Part shown: piece by piece, positions 1 through 60,102 of the stretch
Layout of the letters: each line of letters starts with the position of its first letter
How positions within the stretch are numbered: the first letter of the stretch is position 1
Translations under genes and position numbers: made by a program
IMG/VR virus record: IMGVR_UViG_3300034257_000006
Coordinates: 1-60,102 of that record
Reading direction: 5' to 3' (one strand)
DNA from: a virus
Taxonomy: Duplodnaviria; Caudoviricetes
DNA length: 60,102 nucleotides
Notes under the pieces: model-generated
What the model was told of the DNA's origin: nothing
Seen by the model: only the letters and a program-made list of their open reading frames with translations
The model's database searches: none

Positions 1-127
1 CCGCTCAGGTCCGCGCCGCTCAGGTTCGCGCCTCTCATGTTCGCGATATCCGAATTACTCCACAACACTGACCCGTTGAATCGATGTTTAATTTCAACCA
101 CAACAACCACCCTTCGTAAAAAGACTA
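1..127. repeat. Terminal overlap, copy 1 (identical to 59976-60102); circular contig
   Basis: First 127 nt equal last 127 nt; the length matches a common assembler k-mer. Confidence 0.95.
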
Positions 128-610
128 CTTCCACCTCACCAAAAGCCCCTGAACCTCATCCCTCGCCGTACCCGGCGACATGTCATCGTAGATCCGCTGA
201 AGGAGTGTGTAATCGACCTTGACGACGACACTCTTCTTAATTGGCTCTCTGTTTCGGAGTACAATGTTGCTGATTTTCAGGTTCAGATTTCCTCCGTCAT
301 GTCTCGATTTCGATTCACACCCATACAGCGGCCAAGTTCCTGTTTTCAGCAGATAGCACAAATCAGCAGCCTCGAAGACACTGCTTCCGAATGCGATCCG
401 AGGTTTTTCATATGCGTACAGACCGACTCCAATTACCAACCGAACAGCACTCTCCCCCGCCGTCCCAAACTCCGAATCAACCCTCCACGTCAGCGTTCCC
501 GCCTTACCGTCGTAAACAAGGTGAAACCGCATGAAGTCGAGGAGATCCTGACCGGAGAGATCAGATACTGCGTTCATCGTCGCCTCCGTCGATATCCAAG
601 GCATCCGCAT
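125..610 (-). CDS. Degenerate HNH-endonuclease-like protein
   Basis: LVYDGKAGTLTWR start, TGTWP and NLKISNI resemble phage HNH_3 endonucleases, but the HR and IDH motifs are absent. Confidence 0.45.
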   Translation of the reverse strand: MRMPWISTEATMNAVSDLSGQDLLDFMRFHLVYDGKAGTLTWRVDSEFGTAGESAVRLVIGVGLYAYEKPRIAFGSSVFEAADLCYLLKTGTWPLYGCESKSRHDGGNLNLKISNIVLRNREPIKKSVVVKVDYTLLQRIYDDMSPGTARDEVQGLLVRWK

Positions 611-679
611 TCACCGAATCCACATTGATCCACGCCGCTGCGATTAGAATGCAGAGAAGCAAGAATGTCAGTACGCCAA

Positions 680-1123
680 TCATCGTTTAACCTCCTTCAA
701 AGCCATCAGTTCATCCGCCACCACGCCTTCTCCATGAAACCGAAGAGTCTCAGCGACAGTCTCGATCATCCTCCGAGGCACCCAGCAGGCTCGCCCCTGC
801 TTCACATACACAGGCCGGCGGCGAGACCGGAGATTCTCCGGACGCAGATTCCGACGTCCCTCCTTCGACTTATCGGCGAACACCACGCCGTGCTTCGGCC
901 AGTGTTTCTTCCAGAGGAACCAGCAGATATCTGCAGCATCGAACGAGCGGTCGATGAAACGAACAACGAGCATGTCGTGTCCCTGAACTGTTTCGACGGA
1001 AACAGGGTTAGCGCCGATAAACGGTCGAAACTTTGAACCGTTGCGCCAGTTCAGATGACCCAGGACCTTGTTGTAGAACAGGTTATTTCGGATGAGATCT
1101 TTGTCTTCGGATGAGATCTGCAT
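680..1123 (-). CDS. Degenerate HNH-endonuclease-like protein
   Basis: LFYNKVLGHLNWR, HWP and RNLRPENLR motifs; catalytic His not evident; shares FxAADxC with 125-610. Confidence 0.45.
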   Translation of the reverse strand: MQISSEDKDLIRNNLFYNKVLGHLNWRNGSKFRPFIGANPVSVETVQGHDMLVVRFIDRSFDAADICWFLWKKHWPKHGVVFADKSKEGRRNLRPENLRSRRRPVYVKQGRACWVPRRMIETVAETLRFHGEGVVADELMALKEVKR

Positions 1124-1320
1124 TATGTGTGTTCCTTCGTGTCAACAACCCATTGAACCGACTTGTCTTTAATTTCAACAGTGACACACCCTGCACTGTT
1201 TCCTTTGAGAAGATCGAACAGTGCGGTCATTATCAATTGGTCCGATGACGTCTGAGACACCATGAACATGTTCTGGACTCTATCTGTGATAGAGGATCGC
1301 TCTGCATAAACCTGCATCAC
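1123..1320 (-). CDS. Hypothetical protein
   Basis: Tightly coupled ORF in minus-strand operon. Confidence 0.55.
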   Translation of the reverse strand: MMQVYAERSSITDRVQNMFMVSQTSSDQLIMTALFDLLKGNSAGCVTVEIKDKSVQWVVDTKEHT

Positions 1321-1562
1321 CCACCGTCTTTCTTCGTCGCCCTGAAAATCACATACCCTTCATGGATAGACGCTTTGAAACTAAGCCCTCTGGTCTGTGC
1401 TGCGCTTTTAACTGCTGAACGAAATGAAGCATCCTTGCATTCGTAGTCTTTTCCTCGAACAGCTTTCCATGTGTCACCATTGAGCCACAGATCCCAGTTG
1501 TATGGGATCCCTGAGATTGACCTTCGATCACTTAGTTCACTGTCATCAACGCGATCAGCCAT
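1317..1562 (-). CDS. Small putative DNA-binding protein
   Basis: YNWDLWLNG...DY...SFR pattern typical of small phage proteins; RBS GAAGGGTGG. Confidence 0.5.
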   Translation of the reverse strand: MADRVDDSELSDRRSISGIPYNWDLWLNGDTWKAVRGKDYECKDASFRSAVKSAAQTRGLSFKASIHEGYVIFRATKKDGG

Positions 1563-1595
1563 TACACACCACCCTTCGAAACATTGTTAATACGT

Positions 1596-2423
1596 TCACC
1601 GATGCTTCTTCTCTTCAATGACATCCAGTTCATGGAACACATGTTCCCTGAAAATATCGTCCACATACTGTATCTCTTCAAACCATGTCCCGGTGTTATC
1701 CATTACACGAACAGGTGTCATCGCACCGGTCAGCAGTTCACGGAGAATTTCAAGGATGATTTTTCGAACTTCGTCTTCGTTCACGGCTTATCCACCTGTC
1801 TCAATTGCACAACGACGCTAGCTCTCTCATGACGAGCAGTCAGATACTTTTTCGACCCATCCGAATCAACCAGACCCCCAGCAATCGACGGCAACTTCTT
1901 TTGGCTGAACCCAACGCTCTCGACGACCGCGTACACACCGATGTCTTCGAGGAAGACGACGTCATTGATTTTTAGATTGATCATACTATCGTCTATTTTG
2001 TCGCTCATCTGATTAAGCCCCTTCGTAAAAATTGAAAACTCCGAACCGACGATTCCAGTGTGCAGTAACTGTGTAACGAACGCCGTTACTCGTCGGTCGG
2101 AGCAGGTTCCTTGCACCTCGACTGCCATGCTGCGCGGATTTCAGCGAGCATCCTGTCGCACTCTTCAGTTACAATTTTGGCCGCTTCATGGAATGGGCCA
2201 GACAATTCTTCGCATCGCTTGCAGTGCGTGAAAAACGAGGAATCAGTCAGTGCCCCATCGATTAGATCATTACATGAAAGCATTACGCAACTCTCACAGA
2301 GATCCTTCCCGCACCCGCAGCATGTTCTCAGTGCAGTACGCATACCGCACAGATCACATGTGACTTCGAACGACTGAATTGTCTTAGTAATTTCTCGACG
2401 CATCACAACACCACCTTTCACCT
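1596..2423 (-). CDS. Three small hypothetical genes (1596-1784, 1781-~2008, 2086-~2403, the last Cys-rich/zinc-finger-like)
   Basis: Overlapping start/stop codons and RBSs; repeated CxxC motifs in the third. Confidence 0.55.
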
Positions 2424-2723
2424 TAAAAACCGTTTATGTGCTTCATTGCCTTCGTCGAGCATGACGCCTTCGGACAGCAGGCATCGACAGATTCTTTGAT
2501 GATCGACAACGCCGCCCATGTGGCCGATCATCTTGCCACGTTCGCCGATTTCATGGTCGTACTCCCAGACGAGAGTTTCTTCTCCTCGCATTCCTTCGCT
2601 CCCGGCTGCAGCGATGTCGTACGTCCGTTCAATAGTCGAAACGAAGAAGCACTTTTTTCCGTGATAGACGTAAGACTGCCAGACTTTTTTGTTTTTCCTG
2701 ACGTCGAGTGCATCATGTAACAT
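2418..2723 (-). CDS. Hypothetical protein
   Basis: ORF preceded by GAAAGGTGGTGTTGTG leader and a promoter. Confidence 0.6.
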   Translation of the reverse strand: MLHDALDVRKNKKVWQSYVYHGKKCFFVSTIERTYDIAAAGSEGMRGEETLVWEYDHEIGERGKMIGHMGGVVDHQRICRCLLSEGVMLDEGNEAHKRFLR

Positions 2724-2746
2724 CACAACACCACCTTTCTCCACGA

Positions 2747-2775
2747 ACAATAACGCCACACAAACACATTGTCAA
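2747..2775 (-). promoter_or_regulatory. Sigma70-type promoter
   Basis: TTGACA-17 nt-TATTGT on minus strand. Confidence 0.65.
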
Positions 2776-2791
2776 CACAATTATAGAAAAA

Positions 2792-3058
2792 TTATTCCCT
2801 ACTTCGATTTTTTGTTTTTTGTCGGTGCGTCCATGCGTGCTTCAAATAAATGCCCCACTCCATTGCAGCAGCGTAGGCTTCGTCTCGGTCAGTGAAACAT
2901 CCTTCCGTCGTTTCTGTGTACACAGGGATGACTGGCATTGATTCACCTTTCTTCGGTGGGACCGACAGCAGTCGTCCACCGATACGATGACCGCGATCGG
3001 TTAGAAGGTCGAATGATCCGTCACTCATTTCATTTACTCTGATTCTCACCTGCATCAT
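2792..3058 (-). CDS. Hypothetical protein
   Basis: Coupled ORF. Confidence 0.55.
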   Translation of the reverse strand: MMQVRIRVNEMSDGSFDLLTDRGHRIGGRLLSVPPKKGESMPVIPVYTETTEGCFTDRDEAYAAAMEWGIYLKHAWTHRQKTKNRSRE

Positions 3059-3492
3059 CGCACTCCGGCCAGCAGCACATCGCCAATAAACACCCGAAAC
3101 TCATCCACCGTATAAAAGCACAACCCAGTACTCGCTGCCAGATCCCAGCAGCCGACTTTCTCCCGCTCGTAAGTCACCCAGATCTTCAACATCTCATCCG
3201 GATCCGAGATCTTCATTGACGTCACCTTGCTCAGCACAATCGTGTTGTCCGCTGAGTAGTCCATCGCATTTCCGTCGCGCGGAAGCACCATGGCTCCTCT
3301 GTACCATATTCCAGAGAGCAACCGCCACACCGGATGCGTCGTGCCGTCGATCACAACGGCTATCTGTTTCACGCCGAGCTTCGAGATTACGTTCGTTGTG
3401 ACTAGCCGAGTGTGGCCTTGCCAGCAAACGCCGTTGCGGTCGATGTAGATGCCGGGAGCCCACACGATCATTCTTTTGGCGATGGAGGTCAT
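3055..3492 (-). CDS. Degenerate HNH-like protein
   Basis: VWRLL...VLPRDGNAMDYSADN parallels HNH_3 VHRLV...VxHxDGNxxNNxxxN with the His residues lost. Confidence 0.4.
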   Translation of the reverse strand: MTSIAKRMIVWAPGIYIDRNGVCWQGHTRLVTTNVISKLGVKQIAVVIDGTTHPVWRLLSGIWYRGAMVLPRDGNAMDYSADNTIVLSKVTSMKISDPDEMLKIWVTYEREKVGCWDLAASTGLCFYTVDEFRVFIGDVLLAGVR

Positions 3493-5052
3493 TGAACCAC
3501 AATCTGCATTTTTTCTGTAAATTTATCCGATAACTGAGACAGGTGTTGAAACACTTCTTTTGCCGTGTCCATGTCTCCGCAAACCATTACAAACGGAAGA
3601 TCGAAGCAGTGCCACTTTCCTGGCTGAATGCTTTGCGCCTGGGGCTGATGTCTTGCGTTCATGTATTCGACAAGTTCATCTGGAAACTGAACTCCAGATC
3701 GTCTTTGCATTTCGTCAACACTAAGATTCCCAAGCATAAACGCCATCACAAAAGCCCCCTCTCGAAGTCCAACACATAATCCTCAATCCGCTCAAACGCA
3801 TCCAGCACGATACGCTCCAGTTCATTGTAAAACCCTAAGGAGTCCATCTCCTCCCCATCGTCATCAAAAACCTTCAACTCAACAACCCGAGGCTCCGAGA
3901 TCTCCACCTGATACGGACGCGACGTATCACCATCCGCAATCTCCGAGATCGTCAACTTCCGCGCCTCACAACGATACTCAACTGTTGCCGTCCCGAAGAT
4001 GGCATCAGTGAATTGGAATTCTTCCCACCACCAGCGTCCAGGACGGATGCCTGTGCCTCGGTTTGCGTCTTTGCGATGCACTGCGAATGATGCCATGATA
4101 CTTTCTTTCAGCAATTAACCATGAAATGGATTCGATCTGGATAATCACCGCAGGCACACTGAGTCTGCCATTCGTCGCCTTCTTTTCGGATGACTTGAGT
4201 CCATCCGTTTGAAGTTCCTGATGCGTTCAGTGAATTGCAGACATCAAGGATCTCCTCATCTGTTGCATCGGCAACTGCGCAAACCTGCATTGAAGCGATT
4301 CCAGCGAATGGCCACGTGATTTCGACTCTGTTCATCATTGACTCCTTAAATTCCATTGAACGATTGCCAAAGCGGCGGCTCTTTCTTCCCACTGATCTTT
4401 GTCGCCGTCGCCAGCAGTTTGAATGCGGACTTCTGGTCCACTTGCTCCACACTCATCACAGAAGACTCGACGCCATCGAGCCTTCTGCGACTGTGACTCT
4501 TGAACTGTTACAGAACAGACAGTTTGATGGTGTCATTTTACGTTCTTAGTATGTGTGATAACCATAAGCTCACCTGCGAGCTTGGCGATAATAAATTCCG
4601 CATTGCGATCTGGCGCAGGAAGCCCAAGTCCCCTCAACGCATCGCTGATAATCCTGCGAGCATTCACCCACTCAGCTACTGCTTCTCCGTTTTTCACTCC
4701 GGCACCATCGCATTTCCACACGCTTCGGCGAGGTGCAGCTCTACTTCATGATCGGCCATCGGCTTGCCGTACTTGATGATCGAATCAACCATCCAGTCGT
4801 ACCCACAGAATCCCGACGACTGAAGTCGCAACTTCCGAGCCTGATTCGAGTTCAATTCATGAACATCGATCCCGGCACACCATCCGTCATCCCATGAGTA
4901 ATGGTATCGACCATGTTCAAGGATTTTGACGGCAGTCTTGATTGACTCTTTGCCGACGAACGACCGGATCGTCGCGTACTTGCGTCCTTCTCCGTACCAC
5001 TTCCCGTTCCACGATGGACAACCGGGCATACTGAGTGTGAATCCGAGCATCA
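3489..5052 (-). CDS. Run of small hypothetical genes (3489-3749, 3746-~4098, 4108-~4338, 4533-~4697, 4694-~5052)
   Basis: Abutting minus-strand ORFs with plausible protein composition. Confidence 0.55.
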
Positions 5053-5103
5053 TTTGAAAATTTCCCTTCGTTAAAACCATTCATCGACCACACCACCACC
5101 GAC

Positions 5104-5132
5104 ACTCTACCAATTAAACTACAATAAAGCAA
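5104..5132 (-). promoter_or_regulatory. Sigma70-type promoter
   Basis: TTGCTT-17 nt-TAGAGT in AT-rich intergenic gap. Confidence 0.45.
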
Positions 5133-5136
5133 CAAT

Positions 5137-6879
5137 TTATTCCGAAGATTTTTCCGCCCTTGCTAACCATCGTCCATAGAGTGGTCCTCTTCTGAACTGT
5201 TTTCGTTCAAAACCCAGTGATTCCAGCGTCTCGTGGATCTGTCGAGAATTTATTGTGCCACCGTATGACGACCGATGTCGCCGGCTGACTTCGTCGATCT
5301 TCACGAGGATCCACACGGCTTCGCCATCGAAGTAATACCCGGTCAGCGGATCATCCTTTTCGCGGATGTCTGTGAGTCCGCCACCGTTCGGCACGCACTT
5401 CATTCGACCTTTGAATGCGTGGCCTTTGTCGATATAGAGTTGCAGGCCAGTCATGAGTTCGTCCTTATTGCCGATCATCGCCAGCACAATGTCTTCTATC
5501 TGATCGGCGATGCCGTTTTCTTTTTTCTCTTCGACGTCGGCCATCTTCTCAAGGAACTCGCGCAGGCCACGGGTGATTCCGTTCTGTTTCTTCTTGTCGT
5601 TGTCCTTGCCGTTCCAGATCGTCTTCCAGTCCCACCAAACGAACGACTGATTCAGGGCGAACAGTCCATTCGTCTGCTGCTTCATTCGCAGCGCAAACGA
5701 ACCTGGAGCCATGAATTCTTTCGTATGCATCGACACTTCATGTTCGCCTACCATAACCTGAATTAAATCCTCGTCGCCCTTCGTGACGTACTTCGCCTTC
5801 CAGTCACACTGCCACTCATCAATCCGCTCAGAATCCTGCTGCGTATGATCCATCGAAGGGTCCGGAACAAGTCTGATCCCGTGTCTCTTCAGGTAAGATC
5901 CGAATGACCTGTCATCAGCCGCCGACTCAGGAGCAGTCAGTTTCTGCTTTGCTTCGATCTCTTTGAGGAACTCGCCGTACATGAACGTCCGACTCGACTC
6001 GAAGATCACCTTCACTTCGGCTTCTGTCTTCGGCGGTTCACAGACGAGCAGGTTTGCCCCGGCCAAGGCCATCCAGACGTTGTCGATCGCGTCCTGTTCC
6101 TCGATCCCGTTGATACCTCGGATCTGGAACTCGCGACGCCACAGATGATTCGCCTGAACCAGCAGGGCATTGTGTCTTCCTGGGTGTCGCACCTTGCCGA
6201 TCTGCGATCGGAAGCACTTCGCATCACCGTTGCCACTGCTCGAAACACCAGAGGCTTTCTCTGCCCACTTCTTGCACGCCAGATCGACGATATGTTTCGG
6301 AAGCGGAATTATCGGGATGTCATCCGGCGACATACCTGGGATCCACTCGTACTTGGCTCCATTCTGGTGGATCGATGGCGGCGCAACGGACTGTGTCTCT
6401 TTGCCACGACCACCGAACCGCATCTCCAGTCCGTTGACGGTGAGGCTCGCCTTACCGGTCTCCGGAAGATCCGGAGTCCATCGGTAGATTCGATGGAGGC
6501 TCTTACCCGACGTGTACGTTGGAGCTGCATACCCCTGCAGGATCAGGTCTGCGAACTCACGCCCTTCGGGAGTATCATCTTCGAGATCGACGACTGCTTT
6601 GTCTGCCGGGATCCCGTGACACGGACCAAGGACGATCCCGACGTTCCACGGATCCTGCCATTGCTCCCGAATAACTTCTTCATCCTGCGTCGCCGACTTC
6701 CCCCATGCCGAAGCGACGGGGTGCTTACCGATGGAACCTTCGCAGTCTTTACTGCCGCAGGAACAGGTTGTCGTGTTGCCACGGAAGATCGGGTAATGGA
6801 GACGGACAGGATAAAATCCCTGACGGGCCAGATCGACGACAGCATCGGCTACGGCAGAAGTCACTACGCGGCACTCCAT
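5137..6879 (-). CDS. Bifunctional DNA primase/polymerase (Prim-Pol, AEP) protein
   Basis: N-terminal CSC..C..GKHP, NVGI, VVDLE, LHRIY and VAPPSIH motifs; PriCT-like GRHNAL; no Walker A seen in the C-terminal half. Confidence 0.85.
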   Translation of the reverse strand: MECRVVTSAVADAVVDLARQGFYPVRLHYPIFRGNTTTCSCGSKDCEGSIGKHPVASAWGKSATQDEEVIREQWQDPWNVGIVLGPCHGIPADKAVVDLEDDTPEGREFADLILQGYAAPTYTSGKSLHRIYRWTPDLPETGKASLTVNGLEMRFGGRGKETQSVAPPSIHQNGAKYEWIPGMSPDDIPIIPLPKHIVDLACKKWAEKASGVSSSGNGDAKCFRSQIGKVRHPGRHNALLVQANHLWRREFQIRGINGIEEQDAIDNVWMALAGANLLVCEPPKTEAEVKVIFESSRTFMYGEFLKEIEAKQKLTAPESAADDRSFGSYLKRHGIRLVPDPSMDHTQQDSERIDEWQCDWKAKYVTKGDEDLIQVMVGEHEVSMHTKEFMAPGSFALRMKQQTNGLFALNQSFVWWDWKTIWNGKDNDKKKQNGITRGLREFLEKMADVEEKKENGIADQIEDIVLAMIGNKDELMTGLQLYIDKGHAFKGRMKCVPNGGGLTDIREKDDPLTGYYFDGEAVWILVKIDEVSRRHRSSYGGTINSRQIHETLESLGFERKQFRRGPLYGRWLARAEKSSE

Positions 6880-6902
6880 TTATGTGTTCAACGCACAGTG
6901 TA

Positions 6903-7229
6903 CTAGAGGCAGTAATGCCTATTGTATGAACCTGCTTCAACAAAAACGCCACACACTGGACAGTAGTGTGGCTGTTCATTCTTCGCAACCGTCTTTTCTT
7001 CTTCCACCATATCTTGTGGCAACGAAGGTATTGGGCACCAATGGGTAGGATCGCTTCCTCCATCTGTGAATGCGTCGTTGCTGTGCGTCTGCCACGGATT
7101 CAAAGGCCTGTGCTCTGGATCCCAGTGCCCCACTTCGCACCGAAGCGGCGTCGTCGTGTATCCACTCGGCCCAAACAAAAGTATCCACGTCCCACCCTTC
7201 GGCGCAGTTTCAATTGGCTGCAGATTCAT
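6903..7229 (-). CDS. DUF551-like phage protein
   Basis: LQPIETAPKGGTWILL...PTHWCPIPSLP; RBS AGGAG before ATG 7229. Confidence 0.75.
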   Translation of the reverse strand: MNLQPIETAPKGGTWILLFGPSGYTTTPLRCEVGHWDPEHRPLNPWQTHSNDAFTDGGSDPTHWCPIPSLPQDMVEEEKTVAKNEQPHYCPVCGVFVEAGSYNRHYCL

Positions 7230-7254
7230 CGTTATTCTCCTTCGTAAAACAACA

Positions 7255-7345
7255 ACATTACCCGCCATCCAAAAAACATTCAATAGTTTCATGGGAATTA
7301 TTCGACAATAGTGTTGACATCCTTTTGGAGAGATGCAATGCTTTG
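7255..7345. promoter_or_regulatory. Divergent promoter region
   Basis: Minus: TTGAAT-17-TAATGT (7283-7255); plus: TTGACA at 7314; strand switch point. Confidence 0.55.
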
Positions 7346-7423
7346 GTTTATTGGTGTTCCTGTTGTGTTGATTTGGTTCCTGAACGGGTTGACGTTTGGG
7401 TTTGAATTTTTGGAGAATGAGTG

Positions 7424-7636
7424 ATGAATCTGTATCTACTGAAACGCGATGACTATGATTACGACGAGCACGACGAAGCACTTATTCGTGCTGAAAGCGA
7501 ACAAAACGCAAGGAACATCGCAGAGAAGGAACTGACTGCGCCAAAAGATGCGTGGACTGAAGAGAAGGCAACTTGTGAAATTGTGACCGTTGATGGGTAT
7601 CTCGGCGTGGTTATTGAATCTTTTAATGCAGGTTGA
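7424..7636 (+). CDS. Hypothetical protein
   Basis: RBS GGAG; first gene of the plus-strand island. Confidence 0.7.
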   Translation: MNLYLLKRDDYDYDEHDEALIRAESEQNARNIAEKELTAPKDAWTEEKATCEIVTVDGYLGVVIESFNAG

Positions 7637-7656
7637 ATTTTTGGAGGATGAGTAAG

Positions 7657-7827
7657 ATGCTCGTAGTTTCTCGGAAGAACAGCGAAAAGATCATCATCAA
7701 CGAGAACATCGTTGTCACTGTGGTCGATATTGGTAGTGGACGCGTTCTCTTGGGAATCGAAGCCCCGAAGGAAGTGAAGATTGTTCGGTCGGAATTGGTT
7801 TTTCAGGATGGGCTCTGTGGAAAGTAA
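7657..7827 (+). CDS. csrA: Carbon storage regulator CsrA/RsmA family RNA-binding protein
   Basis: MLVVSRKNSEKIIINENIVVTVVDIGSGRVLLGIEAPKEVKIVRSEL matches the CsrA consensus including GIxAP..V.I.RxE. Confidence 0.93.
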   Translation: MLVVSRKNSEKIIINENIVVTVVDIGSGRVLLGIEAPKEVKIVRSELVFQDGLCGK

Positions 7828-8026
7828 TGCGAAACTTGCGGAAGCAATAGACAATGCCTGTAAGTCACTTCCGAGCGACTGTCATGTGCATCTGGTGATG
7901 GAGCAGTTCGCCGCCAACGTGCTCCTTGAGGTTGATGGCAAAGAGGTTGATTTTTCTTCGAATCGCGAAACACTGGCAGACACAATCAACGATGCGGTTG
8001 AGGCTGCGCAGGATCTCAACGGTTGA
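7808..8026 (+). CDS. Hypothetical protein
   Basis: Coupled ORF ending just before attC-1. Confidence 0.65.
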   Translation: MGSVESNAKLAEAIDNACKSLPSDCHVHLVMEQFAANVLLEVDGKEVDFSSNRETLADTINDAVEAAQDLNG

Positions 8027-8034
8027 GTGATCCT

Positions 8035-8120
8035 GCTGAACGCTGCCGCTAAAACGCGGCTGAGACAAATATAGTTTAATCTGACGGTCGGAAGCCGTCG
8101 TTTTCAGCGGCTTGTTCTGA
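8035..8120 (-). repeat. attC-like site 1
   Basis: Minus: TCAGAAC AAGCC GCT(G)AAAACG(A)CGGC...GCCGCGTTTTAGC GGCAGC GTTCAGC; two extrahelical bases. Confidence 0.85.
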
Positions 8121-8154
8121 CTCCGTGTCTTGTAGGTTCTATGGAGGTTATATC

Positions 8155-8520
8155 GTGAAAGGGTTCATTGAAGTTATCGGGTGGCTGTTCGCTGGTATCT
8201 TTGCAGTTGGGCTTCTCCTGGGCATTGGATGGGTCGTTCAAGGTAACGACTTTTTCATGTACCAGATGTTCGCTCCGAAGTACGAGAGCGTGCGGCGCGA
8301 AACGTTCGAACAGTCAAAGGCATTCAATCAGGGGATGATTCAGGAACTGCAGGACATGCAGTTTCAGTACGTCAAGGCCGCGCCGGAACACAAAGTCGCG
8401 TTGGCGTCGATCATCCTGCATCGCGTGGCAGATTATGACGAATCGAAACTTCCGACGGACCTGAGATCGTTTGTCTCAGGCTTGCGCCGGGAGCGATCCT
8501 TTACTGGAGAGAAAGAATGA
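8155..8520 (+). CDS. Membrane-anchored hypothetical protein (cassette 1, gene a)
   Basis: N-terminal hydrophobic helix; RBS GGAGG before GTG. Confidence 0.75.
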   Translation: MKGFIEVIGWLFAGIFAVGLLLGIGWVVQGNDFFMYQMFAPKYESVRRETFEQSKAFNQGMIQELQDMQFQYVKAAPEHKVALASIILHRVADYDESKLPTDLRSFVSGLRRERSFTGEKE

Positions 8521-9005
8521 GAGTGATTTTGGCGTTGATGACCTTGTTGCTTGTCGGATGCGAAATGGAAAAGAGCATCGACACTGTTCAACGAGAGCAA
8601 CAGGAAGTTCTTTTGAAAGAGGCAACGTCAGCAGTTGGAATGCCTGCGATTCACAATTTTCGCGAGCGAAAGATACTGAAGGACATTCTGGAACTTCGGG
8701 ATCAGGACGGACTGGTTACGTTCACGTACATTTTCAATGAACTGAATGGCACGCTGGTGTTCCTGGGTGAATCGATCGGCTACGGCATTCCTTACGCAAC
8801 GCAGTTCACGAACCCGGAGAAACTGGAGAGGGTTCATAAACTCGAAGCTCTTTACGAGGTCTTGCCTCAAGCTGATCCGAACGGCTTGTATTCTCCTGCG
8901 GCTGCGGAAGGAACGTGGATCTTGATGAAAGATCCAAAGGGAAGCGACGTGAAGCCGGTGTACGTTGAAGCCCGCGTCATTGTGTCGCCGTTCAGGCTAC
9001 TCTGA
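8517..9005 (+). CDS. Putative lipoprotein (cassette 1, gene b)
   Basis: Signal peptide with lipobox LVGC; YGIPYATQFTNP and PQADPNGLY motifs. Confidence 0.75.
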   Translation: MRVILALMTLLLVGCEMEKSIDTVQREQQEVLLKEATSAVGMPAIHNFRERKILKDILELRDQDGLVTFTYIFNELNGTLVFLGESIGYGIPYATQFTNPEKLERVHKLEALYEVLPQADPNGLYSPAAAEGTWILMKDPKGSDVKPVYVEARVIVSPFRLL

Positions 9006-9069
9006 TTGCTGGCATGGATGCCAAGCAACCGCTTGTGCTCACGCGAGGCAGGATGCCGGACGTGAGTAG

Positions 9070-9174
9070 TCAGAACGCTTGGCGTTTCTGGACCGCCTTA
9101 CATTTTTGAAAGAGATTCGATGCAAACGAAAACGGAAGAAACGAAGCCGGTTCCAGAACAAGCCATTGTTCACA
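9070..9174 (-). repeat. attC-like site 2
   Basis: Plus TCAGAAC...GGCGTTTCTGGACCG / CCGGTTCCAGAACAAGCC...GTTCACA; same two-bulge pattern. Confidence 0.8.
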
Positions 9175-9449
9175 CGCCTGGACCGTGGTTTACCCTGCAT
9201 GAAAGCTCAGCGATCGGAACAGGCGATATGACGATCGCCAGAGTGTACTGGTCGGAAGGGCGTAGTGACGCTGAGAACACGGCGAACGCTCGACTGATGG
9301 CAGCGTCACCAGACATGCTTGATGTGCTGAACAGGTTCGTCGCGTGGGACAAACGATACCCAAATAACACAATCCACTCCAAGGCTGGGGAGTGGCAACT
9401 TGATGAACTATTCAACGCCGCACGTGCGGTGATTTCGAAAGTCGTGTAA
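9120..9449 (+). CDS. HTPGPW-type phage protein (cassette 2)
   Basis: HTPGPW...ANARLMAASPDML motif; start codon inside attC-2 loop, TAA stop inside the next R box. Confidence 0.8.
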   Translation: MQTKTEETKPVPEQAIVHTPGPWFTLHESSAIGTGDMTIARVYWSEGRSDAENTANARLMAASPDMLDVLNRFVAWDKRYPNNTIHSKAGEWQLDELFNAARAVISKVV

Positions 9450-9508
9450 CGCTGCAAGTCTGCGGCGATTACATGGATGTCTTCGTCCGCAGCAATTGCT
9501 TGTTATGC
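9444..9508 (-). repeat. attC-like site 3
   Basis: Plus GTGTAAC...GCAAGTCTGCGGCGA / TCGTCCGCAGCAATTGC...GTTATGC; two bulges. Confidence 0.85.
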
Positions 9509-9528
9509 AGTTTTTTTAGGAGTGAGCA

Positions 9529-9897
9529 ATGTCTGGTATTCAATTCAGAGGCCGCAAGGATCACGAGCATTTAGATTCATCGTACAATTTGTGGGATGGC
9601 GAACATTTAGGAGACATCTCATCGTGGCATGCTGGTGATACCGTGGCTGTCTGTTTCGCGATCAGCAAAGAGCAAGAGAGTCTGATTCTCGACAACACTG
9701 AGTTGCCTGTCGGCAGCGGACTCGCCAGCGTGATGTGTGTTGTCGTTCGTCGCAGCCATTCGATCATCTGGAGGTCAGTTGGTCGGTTCGAATCGCTGAT
9801 AACGTGCTCAGTGCTGCTCGAAGCGGAGAGCGGACAATGGGAGGATGTGTTGAGGTACATCATATTCGGAAAGATGCCAGATCACTGGTCTGCATAA
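9529..9897 (+). CDS. Hypothetical protein (cassette 3)
   Basis: RBS AGGAG; stop TAA within GCATAAC. Confidence 0.75.
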   Translation: MSGIQFRGRKDHEHLDSSYNLWDGEHLGDISSWHAGDTVAVCFAISKEQESLILDNTELPVGSGLASVMCVVVRRSHSIIWRSVGRFESLITCSVLLEAESGQWEDVLRYIIFGKMPDHWSA

Positions 9898-9978
9898 CGC
9901 TTGGCACTTGTTGTCCGCGCGGAGTATTTTCAATTTCGAAGAACGTGGCACGCGGTCGGCAACGTGCCGTTGTTAGGG
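9892..9978 (-). repeat. attC-like site 4
   Basis: Plus GCATAAC...GGCACTTGTTGTCCGCG / CGCGGTCGGCAACGTGCC...GTTAGGG. Confidence 0.85.
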
Positions 9979-9986
9979 GGCTAGTG

Positions 9987-10301
9987 ATGCACAAGGGATT
10001 TAGGGACGCGATTCACGTTCCATTCGTCATGGTAACGTGCGGAGACACATTGAGGCCCGCGGAGAAGTGTTCACTGAGAGACGAAAACCAGTGTGTTCGG
10101 TGGCAAGGTGGAAGCCCTGATATTGAACCAATGTGGCACGGGATAGCCGATCCATTTCGGGAATCGGAAATACCTTCCGGAGAGGTGTTTCCGTTGTACA
10201 TTCGAAAGGAATGTTTTCACGGCCTCACGCACGATTTTCAAATTGAGGTTCACGACAGAGGCGGCACAGGCACATGCCATAGCGTTTGCGATATCTTCTG
10301 A
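9987..10301 (+). CDS. Hypothetical protein (cassette 4)
   Basis: RDAIHVP...GIADPF...LTHDF phage-type protein; AGGGGG of the R box serves as RBS. Confidence 0.7.
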   Translation: MHKGFRDAIHVPFVMVTCGDTLRPAEKCSLRDENQCVRWQGGSPDIEPMWHGIADPFRESEIPSGEVFPLYIRKECFHGLTHDFQIEVHDRGGTGTCHSVCDIF

Positions 10302-10305
10302 GTCC

Positions 10306-10375
10306 CCCTAACGCCGCGTGCTAACCGGTTTGGAGTGGCATGGATGCCTGTCCAAAGCCGGTGATTAGTGGGCCA
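10306..10375 (-). repeat. Degenerate attC-like site 5 / ORF-less unit
   Basis: CCCTAAC then bulged hairpin CTAACCGGTTTGGA / TCCAAAGCCGGTGATTAG; no closing GTT. Confidence 0.45.
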
Positions 10376-10390
10376 GTCGATTTGTGATTC

Positions 10391-10476
10391 GTTGAACGCT
10401 GCCAATCATTGGCAGCGGGGAAGATTTCGGAGAGTGGGCAGCGGTGGTCGCTGTCCAATGAATTGGCTTTTTATCT
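10391..10476 (-). repeat. attC-like site 6 with mutated R'' box
   Basis: Plus GTTGAAC...GCCAATCATTGGCAGCG / CGCTGTCCAATGAATTGGC...TTTATCT (TTT in place of GTT). Confidence 0.75.
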
Positions 10477-10489
10477 GCAGAGGTGGATT

Positions 10490-10705
10490 ATGGATGAGCG
10501 AGCAATATGGCTGAAGAGAGAAAACGACAACACGCTGACGGTTTCTGTCGAGGCTGGCGGCCAGTGGGTCGAGGTAATCCGAGAGCACGGCGATGGGCCA
10601 ATCAGTCACATCGTCGAACCGTCTGGAATCGAGAGGCGGATCAAAGAAGCTGCCACCGATTTCTCAGAAAAGGATTTGGCTGCATCTGGCGGATATGTGC
10701 GATGA
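10490..10705 (+). CDS. Hypothetical protein (last cassette-like gene)
   Basis: RBS GAGGTGG; stop overlaps the helicase start. Confidence 0.7.
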   Translation: MDERAIWLKRENDNTLTVSVEAGGQWVEVIREHGDGPISHIVEPSGIERRIKEAATDFSEKDLAASGGYVR

Positions 10706-12102
10706 GTGAACTCTGGTCGCACCAACCAAAAGCGATTTTATATCTGAACGAGCATGAAGCGTCGATGCTCGACGCGGCGATGAGCAGCGGTAAATCCTAC
10801 ATGTCAGTGCAGAACTGCAAGCACTGCGCTGCTCACAGAAACGCACGCACTCTGATTTTGTGCCCCGCTGCCGTTCGTTCTGTATGGAGAAGGGAGTTCT
10901 TTTTTCACGCACCAGATCAGTTCGACGTTGTCATTCTTGACGGCAAGCAGAACTCAGGAAAGAAAGCAGAACTGGTTTACGAGGCACTGCGACTTCAACA
11001 GTCGCATGGCAGGCCTCTGGTAGCCGTCGTGAATTACGAGTCGTTTTTTCTTGATCCTATCTGGAAAGTCCTGAACTCAGTTCTCTGGGATAAGCTGATT
11101 TGCGACGAGTCACATCGAACAAAGTCGTACTCCGCACAATGCAGCAAGCATGCATGGAAGATCGGAAAACGATCTGCTTCAAGGACCGGACTGACAGGTA
11201 CGCTGATGCCGAACAATCCAGGGAACGTCTTCAGTCAATATAGATGGCTGGACGAAAGGATCTTCGGTAAATTCTGGGGGGCGTTCAAGCAAGAGTACGC
11301 AGTGATGAGTCAATTCATTCCACATAAGGTCGATAAGTGGATAAACCTTGAAGAATTAAACCGAAAAGTGAACCTCATACGGTATCACATCCAGAAGTCA
11401 GTGCTCGTTCTTCCAGAGAAGCAGGACATCATAATCGAGGTGAACCTGTCTCCTGCCGGGATGAGGATATACCAACAAATGAGAAAAGAGTCGATCGCCT
11501 ACATCAAGAAGTCGATCGACGGACCAGAGACAGATGAACTGAAGACCGCGATCGGATCCAATGGAGCTGTCCAGTTCCTTCGCCTGCTTCAACTTTCACA
11601 GGGGTATGTCACAGACGACGAAGGCGACGAAGTAAACACAGACACAGAAAAACGCCGTGCATTACTGGACCTGATTCAGGATTGCGGAGAACCTGTCTGT
11701 GTGTACGGCTGGTTCCGTCACGATTTAAAATGCGTCGAGCGGTGTTGCGATATTTTGGGACTTCGGTACGGCGAGATCTCAGGTCGTCGCAAGGATCTTA
11801 CTGAGCACGCTACGATGCCAGACGATATCGACGTTATGGGCGTTCAGTGCAAATCTGGTTCTGCTGGCATTGACCTCACGCGAAGTCGAATCGGGATCAT
11901 CATGAACAGTGGTCTTCTGTCGCATGGAGACTTTGACCAAATGATCTCAAGGCAGGTAAGAACGAATCAGAAATCCAACGTAGTCTTTTATCATCTAGTG
12001 ACAAAGGGAACCGTCGAAACGAAGTTGATCGACGAACGAGGCCGTAAACGTGAAATCGTGGAAGTGTTGTTGTCCGAAATGAAGGAAGAGGAGGTGTTCT
12101 GA
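10702..12102 (+). CDS. SNF2-family (SF2) DNA helicase
   Basis: LWSHQ, MSSGKS Walker A, DESH, LTGTL, GIDLT and QMISRQVR motifs. Confidence 0.9.
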   Translation: MSELWSHQPKAILYLNEHEASMLDAAMSSGKSYMSVQNCKHCAAHRNARTLILCPAAVRSVWRREFFFHAPDQFDVVILDGKQNSGKKAELVYEALRLQQSHGRPLVAVVNYESFFLDPIWKVLNSVLWDKLICDESHRTKSYSAQCSKHAWKIGKRSASRTGLTGTLMPNNPGNVFSQYRWLDERIFGKFWGAFKQEYAVMSQFIPHKVDKWINLEELNRKVNLIRYHIQKSVLVLPEKQDIIIEVNLSPAGMRIYQQMRKESIAYIKKSIDGPETDELKTAIGSNGAVQFLRLLQLSQGYVTDDEGDEVNTDTEKRRALLDLIQDCGEPVCVYGWFRHDLKCVERCCDILGLRYGEISGRRKDLTEHATMPDDIDVMGVQCKSGSAGIDLTRSRIGIIMNSGLLSHGDFDQMISRQVRTNQKSNVVFYHLVTKGTVETKLIDERGRKREIVEVLLSEMKEEEVF

Positions 12103-12527
12103 TGTCAAAGAAGCAAACAATCGACGAGTTTATGTCTGACGTAGAACGCGGAATCGGCTTGGCTCAATACATCGCCGCCAACGAATTCACATGGTGGCAC
12201 GAAAAGCTGACGCAATCCGCAGTCCGCAAACTGATCAAGCAGAACACAGGTCACGTCATTCCCAGAGTCAAAGGCGCATTCAAAGATTTCTGCGCCGTGA
12301 ACATGAGCATCTACCTGAACCGCTCATGGCGACGCAAACCGACGTCAACGAACCTTGACCTGACCGCAGACCAATGGGATAAGCTGAAGACCATCGTAGA
12401 AAAACTGAAGCCACAGATCGAAGGCCAGGGTATCACCGTCGCCTTCGACGTCATCCGCACAAAGATCTCGACGAGCCCAAAGCAACTCATCGGCTTACGA
12501 AAACGAATGCATTATTGGGATAATTAA
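12102..12527 (+). CDS. Hypothetical protein
   Basis: Coupled ORF. Confidence 0.65.
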   Translation: MSKKQTIDEFMSDVERGIGLAQYIAANEFTWWHEKLTQSAVRKLIKQNTGHVIPRVKGAFKDFCAVNMSIYLNRSWRRKPTSTNLDLTADQWDKLKTIVEKLKPQIEGQGITVAFDVIRTKISTSPKQLIGLRKRMHYWDN

Positions 12528-12547
12528 CTTTACAGGACAGTGAGAAT

Positions 12548-12955
12548 ATGGCTACAATTGGCGAGTTGGCAGCGGAGTTTGAGACGTTGGTACGGATCAA
12601 GAAGAACGCTGCTGACACGGAGTCACAGTGCAACAAGGATATTGAGCGTGTGCAGCAGCAACTTCTGGACATGATGTCGGATGAGGGGTTGCCGTCGATC
12701 AAGATGGATTCAGGGATGACGCTGTTCCGTCGGTGCGAAAAGTATTATGGTGTTGCAGAAGGACATGAGAAGGACGAGCTGGTCAACGCATTGGCTAACT
12801 GCGATTTGACACGGGATCTTGTGTCGGCGAATTACAACGCCAACACACTGAGGTCACGGATGGCAGAGATTGAAGCGAACGGCGAGGTGCTTCCGGAAGA
12901 AGTCACTCGGTTGCTGAAGCTCACAGAAAAATACAAGGTTGGACATCGATCATGA
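12548..12955 (+). CDS. Coiled-coil phage replication/recombination accessory protein
   Basis: N-terminal coiled coil, ..GL.SIK...G.T.. and NTL pattern; sits between helicase and SSB-like gene. Confidence 0.55.
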   Translation: MATIGELAAEFETLVRIKKNAADTESQCNKDIERVQQQLLDMMSDEGLPSIKMDSGMTLFRRCEKYYGVAEGHEKDELVNALANCDLTRDLVSANYNANTLRSRMAEIEANGEVLPEEVTRLLKLTEKYKVGHRS

Positions 12956-13179
12956 AAATAAAACGAGGAGTCCCGATTCCTCCGCATAAAGGTGCCGGTC
13001 GCCCACGCGAACACAAGTTCGAAGAGATGGAAGTCAACGACTGCGCTGAGATCGAATCGAGCTACCAGTCGATCTACGGCTGCATCGGTCGGTTCAAGAT
13101 GAATCGGGAGTTTTCGAAGTGGGAGTTTCGCATCTTGAAGAAGGGTGCGAAGAAGGTTGAGGTTTGGAGGGTGAAGTAG
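12952..13179 (+). CDS. Small putative DNA-binding protein
   Basis: IKRGVPIP...FEEMEVND...VWRV pattern. Confidence 0.6.
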   Translation: MKIKRGVPIPPHKGAGRPREHKFEEMEVNDCAEIESSYQSIYGCIGRFKMNREFSKWEFRILKKGAKKVEVWRVK

Positions 13180-13186
13180 AGTTTCT

Positions 13187-13268
13187 GGGGAACCCAGCAT
13201 TGGCGAGCAAGTCCGACTGTACATCGGATCGACGAAAGTCTGTGCAGGTTCAACTCCTGCGGTCCCCA
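13187..13268 (+). tRNA. tRNA-Tyr(GTA), atypical D arm
   Basis: Acceptor GGGGAAC/GGTCCCC+A (one mismatch); anticodon arm TCCGA-CTGTACA-TCGGA; variable arm GAC-GAAA-GTC; T arm GCAGG-TTCAACT-CCTGC. Confidence 0.75.
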
Positions 13269-13371
13269 CTGGCGTTTAGTGTTTTCCAGTTTTCCAAAGG
13301 AAAAGTTTTATGAGTGGTGAAATGAAGGTGTAGGTTTGGAGGGTGAAGTGATTCATGCTCGCAAGGGCGTG

Positions 13372-13452
13372 TTGATCAAGGCTTGTTGTACCAAGTCACA
13401 TGGAAAGCTGTTGTATCGTTCGGCGAAGTGGTTCGAATCCACATTGATCAAA
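13372..13452 (+). ncRNA. tRNA-like RNA lacking a canonical anticodon arm
   Basis: 8-bp closing stem TTGATCAA/TTGATCAA; T arm GTGG-TTCGAAT-CCAC; 6-bp stem GGCTTG/CAAGTC. Confidence 0.55.
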
Positions 13453-13492
13453 TGGCGTTTAGTGTTTTCCAATTTTCCAAAGGAACAGTTTT

Positions 13493-14326
13493 ATGAGTGG
13501 TGAAATGAAGGTGTATGAGCGTACGGACTTTCTGGCATTGGTGCCAGGTTCGGACGTTGCTGAAGCGATGGAGATGAATCGTGACGGTGACGAAGGGTTC
13601 TCGGAGAGAGATCTTGTCAGCGTGAAGTCCCCATCCGGAGGCGGATTGTTCTGGACAGTGAAGGGCGCAAATGGAGTCGAAAGCGTTCCGTCGCTGGAAG
13701 GAGTTATCGTGTTCAGGTGTCTTCGCGGTAATCTGTGGAAGTCTGACGACACAAGTACGGACAGGCCTGTCCTGACGTCATTGGACATGAAGGTCGCCAG
13801 ACTGGAAATTCCGTGGGAAGAAGTTCCTGCTGACATGCAGGCTGTCCTCCCGAATCACGAACTGACGGTCGAAGAGATCCGCAAGGACGCACGGTTCGCA
13901 AACGTCACGGACGAGAACCTTCCGCGATTGTTCTGGTGGGATGGTCCAAATAAACTTCCGTACTGCGAATTCGGGTCATCGACAAAGCCCGGTTCCAAAG
14001 GCAAGCGAGCTAAGGACTACCAGATCCTGTACTTGCTTCGGAAGAATGAAGGCCTGCCGATCCGGATCCAGCTCGGCCCGACGGCGATTCAGACGGTACG
14101 TCAGTTCTTTAATCAGATGACCGACGTTCCGTTTGTTCGCGCTGTGATCAAGATTTCTTTGAAGGAGGAGGTCAACGTGACCGGCCAGAAGTATTCGTTG
14201 CCAGTTCTGGAACGAACTGGAATTCTGCCTGCAGATGTCGGCGCTGACATCAATGAGAAGTACCGTCATCCGATCAAGGCGGCACACGAAGCAGGACGAC
14301 TCAACTTCGTAGACACGGAAGAGTAA
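13493..14326 (+). CDS. Putative single-stranded DNA-binding protein
   Basis: Position in the replication module, PSGGG motif, beta-rich C-half, acidic tail DTEE. Confidence 0.55.
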   Translation: MSGEMKVYERTDFLALVPGSDVAEAMEMNRDGDEGFSERDLVSVKSPSGGGLFWTVKGANGVESVPSLEGVIVFRCLRGNLWKSDDTSTDRPVLTSLDMKVARLEIPWEEVPADMQAVLPNHELTVEEIRKDARFANVTDENLPRLFWWDGPNKLPYCEFGSSTKPGSKGKRAKDYQILYLLRKNEGLPIRIQLGPTAIQTVRQFFNQMTDVPFVRAVIKISLKEEVNVTGQKYSLPVLERTGILPADVGADINEKYRHPIKAAHEAGRLNFVDTEE

Positions 14327-14366
14327 TCATCTCATGGCGGAGATGGATGGCAATGAATGCCGAATT

Positions 14367-14402
14367 GGCCTGGGTGAACGGCGTCGCCCGGGCTGTTTTT
14401 TA
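14367..14402 (+). terminator. Rho-independent terminator
   Basis: GGCCTGGGTGA...TCGCCCGGGCT hairpin plus T run at the convergence point. Confidence 0.7.
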
Positions 14403-14421
14403 TGATAATGAAGATTCATGT

Positions 14422-14763
14422 CTAGCCAACAATCAGACGCAGATTCCTCGAATCCGAATCGCCGTCCGACTGTTCCCACGACACTTTAACGATCACTTCG
14501 TCGTCTGACTCAACGCCTCCGGACAAAAGAACAAGGATCGCCCTTCCTGCTTCCAGTTCTCTGCCTGCACATCCGCTTACTGAATCAACCTCCATGTCTT
14601 CGTCGATTACTTCAGTGGCTTCGATTTCCAGGTCTTCATCTTCTGTTGTTGCAGTCACTGATGTGGCGGTCACTCCGGCAGGCATGAATCTAAGATCGAC
14701 CCAAAACGTTTTTGATGCGTCTGGGTGTTTACAGAGAAGATTGATTGAGGATGTGCAACTCAT
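14422..14763 (-). CDS. Putative fibre-tail adaptor-like protein
   Basis: KHPDASKTFWVD resembles the KDP.A..DY..D family; follows the fibre gene. Confidence 0.45.
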   Translation of the reverse strand: MSCTSSINLLCKHPDASKTFWVDLRFMPAGVTATSVTATTEDEDLEIEATEVIDEDMEVDSVSGCAGRELEAGRAILVLLSGGVESDDEVIVKVSWEQSDGDSDSRNLRLIVG

Positions 14764-14774
14764 AGAATACCCTT

Positions 14775-15260
14775 TTACGACACCTTAGACCTGCGTCTTA
14801 CCTTCTTAAAGACTGCGTCTTCAGGAGCCCATCCTCTGTTTAGTCGCTCGTGTATTGTTTGATTATTCAGACCAACTTCCTCAGCCCACTCTGAGACACA
14901 CTTCGTGACCCCGTTTATCTCCAAAAGTCGATTGTTTCTTTTGTTGCGATGCTGTTCAAATCTCGTCGCCCAGCGACAATTTTCTTTGAAATACCCAAGT
15001 GAATTATCCACCCTGTCGATCGACATTCCATCTTGGCGATCGCCCATGTCTTCAAGAAAGTTTTCAAAAGATTTTTCCCAGCGATCGCATACCGAGATTC
15101 CGCGACCACCGTAGTCTTTATAGTTATGACTCTTAATGTTGTTGCATCGGCTAAGCATCATCGTCCACGATTTATACTCTGGCGATACCTTCCCGGTTTT
15201 AGCATGCCCGTGTGTCGTTCGTCCCTTGCGAATATGTTTCTGCAAGTTTACCTTACTCAT
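14775..15260 (-). CDS. HNH-type homing endonuclease
   Basis: YGGRGISVCDRW, SIDRVDN..GY.KENCRWAT. Confidence 0.85.
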   Translation of the reverse strand: MSKVNLQKHIRKGRTTHGHAKTGKVSPEYKSWTMMLSRCNNIKSHNYKDYGGRGISVCDRWEKSFENFLEDMGDRQDGMSIDRVDNSLGYFKENCRWATRFEQHRNKRNNRLLEINGVTKCVSEWAEEVGLNNQTIHERLNRGWAPEDAVFKKVRRRSKVS

Positions 15261-15332
15261 GTTCGAATTCCTTAAAGCACTTCGGACCAAGACCCCGGAT
15301 GAACCAACATCGCGGGGTCACTTTATTGTACA

Positions 15333-17006
15333 CTAACAGTCACCGAATTCCCAGACAGTTTCAGCATCCTCAAAGTACCACCCGCACGTCGGCGTTCCGA
15401 ATACGAACGGTGTAAACTCATGTCCAACAGCAGTGAAAGAAAACGTAGCAGAACCAGATCCGACTTTGTCTGCCAATCCGACTGCGGATGCGGCGATTGA
15501 AAATGTGGCTGCACCTGAACCGGCGATATCTGCGTTGCTTCCTGCAATTGCAGAGAAGCTGAAACTGGATGATCCAGATCCTGATACCTCTGCGATTCCG
15601 CCTGCAGCCGAAGTAAAGTTGAAACTCGCTGCACCTGATCCTGTGCCTGGCAGGATTCCAACGCCTGCTGCCGTAAAGTTGAAACTGGATGAACCGCTCC
15701 CAGTAACGTCAGCACTTCCGCCAGCAGCCGCTGTGAAGTTGAAACTGGAGGAACCCGCCCCCAGTTTGTCGGCTAATCCTCCGGCCTCTGCCGCGAAATT
15801 GAAACTCGCAGAACCGCTTCCTGTTCCTTCAAGGATCGGCTGACCAGTAGCCGTAAAATTGAAACTGGATGATCCAGAACCAGTTACATCAGAAGAGCCG
15901 CCGGCAGCAGCAGTAAAGTTGAAGCTCGACGAACCACTGCCAGCGACGTCTGCTGCCCCACCGGCGGCAGATGTAAAGTTGAAGGTTGCCGCACCGCTGC
16001 CTGTTCCTTCAAGGATCGCATCGCCAGTAGCAGTGAAGTTGAAGCTGGAGGAACCAGAACTTGTGGCGTCCAATGCGCCACCGGCTGCAGCCGTGAAGTT
16101 GAAGTTCGCCGCACCACTACCTGTTGCGTCTGCTTTTCCGACTGACGCTGCAGTGAAGTTGAAGCTGGATGAGCCAGATCCCGTGGCGTCTTTTGCACCA
16201 CCGGCTGCTGCAGTGAAATTGAAACTTCCGGAGCCGCTACCAGTGTCAATCACATTTACCGATAACCCAATCCGGATTCTCGGTTCCAGTATCCCTGCGA
16301 ATGGTTCCGTATAAAGTCGTTTTGCCTCATTTGGACTTAATGCTCGACTGTAGATCCGAACACTGCCGATCATTCCATTAAACCACGTTACAGCATTCAG
16401 ATCACTGCGAACACCGATGTATGTTTTGTTTGCTTGATTTCCTATACCAGTATTAGTATTCGCAGCCCCTGTTTGCGGAACTCCGTTAATGTAAAATGCT
16501 GTTGTGTTCGCAACAGAATCCCACACAGCTACAATGTTTTGCCAAACTCCTGCTGCTGGTGTGCTCCATTGAGTTCCGTTCGTGCTTGTCTGAAACTGGC
16601 TGTGTTTCGTAACTATTTTTTCAGAAACCCCATCACGAAGAATCTGTATGCTGCTGCTTCCGTCCTGAATTTCAATGAATCGCGGATAAATCTGCAGAAA
16701 ACTGCTGATGTTCAGCCACATCGAAACACTGGTTTGCGTCGATGTGATTGATGTTCTGTTGGTGGCAACTACATAGTCATCCACACCATCATACAGAACC
16801 GATTTTCCATGCTTTCCAACAGTTCTTAGAACACCACCAGTTAATGTTCCGTTATTATTTTTCGCAACATCAACCGCTATATTTCCACCGCCCTCATTGA
16901 ATAGAAATAGCGTGGCAAGTCCTCGTGATATCGGGTCTCCCCAGTTTATTTGAGAACCTGCTGGTGGCTTAACAAACCCCCATGGTTTTGTTTTGAACGC
17001 AGCCAC
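15333..17006 (-). CDS. LamG/ConA-domain fibre or adhesin with a 20-aa Gly/Ser repeat stalk
   Basis: LFNEGGG...YDGVDDYV...WQNIVAVWD...FYINGV...IYSRALS; about 14 repeats of GSGSSSFNFTAAAGG..D.T. Confidence 0.8.
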   Translation of the reverse strand: MAAFKTKPWGFVKPPAGSQINWGDPISRGLATLFLFNEGGGNIAVDVAKNNNGTLTGGVLRTVGKHGKSVLYDGVDDYVVATNRTSITSTQTSVSMWLNISSFLQIYPRFIEIQDGSSSIQILRDGVSEKIVTKHSQFQTSTNGTQWSTPAAGVWQNIVAVWDSVANTTAFYINGVPQTGAANTNTGIGNQANKTYIGVRSDLNAVTWFNGMIGSVRIYSRALSPNEAKRLYTEPFAGILEPRIRIGLSVNVIDTGSGSGSFNFTAAAGGAKDATGSGSSSFNFTAASVGKADATGSGAANFNFTAAAGGALDATSSGSSSFNFTATGDAILEGTGSGAATFNFTSAAGGAADVAGSGSSSFNFTAAAGGSSDVTGSGSSSFNFTATGQPILEGTGSGSASFNFAAEAGGLADKLGAGSSSFNFTAAAGGSADVTGSGSSSFNFTAAGVGILPGTGSGAASFNFTSAAGGIAEVSGSGSSSFSFSAIAGSNADIAGSGAATFSIAASAVGLADKVGSGSATFSFTAVGHEFTPFVFGTPTCGWYFEDAETVWEFGDC

Positions 17007-17009
17007 TAG

Positions 17010-17537
17010 TTACGTATCCGTGTAAGTGATTGCTCTGTAAGCAATGACAAGCTCTGTTCCTGGTGAGTCGTCGAGCAGTGCCGCTCCTGTGCAATTCCGA
17101 ATGGCCAGACTCCACCCGTCAGGCACGATACCACCGCACATCTGACCGATCGTCAGGAACCCATCAAGGATCTGAGATGTGATCTTGTATGGTATTGAAA
17201 GTGGCCCCTTCATACTGTTGGGATCGCTGATGACTGCTGTGCCTTCGGAGCCTGTTGGCAGAGTCGTTGTGCCGAAATTCGCAGCAGCAACCCATGCACT
17301 ACCATCGTATACCCAGGGCACGACGTAAACGTAAAGTGCCTGGTCGTTAGCTGGTGCTGTCGCTGCAGTGGCAAGATGAAACATCACCTCGTAGTCAATA
17401 GCCAAGACAGACGTAAGATTATCCACCCGTGCTGATTGCCATCCTCCAAACGGGTCACTGGAGTCGTTTGCCAGTGATGCCAGATTTGTCAGAGTAAGTT
17501 CCATCCAGGTACCATAGGCAATTTTGCTTGTAGTCAT
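17010..17537 (-). CDS. Putative virion structural protein
   Basis: TLTNLASLA...WQSARVDN pattern; adjacent to the LamG gene. Confidence 0.55.
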   Translation of the reverse strand: MTTSKIAYGTWMELTLTNLASLANDSSDPFGGWQSARVDNLTSVLAIDYEVMFHLATAATAPANDQALYVYVVPWVYDGSAWVAAANFGTTTLPTGSEGTAVISDPNSMKGPLSIPYKITSQILDGFLTIGQMCGGIVPDGWSLAIRNCTGAALLDDSPGTELVIAYRAITYTDT

Positions 17538-17543
17538 CTGATC

Positions 17544-18026
17544 TCAGCTCCTTCGCGCCGCGTCAACTTCATCGGATGTGATTGCACGCTCGAATCCCAG
17601 TGTCGCTGGAGCAACATCTGACCCAGTGCCTGCTGAGAGGATCTTTTCAATCACTGTCGCTGATCGCTTATGCGCTGATGCTAACGCCAATTTCAGAGTG
17701 TTTTGCGATCCGCAAAAGTCATCAATTGCCGCCCTTGTTGCTGGTATTGAAGGTCTTGTTTCTCCGGTGATTACCCAAAACAATGAGTCCCTCTTGGACA
17801 CAGTTAATGCGTCGAGCTGTGTCGCGGCACCGACTGTCTCCATGATTGATTGACGATATTCCTGACTCGTTGTTAATGTTTTCCAGACGATGAACGCCGG
17901 ATTAGCGAGCGAATTCAGGTGATCTCGAATAAATCCGAGACCGTTTCCGTCTGATGCCTGACTGGCAAGAGACGGATCAGACAGGATGTACGCCTTTACA
18001 ATTGCTTTATGTGGTCCAGTAAGCAT
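17544..18026 (-). CDS. Putative virion-associated protein
   Basis: Part of the fibre gene block. Confidence 0.5.
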   Translation of the reverse strand: MLTGPHKAIVKAYILSDPSLASQASDGNGLGFIRDHLNSLANPAFIVWKTLTTSQEYRQSIMETVGAATQLDALTVSKRDSLFWVITGETRPSIPATRAAIDDFCGSQNTLKLALASAHKRSATVIEKILSAGTGSDVAPATLGFERAITSDEVDAARRS

Positions 18027-18061
18027 TGCTGTTGTCCATTTAATTCATAAAAACCAGACAA

Positions 18062-18517
18062 TTACGTATAGCTGATCTCGTTCGTGCTCTGGTTGCCAGA
18101 TTCCGCAGGACTTGCAGTATGCAGTGACAGGTACAGACTTCCCGCTGCCGATGAGTTCTGAAGACCAGCCGCATCACCCACGACGGCCCAGTCCGTATTG
18201 TTGAAAAACAACAGCAGGAATTTATTCGCTGCTGCGGTCGTCATCGCGTCGGATGCGGCCTGAGTGATTACTGTCGTCGTGTCCAGTTTTGGTGTCACAC
18301 CAGCGACAACGCTGATGTTGGGTGTCACCGCACCGAAAAATACCAGGTCGTTCGCACCGCCAATGGCTTCCGGACCAAGGCCGAAGTGTGTGACTGTACC
18401 GCCAGCACCACCGGCCATTGCCGGGAAAGTGGCTATTGTGCCCAATGTGGCTGTGTTGGTGCTGACAACCCAGTCAGTTCCATTTCTGCCTTTAGCGACT
18501 CGTGCATAAGCTGTCAT
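18062..18517 (-). CDS. Fibre-type structural protein, apparently circularly permuted
   Basis: Contains YARVA...FP...TVTHFG and LYLSLHTA.P...NEISY blocks in reversed order. Confidence 0.6.
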   Translation of the reverse strand: MTAYARVAKGRNGTDWVVSTNTATLGTIATFPAMAGGAGGTVTHFGLGPEAIGGANDLVFFGAVTPNISVVAGVTPKLDTTTVITQAASDAMTTAAANKFLLLFFNNTDWAVVGDAAGLQNSSAAGSLYLSLHTASPAESGNQSTNEISYT

Positions 18518-18520
18518 CGA

Positions 18521-18760
18521 TTAACTCCTGGATAAAACCTCGTCCACAAACAGTTTTGCACGCTGCATACCGGCATTGTGCCTCATGAATTCAACTACCT
18601 TTTCAGGCGTGCCATGAATCTTCAAAAGCTCACCGAATGCTACCACAGCCTCGATGATTCCGTTCGGATTATTCTCATTGCATCCGAATTCTACCAGAAC
18701 TTCCGGCGTCAATGGATGCTCAGGACTTCGCTTTTCAATTCGGAAAATGTATTCACTCAC
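18521..18760 (-). CDS. Hypothetical protein
   Basis: Coupled ORF. Confidence 0.55.
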   Translation of the reverse strand: MSEYIFRIEKRSPEHPLTPEVLVEFGCNENNPNGIIEAVVAFGELLKIHGTPEKVVEFMRHNAGMQRAKLFVDEVLSRS

Positions 18761-19389
18761 TTATCGTACTTCCTGCGATGTTGCTTATAGTGCTTATTGC
18801 AAAGCTCATGTCGTCTTGAAGGATTCTCGCAACCTTGAACAGAGCACGATCGTTTTTGCTTTCCACGTATCTCTGGGATGTTCCCGTAGGCAATAGCCAC
18901 TGCCAAAAGTTGATATGCCCTCGCTGCCCTCGCCTCAATCTTCCATGGTTTGCATCCGTAAAGATCTGCGATTTCTCGACATGAGAATCCTGAAAGACAG
19001 TAGCGAATGACAGCGAAGCAGTCCGCTGGAAGTTTGCTGATTGCGATCTGCAACCGTTGGATCAGTTCACGATGTTCAATTGATTCACAAACTGGACGTT
19101 CATTACTCAGGACATAGCTCAAATCTCCATCGTCGCTGTTTACAGCACGAACCCCGATGTTCCTGCGAGTATGCCATTCACGTTGGTTGTTGACAATGAC
19201 CTTTGTTGCGAATGTTGCGAATGTGCAATCTCTTTCGAGATCAAATGCCGCAGCCGCCTCACACAATCCAATCGAAGCGTCTGAAAACTGTTCTGTGTCT
19301 TTGACGGGGATTCGCTGTCGCCTGGCATATGGTAACGACAGGATGCAGGCAAGTCCAATATGATCTTTTGGGTCAACCATCAGCGACAC
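18757..19389 (-). CDS. Sigma-70 family RNA polymerase sigma factor
   Basis: Region 2 IGLCEAAAAFDLERDCTFATFA; region 4 ISKLP...GFSCREIADLYG. Confidence 0.8.
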   Translation of the reverse strand: MSLMVDPKDHIGLACILSLPYARRQRIPVKDTEQFSDASIGLCEAAAAFDLERDCTFATFATKVIVNNQREWHTRRNIGVRAVNSDDGDLSYVLSNERPVCESIEHRELIQRLQIAISKLPADCFAVIRYCLSGFSCREIADLYGCKPWKIEARAARAYQLLAVAIAYGNIPEIRGKQKRSCSVQGCENPSRRHELCNKHYKQHRRKYDK

Positions 19390-19413
19390 TCTGGAACAGT
19401 TTTACAGACGAAT

Positions 19414-20716
19414 TCAGTAGTTGTGTTCTACGGTGGTTCCTGGCTCTCCAGGCAGTCTAACAATACCCCAGTCGCGTGCTGTAAAATTGCGAGCGCCACT
19501 AAATATGCCTCCATCGCTGTGTCCACGTTTGCTTGTTCCGCCGCGCAAGGATCTTCCGGTGGATCGCGTGTCAGTCCATGAGACTTTGTGTCCGTTTGGT
19601 GTAGTGACTTCAATGCGTCCTGAAGTGATTGAGACCGGGTTTCCAGCAGTGTCATCAGTCGCCTGACTTTGGTTGTTTGCTGTTTCATGGTCGTGGATGT
19701 TCGCGATTTTTTTGCCATGCTCTTTTTGCTCCGCTTGAAGATTTTCGATGATCTTGTCTTTGGCTTCCATCTTATTGTCGTACAGCGACTGGAGATGATA
19801 TCCTATATTCCCAGACCAGAATGTTAGAACGATGATCATCCCTGCCAGAATTCGGCAATCAAACAGAAGCCTTCGCTTGTTTCCTGTTATGCCATCGTGA
19901 TAAATCAGCCTGGTCGCTGCCACACACGTTGCCAGGATGAACATCACACAAACGATCTGATATTCAACTCGCATCATTTTCTCAACGCCTCAATAATGTT
20001 CGGTATGGCAGATCCCAGCGCGAGAATGGCAGCTACTACAAAGACCATCCAAAATGCCTGACTCGCGTTCCGGCCTGAGATGTGAAATTTGCCTCCTGGA
20101 ACACGAAGGAACATTCTGTCGATTTCACGGTCGCTGTCGTGTTCATCGTCGTCCACCGTTGCACCTTTCACTGCTTTTGGCTGTCGTCCACTCTCTTCGA
20201 CATCGCTTCTGATCTAACGTCTCCAGCGTCCTGCCTTGCATCGCTCGCGTCAATTCGAGCACGGTTTTCAGCAATCGCTCCTGCGTTATCCTGTGCCTTG
20301 AGCCGCAGAGACTCCATGATCGTTTCCTGAAGCCCAACGATTTTCTTCTCCAGCGAATCAACCTTAGCTTCCAGTACACCCTCTCGCTTTTCACACGTAG
20401 TCAGAGCCAGTTTTACGTATTCGTGAGACTTCTCAGTCGAGAACCATAGCTTTCCGATCGCTGTCGTTAATGCCAATCCGATCGCAGACGCGATGACAAG
20501 CATCGTTGCTTCAGAAATCTCCATTGTCCGCACGCCTCACTGAATGACGAATCCAAAAACCTTCCAGCCAAGCAGGAACAACAGCACGAACATCAAGAAA
20601 CTTCCAGACAGCATGAATCGATCTACTGGCCGATCTGCAGGAGCTTTATGATAGAAGAATCCACCAATGAACATCCACAACAACATCAAGATCCAGAAAA
20701 CCAACCCTTTTGACAC
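19414..20716 (-). CDS. Four small membrane proteins (19414-19977, 19974-20171, 20168-20533, 20537-~20716); holin/spanin candidates
   Basis: One or two hydrophobic helices each, two with coiled coils. Confidence 0.5.
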
Positions 20717-21651
20717 TACGCACCTCCTCTCCGATACAACCACACGTCGCCATGCTGCACCATATTCAGTCCTTCTACTTGATGGAATGGGCTCGCTGCA
20801 ACACGAACAGACCTGAGTTTCGATGATAATTCAGCTAAAAGCGTAGGGTAAAGATACGCTGTTATGACTGTAGCTCGGGATGCATCGAAATTCCGGGCGT
20901 CTCCCTGTTCCACCGTAATCAGATGAGACAGCCCGGAATCATTGATTGCCTGACGGGCAACTGAGACTCGTGTGTGGTCCAGTTCCACACCGATTCCTCG
21001 GATGCCACGACGTGCCGCAGCTATCAGGATGCGTCCGTCTTCGCACCCCAGATCAGCCAGGACATCGTCAGATCGCAATTGCATAAGATCCAGCATCTGC
21101 TCAATGAGAGCGATTGGACACGGCTGCTGGTCGTCTGGGAGAGACGACTGATACGCCTGCATCTGCCTGCGATATTCAGCCTGTTTGGCTCGAATCGATC
21201 GGCACATGCCGCAGTTGCAGTTGCGATTGTACGTCTCAAGGTCGATTGTGCCCCATCCTGACCATTGGATGTAGCGGGATGGTGGCGACCTGTTTATTTT
21301 TGCCTGAGGAATCGACACGTTCTCTGGATATGTCGATTCGGACGACACGTCCCATTCGAATTCGTACGGGACGTGCGGAACCGTAAAACCGAATCGATGC
21401 TTACACTGCGCGATCGTCAGCACGTTCTCAGCAGGCCATCCGTTTTTGATGAACAACGCTTTCCGCGCAGGGCAGTTCCGGCACCATGATTCGCTGACGA
21501 TGTAGCGTGTCCGTTTCTTGACTTTTACCTGCTGCACTTCGGCAGGCTGAGCTACAGCATATCTTCCTGTCGGATGGAAGATCTGCATCCCATCCGAAGG
21601 CAGCATAGACACAGTAATCAGCAAATGCATGATGTGCAGCATCGTCTTCAT
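20716..21651 (-). CDS. CxxC domain plus class I SAM methyltransferase fusion
   Basis: SWCRNCP; LADLGCEDGRILIAAA, GIGVEL, GDA and TAYLYP motifs. Confidence 0.75.
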   Translation of the reverse strand: MKTMLHIMHLLITVSMLPSDGMQIFHPTGRYAVAQPAEVQQVKVKKRTRYIVSESWCRNCPARKALFIKNGWPAENVLTIAQCKHRFGFTVPHVPYEFEWDVSSESTYPENVSIPQAKINRSPPSRYIQWSGWGTIDLETYNRNCNCGMCRSIRAKQAEYRRQMQAYQSSLPDDQQPCPIALIEQMLDLMQLRSDDVLADLGCEDGRILIAAARRGIRGIGVELDHTRVSVARQAINDSGLSHLITVEQGDARNFDASRATVITAYLYPTLLAELSSKLRSVRVAASPFHQVEGLNMVQHGDVWLYRRGGA

Positions 21652-21653
21652 GA

Positions 21654-22460
21654 CTATCCCTCCTGAGTTGTAGGTAACGTCCAGAACGTATGAACGCCGA
21701 ACGTCTGCTCGAAAGTTTTGAGCGTCAAGTAAGCTCGTCCTTGCTGACCGTACTGAACACCCCACGAATTAGCCATGTCAAACACTTCTTTGCCAGCCAC
21801 GATGCAAAGATCGTCAACGCACACCGAATGATTCCCTCGCCCATTGTCAGCGCCAGCGATTCCATTGCTGTCTAATCGCTGAAAGTTACCGCCAGCATGA
21901 ACGGCGACGACACAGGGCCACTGCTTTGCAAGTGCCGTCCGAAGTCCTCGAATCGTCTTTACAGGACGCAGCTTGAAGCCTTTGTGCTTCGCTGCTGCGG
22001 CATCTGCACCGGCAGGCATCTGTTTCCGGTAGATCAGATTCGCCGGGACCAAGGATAGCGGTGGCGCGCCGTGTTCCTCTGCGACCTTTAATCCATCGGA
22101 CAACATGCTTCCGTTGTCCTGATTCCCATTCATCCATGCGTACATGTACGATCCGGATAACTTCTTCAGGCCATCACGGAATCCGCGTCGATAGCGACCT
22201 CTCGCAATGACACCGGAAGTTCCCCATCCATTGCATGAACCGTACGACAACTGATCGCACATCCATGTTGAATCGAACATCTTGCGAGAAGGTTTGCGAT
22301 TCGGATCTGTGATCGCCTTTCTGATTTCTTCGTCAGTCCATTCTTCCACCGCTCCAGGTGCTGCTGCAAACGCAGCAAGCATCCCTGTATCCGGAGCAAG
22401 TGAGCCAAGTCTTCGTGTGTTTCCGTTAATATCAACGATCTGCTCGATTTCGTCAGCCAC
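21654..22460 (-). CDS. Papain-like (C1) cysteine protease
   Basis: DQ..YGSC, GNHSV and ANSWG..YG..G catalytic motifs. Confidence 0.88.
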   Translation of the reverse strand: MADEIEQIVDINGNTRRLGSLAPDTGMLAAFAAAPGAVEEWTDEEIRKAITDPNRKPSRKMFDSTWMCDQLSYGSCNGWGTSGVIARGRYRRGFRDGLKKLSGSYMYAWMNGNQDNGSMLSDGLKVAEEHGAPPLSLVPANLIYRKQMPAGADAAAAKHKGFKLRPVKTIRGLRTALAKQWPCVVAVHAGGNFQRLDSNGIAGADNGRGNHSVCVDDLCIVAGKEVFDMANSWGVQYGQQGRAYLTLKTFEQTFGVHTFWTLPTTQEG

Positions 22461-23238
22461 CTGTAAGCCTCCCTACTAGCAATTTGAGTTCATCGAATGT
22501 TGCCGGAAGTGGCCCGCGATGAACTATGATGCCCGTCCCTTTGTCTGTGATGACAATCCCAGGAGCAGCACTATTGAGCTGTCCAATCGCTTTGACGCCT
22601 TCCGATTCAGTCGTAGCGATATCGTAAAGCCGATACTCACTGCCGGAATCAAGCAATTCATTCCACGCGACAAGTCCATTTAGAACAGTTGCGACAGGCA
22701 ACGACGTATTTTCGGAATCAGTGATTACTGACAGCCGAACATGAGGAACGACTGGAAAAGGAGGATCTGGATCTGGGTCCGGATCTGGTTCTGGTGGTGG
22801 ACGCGGCCCCATCACATTCAGCGTTCGCCTCACGCGATCAACGTCTGGAGTCACCAAATCCGCAACCTCAACCAATACGACACGCCCCTTTGCGACCGGC
22901 CTCACAAGCATGATGCACTTGCCGCTGTAGGTACGTTCCTCGAAATCTCCTGAGCCATCTGCGAACCGACTGAACACAGTCCACGGACCAACCTTTCGAG
23001 TAACGGCGACAACTCCAAGAGGAACAGACACAATCGAAAAATCCGTATCCGACTCAACGATATAGAGTCTGTCTTCTGAAAGATCCATTACTGGCATTGG
23101 TGCAGGAGGACCGACCGGAGAAGGCAACATCGGCCATCGGATTGACGGGGAGACTGTTGGAGACGGATCATCACCACGGCATGACAAGGAAGCAATCACA
23201 ATGATCGTTGCCCCGATAACAATGTCTTTGAGACGCAT
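22453..23238 (-). CDS. Exported Pro-rich protein, possibly a lipoprotein
   Basis: Hydrophobic N-terminus ending SLSC; GPRPPPEPDPDPDP linker. Confidence 0.6.
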   Translation of the reverse strand: MRLKDIVIGATIIVIASLSCRGDDPSPTVSPSIRWPMLPSPVGPPAPMPVMDLSEDRLYIVESDTDFSIVSVPLGVVAVTRKVGPWTVFSRFADGSGDFEERTYSGKCIMLVRPVAKGRVVLVEVADLVTPDVDRVRRTLNVMGPRPPPEPDPDPDPDPPFPVVPHVRLSVITDSENTSLPVATVLNGLVAWNELLDSGSEYRLYDIATTESEGVKAIGQLNSAAPGIVITDKGTGIIVHRGPLPATFDELKLLVGRLTGG

Positions 23239-23582
23239 TAGTCATCGTCTCCCAGTGCATGACCAGCAGCCAGTACAGCATTGATTGTTGGACCGTCAGC
23301 CTTCATAGCTTCGATCAACTTCGTCTCAGCAATCTCGTACAGATCAGCCCGTGATAATTTCGGAAAGCGTTTCCTGTCAGATCGTGACGCTTGCCTGTGG
23401 GCTTTGTTCGCAGCCTGCCGAGCCGCCGGAATGCAGTCGTTAACAAGGTCCGGGTCCATGCGACCTGTCGCCTCGTTGTAGGCCGCTCGCAACACATCGT
23501 GCGGATTTTCGCTCGACGTCTGCTGAAAACATTTTGCAATGATTGGGCCAAGTAGCCCGAGAATGATCGTGATCCAGTCCAT
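23238..23582 (-). CDS. Hypothetical membrane-associated protein
   Basis: MDWITIILGLLGPII N-terminus. Confidence 0.6.
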   Translation of the reverse strand: MDWITIILGLLGPIIAKCFQQTSSENPHDVLRAAYNEATGRMDPDLVNDCIPAARQAANKAHRQASRSDRKRFPKLSRADLYEIAETKLIEAMKADGPTINAVLAAGHALGDDD

Positions 23583-23680
23583 TTTAACACTCCTTCTGTT
23601 GAAAATAACCGATCCCCTCCCGGCAGTGGCGTCCCTGAGCTACAGCCGAAGGAACCGCAACCCAGCCTGCCGGGAGAGTT

Positions 23681-23956
23681 TCAGTCAGGGGAAACGCTTG
23701 TAACTATGTTTAACAACCCGAACGCGAATAGCCAACCACAAACTCCCGTATCCATGAAGTACGCCACAGGAATACCGATCCAGAAGCCACAACAGATCAC
23801 GCATTGGATTCCAGTATTTTGCCATGTGTCTTCTGGGTATCTGTCCGTTACCAACTTTCTGAGCCGCGCAAATAGACCGAACGGGCCATCTGTTCCTGAG
23901 AAAGAGTATGCGAGACCGAACGTGATCACGGCTGTTACAACATAATCGAACATCAC
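23681..23956 (-). CDS. DUF1360-like small membrane protein with CxxC
   Basis: DGPFGLFARLR...CVICCGFW. Confidence 0.7.
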   Translation of the reverse strand: MMFDYVVTAVITFGLAYSFSGTDGPFGLFARLRKLVTDRYPEDTWQNTGIQCVICCGFWIGIPVAYFMDTGVCGWLFAFGLLNIVTSVSPD

Positions 23957-24630
23957 CGTCTCCTCGATCCACCGGCACCATGTGCCATAAACGCCTTCTT
24001 CGATCTCCCCGGATCAAGCGCTGATCCGTTAGCCGTCGCTGTTTTCACTGTCGTCTGCGCAAACTTCGCCACGATGTTTTCTTTCCAGCCGGCCCACTTC
24101 AAGCCGTTGATCTGGTTTCCAACAATCTGTTGAGGCGGGATCAGATTCGAGTTCATAGAATGTCTAACATAGATCCAGCTCGGTTCGAAGCACGCTTCAA
24201 TGGTTCTGCCGACATGCGTGGAGTCATCGACGAACATTGTCGCTGAGACGATGTTGTCCTTCGATCTCCAGACCTTCAGTTTGCCTTCGTTGAAGATGTA
24301 GCCATTCGGAAAACTCAGCAGAGTATTCTGCTGAGGCTCAGGAATCTTTCGCAGCGTCTCGATGAACGTGGGGCACAGGAAGTCGTCGTCGCCGACTTCT
24401 ACTTCGATTCGCGGTCCAACAGGGAATTTCAGTTGCGACGCCATGAAAGGAGAGAACGCCTCTCTCCTTGCTGTCCATCTCGGATCCATTGGAGACTGGT
24501 CCATAGCAACAAAGAACGCTGTGTCCGTCTGATTCTTCAGAGACTTAATCAGAGTGTTCTGAGTTATCGCAAGTCTGTAGCGACTTGAGTCGTGCTCGAA
24601 GTATTCAGACCTCACTCGTATGTAGATCAT
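23953..24630 (-). CDS. Putative glycosyltransferase (GT-A, rhamnosyltransferase-like)
   Basis: SLKNQTD..F, GDDDFL and WIYVRH motifs. Confidence 0.6.
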   Translation of the reverse strand: MIYIRVRSEYFEHDSSRYRLAITQNTLIKSLKNQTDTAFFVAMDQSPMDPRWTARREAFSPFMASQLKFPVGPRIEVEVGDDDFLCPTFIETLRKIPEPQQNTLLSFPNGYIFNEGKLKVWRSKDNIVSATMFVDDSTHVGRTIEACFEPSWIYVRHSMNSNLIPPQQIVGNQINGLKWAGWKENIVAKFAQTTVKTATANGSALDPGRSKKAFMAHGAGGSRRR

Positions 24631-25456
24631 ACCGTTCCTTCGGCTGTGGGTAGAGTTTCAATAAATCCCCCGGCTCCGCGCCGATCCATTTTCGACACTG
24701 CCTCGTGCTTGATCCGCCACGAGGTGCATCGTGTCCCATCGACGAGTTCGATACACCTGCTGGCAATGGAGACCAGTGTAGCACCAGACTCGGTGAATAG
24801 TGCCAGATCTCTTTGCCCATGTCTACCAATGTTCTACTAATCCATGTATCGACGGCTTTGCGTTCCCATGACTTCGTGTTCTTGTCCTTCGCCTGAGTGT
24901 GGGAGCCTTTCCATGCGTCGATCGATTTGTGGTAAACGAGTTCTTCAAGGACGTGTCTCGGAAACACAAGAGCCAGTGATCCGACGAGGTTGTTCGATCG
25001 CGAAACGAACGTGCCGTTCTCTCGGATGATCTTTGCTTTGAACAGACCGTTGCCTGATGCGTACTGCGCGATGTTCGGGCAGTATAGTGAAACGCAGCCA
25101 CAGTTCTCGGAAGGCCACAGATCTCGCTCCAGAAGAGGATAGATTCCGTTAGCGAACAAAGCGTCGTCTTCGCAGATGAGGAACGTGTCGGCCATGTCTG
25201 TGATTTCGAGGAGATCACGTCCGGCTTGGATCCAGTTACCGAAATTACCGAAGACACCTTCTTTTGACCACGCGAAAGTGTTGAGTTCCGTCTCAACTGT
25301 TGGTCTCTGCACACACAGATACTCCGTTCTCCGAATGCAGCAACCCGGCTCGCAGAACAGTATCGGCGCAACGCCGAGTCCGGCGAGCGAACTGACGACT
25401 TCTTTGTATGTCGGTTTTGGGCGTGGGGCGACGATGATGCCAATTGCGAGTTTCAT
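24605..25456 (-). CDS. Putative GT-A glycosyltransferase
   Basis: LICEDDA, VSLY and PSLVLH motifs. Confidence 0.7.
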   Translation of the reverse strand: MKLAIGIIVAPRPKPTYKEVVSSLAGLGVAPILFCEPGCCIRRTEYLCVQRPTVETELNTFAWSKEGVFGNFGNWIQAGRDLLEITDMADTFLICEDDALFANGIYPLLERDLWPSENCGCVSLYCPNIAQYASGNGLFKAKIIRENGTFVSRSNNLVGSLALVFPRHVLEELVYHKSIDAWKGSHTQAKDKNTKSWERKAVDTWISRTLVDMGKEIWHYSPSLVLHWSPLPAGVSNSSMGHDAPRGGSSTRQCRKWIGAEPGDLLKLYPQPKERYDLHTSEV

Positions 25457-25674
25457 GATGCAGACTGCTTGCAAAGATGAACAGTAAACATTGGATCTGA
25501 TCTAATGCTGACGAGGTATTCGTTTAACTTTTCGTTCTTAATTTTCCGCATTTCATACCCTGCAGTGTATCCAGCCATCCAATGCGACGACGCTGTTTCA
25601 TCAATCGCACTGGGTTGAATCGCCGCTGAAAATCCATTGGACCATTCTTTGCCAATTTCATACTTGGGCCTCAT
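25453..25674 (-). CDS. Hypothetical protein
   Basis: Short coupled ORF. Confidence 0.5.
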   Translation of the reverse strand: MRPKYEIGKEWSNGFSAAIQPSAIDETASSHWMAGYTAGYEMRKIKNEKLNEYLVSIRSDPMFTVHLCKQSAS

Positions 25675-26405
25675 TCCAGTTTCTCCTTTATAAACCGACT
25701 CAATGGTCCTTCGACTTTCCTTGACCGCAACAGCATGTTGCTCGTCTCTTCGCGTTCTTTGGCTTTTGGATCGATGGTTCCGTCGGCGTACGGCGTGACT
25801 CTGCCGGCCCAATTTTTAAAGGGATGGCCGAGGTGCAATACCTCAAATGGAGGGCGAACGTGTTTTTTGTCTGGCCACTTCGAATGGAAGAACGAATCAG
25901 CACTTCCGGCCCATGTGAAATCAAGTGAATGCCAAGGTGGAGGACCGAGTACAGTGTCTGATCCGTGAAACAACTGGCAAAATCCGGCGAACTCTTCGTT
26001 TGTTCGCAGCCTCTTATACTGACGCCATTTTCTTTGTTCTGGAATTCCCGTAGAGATATCATGCTTTATTCGACGGTGTGGAACGTAAATGCAGCCTGGC
26101 ACTGGAATGAAAGAATGACGATTCTCCGGTATTGCGATGTCTGCGTCGATGTTCAGTAACCAACCATCCCGTCCAAAGACATCATATGCCTCTTCAATTG
26201 CTGCGAACTTATTCAACTTCGCGCCACGTCGATAAAAGACATCAGTGATATGAACTCTCGCGCCATTCGCCTGAGCAACGTCGATTGTTTTCGTGTCTCT
26301 AGCGACAGTCACAACCATCGTCTCTTCGATGAAAAATTTGTGCGTCGGCAACGTCATCTCAAGGATGTCACCATAATCGACTGAGACGCAAACTGCCCTT
26401 ACCAT
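25671..26405 (-). CDS. Putative GT-A glycosyltransferase
   Basis: CVSVDYGD.L, WLLNIDADI, GFCQLFH and VLHLG motifs. Confidence 0.75.
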   Translation of the reverse strand: MVRAVCVSVDYGDILEMTLPTHKFFIEETMVVTVARDTKTIDVAQANGARVHITDVFYRRGAKLNKFAAIEEAYDVFGRDGWLLNIDADIAIPENRHSFIPVPGCIYVPHRRIKHDISTGIPEQRKWRQYKRLRTNEEFAGFCQLFHGSDTVLGPPPWHSLDFTWAGSADSFFHSKWPDKKHVRPPFEVLHLGHPFKNWAGRVTPYADGTIDPKAKEREETSNMLLRSRKVEGPLSRFIKEKLE

Positions 26406-26941
26406 TTTCTCGCCCACCATGAAGCCATCTCATCATCCGTTAAATACACTTGCAACCCTGTCTTTTTCCTGAACTCTTCAACCGCATAAACCACACCCGG
26501 CAGACACGAATTGAAATCGTGACCTGCGATTATTCCCCCGTCCATCACCTTTGGGAACCAAAGACCAATATCCCTGCTCACGCTTTCGTAATCGTGCAGT
26601 GCGTCGATGTATACGATGCCAAATAAATCGTACTCCAGATGAGCAGCCGCCTCTTCGCTCGTCATTCGAAGCACTGAGTATCGACCATGAAATTCATCCA
26701 TTGCCATCATGGCGATCTGCATGTCCTGATCTCTGTCTCGGCTTGAATCGTCCGAGCATGGATAGTACGTTTCATTACCTTCAGTAAATCCTTCCCATGG
26801 ATCAACAAGCGTAATTGTTCCTCGGAATCTCTGCATGAACGACTTCGCAAAAACACCCTGGTGCGTTCCGATCTCAACTGCCGTCTGCAATCCAAGTGCG
26901 TTTGCGATGTCGGCCAAACATTCTCTTGTCGCAAGTCTCAT
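26399..26941 (-). CDS. Class I SAM methyltransferase (Methyltransf_24-like)
   Basis: VEIGTHQG, VDPW, YIDALHDYE and GGIIAGHDF motifs. Confidence 0.88.
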   Translation of the reverse strand: MRLATRECLADIANALGLQTAVEIGTHQGVFAKSFMQRFRGTITLVDPWEGFTEGNETYYPCSDDSSRDRDQDMQIAMMAMDEFHGRYSVLRMTSEEAAAHLEYDLFGIVYIDALHDYESVSRDIGLWFPKVMDGGIIAGHDFNSCLPGVVYAVEEFRKKTGLQVYLTDDEMASWWARKW

Positions 26942-27876
26942 CGATGAGAGTTTCCAATGTAATCAACTGTTGACTTCAGTGACTGCTCAGACACTTCTGA
27001 CCGCAGTGTCACAAACTGAACGTCGCGATCCGGCTTCTTCGGTTTGTAGATTTCAGCGTGTGTTGCAGAAACCTGTTCACGACCAGATTCATCCTGCGCC
27101 AATGATCCGTGCCCGCGAAGAGGAACTCCGCATCCATGGCAATGATGCCTGACCTGTGCTGCGTAGGCTTGCATGGGTTGCTTCCACCACCCATTGACTA
27201 CAGGAACGCCTGTGTCCGGATAATCCGGATCCCATTGATGCAGAATCGACTGCGCTCCAGCGATTTCGCAGAACCACGCCCTGAGTTCTCCACGGAACAT
27301 GCCGACCATGGACGACCACTGCTGATTGATGTCGCACTTAGAGATTAGATCCCATCGTTCTGCTTCGTCTTCGATGACATCCTGCATAGCGACGTAAACG
27401 GGTGAATGGCGTGAATCTTCGTGCAGACCGAATGGACGAGATTCAGGCCAGTCGCGTTTAAATTCGTCGTAGGCTTCGCGGTCGAGATGGACATTCAGGT
27501 TTGATACCAGAGGATTGAATGTCTTCCGGATTATTTTTCCGTGCCCCTTGGGATGATTGCACCAAAGACCACAACGAGACTTGCGAATGCGCGTGCTCAG
27601 TATTCTGCACAACTGGTCGAACTTCGGATGCATCGCAGGGTTGCCTCCGAAGATCCCAACAACACCGAAGTAGTCTTTCAGTGTAATGACAGCCTGCTCA
27701 AACAGTTCAGGAGTAATCATCGTCAGCTTACCACCGAGATTCGACCCCTGTGTACACCCGAAGCATGCTTTGTCGCATGCACGAGTGATATGGATCTGGA
27801 CAATCCCGCCCATCCATGCCGCTTTACGCTTCATGCCGGGAGAAACCATTTTGCTCAATGCTTCCTGCTCGTTCAC
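26938..27876 (-). CDS. Radical SAM protein
   Basis: ITRACDKACFGC (CX3CX2C), FGGNP.MHP, C-terminal Cys cluster. Confidence 0.85.
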   Translation of the reverse strand: MNEQEALSKMVSPGMKRKAAWMGGIVQIHITRACDKACFGCTQGSNLGGKLTMITPELFEQAVITLKDYFGVVGIFGGNPAMHPKFDQLCRILSTRIRKSRCGLWCNHPKGHGKIIRKTFNPLVSNLNVHLDREAYDEFKRDWPESRPFGLHEDSRHSPVYVAMQDVIEDEAERWDLISKCDINQQWSSMVGMFRGELRAWFCEIAGAQSILHQWDPDYPDTGVPVVNGWWKQPMQAYAAQVRHHCHGCGVPLRGHGSLAQDESGREQVSATHAEIYKPKKPDRDVQFVTLRSEVSEQSLKSTVDYIGNSHR

Positions 27877-28595
27877 TTCAGGCTCCTGACTGCGTCGAAT
27901 TTGTGCAGTCGATTACTCCACACTGTGAAGCGATCTTCCTTGGGATGCGTTCCAGGAGGGTAAAACACAGAGGATGGATTGTCCGCAATCTTCTTGACGG
28001 CGAATCTCTTGAATGCCGATCCGACCCGCTCGTCATTCAAGACGATAGGTTCTGTGACAGTCGGTACGTGGTAATGACATTCGATCCGGATTTCTCCGTC
28101 CAATTCACAAACGTCTTCGCACGCAGCAATTGCCAGTTCGAAGTCTTCAACATGATCAATTGCGTTGACTGAGATCACTGCATCGAATGTCTCGTTCGTG
28201 TTAATGTCTTCCATGCAGGACTCAATCAATTCTGCACCATTACCATAGACTCGATATCCACATTCGTTATACCAGGAGTGCAGTGGATCTAGAGAATGCA
28301 TTGATGCCCCCACGAAGAACCGACTCAGACCCAATGGACCTGATCCCACTTCAAGAACATGTTTCCCAGAGAAGTACGTTGGCTCGACGAACAGCCGTTT
28401 GCAGTATCGCCACTTGTCGCAATTGATCCACGTCTCGATAGCGTTCAGTTCTTCAGTTTCGAGGTGGGTTATTTTCTCGAAGTCCTTCGGAGCATTGATG
28501 CCGTACATCTCTCGGCACCCTCCTCGGAACCAGTGAACGTAACGTCCAATTTCATCCTTCCAGAACTTCTTCTCTTCGTCATTCTTCTCGGTCAT
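27873..28595 (-). CDS. Class I SAM methyltransferase
   Basis: VLEVGSGP, LDPL and FDAVISVNAIDHV motifs. Confidence 0.85.
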   Translation of the reverse strand: MTEKNDEEKKFWKDEIGRYVHWFRGGCREMYGINAPKDFEKITHLETEELNAIETWINCDKWRYCKRLFVEPTYFSGKHVLEVGSGPLGLSRFFVGASMHSLDPLHSWYNECGYRVYGNGAELIESCMEDINTNETFDAVISVNAIDHVEDFELAIAACEDVCELDGEIRIECHYHVPTVTEPIVLNDERVGSAFKRFAVKKIADNPSSVFYPPGTHPKEDRFTVWSNRLHKFDAVRSLK

Positions 28596-30085
28596 CGCAC
28601 TTCTTCCTTAAACCAGTCTTCACTCCATCCACGAGGAGCGACTTTCTTGCCGATTGGCATAAACTTGATTCCATGCGGCTGCACAATAACCCGCGACGAA
28701 TCAGGAGTAATCTTACTGTTCCATTCCTCGTAGTCTTTGCAGTTCCATGAAAAATGTTCATTCGTGTGTGGGGATGGAAGGAAATACGGAGTCCATCCAA
28801 GTGCAACTGGGTCTGCTTCGGAAACTCCTGCGGCAATGAGTTTCTTTGCAAGCAGAAGATCTTCACCGAGCGACACGCTGTCATATCCTCCAGCATGCTC
28901 AAAGGCAGATCTTGTTATTCCCCATGCCCCCTGATACGCCTTGTCTGTCTTATCTTGTCTCCCCCATGTTTCAGACCTTTGCAGGTTGCTTCCGCTGCGA
29001 ATTAAAACTTGACTGCATCTCGACCAGTCAGATCTTGAAAGAGCGTGTTCAGTGGCCTGCAGTGCATCCGGAAGAAACAAGTCGTCGTCGTCCCAGAACA
29101 CAAACGCATCGACGTCTGGCATCATCGCCGCAATCGCATTTCGTTTTTCTCCGAGAGTAGCGTGCCTTTCGTTCCTACTGACAATCTCCCACCTGTCGCT
29201 ACTGGCTGGTTCAAGTTCTCCGCAGTCGTCATACGCAATCAGCCTTGCGTTTTTGTACGTCTGCGACTCGAAGCATGAAATCAAATGACCGAGCAGTTTC
29301 GGCCTTCTGAATGTTGCAACACAGACTCCGATTTTCATTGTGTCTTCTCGTTTGTCGAGATCCCTGAATATCTTGTGTATGCAGAGCTTCGACTTATTGC
29401 GTTTCATCCACGCTCTCGGTCCTGTATCTCCTGCAACTGCCATTTCACTCGGATGCTTCCTTGTCATGTAGGAGTGATTCAGCCCGATCGCGACAGTGGA
29501 TCCGTTCGTCTTAATGTCTTGTGTCGAGAAGAACTTTTCTACCTCGGTGTCCACTTCTATCGGAAGGAATGTCTCAAGAGGCCATCGCTCGTAATTATCG
29601 CATCCCTCCATCGCTCTTGTTAGAGATATTTCACCGAGTTCGCACCAACCTGCGTTGCCTCCAATTAGTTTGTCGTTGATCTGATCAACCCATCGTTCTG
29701 CAACTGGGCTTCCTTTTGCGCAGTAGCAATAACCGGCAATGACTCTTCTCGGAGGAGTTGACCACTCTGACGCGGCGATATCTGCTCCTGTGTCAAGATG
29801 CTTAGGACTACGAAGCATCACTGTGTCTGCGTCAATGTACAGACCACCGTAAAGGTGCAGACATGCAGCGCGAACACAGTCCGACTTTACTCCAAGCTCC
29901 TTAATCTTCTTCCATGATGAATGCAACACACCGTCAGGAATGTACTTACTGATGTTCTCTGACGTCACATGATGAAACAGACATCCGTCCAGACATTGAT
30001 ACCTGATGCTGTCAAGGCAAAGGCTGATGTACGGCCACTGCTTTGATCCCGGCGGTTTTTCCCAGTACGTGAACACGTTCAACAC
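28592..30085 (-). CDS. Two-domain glycosyltransferase (GT32/capsule-synthesis DXD plus GT2)
   Basis: SDCVR..L.LYGGLYIDADT; second domain ATFRRP..SQTY, GEKRN, WDDDD, GED. Confidence 0.85.
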   Translation of the reverse strand: MLNVFTYWEKPPGSKQWPYISLCLDSIRYQCLDGCLFHHVTSENISKYIPDGVLHSSWKKIKELGVKSDCVRAACLHLYGGLYIDADTVMLRSPKHLDTGADIAASEWSTPPRRVIAGYCYCAKGSPVAERWVDQINDKLIGGNAGWCELGEISLTRAMEGCDNYERWPLETFLPIEVDTEVEKFFSTQDIKTNGSTVAIGLNHSYMTRKHPSEMAVAGDTGPRAWMKRNKSKLCIHKIFRDLDKREDTMKIGVCVATFRRPKLLGHLISCFESQTYKNARLIAYDDCGELEPASSDRWEIVSRNERHATLGEKRNAIAAMMPDVDAFVFWDDDDLFLPDALQATEHALSRSDWSRCSQVLIRSGSNLQRSETWGRQDKTDKAYQGAWGITRSAFEHAGGYDSVSLGEDLLLAKKLIAAGVSEADPVALGWTPYFLPSPHTNEHFSWNCKDYEEWNSKITPDSSRVIVQPHGIKFMPIGKKVAPRGWSEDWFKEEVR

Positions 30086-30810
30086 TATCCAAACCTCTGC
30101 CGCAAAAACAACTTCATCGTCGGGTTCCAACACTTCGAGCAGTAGTTCATGAAGTTCACGTCCAATGCCTCAAGCTGCTGCCGTGTCGCCGGTCTCAATA
30201 GACGCTTCAGAAACCTCGGATACGTGACTCCCTGCCATGTTTCGCCGTATGGTATCGCCTCTTCTGGATTATGAAACGTATTTCCATACAGAATTTCAAA
30301 CAAAAGCAGTTGAGTCGGGAACTCGTACTCGGCGATCATTGCCTGTAAGTTCGTCTTCATGAAGACATGCGGCAAATGTGTTCCGTACTGCAGGTTCGGC
30401 TTGCCGTGTTTCTTCAGTGCTGCGAACGTGACTCTGATACACTGGTGCCAGACTGCTTTGACATTAACTCTGTACCATGGATCGTACCGAGGGACTCGCA
30501 TGTCTTCGATGGTCGTCGGCTTCATCATGAATGTGTCGTCCATCATCCAGACAAACTCTTCATCGACGAGTTCGCTGGTAGCGCACACCATGATTTTCTT
30601 CTGCGTGTCGCGGAATGGCATGCGCGCCGGTGCGTCGCGGATCCCGAAGAACTGTTTCATCGGGATCAGTGGACCGTCGTACCACGGTGGCTTTTGACCG
30701 ACGACAAGGAACGTCGGCGTTCCGGCGAAGTTTTTACGAACCGACGCCATCGACAGCCGGAGTTCTTCGCCGCTGTCGGGTGCCTGAACGTAGAAATATA
30801 CGAATTGCAT
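30085..30810 (-). CDS. Stealth-like sugar-phosphate transferase
   Basis: FVY...EELRLSMASV.KN, VVG.KPPW, EEFVWMMDD.F and THLPH motifs resemble Stealth CR1-CR3. Confidence 0.6.
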   Translation of the reverse strand: MQFVYFYVQAPDSGEELRLSMASVRKNFAGTPTFLVVGQKPPWYDGPLIPMKQFFGIRDAPARMPFRDTQKKIMVCATSELVDEEFVWMMDDTFMMKPTTIEDMRVPRYDPWYRVNVKAVWHQCIRVTFAALKKHGKPNLQYGTHLPHVFMKTNLQAMIAEYEFPTQLLLFEILYGNTFHNPEEAIPYGETWQGVTYPRFLKRLLRPATRQQLEALDVNFMNYCSKCWNPTMKLFLRQRFG

Positions 30811-30829
30811 TTATCCTCCGTGATTTGTA

Positions 30830-31843
30830 TCAGACGCTCTCTGATGGGCATGGGTCCGTTTCGCCTTCGCATCGAGCGCCCTCAACAATCCATGACCAGC
30901 ATTGAATCATTTTCGGCTCCCCAGTGAGGGGGCAGCATTCCCAGACTTCGTGCGGGATTCGTACAATTTCGTATTCACCGGTCTGAACGTAATAAACCCT
31001 ATTGGAAGTAACTGCCTCACCCGAAGACTCAGAACTACTGCATGTCTCACCTGTCCATTGAATCAATGCTTCTCCGCCGATCTTCAGCGGAATCACCCGG
31101 AGATCTCTCGCATAAACGAATGTGCCGTTTCCGGTTGGTGTCTGACGACCTGAGTCCGGTGTGTTGGCACAGCCTGTTGCCTCTGGGGACGGATCTTCGG
31201 CTTCCGCAATTGCACAGATATCGCATCCATCAACGTCAGATACACTTGAAGACACAGATTCAGAGCCTGGTGCGCATCCGGCAGGATTGTCCGTTAGCTC
31301 CATGCGATACCAGCCAAAACCAAGGCATGCTCGCGTGATCGCTGTTTTTGGAAGTACGGATGACGATCCAGCGGACAGGACTTCCCATCGCTTCGAGTCT
31401 TCGTTGTACGCGATGTAGAAGACATCGCAGGCCGATTTCCATGCTGTGTCTACGTCTTCGGATGCAGATTCTGAATCGCAGAAGGCTCCGGAGAGACCGG
31501 CAACTGGATCCCATGCGCGGAACGGAGTCGTCAGCGTTTCTGCTCCATGCGTACCACTGGCTCTGTTGAGCCGAACTTCACTCACCAGACCTGAAGGTGC
31601 GTCATCAATTGCGGTTGCTGCGAGATCGGTTACTTCCTGAATAGAGAAGTCTTCGACCGCAACAACGAGCTTCAGAAACGGCTTCCGCATGTTCGCCGAT
31701 TGGTTTCCGAGCGTCTCGTTCACCAAAGACGACCCCATTCCCAGCATGATCTCTCTGCGAGGAATCTCTGACTCCTGAATCGTGCGGTTCAGGCGATCAG
31801 CGTAGATATGATCTCCAGATCTGTATTTCTTCTGATTCGTCAT
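30830..31843 (-). CDS. Cys/Ser-rich tail tip protein
   Basis: Second gene after the tape measure; GD.I.A..LN N-terminus. Confidence 0.55.
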   Translation of the reverse strand: MTNQKKYRSGDHIYADRLNRTIQESEIPRREIMLGMGSSLVNETLGNQSANMRKPFLKLVVAVEDFSIQEVTDLAATAIDDAPSGLVSEVRLNRASGTHGAETLTTPFRAWDPVAGLSGAFCDSESASEDVDTAWKSACDVFYIAYNEDSKRWEVLSAGSSSVLPKTAITRACLGFGWYRMELTDNPAGCAPGSESVSSSVSDVDGCDICAIAEAEDPSPEATGCANTPDSGRQTPTGNGTFVYARDLRVIPLKIGGEALIQWTGETCSSSESSGEAVTSNRVYYVQTGEYEIVRIPHEVWECCPLTGEPKMIQCWSWIVEGARCEGETDPCPSESV

Positions 31844-32949
31844 AAGTCTGGATTCAAAATGTCAGTGAAATCCTTGGCTTCAAACAGATCTTCGCCTGTT
31901 TCTAACTGAACTCGTTCCCAAGTGTCTGTTCCGACGGTTCTGTCAAAGAAAAGATGATTCCATCCCCTGATGTTTGCGCCGTCAACAATTCTCTTCTGCT
32001 TGAAGATCAACTTCAATGTCGTCGTATTTCTGTTGTCCACACGTATGTTTGGTCGCATTCCACCGAAGGCATCGGTTCGTCGGTTCCTGTCTTCCTGCCA
32101 ATCAACGAACAAAAGTGTTTCATCATCGTAATCACTGCACTCTGCCGTCTCTGATCCTCCTGGATCATAGTCGCACGAAAGGATTGATCCCCACTCCTGA
32201 AGGTTCACAGTGCCTCTGTATGGTGCTAAATGCGTTTCAATGGCGCAAATCCGATTCACCGGAACATTGTGCCAACTGACAATAATGTCAGCCTTTGGGA
32301 TGATCTTGTAAGCGTAACTGTCAGCCTTCAGTCTTCGATCTGGACCTGCAGGAAGGTCTGCCCACACGAGGTTTCCGTTCGGAAGAGTGAACATCTCGTA
32401 TGCCGGATTTCGCTCGACGCTGATGCAGGTGTTTTCAAGAATATGATCGGCTGTCTCCCACAGCCCACTCAGTTGATTGAAGAACACGCAGTCACACGGA
32501 TTTTCTTCGTATGTGATTGTGACTCTGCATAAGCATTCTGAGTTGTCCATTCCTTCCGGGTATTCACGCCAGTATTTCTCCATCTCATTCAGGGAAACAG
32601 GATCAGTGATTAAGTCGCTCGTTCCCGAGAAGGTTTCGTGGCTCACGTTAAAGCAGCAACTCGTAACCGCTTCAATCGAGAATGACGTTGCCACAAGGTT
32701 CAGTTGACCATAGATCTTGTCGTTGAATCCAAATGGGAACAGAGAAAACGGAAACGGAGCGGGAAGAAAAGGCATGTCCTGAATGCCGTCTTCGTGGTAT
32801 TTCCCGATCTGGCGCAGCGCGAACTCTTCAGCGTATTGGCAATTAACAAGGAACCTTCGTGTCGCCGAAGCCTTTCCGGACTGGTACTGCGGAAGACCAG
32901 ATGGATGATCCGCCTTAACCTCGAATGCGTAGTCACTGTAGAAACTCAT
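31840..32949 (-). CDS. Tail hub/distal tail protein
   Basis: Directly downstream of the tape measure; GTVN...LLF...GWNH pattern. Confidence 0.55.
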   Translation of the reverse strand: MSFYSDYAFEVKADHPSGLPQYQSGKASATRRFLVNCQYAEEFALRQIGKYHEDGIQDMPFLPAPFPFSLFPFGFNDKIYGQLNLVATSFSIEAVTSCCFNVSHETFSGTSDLITDPVSLNEMEKYWREYPEGMDNSECLCRVTITYEENPCDCVFFNQLSGLWETADHILENTCISVERNPAYEMFTLPNGNLVWADLPAGPDRRLKADSYAYKIIPKADIIVSWHNVPVNRICAIETHLAPYRGTVNLQEWGSILSCDYDPGGSETAECSDYDDETLLFVDWQEDRNRRTDAFGGMRPNIRVDNRNTTTLKLIFKQKRIVDGANIRGWNHLFFDRTVGTDTWERVQLETGEDLFEAKDFTDILNPDL

Positions 32950-35795
32950 TGTGCAACCGCCCTCATGTCCTTCTTCTTTATCGCTTCTGTTGTCTGGTCC
33001 TGCGACATTACGAGTTTCCAGAGTGGCGGCAGAAACTCCATCATCGCATCTCGGATAGCCGCTGCCTGACGGTCGTTCTGTTCCTGGATTGACGGTATGC
33101 TTGGAACATTGAAGAGACCTTGGAAGAACCCAAGCTGACCAGACCGTCTCTCATCTGCACCTCGATTGCCAGAAAGAAGACTGTCTCCGCTGTTTTTGAA
33201 GAAGTTCACAAGACGTTCTTCGTTTATAGCCTTCGTCAAGACTTCGATTTCTTTGCGAAGATCTTCCTGAGACTTAATCAGCTTGTCGTCCACACCAAGG
33301 ACGTTCGTCTGCAGCTTTTTTACGAAATCATCGAAGTTCGTGAACGTCGATACCTTGTTCTTCTCTTCCGACTTCTTCAGTTCATCCTGTGACTTCTTCA
33401 GAAGACGACCAAGTTCCAATTGAAACAGTGCTGACTGCGTTTCGTTAGCCGCGTTCGCCGCTTGTATCCCTTTTAGCCCAGTATTCGGATCCGCTGACTT
33501 CAGTGCTTTTGTGATCAGTTCGTCAATCCCTTGGCGGATCTTGTCGTTCTTCAGAAAGATCTCTTCAATCTGCGAGGCACCTTCAAATGCGAACCCATTC
33601 AATTCCGCCTGCGCGAGCTTAATTCCGAATGCGAGTTCTTTGTTCTTGTCGATGATTACGTCGAGACCCTGAATGATGTTTTGGTTCTCGATCTCTTGGT
33701 TCTGCAATGAAAGTCTGTTTATCTTTTCTAGTTCTGTTCCAAGGTCACTAAGTTGAGTTTTTAACCCCTTTACCTTCTCTTCTGATATGCCTTTGAAGAA
33801 GAAACCATCCGTCTCTTTTTTTGCTTTGTCGAGTTCTTCAATTATCTTATTGAATGACGCTCTGGCTTCAATAATATCCTTCGAGGCAGATGGTGATCCT
33901 TTGCTGACGGAATTCTGTGATTTTATTAAGTCATCATTCGCTTTAATCAGAAGGTCTATTGCCGCAGTTACCTCCTCTTGTTCTCTCTTCACTGCTTTTG
34001 GATCAACAGGCGTTCTATTAAACAGACCAGACTGATCCGGTCTTCCGATGTTCTTGAATCTTATTTGCTCAAGTTCTATCACGGAACCTATATCTCGTGA
34101 TGCTCTCTCAAAAGCCTTTGACTCATCAAGCGACTTTGTGATTGCTGAAACCGTCTTCTGATTGTCGTCTCTCTTCGAAAGAAGATCGTTCGTTCTCTTC
34201 ACTACATCTTCAATGGATTTTGCATCTCTAAGATCACGCTCAAACTTTGAGCTTCCGATTTCAAGGCCAACATTGAATTCAGCGTCTGCGACGTTTCGTT
34301 TTATCTTCTCTCCAATATCCTCAAGTTTCGCTTCGACTTCCGACAAAGACTGAAGCCATTCAACCATCTTCGGAAGAATCACAATCGCAAATGCAGATCC
34401 GATACCGGCAATCAGCGGAAGCTGCTTTGCCCACCCCTTACCGATAGCGTCTTGAACTTCTTTTGTTCTCGACATATCGTTCAGGAGAAACGCCACGTTG
34501 TTCGCCGCGCCTCGGACACCACCGGCAAACCCGTTTAGACTGAAGCCAACCGAAAAGTCTTCAACCGCCTGTCCGAGCTGATATGCGTTGTTGCTCAGGT
34601 TATTGAACGAAGAACCTTTTTTGGTTGCTTCTTTCTGTATTCGCAGCATCTCTGCGCGAACTCCACCTGTGGTGAACTGCGTATCGTCTAAATTGTTGAG
34701 CGTTATTCCGAGACGTTTAAATTCATCTTCAACTGACTTCGTAACTCCATTCAGCGCAGTAAAGTCCGAAATGAATCGCTGCAGGCTTTCGTCTGTTCCG
34801 TCGAATGCCCTCGCAGATTCCTTCAGTGCAAATTCCAGCCTCTTGATATTGCCTGCAGTTTCAAGTATCTCCGCCCGCTGATCCGCCGATATCCCCTGCA
34901 CCGCCTGATGTCGCAGAGACGACTCGACGTTGAATCCGACACGAAGTGTTCTGTCTTCGTCGCTGAATTGGTTGAAGATTCCACGATTGACAGACTTTGC
35001 GTCCGCAATTGAATCTGCCTTTATTCGCAACGCATCAAGTTGATCAGAGAGTCTCTGAATCTGTTGGCTGGCGTCAGTAACGTCGATCAGGTTTTCAGAT
35101 CGAATACCTTGAGACAGTTTTAGCTTTGCTGCGTCGATCTGTTCGTTAAGGCGAGCGAACTCTCGCGAGATCCCTGAGTCTTCACTGGCTGATACAGAGC
35201 CCTTTACGTTCTTCACACTCAGCAATGATCTTTCAACTGCTTCCCTCTGCTCTCTAAATGACTCGCTCCTGTCGAATGTTGCAGTTTCAAGTCCTGATGT
35301 TCGTATCTTCTCTGCTGTTACTTCTCTGAGGATTGCGAGTTCATTTTCTCGAAGTTCTATGATCCGAAGAACAGCAGCGATCTGGTCGTCTTCTACTTCC
35401 GTTGTAGCGAAAGTTCTTGCTTGACCTGCCACTTCGTTCGAGAGATTCTGGAGCCTGTCTTTGATGTCTTTGTCATTTGCAATACGGACATCCACAGACA
35501 GAAACGCCTTGTCTCTGTTGAATTCAAGGACAGCAAGACGCAAGTCTCTTCGCAAACGTGCTGCCATATCATCTTCTGGGCCTCCACCTCCACCTCCACC
35601 GCCGCCTCGACCACCTCCGCCCCCACGCCCTCCTCCTCCGACAACAGGATTAGGAATGTTCAAAGGAGGGATGTTTGCGTTGATAAACCGCTCTCTGACT
35701 CTGTTTATCACGCTCTCGGTGATCGCGTCGAAGTCCTGATCGAACCGTGGCTTGATGTTGACGAAGATGTCAAGCAGTGAGTCATCATCCGCCAT
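32946..35795 (-). CDS. Tail tape measure protein
   Basis: Longest ORF, helical, with a central hydrophobic segment; follows the chaperone frameshift genes. Confidence 0.85.
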   Translation of the reverse strand: MADDDSLLDIFVNIKPRFDQDFDAITESVINRVRERFINANIPPLNIPNPVVGGGGRGGGGGRGGGGGGGGGPEDDMAARLRRDLRLAVLEFNRDKAFLSVDVRIANDKDIKDRLQNLSNEVAGQARTFATTEVEDDQIAAVLRIIELRENELAILREVTAEKIRTSGLETATFDRSESFREQREAVERSLLSVKNVKGSVSASEDSGISREFARLNEQIDAAKLKLSQGIRSENLIDVTDASQQIQRLSDQLDALRIKADSIADAKSVNRGIFNQFSDEDRTLRVGFNVESSLRHQAVQGISADQRAEILETAGNIKRLEFALKESARAFDGTDESLQRFISDFTALNGVTKSVEDEFKRLGITLNNLDDTQFTTGGVRAEMLRIQKEATKKGSSFNNLSNNAYQLGQAVEDFSVGFSLNGFAGGVRGAANNVAFLLNDMSRTKEVQDAIGKGWAKQLPLIAGIGSAFAIVILPKMVEWLQSLSEVEAKLEDIGEKIKRNVADAEFNVGLEIGSSKFERDLRDAKSIEDVVKRTNDLLSKRDDNQKTVSAITKSLDESKAFERASRDIGSVIELEQIRFKNIGRPDQSGLFNRTPVDPKAVKREQEEVTAAIDLLIKANDDLIKSQNSVSKGSPSASKDIIEARASFNKIIEELDKAKKETDGFFFKGISEEKVKGLKTQLSDLGTELEKINRLSLQNQEIENQNIIQGLDVIIDKNKELAFGIKLAQAELNGFAFEGASQIEEIFLKNDKIRQGIDELITKALKSADPNTGLKGIQAANAANETQSALFQLELGRLLKKSQDELKKSEEKNKVSTFTNFDDFVKKLQTNVLGVDDKLIKSQEDLRKEIEVLTKAINEERLVNFFKNSGDSLLSGNRGADERRSGQLGFFQGLFNVPSIPSIQEQNDRQAAAIRDAMMEFLPPLWKLVMSQDQTTEAIKKKDMRAVAQ

Positions 35796-36009
35796 TAAAG
35801 TTCGCTCCTAGGGCCAGGTACGCTTCGACAAGTGTCAGGCTCATTGCGTCGGCGAGGCTCATTCCGCTGCCTCTGGTGATCGCCACAGCCATCATCTTAT
35901 AGCGGTTTCCGGTCGGCGCATCCACTGGAACCTTCGGCTCTACAGTGATTTTCATGCTGGCTGGGTGCCCGGCGGGCTCTGGTCTCCGCTCGGGCCATCG
36001 GAGTTTTTT
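35785..36009 (-). CDS. Frameshifted extension of the tail assembly chaperone (gpGT-like)
   Basis: Slippery A AAA AAC at 36009-36003; the -1 frame is open to TGA at 35785. Confidence 0.75.
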   Translation of the reverse strand, partial: KKLRWPERRPEPAGHPASMKITVEPKVPVDAPTGNRYKMMAVAITRGSGMSLADAMSLTLVEAYLALGANFNGG

Positions 36010-36425
36010 AAGTTGTTCCTCTCATCCGTCGCAAGGAACGCAACTTTTAACTCAGCTTTCTCTTCGGGAGTAGCACGGTCCCAGATGTCTTTGACTCTGG
36101 CGAATCCCTTCTTCCAGTCTTCTTCTTTGCCTTTAACGGCAGGAATCGGCAGGCACTTCCAAAGAGAGTACAACCAGCCTTCGTCAGACTTATCAAAGAA
36201 CATCTCTTCTTCATACGATACTGACGAGGAGTTCGTGTACACGGTCTTCATCGCAATCTCGACGAAGATCCTATAATTTTCTTCCGGCATTTTGTCCGGA
36301 AGTCCCTGAAGCAGAGACCATGGTGTTGCCCTTCGAGACTTTATGAAGTCCACCTTATCGACAAAATCGATCAGGTATCTTGGCCTCACCACCACGTCTG
36401 TTCCGCCGATAGACACGGTGATCAT
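35952..36425 (-). CDS. Tail assembly chaperone
   Basis: Between tail tube and tape measure; carries the slippery site. Confidence 0.75.
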   Translation of the reverse strand: MITVSIGGTDVVVRPRYLIDFVDKVDFIKSRRATPWSLLQGLPDKMPEENYRIFVEIAMKTVYTNSSSVSYEEEMFFDKSDEGWLYSLWKCLPIPAVKGKEEDWKKGFARVKDIWDRATPEEKAELKVAFLATDERNNLKNSDGPSGDQSPPGTQPA

Positions 36426-36437
36426 TGTGTGTTCCGA

Positions 36438-36938
36438 TTACCCAGCCTGTTCAGTCTGGCATGTACTTTGAATCGATGGATGAACAACCCATCGCTGAAC
36501 GTCGAATCCGTAGTTCAAAATAATCGGCTGGTTTCCTGCGATGTCGTAAATAACTGGAACTGATGTGATTCGAACGACTGCCTCGAAATAGAGGTTTTCG
36601 TCAGGATTAGCAACAACTGCGCCGTCATCCCAGATCTCGGTACAGTCCTGAGCCCAGCGAATCCGATGCAGACTGTTAATACACAGCATTCCAGGACCAA
36701 CGCCACTGTGGCATGCATACGCAAGATTTCCTGCGCGAGCGACTGTTCCGCAGGCGGACAGTTCTGCTCCGCCGCTCGACGAAGTCACGAGTTTCGGCGT
36801 GGTCGATGTTTCGGTGACGCCGACTAATGTGACGTGTGGCAACAGATCCCACGTTTCAGCCGCTGATCCTGCGTTCGTGTCGAGCAGCACGCATGCCTCA
36901 GATGCACAGCACAAAATGTCGCCAGGCGTAAAAGCCAT
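36438..36938 (-). CDS. Major tail (tube) protein
   Basis: Synteny and size; beta-rich. Confidence 0.65.
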   Translation of the reverse strand: MAFTPGDILCCASEACVLLDTNAGSAAETWDLLPHVTLVGVTETSTTPKLVTSSSGGAELSACGTVARAGNLAYACHSGVGPGMLCINSLHRIRWAQDCTEIWDDGAVVANPDENLYFEAVVRITSVPVIYDIAGNQPIILNYGFDVQRWVVHPSIQSTCQTEQAG

Positions 36939-36950
36939 CTCAATTCTCCA

Positions 36951-37370
36951 TTAAACCGAAGCAGAAACAGATTCCGCGACTTGGTGATACGAACCCCTGA
37001 ACAACAGACTGCAAACCACTTCACTTCCGGCAACTCGAATTGACGATGCTGGACTTCCTGTCACACAGAAACATCCACATGCACCGAGATCTGTGCAGCC
37101 ACCGTTATACAACCAGTTCTCAATAAGATCTCTGAACTGTCTCGCCATGTTCTTCTTCGACGAATCGAAGTAAGCCTTGATGTCGATCGTCCAGACTTTC
37201 TGTGTAGCAGAACTAGTTCTGAGTCCTGCCGTTGTGCTCGCCTTCAGCACCAAATACGGAACGCAGTCTTTGCATTCCCTCTGATCAATGAAATGATTTT
37301 CCGACTTGATGGGTGTGCAGTCCAGCGATCGCAGAGCATCAAGTATCGCTCTTTCGACGCAACAGGACAT
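36951..37370 (-). CDS. Tail terminator-like protein
   Basis: Synteny; VPYLV motif. Confidence 0.55.
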   Translation of the reverse strand: MSCCVERAILDALRSLDCTPIKSENHFIDQRECKDCVPYLVLKASTTAGLRTSSATQKVWTIDIKAYFDSSKKNMARQFRDLIENWLYNGGCTDLGACGCFCVTGSPASSIRVAGSEVVCSLLFRGSYHQVAESVSASV

Positions 37371-37532
37371 CGCATTCCCTCACTGCAGTGATGTTTTCGA
37401 TCTTAACGCCGTAACTCTCAACAGCAAGTGCTTCTGCGACTTCCGGCGAATATGTTTCCACTTTGATCGGCGTGCCACAGCCATAGACGATGTATTTCAT
37501 TCTTTGCCTTCGTTTGTTTCAATCCGCGACAG

Positions 37533-38022
37533 TCATTCTGTCGATTCAAACGCAGCCTTTGCGACGTTCGCGATTGTCTGCCTGCCTCGCATGAATAACG
37601 GAAGTACCCAAGGCCGTCCAGACTGGTTATGCATCAACAGGTAATTCATCCTTCGATTCACAACATGACTCGGAGAGAATCCTACAAAACCGTTGATCGT
37701 TCCAGAATCTGATTTAGCCCCACCATCTACGTAATTCGCAAGAAAGTCGCCAATCCTCCTCTGATCCCTCGCAAAACCCTGCCTTGTAGTGTTGTTCGGA
37801 TTTTCCCACCCATTTACTGGCCCAAACCCTCCAGGCTTATGCCCTGCGTATGCATGAGGAATTTCACCATATCCAGAATGCGGCGGCGCAATTGTCTCTT
37901 GAAGTCCAAGTTGATACTCTTGTGCCAACTCTTTCGCTGCAGCGCGAATACAGGCTTCCAGTTTCCTGTTCAGCTTCTCCTTAATCGCTTCCGTATGATC
38001 AGCGAACGTGACAGAGAACATT
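37533..38022 (-). CDS. Neck/tail-completion protein
   Basis: S..GE.PH and RPW..P motifs; synteny. Confidence 0.55.
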
Positions 38023-38691
38023 GTCCGCCTCCAGTCCGACAATGTACGGCACAAAGACCCCGTTGTCAGTGACTCGTGTGATTCGGTAAGATCCGTACTT
38101 GTCCTTCAGTCGATGGCTTGCCGATGGACGAACTGACAGAGGCCATCGCACTAAGGATCCAGAAAAATTGTAGACGAGATCCTTTGAGTCGTTTCGCGTC
38201 TGGAGAGAACCTGTTTCGGCGAGTATCTTTCCTTTGACTCTGCCGACTCGTCTCGGTCGAGCCACGTTATCGCATTCTCCGCAGTCCGTGCAATCGAGGT
38301 CGAATACATCGATATCTTCCGTGAGATTGAAACATGCTGCCACAGACCGCACATGCATGACCTTGAGGCAGAACAGATTCAGTTCCGTCACCGAGTAAAT
38401 CACCCACTCGACGCCATCTGAATCTGTGATCGTTCCGCCAATTCCGACCTCGACCGAATTCTCCAGCATCGACAACCGGAAGATCTTGTCTGCTGCATGA
38501 ACGCCGGCCTGCGGGTTCACCGAGGACATCTTGATGCCGCTGGACCGCGCATGATAGAACTCTGTCTGCTCTCCGCAGTAATCCAGCGTGACCGTCTCGT
38601 AGTCGCAGAATGCCGTGAGCCAGTCTTCGCAGGCGCAGAGAATGTCCGCACAGCACGATTCAGACGAAGATACCGAGGAAGAGTGGCTCAT
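37999..38691 (-). CDS. Head-closure-like protein
   Basis: Synteny; beta-rich. Confidence 0.45.
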   Translation of the reverse strand: MSHSSSVSSSESCCADILCACEDWLTAFCDYETVTLDYCGEQTEFYHARSSGIKMSSVNPQAGVHAADKIFRLSMLENSVEVGIGGTITDSDGVEWVIYSVTELNLFCLKVMHVRSVAACFNLTEDIDVFDLDCTDCGECDNVARPRRVGRVKGKILAETGSLQTRNDSKDLVYNFSGSLVRWPLSVRPSASHRLKDKYGSYRITRVTDNGVFVPYIVGLEADNVLCHVR

Positions 38692-38996
38692 CTTCTGTAC
38701 CTCCGCTGGTTACGGACTGGCGTTACAGTTGCACATGTGTCACCGACGCACGTGTGCGGTTTGACGCACGGCACATGTACGAACTCGTACAGTTCACTGG
38801 ATGATCCGCAGTTCTTTTTCTCGTATAGTCGCTGGTACACTTTCAGGACTTCAATCTTCGCTTTCAGCCCCGGAGTACCGTCTCTTGTCGTGTCGCCTTC
38901 TTTCCATATGTGCGCATCGCAGGACTCAGTCGCGATCTGTTCCGACAGATCGCAGATCTTCTGTTCCAGCTCTTCGCATGAAAGACAGTCCGCCAC
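38688..38996 (-). CDS. Head-tail adaptor-like protein
   Basis: Synteny; helix-hairpin-helix pattern reminiscent of gpW. Confidence 0.4.
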   Translation of the reverse strand: MADCLSCEELEQKICDLSEQIATESCDAHIWKEGDTTRDGTPGLKAKIEVLKVYQRLYEKKNCGSSSELYEFVHVPCVKPHTCVGDTCATVTPVRNQRRYRR

Positions 38997-38998
38997 AA

Positions 38999-39265
38999 CT
39001 AAATCTCCACGAGGTGTCTCTGCTTACCCGTTACCGGAGACTCCATCATGAATGGAGCGAAGTCCTTGTACAACTCTGACTCGTCGATCGCCTTGCACAG
39101 CGGCCACACCGCTTCGACGTCGTTGAGGCATTTCGCAGACTTGTACTCGAACGAATCTGCGTACAATTCCTTCGCATCTTTCTCAGTGATCATCTCATTC
39201 GACTTGATGATCTTCGTCATTCCGCCAGGCATTCTGAGTGCCCAGATTTTCGATTGACCCGCCAC
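38999..39265 (-). CDS. Hypothetical protein
   Basis: RBS AGGAG after the capsid terminator. Confidence 0.6.
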   Translation of the reverse strand: MAGQSKIWALRMPGGMTKIIKSNEMITEKDAKELYADSFEYKSAKCLNDVEAVWPLCKAIDESELYKDFAPFMMESPVTGKQRHLVEI

Positions 39266-39285
39266 ACTTCACTCCTTCGTAAAAC

Positions 39286-39323
39286 GACAAGAGCGGCGAC
39301 AATCACTCGTCGTCGCTCTTGTC
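39286..39323 (-). terminator. Terminator after the capsid gene
   Basis: GACAAGAGCGRCGAC inverted repeat followed by GTTTT. Confidence 0.7.
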
Positions 39324-39345
39324 TTCTCGGTTGTTGTTTTGCCAA

Positions 39346-40584
39346 TTACGCTGATTCAGATTCCGAACCGGTCATCCACACAGCCTTCTGTGGATCCTTG
39401 ACCCACGCATAACCCTTGCTGTACGAATCGTACCGGGCCACGATGCGTTTCTTCTGGTCGTCGGAGCACAGCGTCAGCCGCTTGACTTCAGGCCGAACCT
39501 GATATGTCCAGGCAAGGAACTCGTTCAGTTTCCCGAAGAAGATCCACTCGTTCGCCTGCGCTGCCGTCAGGTTGTATCGCAGCATGATCCTCTGAACCAG
39601 ACGGATGTACGCCTTCGGCTGGAACGTCATACCGTTTGCCATCGCCGGAGGCATGAAGTAGTGAATCGTGTCTCCGGATCCAGGACATGTTGCGTCCTTC
39701 TCAACGCTGGTTGCATTGAGGATCGGGTTGATTCGGTCGCGTGTTCGCTGACTGGTGAACACGTCAAGACCATCTGTGCTCATTGACATCGGTCGAGCAT
39801 GAACCATGTCGGTCATGTCGTAAAACAAATTCTTGATGACCTGCAGGTCTTCACCGCAGAACAGCGATTCTGCCGTAGCATTCACCCATGGACCACTGGA
39901 CCCGTCTCCGAAGACAGTCCCGTATCCTGAGTCGTAGAAGATAGCGTATTCCGTGTCAGACCGGTTCCATGTCGTGTTGTAACCGATCATCGCGTCGATC
40001 AGTCGCTCTTCACGTTCCAGGTCGTGTGCGTCGCGAATCTTTGGAACCTGTTGCATGAAGTATCCGTTGGGATCCTTGCACAGTGCCTCACGAGTTACCG
40101 CAAGGCCGAGACCCCCGGCCTTGCCGTTCGGATGCTGCAACCAGTCCGTTGCCATGCCGTAATCCGGCGCAGCTTCCAGTTCGCAGACTTCGTGCCACTT
40201 CATATCGCTGAATGCGCCGAAGTCCTTGAACGACTCTTCGCACTCGCCGCGTGACTCTGTGCCGACCAGATTACTGATCATGTACTCTTCGCGTGGATTC
40301 TCACGCAGCGAGTTCCGGATGACGATCTGAGCCATCTTATTGAACGTACCGCTGGTGATTATCGCCTCAAGCACTGAGTCTTCGATACCTCGATTTCCCA
40401 TGCTGGACTTCTGTCGCCAGTTCGCTCCAAGATCCTGCTCCAGGCAGACTTCAAGGTCGATGTCGAATGGCTTAAGAGCGCCAGCCTCCATTGCAACGTT
40501 GATTCCCTCAAGGACAGAATTCTCCTCTTTCTTGTGCTCACGCAAGTCACGCAGGAGGGTCAAAGTATGTTGGCGATTCGCCAT
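39346..40584 (-). CDS. Major capsid protein
   Basis: Synteny, 412 aa, G.GLAVTREA...D motif of HK97-fold capsids, downstream terminator. Confidence 0.8.
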   Translation of the reverse strand: MANRQHTLTLLRDLREHKKEENSVLEGINVAMEAGALKPFDIDLEVCLEQDLGANWRQKSSMGNRGIEDSVLEAIITSGTFNKMAQIVIRNSLRENPREEYMISNLVGTESRGECEESFKDFGAFSDMKWHEVCELEAAPDYGMATDWLQHPNGKAGGLGLAVTREALCKDPNGYFMQQVPKIRDAHDLEREERLIDAMIGYNTTWNRSDTEYAIFYDSGYGTVFGDGSSGPWVNATAESLFCGEDLQVIKNLFYDMTDMVHARPMSMSTDGLDVFTSQRTRDRINPILNATSVEKDATCPGSGDTIHYFMPPAMANGMTFQPKAYIRLVQRIMLRYNLTAAQANEWIFFGKLNEFLAWTYQVRPEVKRLTLCSDDQKKRIVARYDSYSKGYAWVKDPQKAVWMTGSESESA

Positions 40585-40635
40585 GATTCACATCCTCAAA
40601 AAGTCTACACATAAACCAGCTACAAAACTCGTGCG

Positions 40636-41169
40636 TTATGTAGAGAACTCGACTTCTGCGTACGCGACAGCGTCTGGACCGGAACTCTTCACCGCACGGA
40701 ACACAATGTCACCGGCAGTCGTTGACTTCTGAATCGTGTTGTTGCTCAGAAGATTGCTTCCAGCGACTTTACCGAAAGTAAATCCCTGTCCGATGATCCA
40801 TGTCGTCGGTGCATCTGCTCCGTCAGTATCGACGATACGGTATGCTCGTCGGAACCGGTTTCCTGTGCGACGCCATGCAACCGGAATACAATCCGGACGA
40901 TCGTTGCAAACGCCATCAGATGAGTCAATTTCCTGCAGACTGACCCCGATAAACTTGGCTGCAGCCGCAACCTGAGTTGTCGTCAGGTTCGTGTCCCAAG
41001 CCTGATCCGTCTGAATCAGAGCGGCAGTCAAAACTCCAGTGGTCGTGTCTGATCCCAGGAAGTCACCTGGGCAGATATCCACGAGCGTGTCTGGCAGGCT
41101 CAATGTGCGGATTTCAGCATCGCCAGGAACATGACCATACTGATGCATAACGTCGAGACACTGTGGCAT
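40636..41169 (-). CDS. Head decoration/cement protein
   Basis: I.PGD.L...FIGV pattern; between scaffold and capsid. Confidence 0.6.
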   Translation of the reverse strand: MPQCLDVMHQYGHVPGDAEIRTLSLPDTLVDICPGDFLGSDTTTGVLTAALIQTDQAWDTNLTTTQVAAAAKFIGVSLQEIDSSDGVCNDRPDCIPVAWRRTGNRFRRAYRIVDTDGADAPTTWIIGQGFTFGKVAGSNLLSNNTIQKSTTAGDIVFRAVKSSGPDAVAYAEVEFST

Positions 41170-41204
41170 TTCACTCACTCCAAACTCAGGGGATCACAAA
41201 ACAA

Positions 41205-41223
41205 AGCAGGGATAAACCCTGCC
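41205..41223 (-). terminator. Terminator-like hairpin
   Basis: GGCAGGG-TTTAT-CCCTGCT followed by TTTGTTTT. Confidence 0.5.
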
Positions 41224-41247
41224 CAACCGGAATCTCCGGGGAGTCGT

Positions 41248-42237
41248 TTACTTCTTCAGGCCAAGTGACTCGAAGATGTCGTAAGGCTTCGAACCAGCAG
41301 CAGCCTTGCGTCCTGGTCGATACGCAGGTTTTTCTTCGACCTCTTCCTTGACCGGCTTTTCTTCCTCATCGTCTTCATCCGGAACTTCGACGAGCATCGG
41401 CGACAACTTCGACAGGACGCCAGTGAACTTCTTGCGGGTCTCTGCCTTCATCTCGCAGGCGCACTCGACGATTTCAGTCAGAAGTTCGGCTTCCAGTTCA
41501 ACACCTTCGAACGCCGTGCCGATTTCCTTTGTGACGTCGGTCTTCAGCTTCTCAGCGGCCTTCTCGGACTCCAAGGCATCGAGACGCTTCTTCAGGTCGG
41601 ATGCTTCCTTCTTTGCAGCGTCGAGTTCCGCCTGCTCCGTCGCAGACTTGTTTGTCTCGGCTAGAATCTCAGTGACGAGTTCAGGGTGTTTTTCGCGAAG
41701 GGTCTTGAGATCCATGATTTCTTCTTCCTCGTGTTCAAAAATTCCGTCCGTCGTTCCCGGTCGTGTCACAACGTCCAGTGAACGCAACATTTCAATGGAC
41801 TCAACAACCTGATCTCCGGCCTTGTTCCGGCGTCCGTTGTCCGCGTACTTCACTGCCGAGTTGATCGACATGCCGAAGGACTTCGGCGCAAACAGAACAT
41901 CCCAGATAAACTGTTCTGCGACCTGGTTCTTCGGATTGAAGTGGATGTCGCCAAAATGACCGTGCCCCGGCTTGTATTCAATGGCAGTCCCAACAACTCC
42001 AAACTTATCACGGTACGAACGGGGTGTTGTCGCTGTCGGTGGATGGTCGATATAAATCGACGCGCCAGACAACAATTTCTTCGCAGACTCACGAACCCCA
42101 GGCGTTTCGTAGTCTCTGCGGTTCTTCGACCGAACGCCGAGGAGCTTAACGCCACGGATGATCCCCTTTTCGCGATCGATGCGATCTTCGGCGATTGCCT
42201 CAAATGCGTCTTCCTGCGTTTCAAGGACATCGGTCAT
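41248..42237 (-). CDS. Prohead protease/scaffold fusion
   Basis: SKNRRDY, YIDHP, GMSIN and SLDVVTRP motifs; scaffold MDLKTLREKHPELV coiled coil. Confidence 0.85.
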   Translation of the reverse strand: MTDVLETQEDAFEAIAEDRIDREKGIIRGVKLLGVRSKNRRDYETPGVRESAKKLLSGASIYIDHPPTATTPRSYRDKFGVVGTAIEYKPGHGHFGDIHFNPKNQVAEQFIWDVLFAPKSFGMSINSAVKYADNGRRNKAGDQVVESIEMLRSLDVVTRPGTTDGIFEHEEEEIMDLKTLREKHPELVTEILAETNKSATEQAELDAAKKEASDLKKRLDALESEKAAEKLKTDVTKEIGTAFEGVELEAELLTEIVECACEMKAETRKKFTGVLSKLSPMLVEVPDEDDEEEKPVKEEVEEKPAYRPGRKAAAGSKPYDIFESLGLKK

Positions 42238-42337
42238 TTCGATTTTCCACCGGTTTTCGGTTTCTTCGGTTTACTGCAAGCGCACATTGCTATTTCCTCG
42301 TTTCTTCGTTTGTAAGAACTTCCTGAACTACTGCAAC

Positions 42338-43945
42338 TCATTTTTGGACTTTTTTCTCTGGATTTCCCTTCGAGACGCCTTTTTCCTTCATCGGATCCGT
42401 TTTCTTCTTCGTTGTCGGTCCCGGAAGTGCCGCTGTCGTCGCCAAACTGCTTCCTTTTGGCAGTTCCAGTTCGTTCTTGAGTTCTGATTGACGCTGGGCC
42501 TGTTCTGACTCTCTGTCGAGCTTCTCTGAAGCGAGCCAGGTCTTGCCGGACAGCTCGCCGCGATCCCAAAGTTCCTGCTTGAAGCTAAATTCTTCCGCTC
42601 GGTTCCTTGTCTGAACTTCTGGTGGTTGAATATGCAGGAAGATATCGTCGATATCGTTCTCGGTGATGCCTTCAACTCCCTTCGATGCCGCATATCGCAA
42701 CGCCTGCATCAGAATTTCTTCGTCTTCGTTGACCATCTTGTGTTGCTCGTACTTCATAGCCTTGAAAAACGGGCCTTCCGAGACCAACGTCGAAGCAAAA
42801 TTTCCTTCTGAGACGTTTGCGGTCAACATAAACTCCGGGAGTTTCATTCCAGCGGCGCAGGCGCGCAGGAGCGCGACGAGAACTTCGATCTGATTGCTGT
42901 TGCCAGCGCCGGTTTCAGGGAATTCGTACTTCACCGTGCCAGGTACCGTTACAACTGACGCAGACGGGAAGTCGAATGTTTCATTCTGTCCGGTAGATCC
43001 TCCACCGGTTTGCTGTGATGCGAGCCAGCTTCTAACCTGATCTGCTCCTTGACTTGCGTTTATCGTTCGAATCGCGCCGAACGCAGCTTGAAACGCCGAA
43101 ACGCGCATCAAATTTGCCAGCAGTTTTTTAGCAAATATCATTTCTTCGCGTACAGGCCAGAACAGCGTCAGGCCGCGTGGATCGTTTCCGAGTACATTTC
43201 GTTTGCGGTGGAGAACTGCCGTGTTCGCCTTCAGCAAAGAACGATCTGGAACGGCTCCGAGGACGGAGATGAACTTCAGGTCAGGATACCAATCGTTTTC
43301 GATGAAGTAACTGACTGGTTTATACCTGATGTCGTTCGTTCGACGGACTCCCAGCAGATCAATGAACTTCTTCGGATTCAAGTTATCTCCTGGATCTGAA
43401 TCCTGGTAATCGCTGTCAGGATCATCCTCCAGGTCTGTCGGTTCTGCGAAATATACTCGTAGAATACCGTCGTCATCGTAGTAAAGAAGGTCGAACACTT
43501 CTCCGTGACGATCGCACCTGTGGGAGACTTCGGATTGGCGTAGCGCCCAAGAATTCTCTTTCAGCCATTTTTCAAGGAATCGCTCGACTTTTTTTACCGC
43601 AGTCGCGTTGGGAGCATTTTCATCTTTAGGCTTAACCGTAATCGAATGACCAGTGTCAGCGATGTAATACGACCTGTTATCCTTAGCGTTTGATCCCCAA
43701 CACACCCTGCTCAGGCTGTCGCCGAGCATCATTACCTGATTGACGCCGACCGTTCCTTCTGTGGTTGAGTACGGCTCGTCTCCTCCATCTGGAAACGTAT
43801 CGTCGTTGTCCTGCGTTCCTCCGCAGCTAGCGCCAAGCTCCTCCATTATCGTCCGAGCAACTTTCATCGCCTGAATGTCGTAGCGCTCGGCTTCAACGGC
43901 GAAGATGTGGTTTTCGTCGTGGCCGTTTAGACGGTTTGTCTGCAT
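42338..43945 (-). CDS. Portal protein
   Basis: DRHGEVF, PRG...F and NFAS motifs; synteny. Confidence 0.8.
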   Translation of the reverse strand: MQTNRLNGHDENHIFAVEAERYDIQAMKVARTIMEELGASCGGTQDNDDTFPDGGDEPYSTTEGTVGVNQVMMLGDSLSRVCWGSNAKDNRSYYIADTGHSITVKPKDENAPNATAVKKVERFLEKWLKENSWALRQSEVSHRCDRHGEVFDLLYYDDDGILRVYFAEPTDLEDDPDSDYQDSDPGDNLNPKKFIDLLGVRRTNDIRYKPVSYFIENDWYPDLKFISVLGAVPDRSLLKANTAVLHRKRNVLGNDPRGLTLFWPVREEMIFAKKLLANLMRVSAFQAAFGAIRTINASQGADQVRSWLASQQTGGGSTGQNETFDFPSASVVTVPGTVKYEFPETGAGNSNQIEVLVALLRACAAGMKLPEFMLTANVSEGNFASTLVSEGPFFKAMKYEQHKMVNEDEEILMQALRYAASKGVEGITENDIDDIFLHIQPPEVQTRNRAEEFSFKQELWDRGELSGKTWLASEKLDRESEQAQRQSELKNELELPKGSSLATTAALPGPTTKKKTDPMKEKGVSKGNPEKKVQK

Positions 43946-44008
43946 TTTGCGGTTCTCCTGAAACAAGGTTACGGTGTTTCGGCGGAATTCGCAAGATACC
44001 AATTAAAA

Positions 44009-44034
44009 CAGCACTGGATTGGGGTCCAGTGCTG
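44009..44034 (-). terminator. Terminator-like hairpin
   Basis: CAGCACTGGA...TCCAGTGCTG plus TTTT. Confidence 0.55.
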
Positions 44035-44073
44035 CAAACTTTTTCAATTCGAGGTCAGAGTCTTCTCGGTGTA

Positions 44074-44391
44074 CTACGGAGTTGGCTCTGGGTCAGGTTC
44101 ATCCCGAATAGCAACAATAACATGTGCCAGATCCGTCGCAGGTAAGGGTGTTTCGAGATCACCCACTGTGAATGTGTACGAAACAGATGTCGCTTCGAGT
44201 CCTTCGCTGTCGGTCGTTACGACCTGAAAAGTGAATGTCTGCGCGGGTTTCACCACGATCATCACTTCTTCAACGTCTGGCCCGAATTCCGATGTCGTCT
44301 CTGTTCCGTCGATCGTCAAAATCATCTTCTGTGACTTCAAGTCCTGTGAAGGACTCTTTCGCCAGGTAAGTTTCACGTCAGCAACACGCAT
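44074..44391 (-). CDS. Fibronectin type III-like protein
   Basis: VKLTW..S...TFTFQV...D..G.E.S pattern. Confidence 0.55.
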   Translation of the reverse strand: MRVADVKLTWRKSPSQDLKSQKMILTIDGTETTSEFGPDVEEVMIVVKPAQTFTFQVVTTDSEGLEATSVSYTFTVGDLETPLPATDLAHVIVAIRDEPDPEPTP

Positions 44392-44444
44392 AATTACACT
44401 CCATTAAAAACAAACGCCTTTAACTGCGAAACAGATCGCAGTTT

Positions 44445-45074
44445 TCATTTCTCGACAATATCACGCCATCTGCCTCTTCCAAGAAAAGGGAGATTTATCG
44501 TGTCATGATCACTCAGCCCGCGATTCATACGGGAATGCAGAGTGCCTGGATGCACTGAAAGGATTTCTGCCCAAGCAACTACACACATTGTTTTTCCATT
44601 TGCAGTGATAAGCCTGTTTGTTCTTTTGTTCCGCTCTTGATCAGACTTCGTTACCCACCTGCAGTTTTCTTTTTCGTAATTTCCATCATTGTTTATCCTA
44701 TCGAGGAACATTCCTTCCCCCGGCTCTCCCATGTCCGAAAGGAAATCCCCGAACGAATTCCTCCATCTTTCACAAACCTTGATTCCTCGCCCTCCGTAGT
44801 TTCGATACTCTGAGCTTGATTCAGTATGGCAGCGTTCATTCATTGCTACCCATCGCCAATAAAGAGGAGTATCGCTTCTTCCGTGTGTAATCCTAGCGCA
44901 TCCGCAACTCTTCGTTTCTCCACGAGCAACATGACTGCATCGGTATACTCCACTCCGACCGCACTCACATTTGAAGACCGCTACCGGCATTCCTCTTTTG
45001 TTGCTTCGAAATTTATTTCCAACCTGCGTCAGCCTGTTGTTCGAAATCCGACTGTCAGAATCCCTAGTTTTCAT
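44445..45074 (-). CDS. HNH-type homing endonuclease
   Basis: CECG, KSCGC, YGGRGIKVCERW, LDRINNDGNY..ENCRW. Confidence 0.85.
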   Translation of the reverse strand: MKTRDSDSRISNNRLTQVGNKFRSNKRGMPVAVFKCECGRSGVYRCSHVARGETKSCGCARITHGRSDTPLYWRWVAMNERCHTESSSEYRNYGGRGIKVCERWRNSFGDFLSDMGEPGEGMFLDRINNDGNYEKENCRWVTKSDQERNKRTNRLITANGKTMCVVAWAEILSVHPGTLHSRMNRGLSDHDTINLPFLGRGRWRDIVEK

Positions 45075-45257
45075 GCCGTTTCCTTCACACGAACTCTGTC
45101 CACCAACTACAACGTCCTCTGATAAAGCCGAGCGGTATACCAGCATTCGGCAGCACAGTTATTATGCCCTGATCACACAGGAAGCTGACAGTCTGAATCA
45201 GCATGAATTTGCGGAATTCAGGATCTTTCGACTGACACTGTTTACACTTCTTTGGCA

Positions 45258-45747
45258 TCAGTACAAATCCTCGAAAACGTAGTCTTTTCCGGAGCAGTCC
45301 GGACAAAGTGTGAATTCGTCTTTACTTGTAAAGCCGTGAAAGTATTGCACCGTCCATCCATCAAGATGAAGTTCAATTCTGCTCGCGTCTCTTCGAGCGA
45401 AGCAGTTGTTGCACTTTGCGAGGAGAACTTCGTGTGGGTTGTCGGTGCGACGTAGGATGAGGTCTTTGTGGAGGATGGTCATATCAATCCTTTGACTCAA
45501 GCGTTATGACCGAGAACAAGGTACGCCCACCTTTGTACTCATAGACGTACGCAAATTGGTGTCCGTTTTCACACTGCACGTTTGTTACAACATCCTTGCC
45601 ATCGTTTTTGGATACAGTCCCGATTAGTTCAACATGTTCGTTTCCGCACAGAGGACACTTTGGGTCTATCATGAATGTGTCATGCGAAATCTGCGATACT
45701 CGACGAACCGCATCGTCTGGATTGTGGTTCTTGTAATGGTGTGTCAT
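45258..45747 (-). CDS. Two small zinc-finger-like proteins (45258-~45482, 45484-45747)
   Basis: CxxC pairs. Confidence 0.55.
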
Positions 45748-47162
45748 TTATTCGGCTTCCTCAGTTCTTCGTAGTATCGATCCAGATGGCCTGGAAGCTG
45801 TTGTGCCATGTCGAGGCTGTCAGGCCCATCATCATGCTTTCCAGGTCCAGGTATCCCGTCGAATGACCGTAACTGCGACAGAAGCAGCGTTGTGCCTGGA
45901 TTCTCCAGAAATCTAAATTCTCTTCGTGTGATCTGGCCGTCGAGTCTGCGGATGCGAAGTTCCTTTTTGAGCATGTCCTGAACCGGAATTATGATGTTGC
46001 CGGATCGCAGGTACTTGCTTAGGGCGTAATCCTTGTTCTTGTCGGCGTACGCCATGATCAGATTGAGGAACAACTCCTGAAACTGCAGTGACTCACATCC
46101 AATCAAGTCGCCGGATCTGATTCTGTGGTGGTCCTGCTCGCAGAACAGGAACAAGTCTTCCACGATCTCGCTCGGTGATCGACGTTTCATGTCACAATCG
46201 ACGTACTTCAATTCTGACGTTTGTGCGATACATGTTATCGCTGAGTAGTCACCCTTCTTCTGTGACTTGCCTTTGCTCGCATCGATCGCAAACATCCGCA
46301 CGATGTCGTTCGCATGCTTCGGTATCGGGAACTTCTCGTACGGAATGAAGACTCCGATGAACAAATCCCTCGGCCACTCCACATCCGTCTTACTCGATGC
46401 CAGCCAATTACCAAGAAGATACCGCTCCATTTCACTCTGGTCCATCGCCTCCAGGTTCTTCTCGTAGTCCGGGTCTTTCTCTTGTAAGAACTCGTTGTCT
46501 TTCAGTGTCGATGGAATGAACGTAACTGACGTTGTGGCTGTCGTTCCGTTCGGCTTGAACTGTGGCTCGTCGAACCACGTAAAGTCGTCGCCTTTCATCA
46601 TGCAGTGCTTGACGACGCCTGCCATCTCTGGTTTCGGGAACCCTGTCTCCGGGTTGATCCATTGAAAAATCAATCTGTACACCCACGAATCGTTGTCAGG
46701 ATTGCAACTCATTTTGAGTCGTGTTTTGATTCCGGACTTTGACCTACACCGGGACCATATGTACTTCACGTATTTGAGGGGGAACTGCGTTGCTTCGTCG
46801 AACGCTACCCAATCGAACTGAGCGCCTTGATACGACTTCAGTGTCTTTTCGTCCTGAATCGTGTTCAGGCTGATCTTCGATCCTGATGGGAACCTGAACT
46901 CTGCTGATGTATGGTTGTAGATCCCGTTGAACGGCTCGTACAGTTCTTTGCAGTGGTCGAGCAGTCCGCCGGGGTTCGATATTTCAGGGAACAGGCGGCG
47001 GAAGATTGCGCCTCGGAATGCTTTTTGGGCGTGTGGGCCTTGGACGTGACGCAGCGGATCAATGGTAAGGGCGTGAGTTTTCCCGCCGCCTGCAGCGCCT
47101 CCGTAGACTGTCCAGTCGGCGGTTGAGGAGACGAACATGTACTGTGGATTTGAGAGTTTCAT
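45744..47162 (-). CDS. terL: Terminase large subunit
   Basis: YGGAAGGGKT Walker A, FDEATQF Walker B, SCNP, IDAS...GDYSA and HDDGPDSL nuclease motifs. Confidence 0.95.
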   Translation of the reverse strand: MKLSNPQYMFVSSTADWTVYGGAAGGGKTHALTIDPLRHVQGPHAQKAFRGAIFRRLFPEISNPGGLLDHCKELYEPFNGIYNHTSAEFRFPSGSKISLNTIQDEKTLKSYQGAQFDWVAFDEATQFPLKYVKYIWSRCRSKSGIKTRLKMSCNPDNDSWVYRLIFQWINPETGFPKPEMAGVVKHCMMKGDDFTWFDEPQFKPNGTTATTSVTFIPSTLKDNEFLQEKDPDYEKNLEAMDQSEMERYLLGNWLASSKTDVEWPRDLFIGVFIPYEKFPIPKHANDIVRMFAIDASKGKSQKKGDYSAITCIAQTSELKYVDCDMKRRSPSEIVEDLFLFCEQDHHRIRSGDLIGCESLQFQELFLNLIMAYADKNKDYALSKYLRSGNIIIPVQDMLKKELRIRRLDGQITRREFRFLENPGTTLLLSQLRSFDGIPGPGKHDDGPDSLDMAQQLPGHLDRYYEELRKPNK

Positions 47163-47174
47163 TTCGATTCAATG

Positions 47175-49686
47175 TTAGTCTTCTTCGTCACCCAAAGACA
47201 CCTGCAAAATCCTGGCACCTGATCTCGTACACAGCCCCATGCAGACTGTTTGTCCACCACGCCAGGATAAATAGAATTCTTCTCTCTGACTGTCTAAGCT
47301 CGTTACACCTGTTAATACCAGTGCATCGAACCGTTTTGCTAGTGCGTCTACAATCTGGTCTGTTGTGTAGAGGCTCAAATCTGTGTCTTCTGGAACGTCG
47401 CTCACTTCGCTGCCTCCCTTCGTTTCAAAAACTCTTCCTGATACTTTGACTTGTACCACTTCGCCAACAGATCCTCCCGACTCGGTCCAAGCCCATACCT
47501 CGCGCGGCATGCACGTCCGCATCCGCCGCTCCTGGAAATCAGTCCGCCTTCGGCGTTGTACTCGAATTTACTGCCGCCTTCGTGCAGGTCCGTGTACGTC
47601 CCGTTGGACTCAAACTGACGGGCGACGACTTTTGGCTTTGTGATGTCCGGGTAGGGGACGACGTAGGGGTATGTTTTACGGACTTGACTCGATGACGGAG
47701 ATTTTTCTTGCGGTGGTGTCGTCTGCTTCTGGGATGGCGGTGAAGCCTGGAGGGCCGAGCACAGAAACAACAGAATCAGGAGATGGCGCATAAGGTTCGC
47801 TTTCTCTGTTAATGAATGTGGCTTGGGATGTCCTATTCATGGTATTCTCCAGATTAGCCAAATCCTCAATGCATTTCTGAAGGTTGAATTTGCCTTGACG
47901 AACTTCAGAACGAAGAGAAAGGGTTATACTGGTTACTTCTGTCTCCGGAAGAAATTCACCGGAATCAATTTTCTTTATGTGAGTCAGTGCAATAAACGAC
48001 TGACCGTTTATGTCAACACTGAGAACGTAACTCAGCACGTGCTCAGGTATGGATATGTGGTGCTCATCTCGCAGGTCACTCAGGATTTTCAGTAAAAAAC
48101 CGATCATTGCCTGTATTGACTCCCGTCTGATACGCTCTCGATGATCAAATTCTTCCTGTCGCAGTGCTCAGCGAGCATCGCTATCTTCGATCGGTCGTTG
48201 CTCCAGAATTCTGATGGGTGTCCGCCTACCCATCCGGTGATCGGGAGCCAGAACTTCCAGCAGTACACGACGGTGCCGCGCGGATAGGAGTTCTTTGTGG
48301 TCATTGCACTGACTCCTTGAGTCGATTCTTGAATGCTGCCCACGTTTCGTATTCGATAATTCCGAATCCAGTCGCATCATGCCCCAGTTCTTCGATTCCG
48401 GCTTCAACACAAGCAGCGTTCGTGACCCTTGTTGCAATTGCATCGTCGCTCATGAGACTGCAGACTTCCATGAACGACAGTTTGATACCTGTCTGGCCTT
48501 TGAGTGCTTCGAATAACATTTTCTCGATGCTCATTGGGACTTTGCTCCGCAAAATGGACAGTACGCGCAGTAGATCAGTGGTTTTCGTTTTCCTCGCCTC
48601 GGTTTGTCAGACCAAACGACAGAAACGAACGGACCTCCCATGACTGCAATCTTTTTGGCAAAATCAAACTCCAGCGCGGATTCCAGCTTGAGACCGTCTT
48701 CTGCGAGCCTCTTGTTGATCTCATTGACGCATTTGCATTTAGAGACACTTTTTGTCTTTGGCGCAGAAGCCATGCTACTTTGACTCCATTGCATCTGTGA
48801 TCTTGTCCTGTTCAATTTCTTCGTAGGATCTTGTTCGCCACTGCGAAGCATCTGGTAACTGAGTAGGGATCATCACGCTCGTCACCGATGCCTTCGGTCC
48901 CGATGTCGGTCTGCCTTTCGCTGCTGATGCCTGTGATGCAAGCAGCACGAACGCTGCCTGACGGGCTTGCGTCTCGCTCTCGGCGTTTGTGACGTCAATA
49001 TCGACGGTGACTCGGAATCGGTAGGGGGTTGTCATTGTTGGGCCTTCGGTTGAGGGACTGTGTTCCCGTTGCCATCGACACTTATGGACGTGTGACGGGG
49101 TGGGGTTCTCTGGATCCGGGCGTCGTCCGGGATCTTTACGACCTCGTTGGAGACGAGTGTTCCGCATTGGTTGCACCAGTGCGTGTCGCGGGCGATGTGG
49201 GTTGTAGGGTTGTTACAGTGCGGGCAGTTCATTTGTCGAAGAGATTCTCTTTTAGAGGCGCGGGAATCGGACGGTTTGTGATTTTGTCTGGCATAGTCAT
49301 TGCCTGGGAGTAGACATAACGAACTTCAGTTCTTTGATCGCGGTCTCTTGCGTTACAAGGCGGATGCGACACACAGACTCCGCCAGCAATCTGCCAGCCT
49401 TCACGAAGATGCTCTGTTACCTGCTTGTCGAAGAATGGACCGTCGCCTGACATGATTACTTTGTAGTGCATTGTGGGTCAATCAGTTTCAATTCGAATCT
49501 CTGCACTATCGGATTGGACGGATCCACTCCGTCTTCCGTGCAAGGAAGAGAAATCACCGTTAATGTCGGTGGATCGTCCCTGTTGAAGTCCAAACGAAGG
49601 ACCAGTGACACTGTGTGTTCCGGTAATGGACCGAACAGTTTTTTTAACGCGTCGAATACTGCCCAGGAGGATGCGGTTGGTTTCAT
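47175..49686 (-). CDS. Run of about nine small hypothetical genes, including a signal-peptide protein at 47402-47791
   Basis: Abutting ORFs downstream of a promoter at ~49692-49725. Confidence 0.55.
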
Positions 49687-49695
49687 GGTGCTGAA

Positions 49696-49724
49696 TTGTA
49701 GAGGAATTGTTGTTTAATTGGAAG
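49696..49724 (-). promoter_or_regulatory. Sigma70-type promoter
   Basis: TTCCAA-17-TACAAT with an A-tract upstream. Confidence 0.5.
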
Positions 49725-49864
49725 TTCGTTTTGTTTTATTTTTTGAAATTTGCGGGGGACGGACCAAAAGCGTCCACTTCGTATACGTCGATTTCGTCGA
49801 TAGATCGCCGATAAAGCCCCAGCGGACCGCCGTTACCGACGATCCGCCAGGTACCTTGCGTCCT

Positions 49865-50653
49865 TCACTTCAGAATCTGCACAAACCCGCTACCATCATT
49901 CATCACGGCGTTACGCTGCTCAGTCGTTCCACTCTTCAACCGCAGGGCGCAGATCCTACCATACCCTGCCCTGGTGGCCGTCGGGTCTAGGTATCTCAGG
50001 TCCGATAGGTCACCGTCAAATGTCTCCCACATGTGCGACGATCCCGGCAATCGGTATCGACCAGGTATCCGCTGCCGCAGGGCTCCATTGCCTGCGAATC
50101 CGTCGCCAATCTCGGCGAAACACACGGCCACGTTATCGCCTTTCTCCAAGAGCTCAATGCAGGCTGGTCCATTGTTGCCACTCCACGACCAGCATATACG
50201 ATAATTGGCTGGCAGCGCGCCCTGTCTCGATGTCACCTTTGAATAATCGTAGAAGCCTACGTCAGGGTGTGACTGAGGCACGTTGTACCTCTCCCAAGGT
50301 ATGTCGGAGAAAGCATTCAGCCTTACAAGTAGCTTCCTTCCTGCTGCTTCCTCGCGAATCCAGGCAAGGCGTATTTCGCGGTTAAGCTGTTCAAGGAATC
50401 CCTCGCGGTCACTCTGCCAGAACAGCGTTTTATTGATACGCCCTGCCATCACAGCCGGCCATACCATCGCCATACCGGAATAGCCCCCGACACACGCGCG
50501 CTCACATGACGGCACCGAATGCGGACAATTCGATTTTCCAGTGCCCGCATAGTCCGCCGGCGACAACGATACGCTGTAAACAGCGTATTCGGTCTGTTTG
50601 TCTTCGGATTTTCGAAGTTTGGTCTGATACGATGCCGGAGTGAGTAGCCTCAT
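49865..50653 (-). CDS. GP88-family (radical-SAM-like) protein
   Basis: LSPA...CP....C...C, VRLN..SDI.W, FYDYSK and DGD..DLR.LD motifs. Confidence 0.8.
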   Translation of the reverse strand: MRLLTPASYQTKLRKSEDKQTEYAVYSVSLSPADYAGTGKSNCPHSVPSCERACVGGYSGMAMVWPAVMAGRINKTLFWQSDREGFLEQLNREIRLAWIREEAAGRKLLVRLNAFSDIPWERYNVPQSHPDVGFYDYSKVTSRQGALPANYRICWSWSGNNGPACIELLEKGDNVAVCFAEIGDGFAGNGALRQRIPGRYRLPGSSHMWETFDGDLSDLRYLDPTATRAGYGRICALRLKSGTTEQRNAVMNDGSGFVQILK

Positions 50654-51026
50654 GCGTGTCTCTCCTCGACAAAGTACGCGGTTTCCTGTTTTCCGTTGAG
50701 TACAGTGTCAACGGTTCTTCCCTCAAGTGATCCCGACGGAGTCATCCAGTCCGAGGTATACGGATACTTACTGTTGATGATCCGAGGGTGAACATTCATT
50801 TTCCCGACGGTCGCGAAGAACCGCTCTTTGGTCGTCTGAATCATGGCGAAACCTCGCAATCCAGTATCGAGGCCGCAGTGTCGATGATGACCTGGCGAAC
50901 GATGTCGGCCTGGTCGTCGATTTCCTGCTCAGAGCGTTCTCGTTCGTCGGAGTCGCGTTCGCGCTGTAGTTCCGATAGTTCGTTGAAGAGTTTTCGAAAT
51001 TCGTCGCGAAGTTGTTTTACGTCCAT
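50650..51026 (-). CDS. Two small hypothetical genes
   Basis: Coupled ORFs. Confidence 0.5.
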
Positions 51027-51610
51027 TTACTTCCACTCCTATGCTCCTGAATACTCAAAGCCTTTTCCCCCGCTACAATGATATGGTCAATAAGCGGCAT
51101 CCCGATGATCTCAGCGACTGATTCTAGTCGCTCTGTTACGCTGATATCCTGATCAGACGGTGCAGGATCTCCGCTTGGATGATTGTGAACGACCAGAATA
51201 CAATTCGCCGCATCGGCAATTGCCGGACGAAATACTTCGCGTGGATGAACCAGAGAATTCCGAAGCTTGCCGACGGTTATCTGGTGCCGATTTATCGGCT
51301 GGTTCTTTGTGTCCAGCGTAACAAGCCAAAACTCTTCCTGGACGCCATTGCATGCGAGCGCACGGAACTCAGAGAGACAGTACGCCATCGCCGCTGCTGG
51401 AGATCCTATCTTCGTTCGATACGGCGATTGTGGTTCTGCGATTTCCTTGGCAAGCGCGATTGCCGACGATATTCTCCGCGCGTCGCCTATCGGGATTCCA
51501 CGCGCGAGCATTTCATCGATTGTCAGACGGGCGATATCGCAGATTGAATCAGGCAGGCGTTTGCGGTTCTTAGCCGATACGATGTGCTGCAGTGCTTTCG
51601 AAGTTCTCAT
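51017..51610 (-). CDS. radC: RadC/JAB-domain protein
   Basis: QEEFW, VHPREVF, HNHPSGDP.PS..D and DHII motifs. Confidence 0.9.
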   Translation of the reverse strand: MRTSKALQHIVSAKNRKRLPDSICDIARLTIDEMLARGIPIGDARRISSAIALAKEIAEPQSPYRTKIGSPAAAMAYCLSEFRALACNGVQEEFWLVTLDTKNQPINRHQITVGKLRNSLVHPREVFRPAIADAANCILVVHNHPSGDPAPSDQDISVTERLESVAEIIGMPLIDHIIVAGEKALSIQEHRSGSKWT

Positions 51611-51638
51611 TTTGTGCCTTGCTAAATTGTGAAAATGG

Positions 51639-51666
51639 AACGGCGAGCACAATGTGCTCGCCGTTG
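51639..51666 (-). terminator. Strong hairpin
   Basis: AACGGCGAGCAC...GTGCTCGCCGTT. Confidence 0.55.
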
Positions 51667-51678
51667 GGAATGTGAACA

Positions 51679-53240
51679 CTACGTTACGACGATAGTCATT
51701 GTGTCTGTGATCTTGGCGAGCGACTCAGGTAATTTGCCTTCCTTGATGTACTTCGAAAACGTCGCAGGCGCTAACCAGTTTTCCGTGCGCGTCTGATGTG
51801 CCAAGCCGAGTTCAATACACTTGTCAGTCGCCGCTACGTTGTCAGGACACCCGATTGAACGCACAACAACTGGCTTGAGTAATCGGATTTGCGCGCCGAT
51901 CTTAACGGCCCGTCCTTCCCCGATGTCATCAAGAACCGTTGAATGCAGCGCGTTCATGCGTGCCTCAAGTTCCTTGATTTCCTTCTGTCGCGTGACGATG
52001 AGATCATTTGCAAGCACATACTCGGTGATTGCCTTGTTTGACCGAATGTTTGATGAGACTTGAACCATTTTTGATACTCCGTGAAAATTGTGAACATTGA
52101 AACGATGTAAAAATTGTGAAACTAATTAACACCGCCATATTGGAGATTGCAGAATTCCACCAGTCGTATTTCCTTTTATGTCTTCCGTTCTGTTAATTTC
52201 ACTTTCAGGAAAAACTAAAAGTGTGTTGCTCCCCTCTCTTCCAAAAACAGTGTATTGGTATTCAGATTTGTACGCCCATTTTGGTGACACTGCGATAATT
52301 CCGATTATCATCACAAGTTTTCGACCGTCATTTGTTGGTGCTGCGCCTTTATCCCTGAATATAACTTGCCCTGTCGTCTGCATTATTAACCCCTGAAACG
52401 ATGATAAAATGGAATCGGCGCGGACGTCGTGCCGATGTCGAGCACTACTCTTCTGAATCGTCGTAAAGGCCGGCGATGAGAATCTCTTCCGCCCCGTAAA
52501 CTGCGAGCGCTCCGCACGACTCGCATTCATACTTGCGTGCGTCAGGTTCGACGCCATAGGCTTCATCGCCACATTTGGTACAGAATCCGATTGAGTCGTC
52601 AGACTCGCAAGCTTCCATTACTTCGTCGAGTGTTGGTCGTGTCATTGTGAACTCCGTAAAATTGTGAAAGTTGAAAACCACGCTCAGTTCGGTTCGACTG
52701 TCTCGTTTCCTGCTGCTGTGTCATATCCAAGCAGCCAATACTGCATTCTTTGTTTCGTTAAGTTTCTCGATCCGGGTCCGACTGCCCATTTCATTGTTTT
52801 GTATGGTCAGGATTCGCGACTGTCTCCGCGTTCAAATGCTTCCTTTCCTTTTCGTTGACATCCCATCATTTGGATTCCCCACCGAATGCTGATTTCGCGT
52901 TTCATACGTAAACTCGTTTCACTTCAGTGATCGGGCACCAGTTGCCAGGCATCGTTCCTGTTTCGTTGCTGTACTCAACGAACACCATAATCCACTCATG
53001 GGTGAATCTGTCTGTGTCCATTGCGATTCGGACCCAGCCTATTATTCCGTCGTATTGATCACAAACCGCGCTGCAAATTTCATCCTGAAAAGCATGTCCG
53101 TAAACTCGTTCCATCTTACCGCACGGAATAAACGTCGATCCTGAGTGTCGGTCAACCCAAGGTGCAAGCTCATTAGTGACAGCTTTTAGTTTTCTCTTTA
53201 GGCTTTCGATCTCAAGTTCTAATTCTCGTTTTGTCGGCAT
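51679..53240 (-). CDS. Four small hypothetical (putatively early) genes: 51679-52068, 52126-~52383, 52445-~52645 (GFC..CG...EPDAR...C zinc-ribbon type), 52902-53240
   Basis: Each has its own RBS and an AT-rich leader. Confidence 0.6.
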
Positions 53241-53244
53241 CGTT

Positions 53245-53940
53245 CGTTTTCCTTGTTTGAGTATTTCCCGTTTCCCCCGATGGGGAATTCGTCGTTATGC
53301 TCATTTCGTGCCAATACTGTAAAAATCCGTTTTTCCAGTGTTTTCGTCGTTTCTGTACACTGTTCCGTACACTCAATTCATATAATGATGCACGGAAAAG
53401 TAGCAAAATTGTATAAGAATTGGGCATGTGGCGAGGTTGTACAGTGTACAATGAAAAACGGCGGGATTCATTGATAGATTGAACCGCGCGCGATCTGTGG
53501 CACTGGCACGGCACGGGCACCCAGTGCCGGCGGGGCGGCGGACGCATGGCTGCAGCGGTAGGTCGGCAGCAGGTAAAGGTCGGCAGCAGCGGCGGTCGAG
53601 GTCAGCAGCAGTACCTGCAGCGGAAGCGGGTCAGCAGGGCGAGCAGAGGTTGACAGGGACTCTGCGTTTCGTTGTAATGGTGATTCGCCGAAACGCTGTT
53701 TCAGCGTTACTTTGAAACGGCAAAACGAGGTTGCTGCGCTTCTATCCTCGGACCCACGTCGCCCGGTACACTTTCCCTGTAGTCCCAACGCAGACGAGTG
53801 ATGCGCCGAGACGTTTTGCTGATTAGCCTGTTCCCAAAACTGCCATCAAATTGACTACACTAAGATCGCACTGACTACGCATCACAATTTAGTGTTGTCA
53901 CATTGACTACACGCTAACGTCCTCAACCCGATGACACAAA
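53245..53940. other. Largest non-coding region, with short repeats
   Basis: GGTCRGCAG x4, YTGACTACRC x3; no convincing ORF. Confidence 0.6.
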
Positions 53941-53955
53941 TCATCGGGCTTTTTT
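53927..53955 (+). terminator. Terminator
   Basis: CCCGATGA-CACAAA-TCATCGGG followed by a T run. Confidence 0.6.
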
Positions 53956-54168
53956 AATGCACTTCCGGCACCCCGCTTTCTTCTTAAGTAACCGCCGGAA
54001 CACGTTCCTGAAGATCCGCCGCCACCATGGGACCTTGCGTCTCATAGCACGGACAACGGCATCAGCCTGTTCGAATGAGCGGGTATGGCAGAGCCTGAAA
54101 ACAGCCGGCCCGACAATGCATCCTCGTTGATTGCAGAACCCTGGCCTTTCGCACATGCATTTCTTCAT
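53941..54168 (-). CDS. Small Cys-rich basic protein
   Basis: C.C..PGFC motif. Confidence 0.55.
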   Translation of the reverse strand: MKKCMCERPGFCNQRGCIVGPAVFRLCHTRSFEQADAVVRAMRRKVPWWRRIFRNVFRRLLKKKAGCRKCIKKAR

Positions 54169-54863
54169 ATGCTAAGCACAGCTCCGGCGAGAGAGCATCC
54201 ATCGAGAACGCAGCACTGCGGAAGTCCTGCGCACGCGCCAGACGGGAATACACCGTTAACGCAGAACCATCCAATGCGAGACAAGTCGAACTCACCAGCG
54301 AATCCTCCTTCATCGGGAAGGCATTCGCATGCGTCCAAGAGATACTGACGCCATCGTGCATGGTCAGGAGGTGTAGATTGAGGAATGCAATCCAGGGTGT
54401 TTTCTTTGAGAAGTTCGCCTGAATTCAGTTCGAGCCCATTCTCAACACCAAAGAACTGAACAACAACAGTAATGTTGCAGCAATCCTGAACCGTTAAGTC
54501 ATGCGTGAGATACAGCAGCATTCTGATGTTGCATGTGTCCTCCATGCAAAATGGGGGAGGATCAGGAAAAGGACCACCACCAGCAGCGAGATAAAATTTA
54601 CCAGGCAGAACCAATTCGGTGATTGCGAAGTAACAAGTGCATGGCCCGCAGGACCCTTGTGGCCAATCGAACTTATCCGCTGGATTAAGCGGCGTAAAGA
54701 CACCTGACATGCCGTCAATCGCAGGACATGCTGGCGCAGTGATCAGCCACGGGATGTCTATCAGTTCGTCGGGATCAGCGTCACGATCGATTGGAAAACA
54801 TGCCCCGATACACCCACCACAGCAGCCACACTTCAGAATTGCTTCCTTCATGTTGCCTGGCAT
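54165..54863 (-). CDS. Cys-rich protein (about 21 Cys in 232 aa), possibly virion-associated
   Basis: CGCCGGC N-terminus; acidic composition like the tail proteins. Confidence 0.55.
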   Translation of the reverse strand: MPGNMKEAILKCGCCGGCIGACFPIDRDADPDELIDIPWLITAPACPAIDGMSGVFTPLNPADKFDWPQGSCGPCTCYFAITELVLPGKFYLAAGGGPFPDPPPFCMEDTCNIRMLLYLTHDLTVQDCCNITVVVQFFGVENGLELNSGELLKENTLDCIPQSTPPDHARWRQYLLDACECLPDEGGFAGEFDLSRIGWFCVNGVFPSGACAGLPQCCVLDGCSLAGAVLSI

Positions 54864-55219
54864 ACTTCGCTCCCATTGCTTGGCAACACCAGGATTATCT
54901 GCGGCCCTTCGTTCTTGGCTTCACCGGGATCTGACGCCTTGAGCACTGCAAGCTCCACCTGAATCTGCAGTTTCTGCTGCTCCATATTCATCGACTCCAT
55001 CCGAAGAATACGATCGACGGCCTGCAGGCGAATTTCGACATCCTGCGTTTCGTTCATGGCTTGTTCTTCGCAGAACTCTGCGATGGAGTCTTTATCGCGG
55101 ATCTTCCATCGTTCCTGACCGTTCGACTCCCGAAGCATCTTCCCGATCATGCCGTGCGTTTGTCGCGCGGTGAGACCTGAGAATGGTTCGTCTTCGTCGA
55201 AACGTCGATCAGACATCAA
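54848..55219 (-). CDS. Putative terminase small subunit
   Basis: Helical, ending IILVLPSNG like the V.IYLPDNG tails of TerS proteins. Confidence 0.45.
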   Translation of the reverse strand: MMSDRRFDEDEPFSGLTARQTHGMIGKMLRESNGQERWKIRDKDSIAEFCEEQAMNETQDVEIRLQAVDRILRMESMNMEQQKLQIQVELAVLKASDPGEAKNEGPQIILVLPSNGSEVCQAT

Positions 55220-55409
55220 CAGGCTCCGCAGTAATCGTGAACTTGTATCTCTTGTCCTGCTCGCACTTCATAAACCTGAAGATCGTGTCTGGGTAAAAGT
55301 ATGCATTAGGATCAAGATCAACTTTCGCTAATGTCTTTTCATCGACTTTGTCGAAGCAGAAGTGTTCTCCGTCATCTGAGATCTCGCCTTCGAATTCAAT
55401 GCTGGCCAC
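55209..55409 (-). CDS. Hypothetical protein
   Basis: Coupled ORF. Confidence 0.5.
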   Translation of the reverse strand: MASIEFEGEISDDGEHFCFDKVDEKTLAKVDLDPNAYFYPDTIFRFMKCEQDKRYKFTITAEPVDV

Positions 55410-55695
55410 ACATCACCCCTTCCATCACTTCCCGCGCCTCATCAACCGAACGAACTACGACCGAAATCCCATTCGCTGAACGGATCTTCTTCTGCTGCAA
55501 CTTCTGCATCTCCGACTGAACGCCGTCCTCCGACTTCACTTCCATCGCGATGAACATCCCATTGCTGCAAATCAGGATGTCCGGTACTCCTGTCATCCCG
55601 TAGATCGACGCTGCGTACTTCACTGCCCAGGTGTTCGGAAGTTTGTTCAGCATTCGAAGAATCTCGCTTTGGATCCTCGATTCGTTCTTGCTCAT
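55396..55695 (-). CDS. VRR-NUC nuclease
   Basis: ES.IQ, GVPDI, FIAMEVK, Q...Q and VVRSVDE motifs. Confidence 0.9.
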   Translation of the reverse strand: MSKNESRIQSEILRMLNKLPNTWAVKYAASIYGMTGVPDILICSNGMFIAMEVKSEDGVQSEMQKLQQKKIRSANGISVVVRSVDEAREVMEGVMCGQH

Positions 55696-57694
55696 CCGTG
55701 AACACCTCAGAAAATTGCCAGTAATCCTTCGGGCATGCAAGAAACAATTTTCTTCCTCTGCCATGCTCCACTAAATCTACAATGCATCTGTAATTCTTGA
55801 GAGCCCGAGTAATCACAGTGTACCGCAAACACAGATCTTCAGCGAAGGTGGACTGACTCGCTTTTTCTGAAGAGGTTGCAAGGCAATAGACATCCATGGC
55901 CTGAAGTCCTTTAACCGAATGACAGGATCCTATCCGAATTTTGGGCTCCCGTACCACATCGATTCCAAATTTATCAATTGCCGTGTCAAGCAACAAAAAC
56001 ATGTCCTTGCGCCATTTCTCTTCCAAAACAAAATTCACGAATGCTTCAGCCGCACCCCACTGTTCCAGTTCTTCCAGACGAAACACCAGATCGTGACTGC
56101 ACGTCATTTTTTTCCAGCGAGCCTTCTCTCCACGCTTAAATAACTCTACTCCTTCGTGCTTTGCCGGGAAGTTCTCAGTAAGACGACGAAAATCCTGTTC
56201 GCTGATCTTCTCTCCGTCTCGAAGTGCTCTCATCGTCAGAACGATAGCAATTTTAACCGGGGCTTCCCACTGGGATGACTTTTTCTCCTGAACACTGGCC
56301 CACGGGATACAGAGTTGATCCAGCCTGTCCTTCACACGACCGAGAGCAAACCAAGTTCTGGCAACGATCATCGTATCTCTCTTTGCCATCATCGGCAGCG
56401 CGGCCATGAACTTCGACATCTCAGACATTCCCACAGATCCTCCGTGGATGTCCGAATACGGTTTCCTTTCCTCGTATTCCGAATCTTCTCTTAGTACCTG
56501 TTCTCCCCAGTCTATCACACAGTTGGGATTACGGTAGCTTTTGTTCAGGATGATTCGTCGTCCTTCGTTTTTGGCCTCACGCTCTCTGGACGCGAATACG
56601 GCACTGTCAGACCCTGCGAACGAATACACACTTTGGTACCGGTCGCCTAGACGCCAAAGCTCTCCTGAGGCCTCTGGGAGGCCTTCAGCGATGCGTTCAG
56701 CCACGGCGTCAAGAAGTCTCGAACAGTCCTGATACTCGTCCAGCATCAGTACCTGTATGCCGTACGGCACTGTACCGAGCGGGTAGCAGCGGCGGAAGTT
56801 CAGGTCTGAATCGGCCTCAAACCCAGCAAAACGCATAAGAATGTCGAAAAAATCGAGTTGTCCGCTGTACCTTTTTGCATCCTCAAACTGACGAATCACA
56901 TTCTGAAACTCAGGTCTGTCACACGTGTCACACCCTGTCACACCAAATTCTGAAGAGGTGGTGCAACTTTTTTTCCAGTCTTTTACGCTATATAGAGCAC
57001 TTTTTTTAGTCTCTGTCACACTGTCACACTCTTTTTTAGATTCCGCAGCTGACTTGTTGTTTTCTGTTTCAGAAAAATGTCCCCCTATAAGCGTATAATC
57101 AGACCGGTCAGAACCCTCGAATATGGCTGGTTTTTCGATTTTCGCATCAAAAAACGCTGGCACAGCGGAAGTGTGACAAGGTGTGACAGCGTGTGACACC
57201 TCGCGAATTTGCTGGCTTTTTGTGTCCCAGCAATCTGATGTTGCTGTGACAGACGGGTTTGTCCCGTGTGACACTTCCTGGACGATCAATCGGGAGAGTC
57301 TGGCTCTTGAGATGTCCCAGGCGGTCAATGCTTGGTCGATTTTGTCACCGAGAGTTCCTGCTTCTCCGCCCCTTGGCATACCACAGCACTCTGCGACGAA
57401 TTCTCGACCAGCTTTGGTATCATGATCAATGATCACCTTGCTGTCAAGTGAGAGACCACGAAAAGCCATCGCATGGAGAGTTTTGAAGTGACCTTCAGTG
57501 CGTAACCGATCAGAATCGACGCCAGTGATCACAGCCGCACGCTGGGCAGCTTCCTGACATGCCGCGCGGGAGAACGAGCAGAATGCGATCTCATTCCATT
57601 TGACGCCTTCACGGAGCTTCTGTTCGACAATTTCCATTCCTCTCTGTGTTTTTCCGCTCCCACTTACGCCAACTATTACATATGTAGTTGCCAT
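55442..57694 (-). CDS. UvrD/Rep-like SF1 helicase with an internal insertion
   Basis: GVSGSGKT, TLHA, DEYQD, GDRYQSVY.F.G, L.KSYR, HSVKGLQ and YT.ITRA motifs. Confidence 0.9.
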   Translation of the reverse strand: MATTYVIVGVSGSGKTQRGMEIVEQKLREGVKWNEIAFCSFSRAACQEAAQRAAVITGVDSDRLRTEGHFKTLHAMAFRGLSLDSKVIIDHDTKAGREFVAECCGMPRGGEAGTLGDKIDQALTAWDISRARLSRLIVQEVSHGTNPSVTATSDCWDTKSQQIREVSHAVTPCHTSAVPAFFDAKIEKPAIFEGSDRSDYTLIGGHFSETENNKSAAESKKECDSVTETKKSALYSVKDWKKSCTTSSEFGVTGCDTCDRPEFQNVIRQFEDAKRYSGQLDFFDILMRFAGFEADSDLNFRRCYPLGTVPYGIQVLMLDEYQDCSRLLDAVAERIAEGLPEASGELWRLGDRYQSVYSFAGSDSAVFASREREAKNEGRRIILNKSYRNPNCVIDWGEQVLREDSEYEERKPYSDIHGGSVGMSEMSKFMAALPMMAKRDTMIVARTWFALGRVKDRLDQLCIPWASVQEKKSSQWEAPVKIAIVLTMRALRDGEKISEQDFRRLTENFPAKHEGVELFKRGEKARWKKMTCSHDLVFRLEELEQWGAAEAFVNFVLEEKWRKDMFLLLDTAIDKFGIDVVREPKIRIGSCHSVKGLQAMDVYCLATSSEKASQSTFAEDLCLRYTVITRALKNYRCIVDLVEHGRGRKLFLACPKDYWQFSEVFTDEQERIEDPKRDSSNAEQTSEHLGSEVRSVDLRDDRSTGHPDLQQWDVHRDGSEVGGRRSVGDAEVAAEEDPFSEWDFGRSSFG
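56917..57273. repeat. Inverted iteron-like arrays; putative replication origin
   Basis: TGTCACAC x5 (56917, 56926, 56936, 57014, 57022) facing GTGTGACA x4 (57171, 57181, 57191, 57266) around A/T tracts. Confidence 0.7.
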
Positions 57695-58203
57695 TATTTC
57701 GCCCGTACCTTTCCATGGTTTTGGTGGAATCCGTACTTCAATTCGGCTTCCTCTCTCGCTTCAACAGCGTCGTTGAAATCGTCAAAATATCCCAGACTTA
57801 TTTTTCTGCCGTCAATTTTTATATCTGCACGCCACTTTGACGTCTGTTTGAACCAGTGAACTCCGCATTGTCCGCTTTTATTGTTTCTATTGAGTCTTCT
57901 GTTTTTCGTGTTTTCAGACTGAGCGACATCTCGCAGATTTTCAATCTTATTGTTCAGTCCATTCCCGTCGATGTGATCGATTCCTCCCTTTGGCCAATCG
58001 CCGTACGTCATCAGCCAGACTAGGCGATGCACGTAGTATTTTTTCCCCTTGAACCCAACACTCAGATATTCTGTGTTCATTTTCTTTGATTGATATGCTC
58101 CTCCTGCTGGATCTCCAGGTTTCATCTTCTTCGCTCGTGCAATTTTCCACCGCAGCACTCCGTCCTCGATATACCACGTCTCTCTCGCAGTTTCAGCATC
58201 CAT
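57694..58203 (-). CDS. HNH-AP2 homing endonuclease
   Basis: VHRLVW, IDHIDGN..NN.IENLR; AP2 domain GV.W...KWRA.I...LGYF. Confidence 0.92.
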   Translation of the reverse strand: MDAETARETWYIEDGVLRWKIARAKKMKPGDPAGGAYQSKKMNTEYLSVGFKGKKYYVHRLVWLMTYGDWPKGGIDHIDGNGLNNKIENLRDVAQSENTKNRRLNRNNKSGQCGVHWFKQTSKWRADIKIDGRKISLGYFDDFNDAVEAREEAELKYGFHQNHGKVRAK

Positions 58204-58394
58204 AACCCACACTCCAGACACGAAAACACCCGATTCCGCAGATCTGGAAGAATCCACGCTCGGGTGTTTTCACCGACAGCGGCAGGCCGATATCGGAATC
58301 AGTTTATCTTTGAGGTCTGCCTTCCAGAACAGACGACGCCGCCCATCATACCGACGAACGCGGATGTATTCAACGACTACCACTCACAAACGGA

Positions 58395-59267
58395 TCATCG
58401 CTTCAGCCTCCTTGTCATCCACCCTCGCAATTGCCGAACCACTTCAGATATTGTGAACGTCTCGTTCCCGAGCTGCCACTTTCCGTTGATCCTGACTCGC
58501 CACTTGCTCTGCTGGCTGTGGTATGGGAACAACTGCGGCCACAGTTTTCCACTAAACAATTCCACCTTCATTGACTTGCCTCGAATTTCGGCAAAGATTT
58601 TAACGTCTGGTTTTCGTTTTTCTGACATATCCAGAGTTTTTCCTTGTCGTTGCGGTGTATTTCGATTAGGGCTCGGCGATCGCAGATACACGAGTCGATC
58701 GGCAGCCGGTGCATGGGCCTCACGTCAGAACCACCCTCTTCCGTTCATTAAAAGTAACAAAGCCACCACCGTCATCCCGCTCATCGACCGAAGACGCCAA
58801 CACCTCGGTACTTTCAAGTCCACAGTGTTCCAGCAGGCACTGCCATTTCTCCGCATCCAGGCAACTCCAGTTCTGCACAACGAACCGCCCACCCATCTTC
58901 GCCACCCTGAAATACAACCACATCTGCCTTCTTCGTTGGTAGTGGCGATAATGTTTCACACGAATCAGATCACCGACGTGAATCGGGATTCCGTGAACGT
59001 CGTGGAAGCCGGTCGGTTCGCTCATTGGATATAGTCGCTTGGTTTGAATGGGACAAACACAACTGGAATCATTTTTACGTCGTATTTTTTGGCGGCGATT
59101 CGTTCAGCGATCGACTGATGTCTGTTGCACTGAGGACTCCTGTACCGCCTACTCAATAATGGGTTTCCGTCGTTATCGACTAACCACCACGAGTCTGTGA
59201 TGATCTGGAACAGCCCGTCTTGTGGAGTATCCCATTTTTCAATCGGAACGTATTTACTTTCGCTCAT
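58395..59267 (-). CDS. Three small hypothetical genes (58395-~58628, 58720-59025 YopX-like start, 59022-~59267)
   Basis: TGFHD..G..I..GD.I motif in the second; coupled ORFs. Confidence 0.55.
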
Positions 59268-60085
59268 TCCTCTTGATCCCTCCCCTCTTTCAACGCCTTC
59301 GTCGGCACCGCCGGACTCGCGGCAATAATCTGCTGCAGAATTGGCTTGAAAATTCTCCACATATCCAAAACGCCAGCATCCATCCTGGAAATCGAATCAT
59401 CGTCCATCGTCCACCACGATTCGATTGGATGACACTGGCAACCAATGAAAATGTGAGTCGCAGTGTACACAACAGAGAACATATAGATTTGCAGCGACTT
59501 CACCTCTCGCATGTTTCCAACCGCGCCGTTCAGGTCCGCACCGTTCAGGTCCGCGCCGTTCAGGTCCGCGCCGCTCAGGTTCGCGCCTCTCAGGTTCGCG
59601 CCTCTCAGGTCCGCGCCGTTCAGGTTCGCGCCGTTCAGGTCCGCGCCGTTCAGGTCCGCGCCGTTCAGGTCCGCACCGTTCAGGTCCGCGCGGCTCAGGT
59701 CCGCGCGGCTCAGGTCCGCGCCGCTCAGGTCCGCGCCGCTCAGGTACGCACCGCTCAGGTCCGCGCGGCTCATGTTCGCGCCGTTCAGGTCCGCGTCTCT
59801 CAGGTCCGCGCCGCTCAGGTACGCACCGCTCAGGTCCGCGCGGCTCAGGTCCGCGCCGCTCAGGTCCGCGCCGCTCAGGTTCGCGCCTCTCAGGTACGCA
59901 CCGTTCAGGTCCGCGCCTCTCAGGTTCGCGCCGCTCAGGTACGCGCCTCTCATATTCGCGCCGCTCAGGTCCGCACCGCTCAGGTCCGCGCCGCTCAGGT
60001 TCGCGCCTCTCATGTTCGCGATATCCGAATTACTCCACAACACTGACCCGTTGAATCGATGTTTAATTTCAACCACAACAACCAC
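59264..60085 (-). CDS. Pentapeptide repeat protein
   Basis: More than 30 A(D/N/Y)L(S/N/R)(G/R) repeats; C-terminal IGCQ.H...W. Confidence 0.92.
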   Translation of the reverse strand: MVVVVEIKHRFNGSVLWSNSDIANMRGANLSGADLSGADLSGANMRGAYLSGANLRGADLNGAYLRGANLSGADLSGADLSRADLSGAYLSGADLRDADLNGANMSRADLSGAYLSGADLSGADLSRADLSRADLNGADLNGADLNGADLNGANLNGADLRGANLRGANLSGADLNGADLNGADLNGAVGNMREVKSLQIYMFSVVYTATHIFIGCQCHPIESWWTMDDDSISRMDAGVLDMWRIFKPILQQIIAASPAVPTKALKEGRDQEE

Positions 60086-60102
60086 CCTTCGTAAAAAGAC
60101 TA
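59976..60102. repeat. Terminal overlap, copy 2
   Basis: Identical to 1-127. Confidence 0.95.

Follow-up and report, generated by a model that had tools for sequence, protein, structure and literature searches.

A probable integrase-less array of reverse-polarity gene cassettes in a phage genome

On which side of its genes does a phage-borne cassette array carry its attC sites? The question is raised by positions 8035–10476 of a 60,102-nt stretch of viral DNA (IMG/VR record IMGVR_UViG_3300034257_000006), the whole of which we call the window. Here we found four imperfect hairpins with attC geometry (S1–S4), all on the plus strand. The first-pass annotation had proposed that every gene of this array is antisense to the attC polarity, each cassette carrying its attC site upstream as a 5′ leader. 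In our judgment the array is probably a set of integrase-less, reverse-polarity CALIN cassettes exchanged at AA|C and lying in an early rightward operon of a complete phage genome, of virulent type and from peat.

The array and its genes

On the plus strand S1–S4 start with NNNNAACGCT and end with TTGTTNNNN; AAC and GTT are invariant and site length is 65–105 nt. Their boxes fit the RYYYAAC/GTTRRRY consensus in part, GCATAAC/GTTATGC well and TCAGAAC/GTTCTGA more poorly. The features are listed with scores from a structural descriptor and from R1, a covariance model trained solely on 34 attC bottom strands that adjoin IntI genes in bacteria.

7314..7319, plus strand: TTGACA, a −35-like hexamer and putative early promoter, heading the rightward operon
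8035..8120, plus strand as bottom strand: S1, attC-type site, upstream part of cassette c1 (descriptor score 21; R1 21.4 bits, E 0.029)
8155..8520, plus strand: c1 gene a, 121 aa, membrane helix, GGAGG ribosome-binding site (phrog_26268 at 1.9e-4)
8517..9005, plus strand: c1 gene b, 162 aa, lipoprotein-like (phrog_24725 at 1.7e-32; 3260 homologues)
9070..9174, plus strand as bottom strand: S2, attC-type site (descriptor score 20; C16, T23/24)
9120..9449, plus strand: c2 gene, 109 aa (phrog_1273 at 5.4e-14 over residues 18–107)
9444..9508, plus strand as bottom strand: S3, attC-type site (descriptor score 21; R1 24.0 bits, E 0.0088)
9529..9897, plus strand: putative c3 gene, 122 aa, ORFan, AGGAG ribosome-binding site, TAA stop in the GCATAA|C box
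9892..9978, plus strand as bottom strand: S4, attC-type site (descriptor score 21; R1 23.3 bits, E 0.012)
9987..10301, plus strand: putative c4 gene, 104 aa, GGGGG ribosome-binding site (weak phrog_17232 and phrog_11912 at 3e-4)
10306..10398, plus strand: S5, degenerate hairpin after the c4 far box CCCTAA|C (box complementarity 7/7)
10392..10476, plus strand: S6, degenerate site AACGCT..., TTT in place of GTT (from reading the sequence)
10490..10705, plus strand: 71-aa ORF downstream of S6 that overlaps the beginning of the SNF2 helicase gene, GAGGTGG ribosome-binding site

The placement of the array genes on the plus strand, made in the first-pass annotation, is borne out by the PHROG matches of 8517–9005 and 9120–9449 and by conservation of the pair 8155–8520/8517–9005: in L052 a homologue of gene a stands directly upstream of a homologue of gene b. 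Homology support is missing for two of the five cassette genes; a homologue search with c3 returned c3 only, and c3 and c4 are predicted to be coding from their ribosome-binding sites and the lengths of their ORFs. The 71-aa ORF gave no family match, and its homologue is absent from the relatives. When c2 and c3 were each used as a single protein to scan viral contigs, the matches were distant and partial only, none with attC sites, and 7300–10800 had no blastn match among 50,697 named phages. The gene b family spans 66 loci over many phyla; we rejected it as attC-associated, the sole descriptor match at these bacterial loci (in L052) lying inside coding sequence. A CsrA-like gene is found at 7657–7827, just upstream of the array.

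The TTGACA at 7314 has its equivalent at a conserved position in three relatives (L001, L003 and L075); a promoter consensus scan passed it over on account of its weak −10. Gaps between hairpin and gene are 8–34 nt, or else the ATG lies within the loop, which leaves no space for promoters; expression would thus come by read-through from the phage promoter. At S2 the loop contains the c2 ribosome-binding site and the ATG at 9120, residues 1–17 of c2 being encoded within the site, and the c2 TAA stop falls within the GTGTAA|C box. The left box of S2 doubles as the far box of c1.

Strand assignment

In an attC bottom strand, as described by Nivina 2016 (PMC5027507), extrahelical bases 16 and 23/24, 6 bp apart, lie opposite the 5′-AAC-3′ arm. 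We folded both strands of each site. The extrahelical bases of S1–S3, which the first-pass annotation had read in the right arm of the plus strand, indeed fall on its 3′ arm as single-base bulges C16 and T23/24, where numbering starts at the 3′ end of GTT; 6 bp of stem separate 16 and 23. Its reading of the minus strand as AAC followed by AAGCC, AATGG, AAGCA or AACGG was likewise confirmed in the site sequences. S1 and S3 each bulge C16 and T23, while S4 has C16 and a T·T mismatch at 23. Energy differences between strands are small, at 0.7–2.1 kcal/mol (S1, −19.8 versus −18.6; S3, −14.1 versus −12.9), and S2 folds slightly better on the minus strand (−17.4 versus −16.6 on the plus). The G:T wobbles of S4 that had been taken to favor the plus strand are present, two on plus and none on minus; however, G is in excess on the plus strand region-wide (GC skew +0.14), so neither the purine skew nor the G:T counts are independent evidence. 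All four window sites have C at position 16 in place of the usual G, and C16 is also found in bacterial sites. The central spacer, an internal loop of CT against T in the folds and GCT/TT by sequence, is 2–3 nt versus the usual 5–6.

The two sites at the right end are decayed. In S5 the extra bases are mostly on the 3′ arm and the closing AAC/GTT helix is absent; S6, folded at minimum energy, goes preferentially into two local hairpins. Neither was matched by the descriptor or by R1.

Among nine distinct phage sites, seven of seven inner-helix pairs change on both sides, for a covariation score of 0.624 versus 0.174 in shuffled alignments, reached in none of 500 shuffles, in an alignment fitted to the model. 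The GTT box also pairs with the AAC box beyond the gene: S1 GTTCTGA with TCAGAAC at 9070–9076, S3 GTTATGC with GCATAAC at 9892–9898 and S4 GTTAGGG with CCCTAAC at 10306–10312, each complementary at 7/7. This complementarity is complete (7/7) in seven of eight cassettes, and the eighth fits with a 1-nt indel; by reading of further boxes, site Y of L001 gave 7/7 and one other case 4/7.

Searches and controls

The descriptor was written after S1–S4 had been seen and also selected the training set of R1. At a score of at least 20 its chance rate is 0.43 matches per window in 100 dinucleotide shuffles, and bacterial DNA totaling 653 kb yielded 0.46 matches per 60 kb; the array has four matches on a single strand within 2 kb. 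Chance origin of the site cluster is excluded. Two other descriptor matches in the window, 30068–30151 and 54440–54499 (minus strand), lie within coding sequence without an R1 match and were treated as chance. R1 run over the 60 kb window (both strands, filters off, E ≤ 10) gave exactly three matches, S3, S4 and S1, all on the plus strand and all full length, missing S2; in 653 kb of unrelated bacterial loci it gave none at E ≤ 1. A first, rigid descriptor had missed the long Vibrio-type sites that the covariance model later recovered; minimum-energy folds of these sites are too variable for arm assignment.

Of 48 descriptor matches (score at least 20) in 20 bacterial regions next to IntI genes, 46 were on the strand predicted from the orientation of intI, and interval polarity in these regions was canonical in 36, inverted in 1 and ambiguous in 8, a baseline of one class only and obtained by a crude longest-ORF rule. 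The premise that in a typical integron the ORF runs on the top strand toward its attC site therefore holds in 36 of 37 callable intervals. Known phage arrays gave R1 matches (E ≤ 0.1) opposite the annotated cassette genes: 9/9 in the integron and 1/1 in the CALIN of Shewanella phage M16-3, 12/12 in a Vibrio phage integron and 3/3 in the CALIN of Tetrasphaera phage TJE1. In the window and its relatives L085, L086 and L001, by contrast, all ten R1 matches at the same threshold are on the local coding strand, with scores of 20–37 bits in the relatives. The survey of ORF orientation proposed with the first-pass annotation thus sets 10/10 coding-strand matches in phage records against 1/37 inverted bacterial intervals, and the phage-adapted cassette class suggested there gains support from this recurrence.

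Relatives and cassette exchange

Sites of this type are absent from L003/G002 and from 27 of 29 metagenome relatives, the exceptions being L085 and L086. These two share flanks of 98.9% (2051 nt) and 99.9% (922 nt) identity around one replaced block, which starts just past GCATAACGCTCC, ends just ahead of ATAAC, and contains an attC body, an ORF and the initial bases of the next AAC box. A lone half-box closes the block, and 3′ of the gene there is no hairpin. Its order indicates that the exchanged unit has attC first and gene second, with crossover in the left AAC box at AA|C. The array of L001 likewise terminates in a lone half-box, ACATAA|C. Comparing the relatives thus gives direct evidence of cassette exchange within the lineage.

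The attC site upstream of each gene, the central claim of the first-pass annotation, thereby stands on the structure and R1 matches of the plus strand and on the attC-then-gene order of the L085/L086 block. The assignment of the plus (coding) strand as attC bottom strand, with attC upstream of the gene, is supported because two independent lines, structure and the comparison of relatives, agree. ORFs on the bottom strand with attC upstream occur in four window cassettes and six in relatives.

A cassette of one relative encodes a methyltransferase (Methyltransf_11). A cassette gene of L001 has a 67% identical copy in G002, present there as an ordinary gene without any attC site. Seven of 10 cassettes have their TAA stop within the far box, and the ribosome-binding site and ATG are inside the attC loop at 5 of 10 sites. 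Site a of L085 has three bulges with 3 bp spacing. Four peat-metagenome runs contain the array region, one of them perhaps its source, and no RNA run is listed among those that contain it; no excision joints, variants or excision products were seen in their contigs, a weak negative given that contigs only were covered.

Integrase and classification

Profiles TIGR02249 and PF00589 gave no match in the whole window genome, nor did PF00589 in G001 and G002, and a Pfam scan of 90 window ORFs showed no recombinase family; integrase is absent from three (near-)complete genomes of the lineage. A CALIN, as defined by Cury et al. (2016; PMC4889954), comprises two or more attC sites that share a strand, less than 4 kb apart, and no intI nearby. 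The array has three R1 matches and one descriptor match within 2 kb on the plus strand. A complete integron would have intI, with attI and Pc, adjoining the array, and there is no intI match. The individual sites have what is expected of attC: a 57–141 nt hairpin with boxes, 16/23 bulges, recognition by the covariance model (for S1, S3 and S4) and compensatory changes. The cassettes are crossover-bounded units, the far half-box being complementary to the cassette's own attC site at 7/7 in seven of eight. They depart from the canonical cassette, a promoterless top-strand ORF followed by attC, in that the ORFs are on the bottom strand.

Alternative explanations

The hairpins could be attC look-alikes serving another single-strand hairpin recombinase of phage or host, in a parallel phage-borne system of convergent geometry; we regard this as unlikely. 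It would suit a lineage whose three (near-)complete genomes have neither IntI nor another tyrosine recombinase, a polarity useless in an integron at 10/10 model matches, the shared C16 of the four window sites and a spacer below typical attC length. Against it, R1, trained on IntI-adjacent sites, gives relatives 34–37 bits, equal to or above genuine sites; the boxes (TAACGC...TTGTTA), bulge positions and crossover point are canonical; and the 90 scanned window ORFs hold no candidate recombinase family. Less probable again is that the sites are relics or module boundaries, with co-infecting phages swapping cassettes by homologous recombination at the short boxes and no site-specific recombinase acting today. 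Phage genomes are well known to be mosaic, with junctions at short conserved sequences, GCATAACGCTCC and ATAAC are common to the L085/L086 boundaries, the two rightmost window sites are decayed, and the peat contigs have no excision joints. The right boundary, though, provides just 5 identical bases, the covariation of GTT with the far half-box (7/7 in 7/8) places the crossover inside the box and not beside it, and the single-array insertion of L001 terminates at a lone half-box.

That the hairpins act at the level of RNA or transcription only, as leaders, processing sites, CsrA platforms or terminators, and are not recombination sites, seems to us very improbable. Their location in the 5′ leaders of plus-strand genes, the start signals in the loop at half of the ten sites, the CsrA-like gene upstream and the GGA-loop hairpins in the same spacers all speak for such a role, but it leaves the AAC/GTT boxes, the 16/23 bulges, the covariation with the far-end box and the cassette replacement unexplained. 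No T-run follows the stems: an intrinsic terminator scan listed only an inner fragment of S1, with no T-run 3′ of S1–S4, and an Rfam search of 6800–11000 gave no match at E ≤ 1. An RNA role could moreover be additional to recombination. We give almost no credence to canonical polarity, in which the minus strand would be recombinogenic and each gene would be followed by its own attC site. As in ordinary cassettes, a RYYYAAC box does come after every gene and often holds the TAA stop; the complementarity of flanking boxes alone is compatible with either reading, and S2 folds 0.8 kcal/mol better on the minus strand. But the bulges would be on the wrong arm, the bottom-strand model matches the plus strand only, and the L085/L086 block runs from an upstream hairpin body to a lone half-box, its gene having no hairpin behind it; L001 is alike in this.

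Comparison with known systems

The CALINs of virulent phages (Qi et al., 2023; PMC9892861), such as that of Tetrasphaera phage TJE1, are described as short ORFs between attC hairpins without an integrase, as here, and a methyltransferase cassette function is reported there and found in one of our relatives. Both R1 and the descriptor recover the TJE1 sites. In the TJE1 and Shewanella phage arrays the bottom strand is opposite the genes; in the window and its relatives it is the coding strand, with attC first, and start codons can, unlike there, fall within the hairpin loop. We found no reverse-polarity phage cassettes in the literature searched; the supplementary tables on the 17 CALINs of PMC9892861 may hold cases. 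The phage CALIN itself is known, and what would be new is the opposite polarity of its cassettes.

With canonical cassettes, as presented in PMC5027507, the array shares AAC/GTT, bases 16 and 23/24, a variable terminal loop and AA|C, along with the 65–105 nt length and a cassette-end box complementary to the cassette's own attC box. It differs in having the gene on the bottom strand, C16, a spacer of 2–3 nt and no attI, Pc or intI, so expression would have to come from phage transcription. Reverse-oriented cassettes such as toxin-antitoxin units with their own promoters are described in chromosomal integrons (PMC13108822). In both, the ORF runs against the direction of the array; the cases presented there are scattered and have their own promoter, whereas here every cassette is reversed and there is no promoter space. 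Cassettes inserted at attG, as reported by Loot et al. (bioRxiv 10.1101/2022.09.11.507474), also lie outside integrons with bare AAC/GTT junctions, similar to the lone half-boxes that end L001 and L085/L086; that system, as described, is experimental, with canonical cassettes in bacterial chromosomes, and is neither in phage nor of reverse polarity.

A model for exchange and cassette origin

Under the reverse-polarity CALIN reading, a cassette on the coding strand would run C-[attC bottom strand]-ribosome-binding site/ATG-gene-RYYYAA, with the gene antisense to the attC top strand, a mirror image of the textbook cassette. A site-specific recombinase, presumably a host integron integrase acting in trans, would insert and exchange cassettes at AA|C in the plus strand's 5′ box, the point at which attC bottom strands are canonically cleaved. 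IntI1 is reported to recombine phage attC sites (PMC9892861). Transcription would start near 7314, at the phage promoter that the first-pass annotation had also invoked; placed in a bacterial integron, such cassettes would point against Pc.

IntI is reported to insert cassettes at genomic 5′-GWT-3′, and nearby sites to be usable for excision (bioRxiv 10.1101/2022.09.11.507474). New cassettes might arise where an operon-resident attC site recombines with the TAA stop plus C of the next gene and captures that gene. We propose tentatively, and with more doubt than confidence, that this is a route of cassette birth: attC in a phage operon would capture the next gene via TAAC and leave as a circle, feeding a store of reverse-polarity cassettes confined to phages, which could be expressed in phage operons, would fall silent on capture by a bacterial integron, and would be shuffled privately via the host integrase. 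Hints are the TAA in the far box (7/10), the ATG in attC (5/10) and the attC-free copy in G002. The model addresses two open questions, the origin of cassettes and their near-uniform polarity. If a host integrase does drive the exchange, phages use bacterial integron machinery to shuffle accessory genes, attC surveys that assume gene-then-attC order mis-assign such cassettes, and gene capture through the TAAC stop of a neighbor offers a model of cassette genesis that can be tested. In addition, the coding strand could serve both as lagging-strand template and as non-template strand, and hence be prone to fold.

Cassette genes and hairpins

From the stop codon of a 72-aa ORF (8026) to the helicase gene, the region is occupied by five plus-strand genes with long imperfect hairpins between them. 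On the plus strand the four hairpins (S1 to S4) open with NNNNAACGCT and close with TTGTTNNNN, and the genes downstream of each form its cassette (c1 to c4).

Features of the cassette region and its flanks (window coordinates and strand)
5137-6879, minus: PrimPol
7657-7827, plus: CsrA-like protein, just upstream of the array
8035-8120, plus: hairpin S1, NNNNAACGCT ... TTGTTNNNN
8155-8520, plus: c1 gene a, in a two-gene module with 8517-9005; the pair is also adjacent in the bacterial locus L052
8517-9005, plus: c1 gene b, phrog_24725 (1.7e-32), 3260 homologues
9070-9174, plus: hairpin S2, NNNNAACGCT ... TTGTTNNNN
9120-9449, plus: c2 gene, phrog_1273
9444-9508, plus: hairpin S3, NNNNAACGCT ... 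TTGTTNNNN
9529-9897, plus: c3 gene, ORFan
9892-9978, plus: hairpin S4, NNNNAACGCT ... TTGTTNNNN
9987-10301, plus: c4 gene, weak matches only
10702-12102, plus: SNF2 helicase

Ribosome-binding sites precede all five cassette genes, and homology support is absent for two of the five. Minus-strand ORFs in the same intervals span 69-100 aa, none of them supported. The c1 module, a small membrane protein with a 162-aa lipoprotein-like protein, was seen in 66 loci (L007-L072) and is 50-80% conserved over very distant phyla (Patescibacteria, Bacteroidota, Acidobacteriota and Bacillota, by record titles).

Strand polarity

DNA folds of S1-S4 give an AAC/GTT closing helix, a small internal loop and then the stem, with single-base bulges on the 3′ arm of the plus strand. 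With numbering that starts at the 3′ end of the GTT box, the bulged bases are C16 and T23 (T23/24 in S2), exactly six pairs apart; S4 has C16 plus a T.T mismatch at 23. Nivina et al. (PMC5027507) place the extrahelical bases of attC bottom strands at 16 and at 23 or 24, require six base pairs from the first to the last, and assign them to the arm opposite 5′-AAC-3′ in the bottom strand and to the AAC-bearing arm in the top strand. Since the bulges obey this arm rule, the plus strand is the attC bottom strand. The first-pass annotation had read the minus strand as a canonical top strand, with C-then-T bulges on plus and G:T pairs in S4; folding both strands and assigning the extrahelical bases bore out that description in every detail. 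Position 16 of S1-S4 is C, not G, as also found among bacterial sites, and the spacer of the window sites is short. Fold-energy differences between the strands are small, and S2 folds slightly better on minus. The G excess of the plus strand extends over the whole region and so adds nothing independent.

Descriptor and covariance model searches

A hand-written structural descriptor (boxes paired at no fewer than 5/7, bulge at 16, six-pair stem, bulge or mismatch at 23/24), tuned after S1-S4 had been seen, scores these sites 20-21 with the bottom strand on plus. Scores of at least 20 arose 0.43 times per window, with a maximum of 3, in 100 dinucleotide shuffles, and five times in unrelated bacterial loci totalling 653 kb (0.46 per 60 kb). 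Two other high scorers in the window, one appearing only with a three-bulge mode added, lie inside coding sequence, have no covariance-model match and were rejected.

Because the descriptor was tuned on sites already seen, a covariance model (R1) was built without the window sites. IntI genes above the curated cut-off were located in bacterial genomes and 20 cassette-side regions taken, where 46 of the 48 descriptor matches scoring at least 20 fell on the bottom strand predicted by intI orientation. There were 55 matches of at most 92 nt; 38 short ones were aligned and 34 bottom strands kept, four being dropped as misaligned by MAFFT (L150:3220-3276, L152:775-836, L158:1698-1772 and L161:2863-2933). 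The training set was itself chosen by the descriptor. With filters off and a cut-off of E ≤ 10, R1 gave exactly three matches over both strands of the entire window: S3 (24.0 bits, E 0.0088), S4 (23.3 bits, E 0.012) and S1 (21.4 bits, E 0.029), all on plus, full length and at the coordinates drawn by hand. S2, which has the longest loop, was not found in this search, and the 653 kb of control loci gave no match at E ≤ 1. The bottom-strand consensus of bacteria, yCTAACGCC...TTGTTAG, is identical in the window on plus.

When published phage arrays were scored with R1 at E ≤ 0.1, matches lay opposite the annotated cassette genes in Shewanella phage M16-3 (integron 9/9, CALIN 1/1), the integron of Vibrio phage Va_90-11-286_p16 (12/12) and Tetrasphaera phage TJE1 (3/3, these being the three attC sites described by Qi et al.). 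Bacterial array intervals from one class were called by a crude rule, under which the longest ORF on one strand had to reach 1.5 times the length of its counterpart on the opposite strand; 36 were canonical, one inverted and eight ambiguous, so a gene on the bottom strand is rare in the ordinary integrons sampled from this class. The orientation that the first-pass annotation ascribed to typical integrons thus holds in both the phage and the bacterial controls. Two annotated genes of the control Vibrio phage integron (L006 29527-30195 and 33878-34138), one of them a methyltransferase, are reversed within an otherwise uniform array; sporadic reversal occurs in genuine arrays.

Relatives and the exchanged unit

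Scanning metagenome contigs with a helicase alignment yielded 29 related loci. Two, L085 and L086, have helicases 61% identical to that of the window and, past the helicase gene, sites of this type on the coding strand; R1 gives these sites 34-37 bits, and the plus fold is lower in energy in 3/3. Upstream of the one block that differs (7278-7612 in L085, 2034-2590 in L086), the two contigs share 98.9% identity across 2051 nt, and downstream of it 99.9% across 922 nt. The block starts directly after GCATAACGCTCC, stops directly before ATAAC, and holds the hairpin body and then an ORF (a Methyltransf_11 protein in L086). On the 3′ side of the block gene there is a lone half-box and no hairpin; changes in the GTT box of the upstream hairpin are matched in this half-box (GTTATGC with GCATAA^C, GTTATCC with GGATAA^C; ^ marks the boundary). 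From the block boundaries and this covariation, the exchanged unit is C-attC-gene-RYYYAA with crossover in the left AAC box, the box cleaved on a bottom strand, in agreement with the bulge-based polarity. The canonical reading, a gene followed by its attC, is excluded by this unit. Bulge polarity, R1 and the replaced block all support the earlier proposal that each cassette has its attC upstream of the gene.

The 100% complete phage relative L001 (= G001), with no PF00589 match, carries three of these sites in a leftward operon, on the minus strand, which is again the coding strand; its array terminates in a lone half-box, ACATAA^C. GTT box and far box are complementary at 7/7 positions in seven of eight scripted cassettes, near box and GTT box usually at only 4-5 of 7; in the exception, c2, the far box matches the GTT box with a one-base indel. 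Two more L001 cassettes, read by eye, gave 7/7 and 4/7. All ten R1 matches (E ≤ 0.1; window, L085, L086 and L001) are on the local coding strand, and the inner helix has compensatory changes at 7/7 pairs in an alignment fitted to the model. Descriptor and R1 found no such sites in G002 or the other 27 metagenome relatives.

Five of ten sites have a ribosome-binding site and start codon within the terminal attC loop (window 9070-9174; L085 7266-7356; L086 2022-2110; L001 1356-1448 and 1613-1703), and there the 3′ arm of attC encodes the first codons of the gene. The PHROG match of c2 starts only at residue 18. The same variable slot holds different genes in L003 (2819-6950), where a repeat, ATCAACAGCGG, directly follows several stop codons and sometimes forms a hairpin's left arm; neither the descriptor nor R1 recognises it as attC-like. 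The closest relative, L075 (helicase 76% identical), is without cassettes, and its slot (6703-6890) has an ORF of Gly/Ser/Trp-rich repeats (GSG.GSG.W).

Known systems and proposed mechanism

These are genuine attC-type sites whose bottom strand is the coding strand, in cassettes bounded at AA^C, and cassette replacement has occurred between relatives of a phage without an integrase. By the criteria applied, the hairpins are attC sites and the array is a cluster of them lacking an integrase (CALIN); by design it lacks the canonical trait of a top-strand gene followed by its attC. Virulent phages are known to carry attC clusters (Qi et al., 2023, PMC9892861), and chromosomal integrons to contain scattered cassettes in reverse orientation that bring their own promoters (PMC13108822). 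In the literature searched we found no phage lineage with all cassettes reversed, and the 17 CALINs of Qi et al. might include such arrays; nor did we find attC as a 5′ leader, start codons in the attC loop, stop codons in the recombination box, or a natural cassette swap defining an attC-first unit.

The window, a whole IMG/VR virus record of 60,102 bp, has direct terminal repeats, is estimated to be 100% complete, and encodes terminase and portal. Neither the integron-integrase model TIGR02249 nor the general tyrosine-recombinase family PF00589 matched it, and a Pfam scan of 90 window ORFs gave no recognisable site-specific recombinase. A host integron integrase would probably act in trans during infection. 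Virulent-phage attC sites were shown to be substrates of IntI1 (Qi et al., PMC9892861), and cassettes to insert at bare 5′-GWT-3′ genome sites and excise at nearby ones (Loot et al., bioRxiv 10.1101/2022.09.11.507474). The region is present, whole or in part, in contigs of four peat-metagenome runs, two of which include more than half of the sampled words; no excision joints were seen at the region in these contigs.

Cassette genes would be read through from the operon promoter, which the first-pass annotation had put near 7314. The TTGACA at 7314 has a counterpart in the corresponding position of L001, L003 and L075, the gaps between hairpin and gene are too small for a promoter, and a terminator scan found no signal. 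In 7/10 cassettes the far box includes the TAA stop, and in 5/10 the hairpin includes the ATG, which suggests that such cassettes may arise by recombination of a resident attC with the TAAC ending the next gene. In line with this proposal, an L001 cassette gene (730-1003, minus strand) has a 67% identical copy in G002 (40672-40938), an ordinary operon gene with no attC at either side. The polarity may ease folding by placing the bottom strand on both the lagging-strand template, which has been linked to higher excision (PMC13108822), and the non-template strand. It may also keep phage genes silent once captured by a host integron.

The spacers carry short GGA-loop hairpins (9011-9022, 9047-9057, 9472-9479 and 10337-10348): GGCATGGATGCC twice, GGCAGGATGCC once and ACATGGATGT at the tip of S3. 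The window contains 8 copies of CATGGATG, against 2.8 expected, each on the strand transcribed locally. These features resemble CsrA binding sites. Elsewhere, a minus-strand cluster (20716-30133) encodes four methyltransferase-domain proteins, a radical SAM protein, a papain-like protease and a two-domain glycosyltransferase. Near the right genome end (59222-60046, 57694-58257; 51017-51679) are a decapeptide/pentapeptide-repeat protein, an HNH_3 endonuclease and a RadC-like JAB protein.

Follow-up and report, generated by a model that had tools for sequence, protein, structure and literature searches.

A probable integrase-less attC cassette array, with its genes on the recombinogenic strand, in a complete tailed phage genome

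Integrons have been studied mainly as bacterial gene-capture devices, and the origin of their cassettes is still a debated question. In the usual, though non-obligatory, layout of a cassette, the open reading frame (ORF) lies on the top strand and the attC recombination site lies downstream of it. The definition of attC used here, an imperfect hairpin with AAC...GTT at its ends, follows Nivina et al. (2016, PMC5027507), who describe bulged bases opposite the cleaved AAC, together with G-T pairs, as marks of the bottom strand. According to Qi et al. (2023, PMC9892861), phages carry 17 attC arrays without an integrase (CALINs, defined there by at least two sites within 3 kb); the phages are described as virulent, and in an assay IntI1 recombined five of six phage attC sites. 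The concept of attC sites in phages is thus already published, in line with the original prediction for the locus described below, which had held that such sites are not wholly unknown and that the literature should be checked. A literature search for inverted phage cassettes and for attC arrays in viral metagenomes returned, for phages, only the study of Qi et al.; a 2026 permafrost study (PMC13323075) reports retaining only integrons with an integrase.

The window analyzed here is the whole of IMG/VR record IMGVR_UViG_3300034257_000006, 60,102 nucleotides in length, a complete phage genome as judged by direct terminal repeats, a large terminase, and a portal protein. Six attC-like hairpins, designated S1 to S6, lie between csrA on the left and a gene for an SNF2-type helicase on the right. 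Positions 8039-10472 probably make up a CALIN, an integron-type array of cassettes that has no integrase, with five recognizable attC sites and one decayed site, for which we propose a host-supplied integrase. The left backbone flank, csrA (7657..7827, + strand; PF02599 CsrA, E 3.6e-19), is found upstream of the helicase also in the relatives L001 and L003, and the last gene ahead of the array is a small ORF, P2 (72 aa; 7808..8026, + strand; ORF list), for which family searches gave nothing above cut-off. Past the array come another small ORF, P8 (71 aa; 10490..10705, + strand; ORF list), for which family searches gave no family, and the helicase of the right flank (10702..12102, + strand; PF00176 at 1.8e-20 and phrog_62 at 3.9e-81), whose sequence was used to locate related phages. 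The assertion that this complete genome encodes no tyrosine recombinase holds: a six-frame search of the whole 60-kb genome with PF00589 gave no match, nor did PF00589 match in three relatives, and a six-frame search of the window for serine recombinases (PF00239) was likewise empty. With five model-supported sites within 2.4 kb and no PF00589 match in 60 kb, the locus falls within the definition of a CALIN; with the tyrosine recombinase absent and attI not recognized, it is not a complete integron, in which intI, attI and Pc stand beside the array.

Candidate sites were scored with a covariance model built for this analysis, R2, whose training set consisted only of 11 attC sites from two bacterial genome bins. 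R2 recovered all five class 1 attC sites held outside its training set, each on the strand opposite the gene (aadA2, E 4.8e-10; aadA1, 8.7e-10; gcuF, 3e-8; dfrA1, 1.8e-7; dfrA12, 1.5e-5). In the window it supports S1, S2, S3, S4 and S6, all on the + strand, with E-values from 1.4e-8 to 7.2e-3, and every remaining match has an E-value of 0.76 or more except one at 2027-2112 (- strand, E 6.3e-4), which is without AAC and GTT, has a T-rich tail, and is read as a terminator-like hairpin. A model made from the aadA1, aadA2 and gcuF sites, R1, missed the dfrA1 and dfrA12 controls; its best window match was S3 (13 bits, E 1.2, with the - strand read as top), and it was dropped in favor of R2 because it was too sequence-specific. 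A scan with a fixed attC geometry, taken from the aadA1 site of plasmid R100 and scored out of 13, recovered the five class 1 controls (5/5) at 11-13 and S1 to S4 at 11-13, again all on the + strand. Per 60 kb, shuffled sequences gave on average 5.15 matches scoring at least 11, 0.475 scoring at least 12, and 0.04 scoring 13; same-strand matches within 2.5 kb number five in the window and reach a maximum of three in any of 200 shuffles. In the 114 kb scanned around viral homologs of the cargo genes, which also took in L015-L019, the background was 26 matches scoring at least 11. One further window match, at 9285-9337 (11/13), lies inside the P5 ORF, has no R2 match, and was treated as chance. 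The count of 9-mer inverted pairs, 20 in the window against 6.9 in Markov shuffles, with five pair starts within 2.5 kb reached by 1 of 300 shuffles, is weak evidence when taken alone and was set aside as too noisy a statistic across the whole window. Plain MAFFT alignment of the sites, which are of unequal length, misaligned the 3' arms and was likewise set aside.

None of the six hairpins is displaced by more than 4 nt from the coordinates first proposed for it. S1 to S4 start with AACGC and end with TTGTT, so that both end triplets are in place; the corresponding ends are AAC...ATT in S5 and AAC...TTT in S6. S1 (8039..8116, + strand, which is the bottom or recombinogenic strand; R2 30.6 bits, E 1e-7; geometry 13/13; fold z -3.6) has the 3' arm AGCCG[T]CGTTTT[C]AGC GGCTT GTT. 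S2 (9074..9170, + strand; R2 31.0 bits, E 6.9e-8; geometry 12/13) holds the start codon of P5, at 9120, within its loop. S3 (9448..9504, + strand; R2 17.1 bits, E 7.2e-3; geometry 11/13) is the shortest and lowest-scoring site. S4 (9896..9974, + strand; R2 32.9 bits, E 1.4e-8; geometry 11/13) has two G-T pairs, which form on the + strand only. S5 had been called a decayed hairpin at 10306, and rightly: the fold places a hairpin at about 10310-10365 on the + strand (10304..10371 with box CCCCCTAAC), the box and hairpin are kept, the 3' end is ATTAGTGGG, the spacer geometry is gone, and R2 gives no match at E up to 10. The last site, S6 (10395..10472, + strand; R2 20.7 bits, E 3.6e-4), has a whole hairpin with GTT changed to TTT; by eye it reads AAC GCTGCC AAT CATTGG CAGC ... 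GCTG[T]CCAATG[A]ATT GGCTT TTT, and scores 13/13 for geometry. The described architecture of R box, spacer and L box, with extrahelical bases on the same arm, is present in S1 to S4 and in S6, where folding, the geometry scan and inspection by eye put the bulged bases on one arm only, the 3' arm of the + strand. That arm is the one opposite the cleaved AAC, and the G-T pairs too are on the + strand.

The original prediction held that each R box is complementary not to its own hairpin partner but to the far end of the adjacent unit. Three such pairs are complementary at 9/9 positions: GTTCTGACT (8114-8122) with AGTCAGAAC (9068-9076) in cassette A, GTTATGCAG (9502-9510) with CTGCATAAC (9890-9898) in cassette C, and GTTAGGGGG (9972-9980) with CCCCCTAAC (10304-10312) in cassette D. 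The fourth, GTTCACACG (9168-9176) with CGTGTAAC (9443-9450), is complementary bar one missing base (8 bases, with a one-base gap). The outermost boxes, GTTCAGCAGGAT and its S6 counterpart, have no partner in the window. Complementarity between neighboring boxes is the footprint of cassette recombination, and together with R2 and the geometry it sustains the reading of these hairpins as integron-type attC sites that delimit cassettes. The predicted break at AA|C on the + strand is supported by the content of the units: those delimited by AA|C contain whole ORFs, whereas units delimited by G|TT on the + strand would cut P5.

Cassette A (8041..9075, + strand, AA|C to AA|C) encodes a membrane protein, P3 (8155-8520, + strand), and a lipoprotein-like protein, P4 (8517-9005, + strand; phrog_24725 at 1.7e-32), with 64-95% viral membership in its nearest Atlas clusters, one of which is annotated "putative lipoprotein". 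Cassette B (9076..9449, + strand) carries P5 (9120-9449; phrog_1273 at 5.4e-14), in which V-H-T is the translation of GTTCACACG and the stop codon TAA forms part of the box TAA|C. Cassette C (9450..9897, + strand) carries P6 (9529-9897), which also has its TAA stop within the box TAA|C and for which family searches found no family. Cassette D (9898..10311, + strand) carries P7 (9987-10301), with weak PHROG matches (3.4e-4); we read box GTTAGGGGG as serving also as a Shine-Dalgarno-like stretch. The array thus comprises four cassettes with five phage-type ORFs, plus an 85-bp remnant, and the virus-dominated families of its proteins agree with the initial impression that the cargo is phage-like.

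Imperfect intergenic hairpins are also a property of intrinsic terminators and REP-like repeats, and the hairpins of the array, 57-97 nt long, might be ordinary RNA or DNA structures of that kind, or RNA-stability elements, that take no part in recombination. They are intergenic, four of the six fold better on the + strand than shuffles do (z -2.9 to -4.5), and attC sites themselves are said by Qi et al. (2023, PMC9892861) to be weak terminators. Terminator-like sites, however, are not enriched in 7300-10900 (5 against 3.3 expected), where one partial match falls within S1 and none is a whole hairpin. The phage hairpins differ from terminators and REP elements in having AAC/GTT ends, fixed bulges and neighbor-complementary boxes, the last of which terminators cannot explain, and their 3' ends are TTGTT rather than a run of T. 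A coding sequence begins within S2, and R2, trained on bacterial sites, finds the window sites together with five of five true attC sites. This explanation, already disfavored, is very improbable.

The recombinogenic bottom strand here is the + strand, and it is the coding strand as well: all five cassette ORFs (5/5) are on it. As a consequence each attC lies upstream of its own gene, and the order within a cassette is attC, ribosome site and ORF, with the stop codon in or just before the next AAC. The usual layout of a top-strand ORF with attC downstream is absent from this array. Compared with class 1 cassettes and with the Tetrasphaera phage TJE1, this gene orientation looks new and is the most unusual feature of the locus. 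The remarks that accompanied the original prediction did not mention the inversion relative to the usual layout of gene and attC. Eight other viral contigs have the same design, and in viral arrays found by sequence pattern a total of 26 of 30 units have their longest ORF on the bottom strand, compared with 5 of 12 bacterial units, the other 7 having it on the top strand. Viral arrays are therefore no random draw from bacterial ones.

That difference bears on a second explanation, in which the array is a relic, copied whole from a chromosomal integron of the host by illegitimate or homologous recombination and now inert, with no integrase acting on it. Such an origin would suit a phage without an integrase, and off-target or illegitimate recombination is raised as an entry route by Qi et al. 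(2023, PMC9892861). The decay of S5 and the loss of GTT from S6 point the same way and mean that part of the array may be inert. The array is also identical in two samples: contigs from a second, independent run (X2) carry it with 0 differing letters, bridging S1, S2, S3, S5 and S6 and partly S4, and show no joints, rare circles being beyond the reach of contigs. A further set, X3, holds only small parts of the array. The virus-type cargo, with every ORF running with the phage operon, argues against a relic, as does the strand bias of 26/30 against 5/12. At least eight of the nine positions are complementary between neighboring boxes in 24 of the 30 viral units and in all 12 bacterial ones. 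Two further arrays, L040 and L035, also contain a P5-family cassette, there beside different neighbors; in L040 its boxes GTTCACACG/CGTGTGAAC match at 9/9, and across the family the boxes have kept their complementarity between copies whose proteins share only 35% identity. Two related phages, moreover, have their arrays at different places. In G001, with a helicase 68% identical, the interval between csrA and the helicase is only about 460 bp, and three attC sites (R2, E 7e-21 to 2.7e-11) lie in a 1.75-kb insert that separates two genes adjacent in the window. Inert relic status is, on this evidence, unlikely.

Other viral arrays include a Mom-like DNA-modification gene in their cargo. Protein searches for cargo homologs in viral contigs returned ten loci for P4, one for P5 and one for P6, with no flanking attC-like sites, and no loci for P7. 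Four short loci for helicase relatives in metagenome contigs showed no attC upstream.

Under the favored reading, a cassette array served by a host integrase, we infer that the sites are substrates of a host IntI, that the array remains active, and that the phage infects a bacterium possessing its own integron. Each attC would fold as single-stranded DNA, and the host-supplied integron integrase would bind two folded sites and cut the bottom strand at the A-C step of the 5' AAC. One strand would be exchanged and the junction resolved by replication, and the cassette would leave as a circle or insert at an attC already present. Circles of 8041-9075, 9076-9449, 9450-9897 and 9898-10311 are predicted. 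Integron integrases are encoded by a Planctomycetaceae bin and a Thermoanaerobaculia bin, with 324 and 462 bits against a TIGR02249 cut-off of 265, a threshold that all 14 control genomes fail to reach. An attC site of the Planctomycetaceae bin shares 85% identity with site B of G001. Contig L109 of that bin was retrieved with a pattern derived from phage sites and is not the contig that carries the integrase. No other site compared shares more than 72% identity with those of the window, so the host link comes from G001 and not from this phage, and a Planctomycetaceae-like host is only a lead. As guides to the host, the primase-polymerase (only a 30% match, in a Peptococcaceae bin) and the helicase (at most 31% identity to isolated phages) were both rejected.

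The same observations bear on whether the sites might instead serve an unrecognized phage-encoded recombinase that mimics attC geometry. In its favor, many ORFs in the window are without a family, and the gene orientation is unlike that of bacterial integrons; against it, no domain of a tyrosine or serine recombinase turned up in the six-frame searches, the sites are matched by a model whose training arrays come from IntI-encoding genomes, and site B of G001 shares 85% identity with a bacterial attC. We regard a mimic of this kind as extremely improbable.

The recurrent design of the viral units prompts a broader proposal, which we put forward tentatively: a phage-adapted form of the cassette may exist, with its ORF on the recombinogenic strand, an upstream attC that often gives the ribosome site, start codon and a short leader ending ...A-I/V-V (GCC ATT GTT), and a stop in the next TAA|C. 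Such cassettes might form a pool common to uncultivated phages and be traded with host chromosomal integrons by way of the host integrase. Through the inversion, the recombinogenic strand would coincide with the non-template strand and, provided that the genes are oriented with replication, would occupy the lagging-strand template, a position reported to raise cassette excision greatly (2024 PLoS Genetics, PMC11023631). A complete phage of virulent type and at least eight other viral contigs present compact cassettes whose recombination site shares nucleotides with translation signals and with coding sequence. Should a host integrase work on them, phages could swap accessory genes in a modular, site-specific manner among themselves and with host integrons, and the contrast in orientation with class 1 cassettes and TJE1 would offer a natural experiment on strand placement and cassette dynamics.

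Among known systems, the chromosomal arrays of the Planctomycetaceae bin (L109) and the Thermoanaerobaculia bin (L105) have attC sites of the same type as the phage, and their neighboring boxes are complementary at 8-9/9 in all 12 units, as in the phage. L109 also has some bottom-strand cassettes, including a three-gene unit whose first ORF starts inside attC. Unlike the phage, these genomes encode IntI, and 7 of their 12 units have the longest ORF on the top strand; one top-strand bacterial cassette gene belongs to DUF1559 (1.7e-24). In the Tetrasphaera phage TJE1, as here, several attC sites delimit small genes and an integron integrase is absent; R2 finds its sites at 248-289, 1020-1071 and 1466-1515 (E 1e-5 to 8e-4). 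The bottom strand of TJE1 is opposite orf1-orf3, giving gene then attC, whereas here attC precedes the gene and one start codon lies in the hairpin. Class 1 cassettes were compared through aadA1, aadA2, gcuF, dfrA1 and dfrA12 on R100, NZ_CP017935 and NZ_CP029737. Read on the bottom strand, class 1 and phage sites alike run through AAC, a 6-nt (or 5-nt) spacer, a 3-bp L box, 6 bp and the stem, and on the other arm through one bulge, 6 bp, one bulge, 3 bp, a 5-nt spacer and GTT. They share the letters AACGCTTG... and ...TTGTT, the cassette ends are complementary in both, and the phage sites resemble dfrA1 in having C as the first bulge of the bottom strand. In class 1 integrons an array of top-strand genes is accompanied by intI1, attI1 and Pc next to it, whereas the phage has no integrase, no recognized attI, and bottom-strand genes; the cargo of the former consists of resistance genes, and that of the latter is phage-type.

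All six attC-like hairpins that the original prediction placed between csrA and the SNF2 helicase gene are present, with offsets of at most 4 nt. The first four (S1, 8039-8116; S2, 9074-9170; S3, 9448-9504; S4, 9896-9974) run from AAC to GTT, with AACGC at the start and TTGTT at the end. The last two are damaged: S5 (about 10310-10365) is decayed and ends in ATT, and S6 (10395-10472) keeps an intact hairpin with TTT at its 3' end. The four complementary pairs of neighboring boxes are likewise as described, three of them (8114/9068, 9502/9890 and 9972/10304) matching at 9/9 positions and the fourth, GTTCACACG (9168-9176) against CGTGTAAC (9443-9450), missing one base. Inverted 9-mer pairs of the form GTT-N6 / N6-AAC, 150-1500 nt apart, number 20 in the window versus 6.9 (sd 2.7) in Markov shuffles, and five pair starts within 2.5 kb were reached in 1 of 300 shuffles. 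This bare count is a weak statistic, so the structure itself was tested. Only three of the 20 pairs belong to the array; elsewhere, the excess may stem from codon or strand composition.

Reference attC sites came from class 1 integrons on plasmids (aadA1 of R100; dfrA1, aadA1, dfrA12, gcuF and aadA2). On the top (coding) strand, the 5' arm reads AAC, 5 nt, 3 bp, one bulge, 6 bp, one bulge, stem, and the return arm reads stem, 6 bp, 3 bp, 6 (or 5) nt, GTT; on the bottom strand the bulges therefore lie on the 3' arm, opposite the cut AAC, as the accessible text of Nivina et al. 2016 (PMC5027507) likewise states. A scan for this exact layout, scored as 13 pairs with G-T counted, found five of five class 1 controls (scores 13, 13, 12, 12 and 11), always opposite the gene's strand. 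In the window it found S1 (13), S2 (12), S3 (11) and S4 (11), all on the + strand; S6 reaches 13/13 by eye. Markov shuffles of the window averaged 5.15 hits at a score of at least 11, 0.475 at 12 or above and 0.04 at 13, and five same-strand hits fall within 2.5 kb in the window, versus at most three in each of 200 shuffles. A stretch inside the P5 ORF (9285-9337, AACGCT...GTT) scores 11/13 but has no match to the covariance model described below, and is probably a chance hit; the viral contig L040 conserves the homologous codons (ANARL).

A first covariance model, trained on three class 1 sites that barely differed from one another, proved too narrow and was set aside because it missed dfrA1 and dfrA12. 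Scanning public collections with a pattern derived from the phage sites, followed by a geometry filter, turned up two bacterial genome bins with true cassette arrays: seven to eight sites in 5 kb in a Planctomycetaceae bin (contig L109) and four to five in a Thermoanaerobaculia bin (contig L105). The working model, R2, was trained on 11 sites from these two bins only, with structure assigned by hand, and searched with filters off. It recovered five of five untrained class 1 sites (E 4.8e-10 to 1.5e-5), opposite the gene's strand. A covariance model had been named as a check on the original prediction, and R2 supports five window sites, all on the + strand: S4 (E 1.4e-8), S2 (6.9e-8), S1 (1e-7), S6 (3.6e-4) and S3 (7.2e-3). 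Any match at E of 1e-3 or less occurred in 4 of 80 pattern-retrieved bacterial loci, and 12 of 61 viral loci had a match. One further window match (E 6.3e-4; 2027-2112, - strand) lacks both AAC and GTT; with its 13-bp stem, one bulged T and T-rich tail, between two - strand genes, this terminator-like hairpin is probably an intrinsic terminator. The remaining matches have E of at least 0.76.

The window, 60,102 bp with direct terminal repeats, is rated 100% complete, and encodes a large terminase (phrog_979, 2.4e-83), a portal (phrog_21, 1e-13), a primase-polymerase, a CsrA homolog and an SNF2 helicase; the runs containing it are labeled peat metagenome. Six-frame searches found no match in the window to the tyrosine recombinase model PF00589, bearing out the claim that the genome lacks one, and none to the serine recombinase model PF00239; the same searches detected both families in most or all of 14 control genomes. 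The attC cassette array between csrA and the helicase is genuine, in a phage that lacks an integrase.

Bulge position, the 6/5 spacer, G-T pairs and the strand of the R2 matches establish the + strand as the recombinogenic bottom strand; G-T pairs exist on this strand only (for example in S4, and beside every AAC). The predicted cut is therefore AA|C on the + strand. Units so delimited, 8041-9075 (ORFs P3 and P4), 9076-9449 (P5), 9450-9897 (P6) and 9898-10311 (P7), followed by an 85-bp remnant containing S5, enclose whole ORFs. P5 starts (9120) inside the S2 loop, and both P5 and P6 terminate at the TAA of TAA|C; G|TT cuts on the + strand would split P5. The genes of this array thus lie on the bottom strand, each attC upstream of its gene. 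The first cassette carries two overlapping genes (8155-9005), P3 for a membrane protein with an N-terminal transmembrane helix and P4 for a lipoprotein-like product with an LVGC lipobox, from a virus-dominated family; the pairing is, impressionistically, reminiscent of spanin or superinfection-exclusion pairs.

R2 finds multi-site arrays in viral contigs L032, L035, L040 (L044 is identical), L066, L068, L072 and L079, neighboring a tape-measure gene in L035, a Sak4-like annealing gene in L040, a methyltransferase/primase gene in L066 and a primase-helicase gene in L072. Units between neighboring sites were counted in nine viral contigs, dropping duplicates (L044, L050, L088) and single-site contigs (L056, L073) and adding two sites seen by the geometry scan alone. 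The longest ORF lies on the bottom strand in 26 of 30 viral units (top strand, 4) versus 5 of 12 bacterial units (top strand, 7). Boxes are complementary at 8/9 positions or better in 24/30 viral and 12/12 bacterial units, and the ORF stop falls within the next box in 17/30 and 3/12. At 18 of 39 viral sites, an ORF of 50 aa or more begins at an ATG within attC, and 12 of these 18 ORFs read GTT as a valine codon, giving similar leaders that end ...A-I/V-V. PHROG matches were obtained for five of ten bottom-strand ORFs tested from the other viral arrays; one of the five, a bottom-strand cassette gene of L066 (1977-2495, - strand) with its start inside attC, encodes a Mom-like DNA-modification protein (phrog_1384, 1.2e-32). 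The P5 family (phrog_1273) occurs as a cassette in three arrays (window, L035 and L040), and in its cassettes (window 9168-9176 and 9443-9450; L040 5558-5927) both recombination boxes lie within coding sequence. V-H-T of the motif IVHTPGPW is read from GTTCACACG; the last two valine codons and the stop fall in its complementary box. Complementarity of these boxes persists even where the copies share just 35% identity; the window copy lost one G, changing its stop from TGA to TAA.

The helicase is 61-68% identical in three viral contigs. Comparison of the csrA-helicase interval in relatives, also suggested with the prediction, showed that it does vary but that neither relative carries attC there: in phage G001 (contig L001; 63 kb, rated complete, no PF00589 match) it is a gap of about 460 bp without hairpins, and in contig L003 it holds 4.7 kb of other small genes, with no attC found. 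G001 instead has three R2 sites on the - strand (L001 2025-2106, 2360-2444 and 2617-2699; E 7e-21 to 2.7e-11) inside a 1.75-kb block (1673-3416) of about six small ORFs, bounded by genes at 1191-1673 and 3416-3862 whose window homologs (2792-3058 and 3055-3492) are directly adjacent. In these two related phages, then, the arrays are accessory blocks that occupy different genomic positions. The G001 array genes are also on the bottom strand, and one ORF starts within attC and has its TAA in TAA|C. Two cassettes have 9/9 boxes, GTTAGCCAG / CTGGCTAAC and GTTATGTGG / CCACATAAC, and a lone CCACATAAC, not followed by a hairpin, closes the array at about L001 1733-1741 (- strand reading).

Both bins that supplied R2 encode an integron integrase above the TIGR02249 cut-off of 265 bits, which none of the 14 control genomes passed: one scores 324 bits, from an incomplete gene at the end of a contig, and the other 462 bits. 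For site B of G001, identity is 85% to a Planctomycetaceae site and 94% to one in viral contig L072; none of the sites compared with those of the window exceeds 72% identity. The Planctomycetaceae array also contains bottom-strand cassettes, one of which (L109 3368-4482) has three overlapping bottom-strand ORFs (3403-3618, 3612-3869 and 3866-4483), the first starting in the attC loop; a DUF1559 gene there (1132-1848, 1.7e-24) has the usual top-strand orientation. These bottom-strand bacterial cassettes fit exchange between phages and host integrons, but do not identify the host of the window phage. An independent run holds the identical array, and its assembled contigs, which cannot reveal rare circles, show no joints or other recombination products. 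Since no product appears in contigs and S5 and S6 are damaged, we infer host IntI activity on the window sites from anatomy and footprints. In Thermoanaerobaculia bin G005 (L213 693-788; L215 93-186 and 727-820), attC lies beyond the integrase 3' end with its top strand on the integrase's strand, a layout that the permafrost paper PMC13323075, in its accessible text, calls an inverted-integrase integron.

The central idea of the prediction, an attC array in an integrase-less phage, is right about the array but was already published: a screen of 10,705 phage genomes by Qi et al. 2023 (PMC9892861, accessible text) found 17 integrase-less attC clusters, with IntI1 recombining five of six phage sites. 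The window array is a new example of this published kind of element. Neither that accessible text nor a wider literature search brought up inverted cassettes, attC-internal start codons or metagenomic phages. According to the accessible text of PMC11023631 (2024, PLoS Genetics), chromosomal integrons keep bottom strands on the leading-strand template, and array inversion in Vibrio cholerae greatly raised excision, which makes the phage cassette orientation mechanistically interesting; as to replication direction, the window shows only a positive GC skew over 8-14 kb. The inverted, compact cassette design is common to a set of uncultivated phages and is not mentioned for published phage arrays in the accessible texts. 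Class 1 cassettes have the opposite arrangement of gene and attC, and so does the published array of Tetrasphaera phage TJE1, where the three sites that R2 detects are on the - strand and immediately follow orf1, orf2 and orf3, genes on the + strand.
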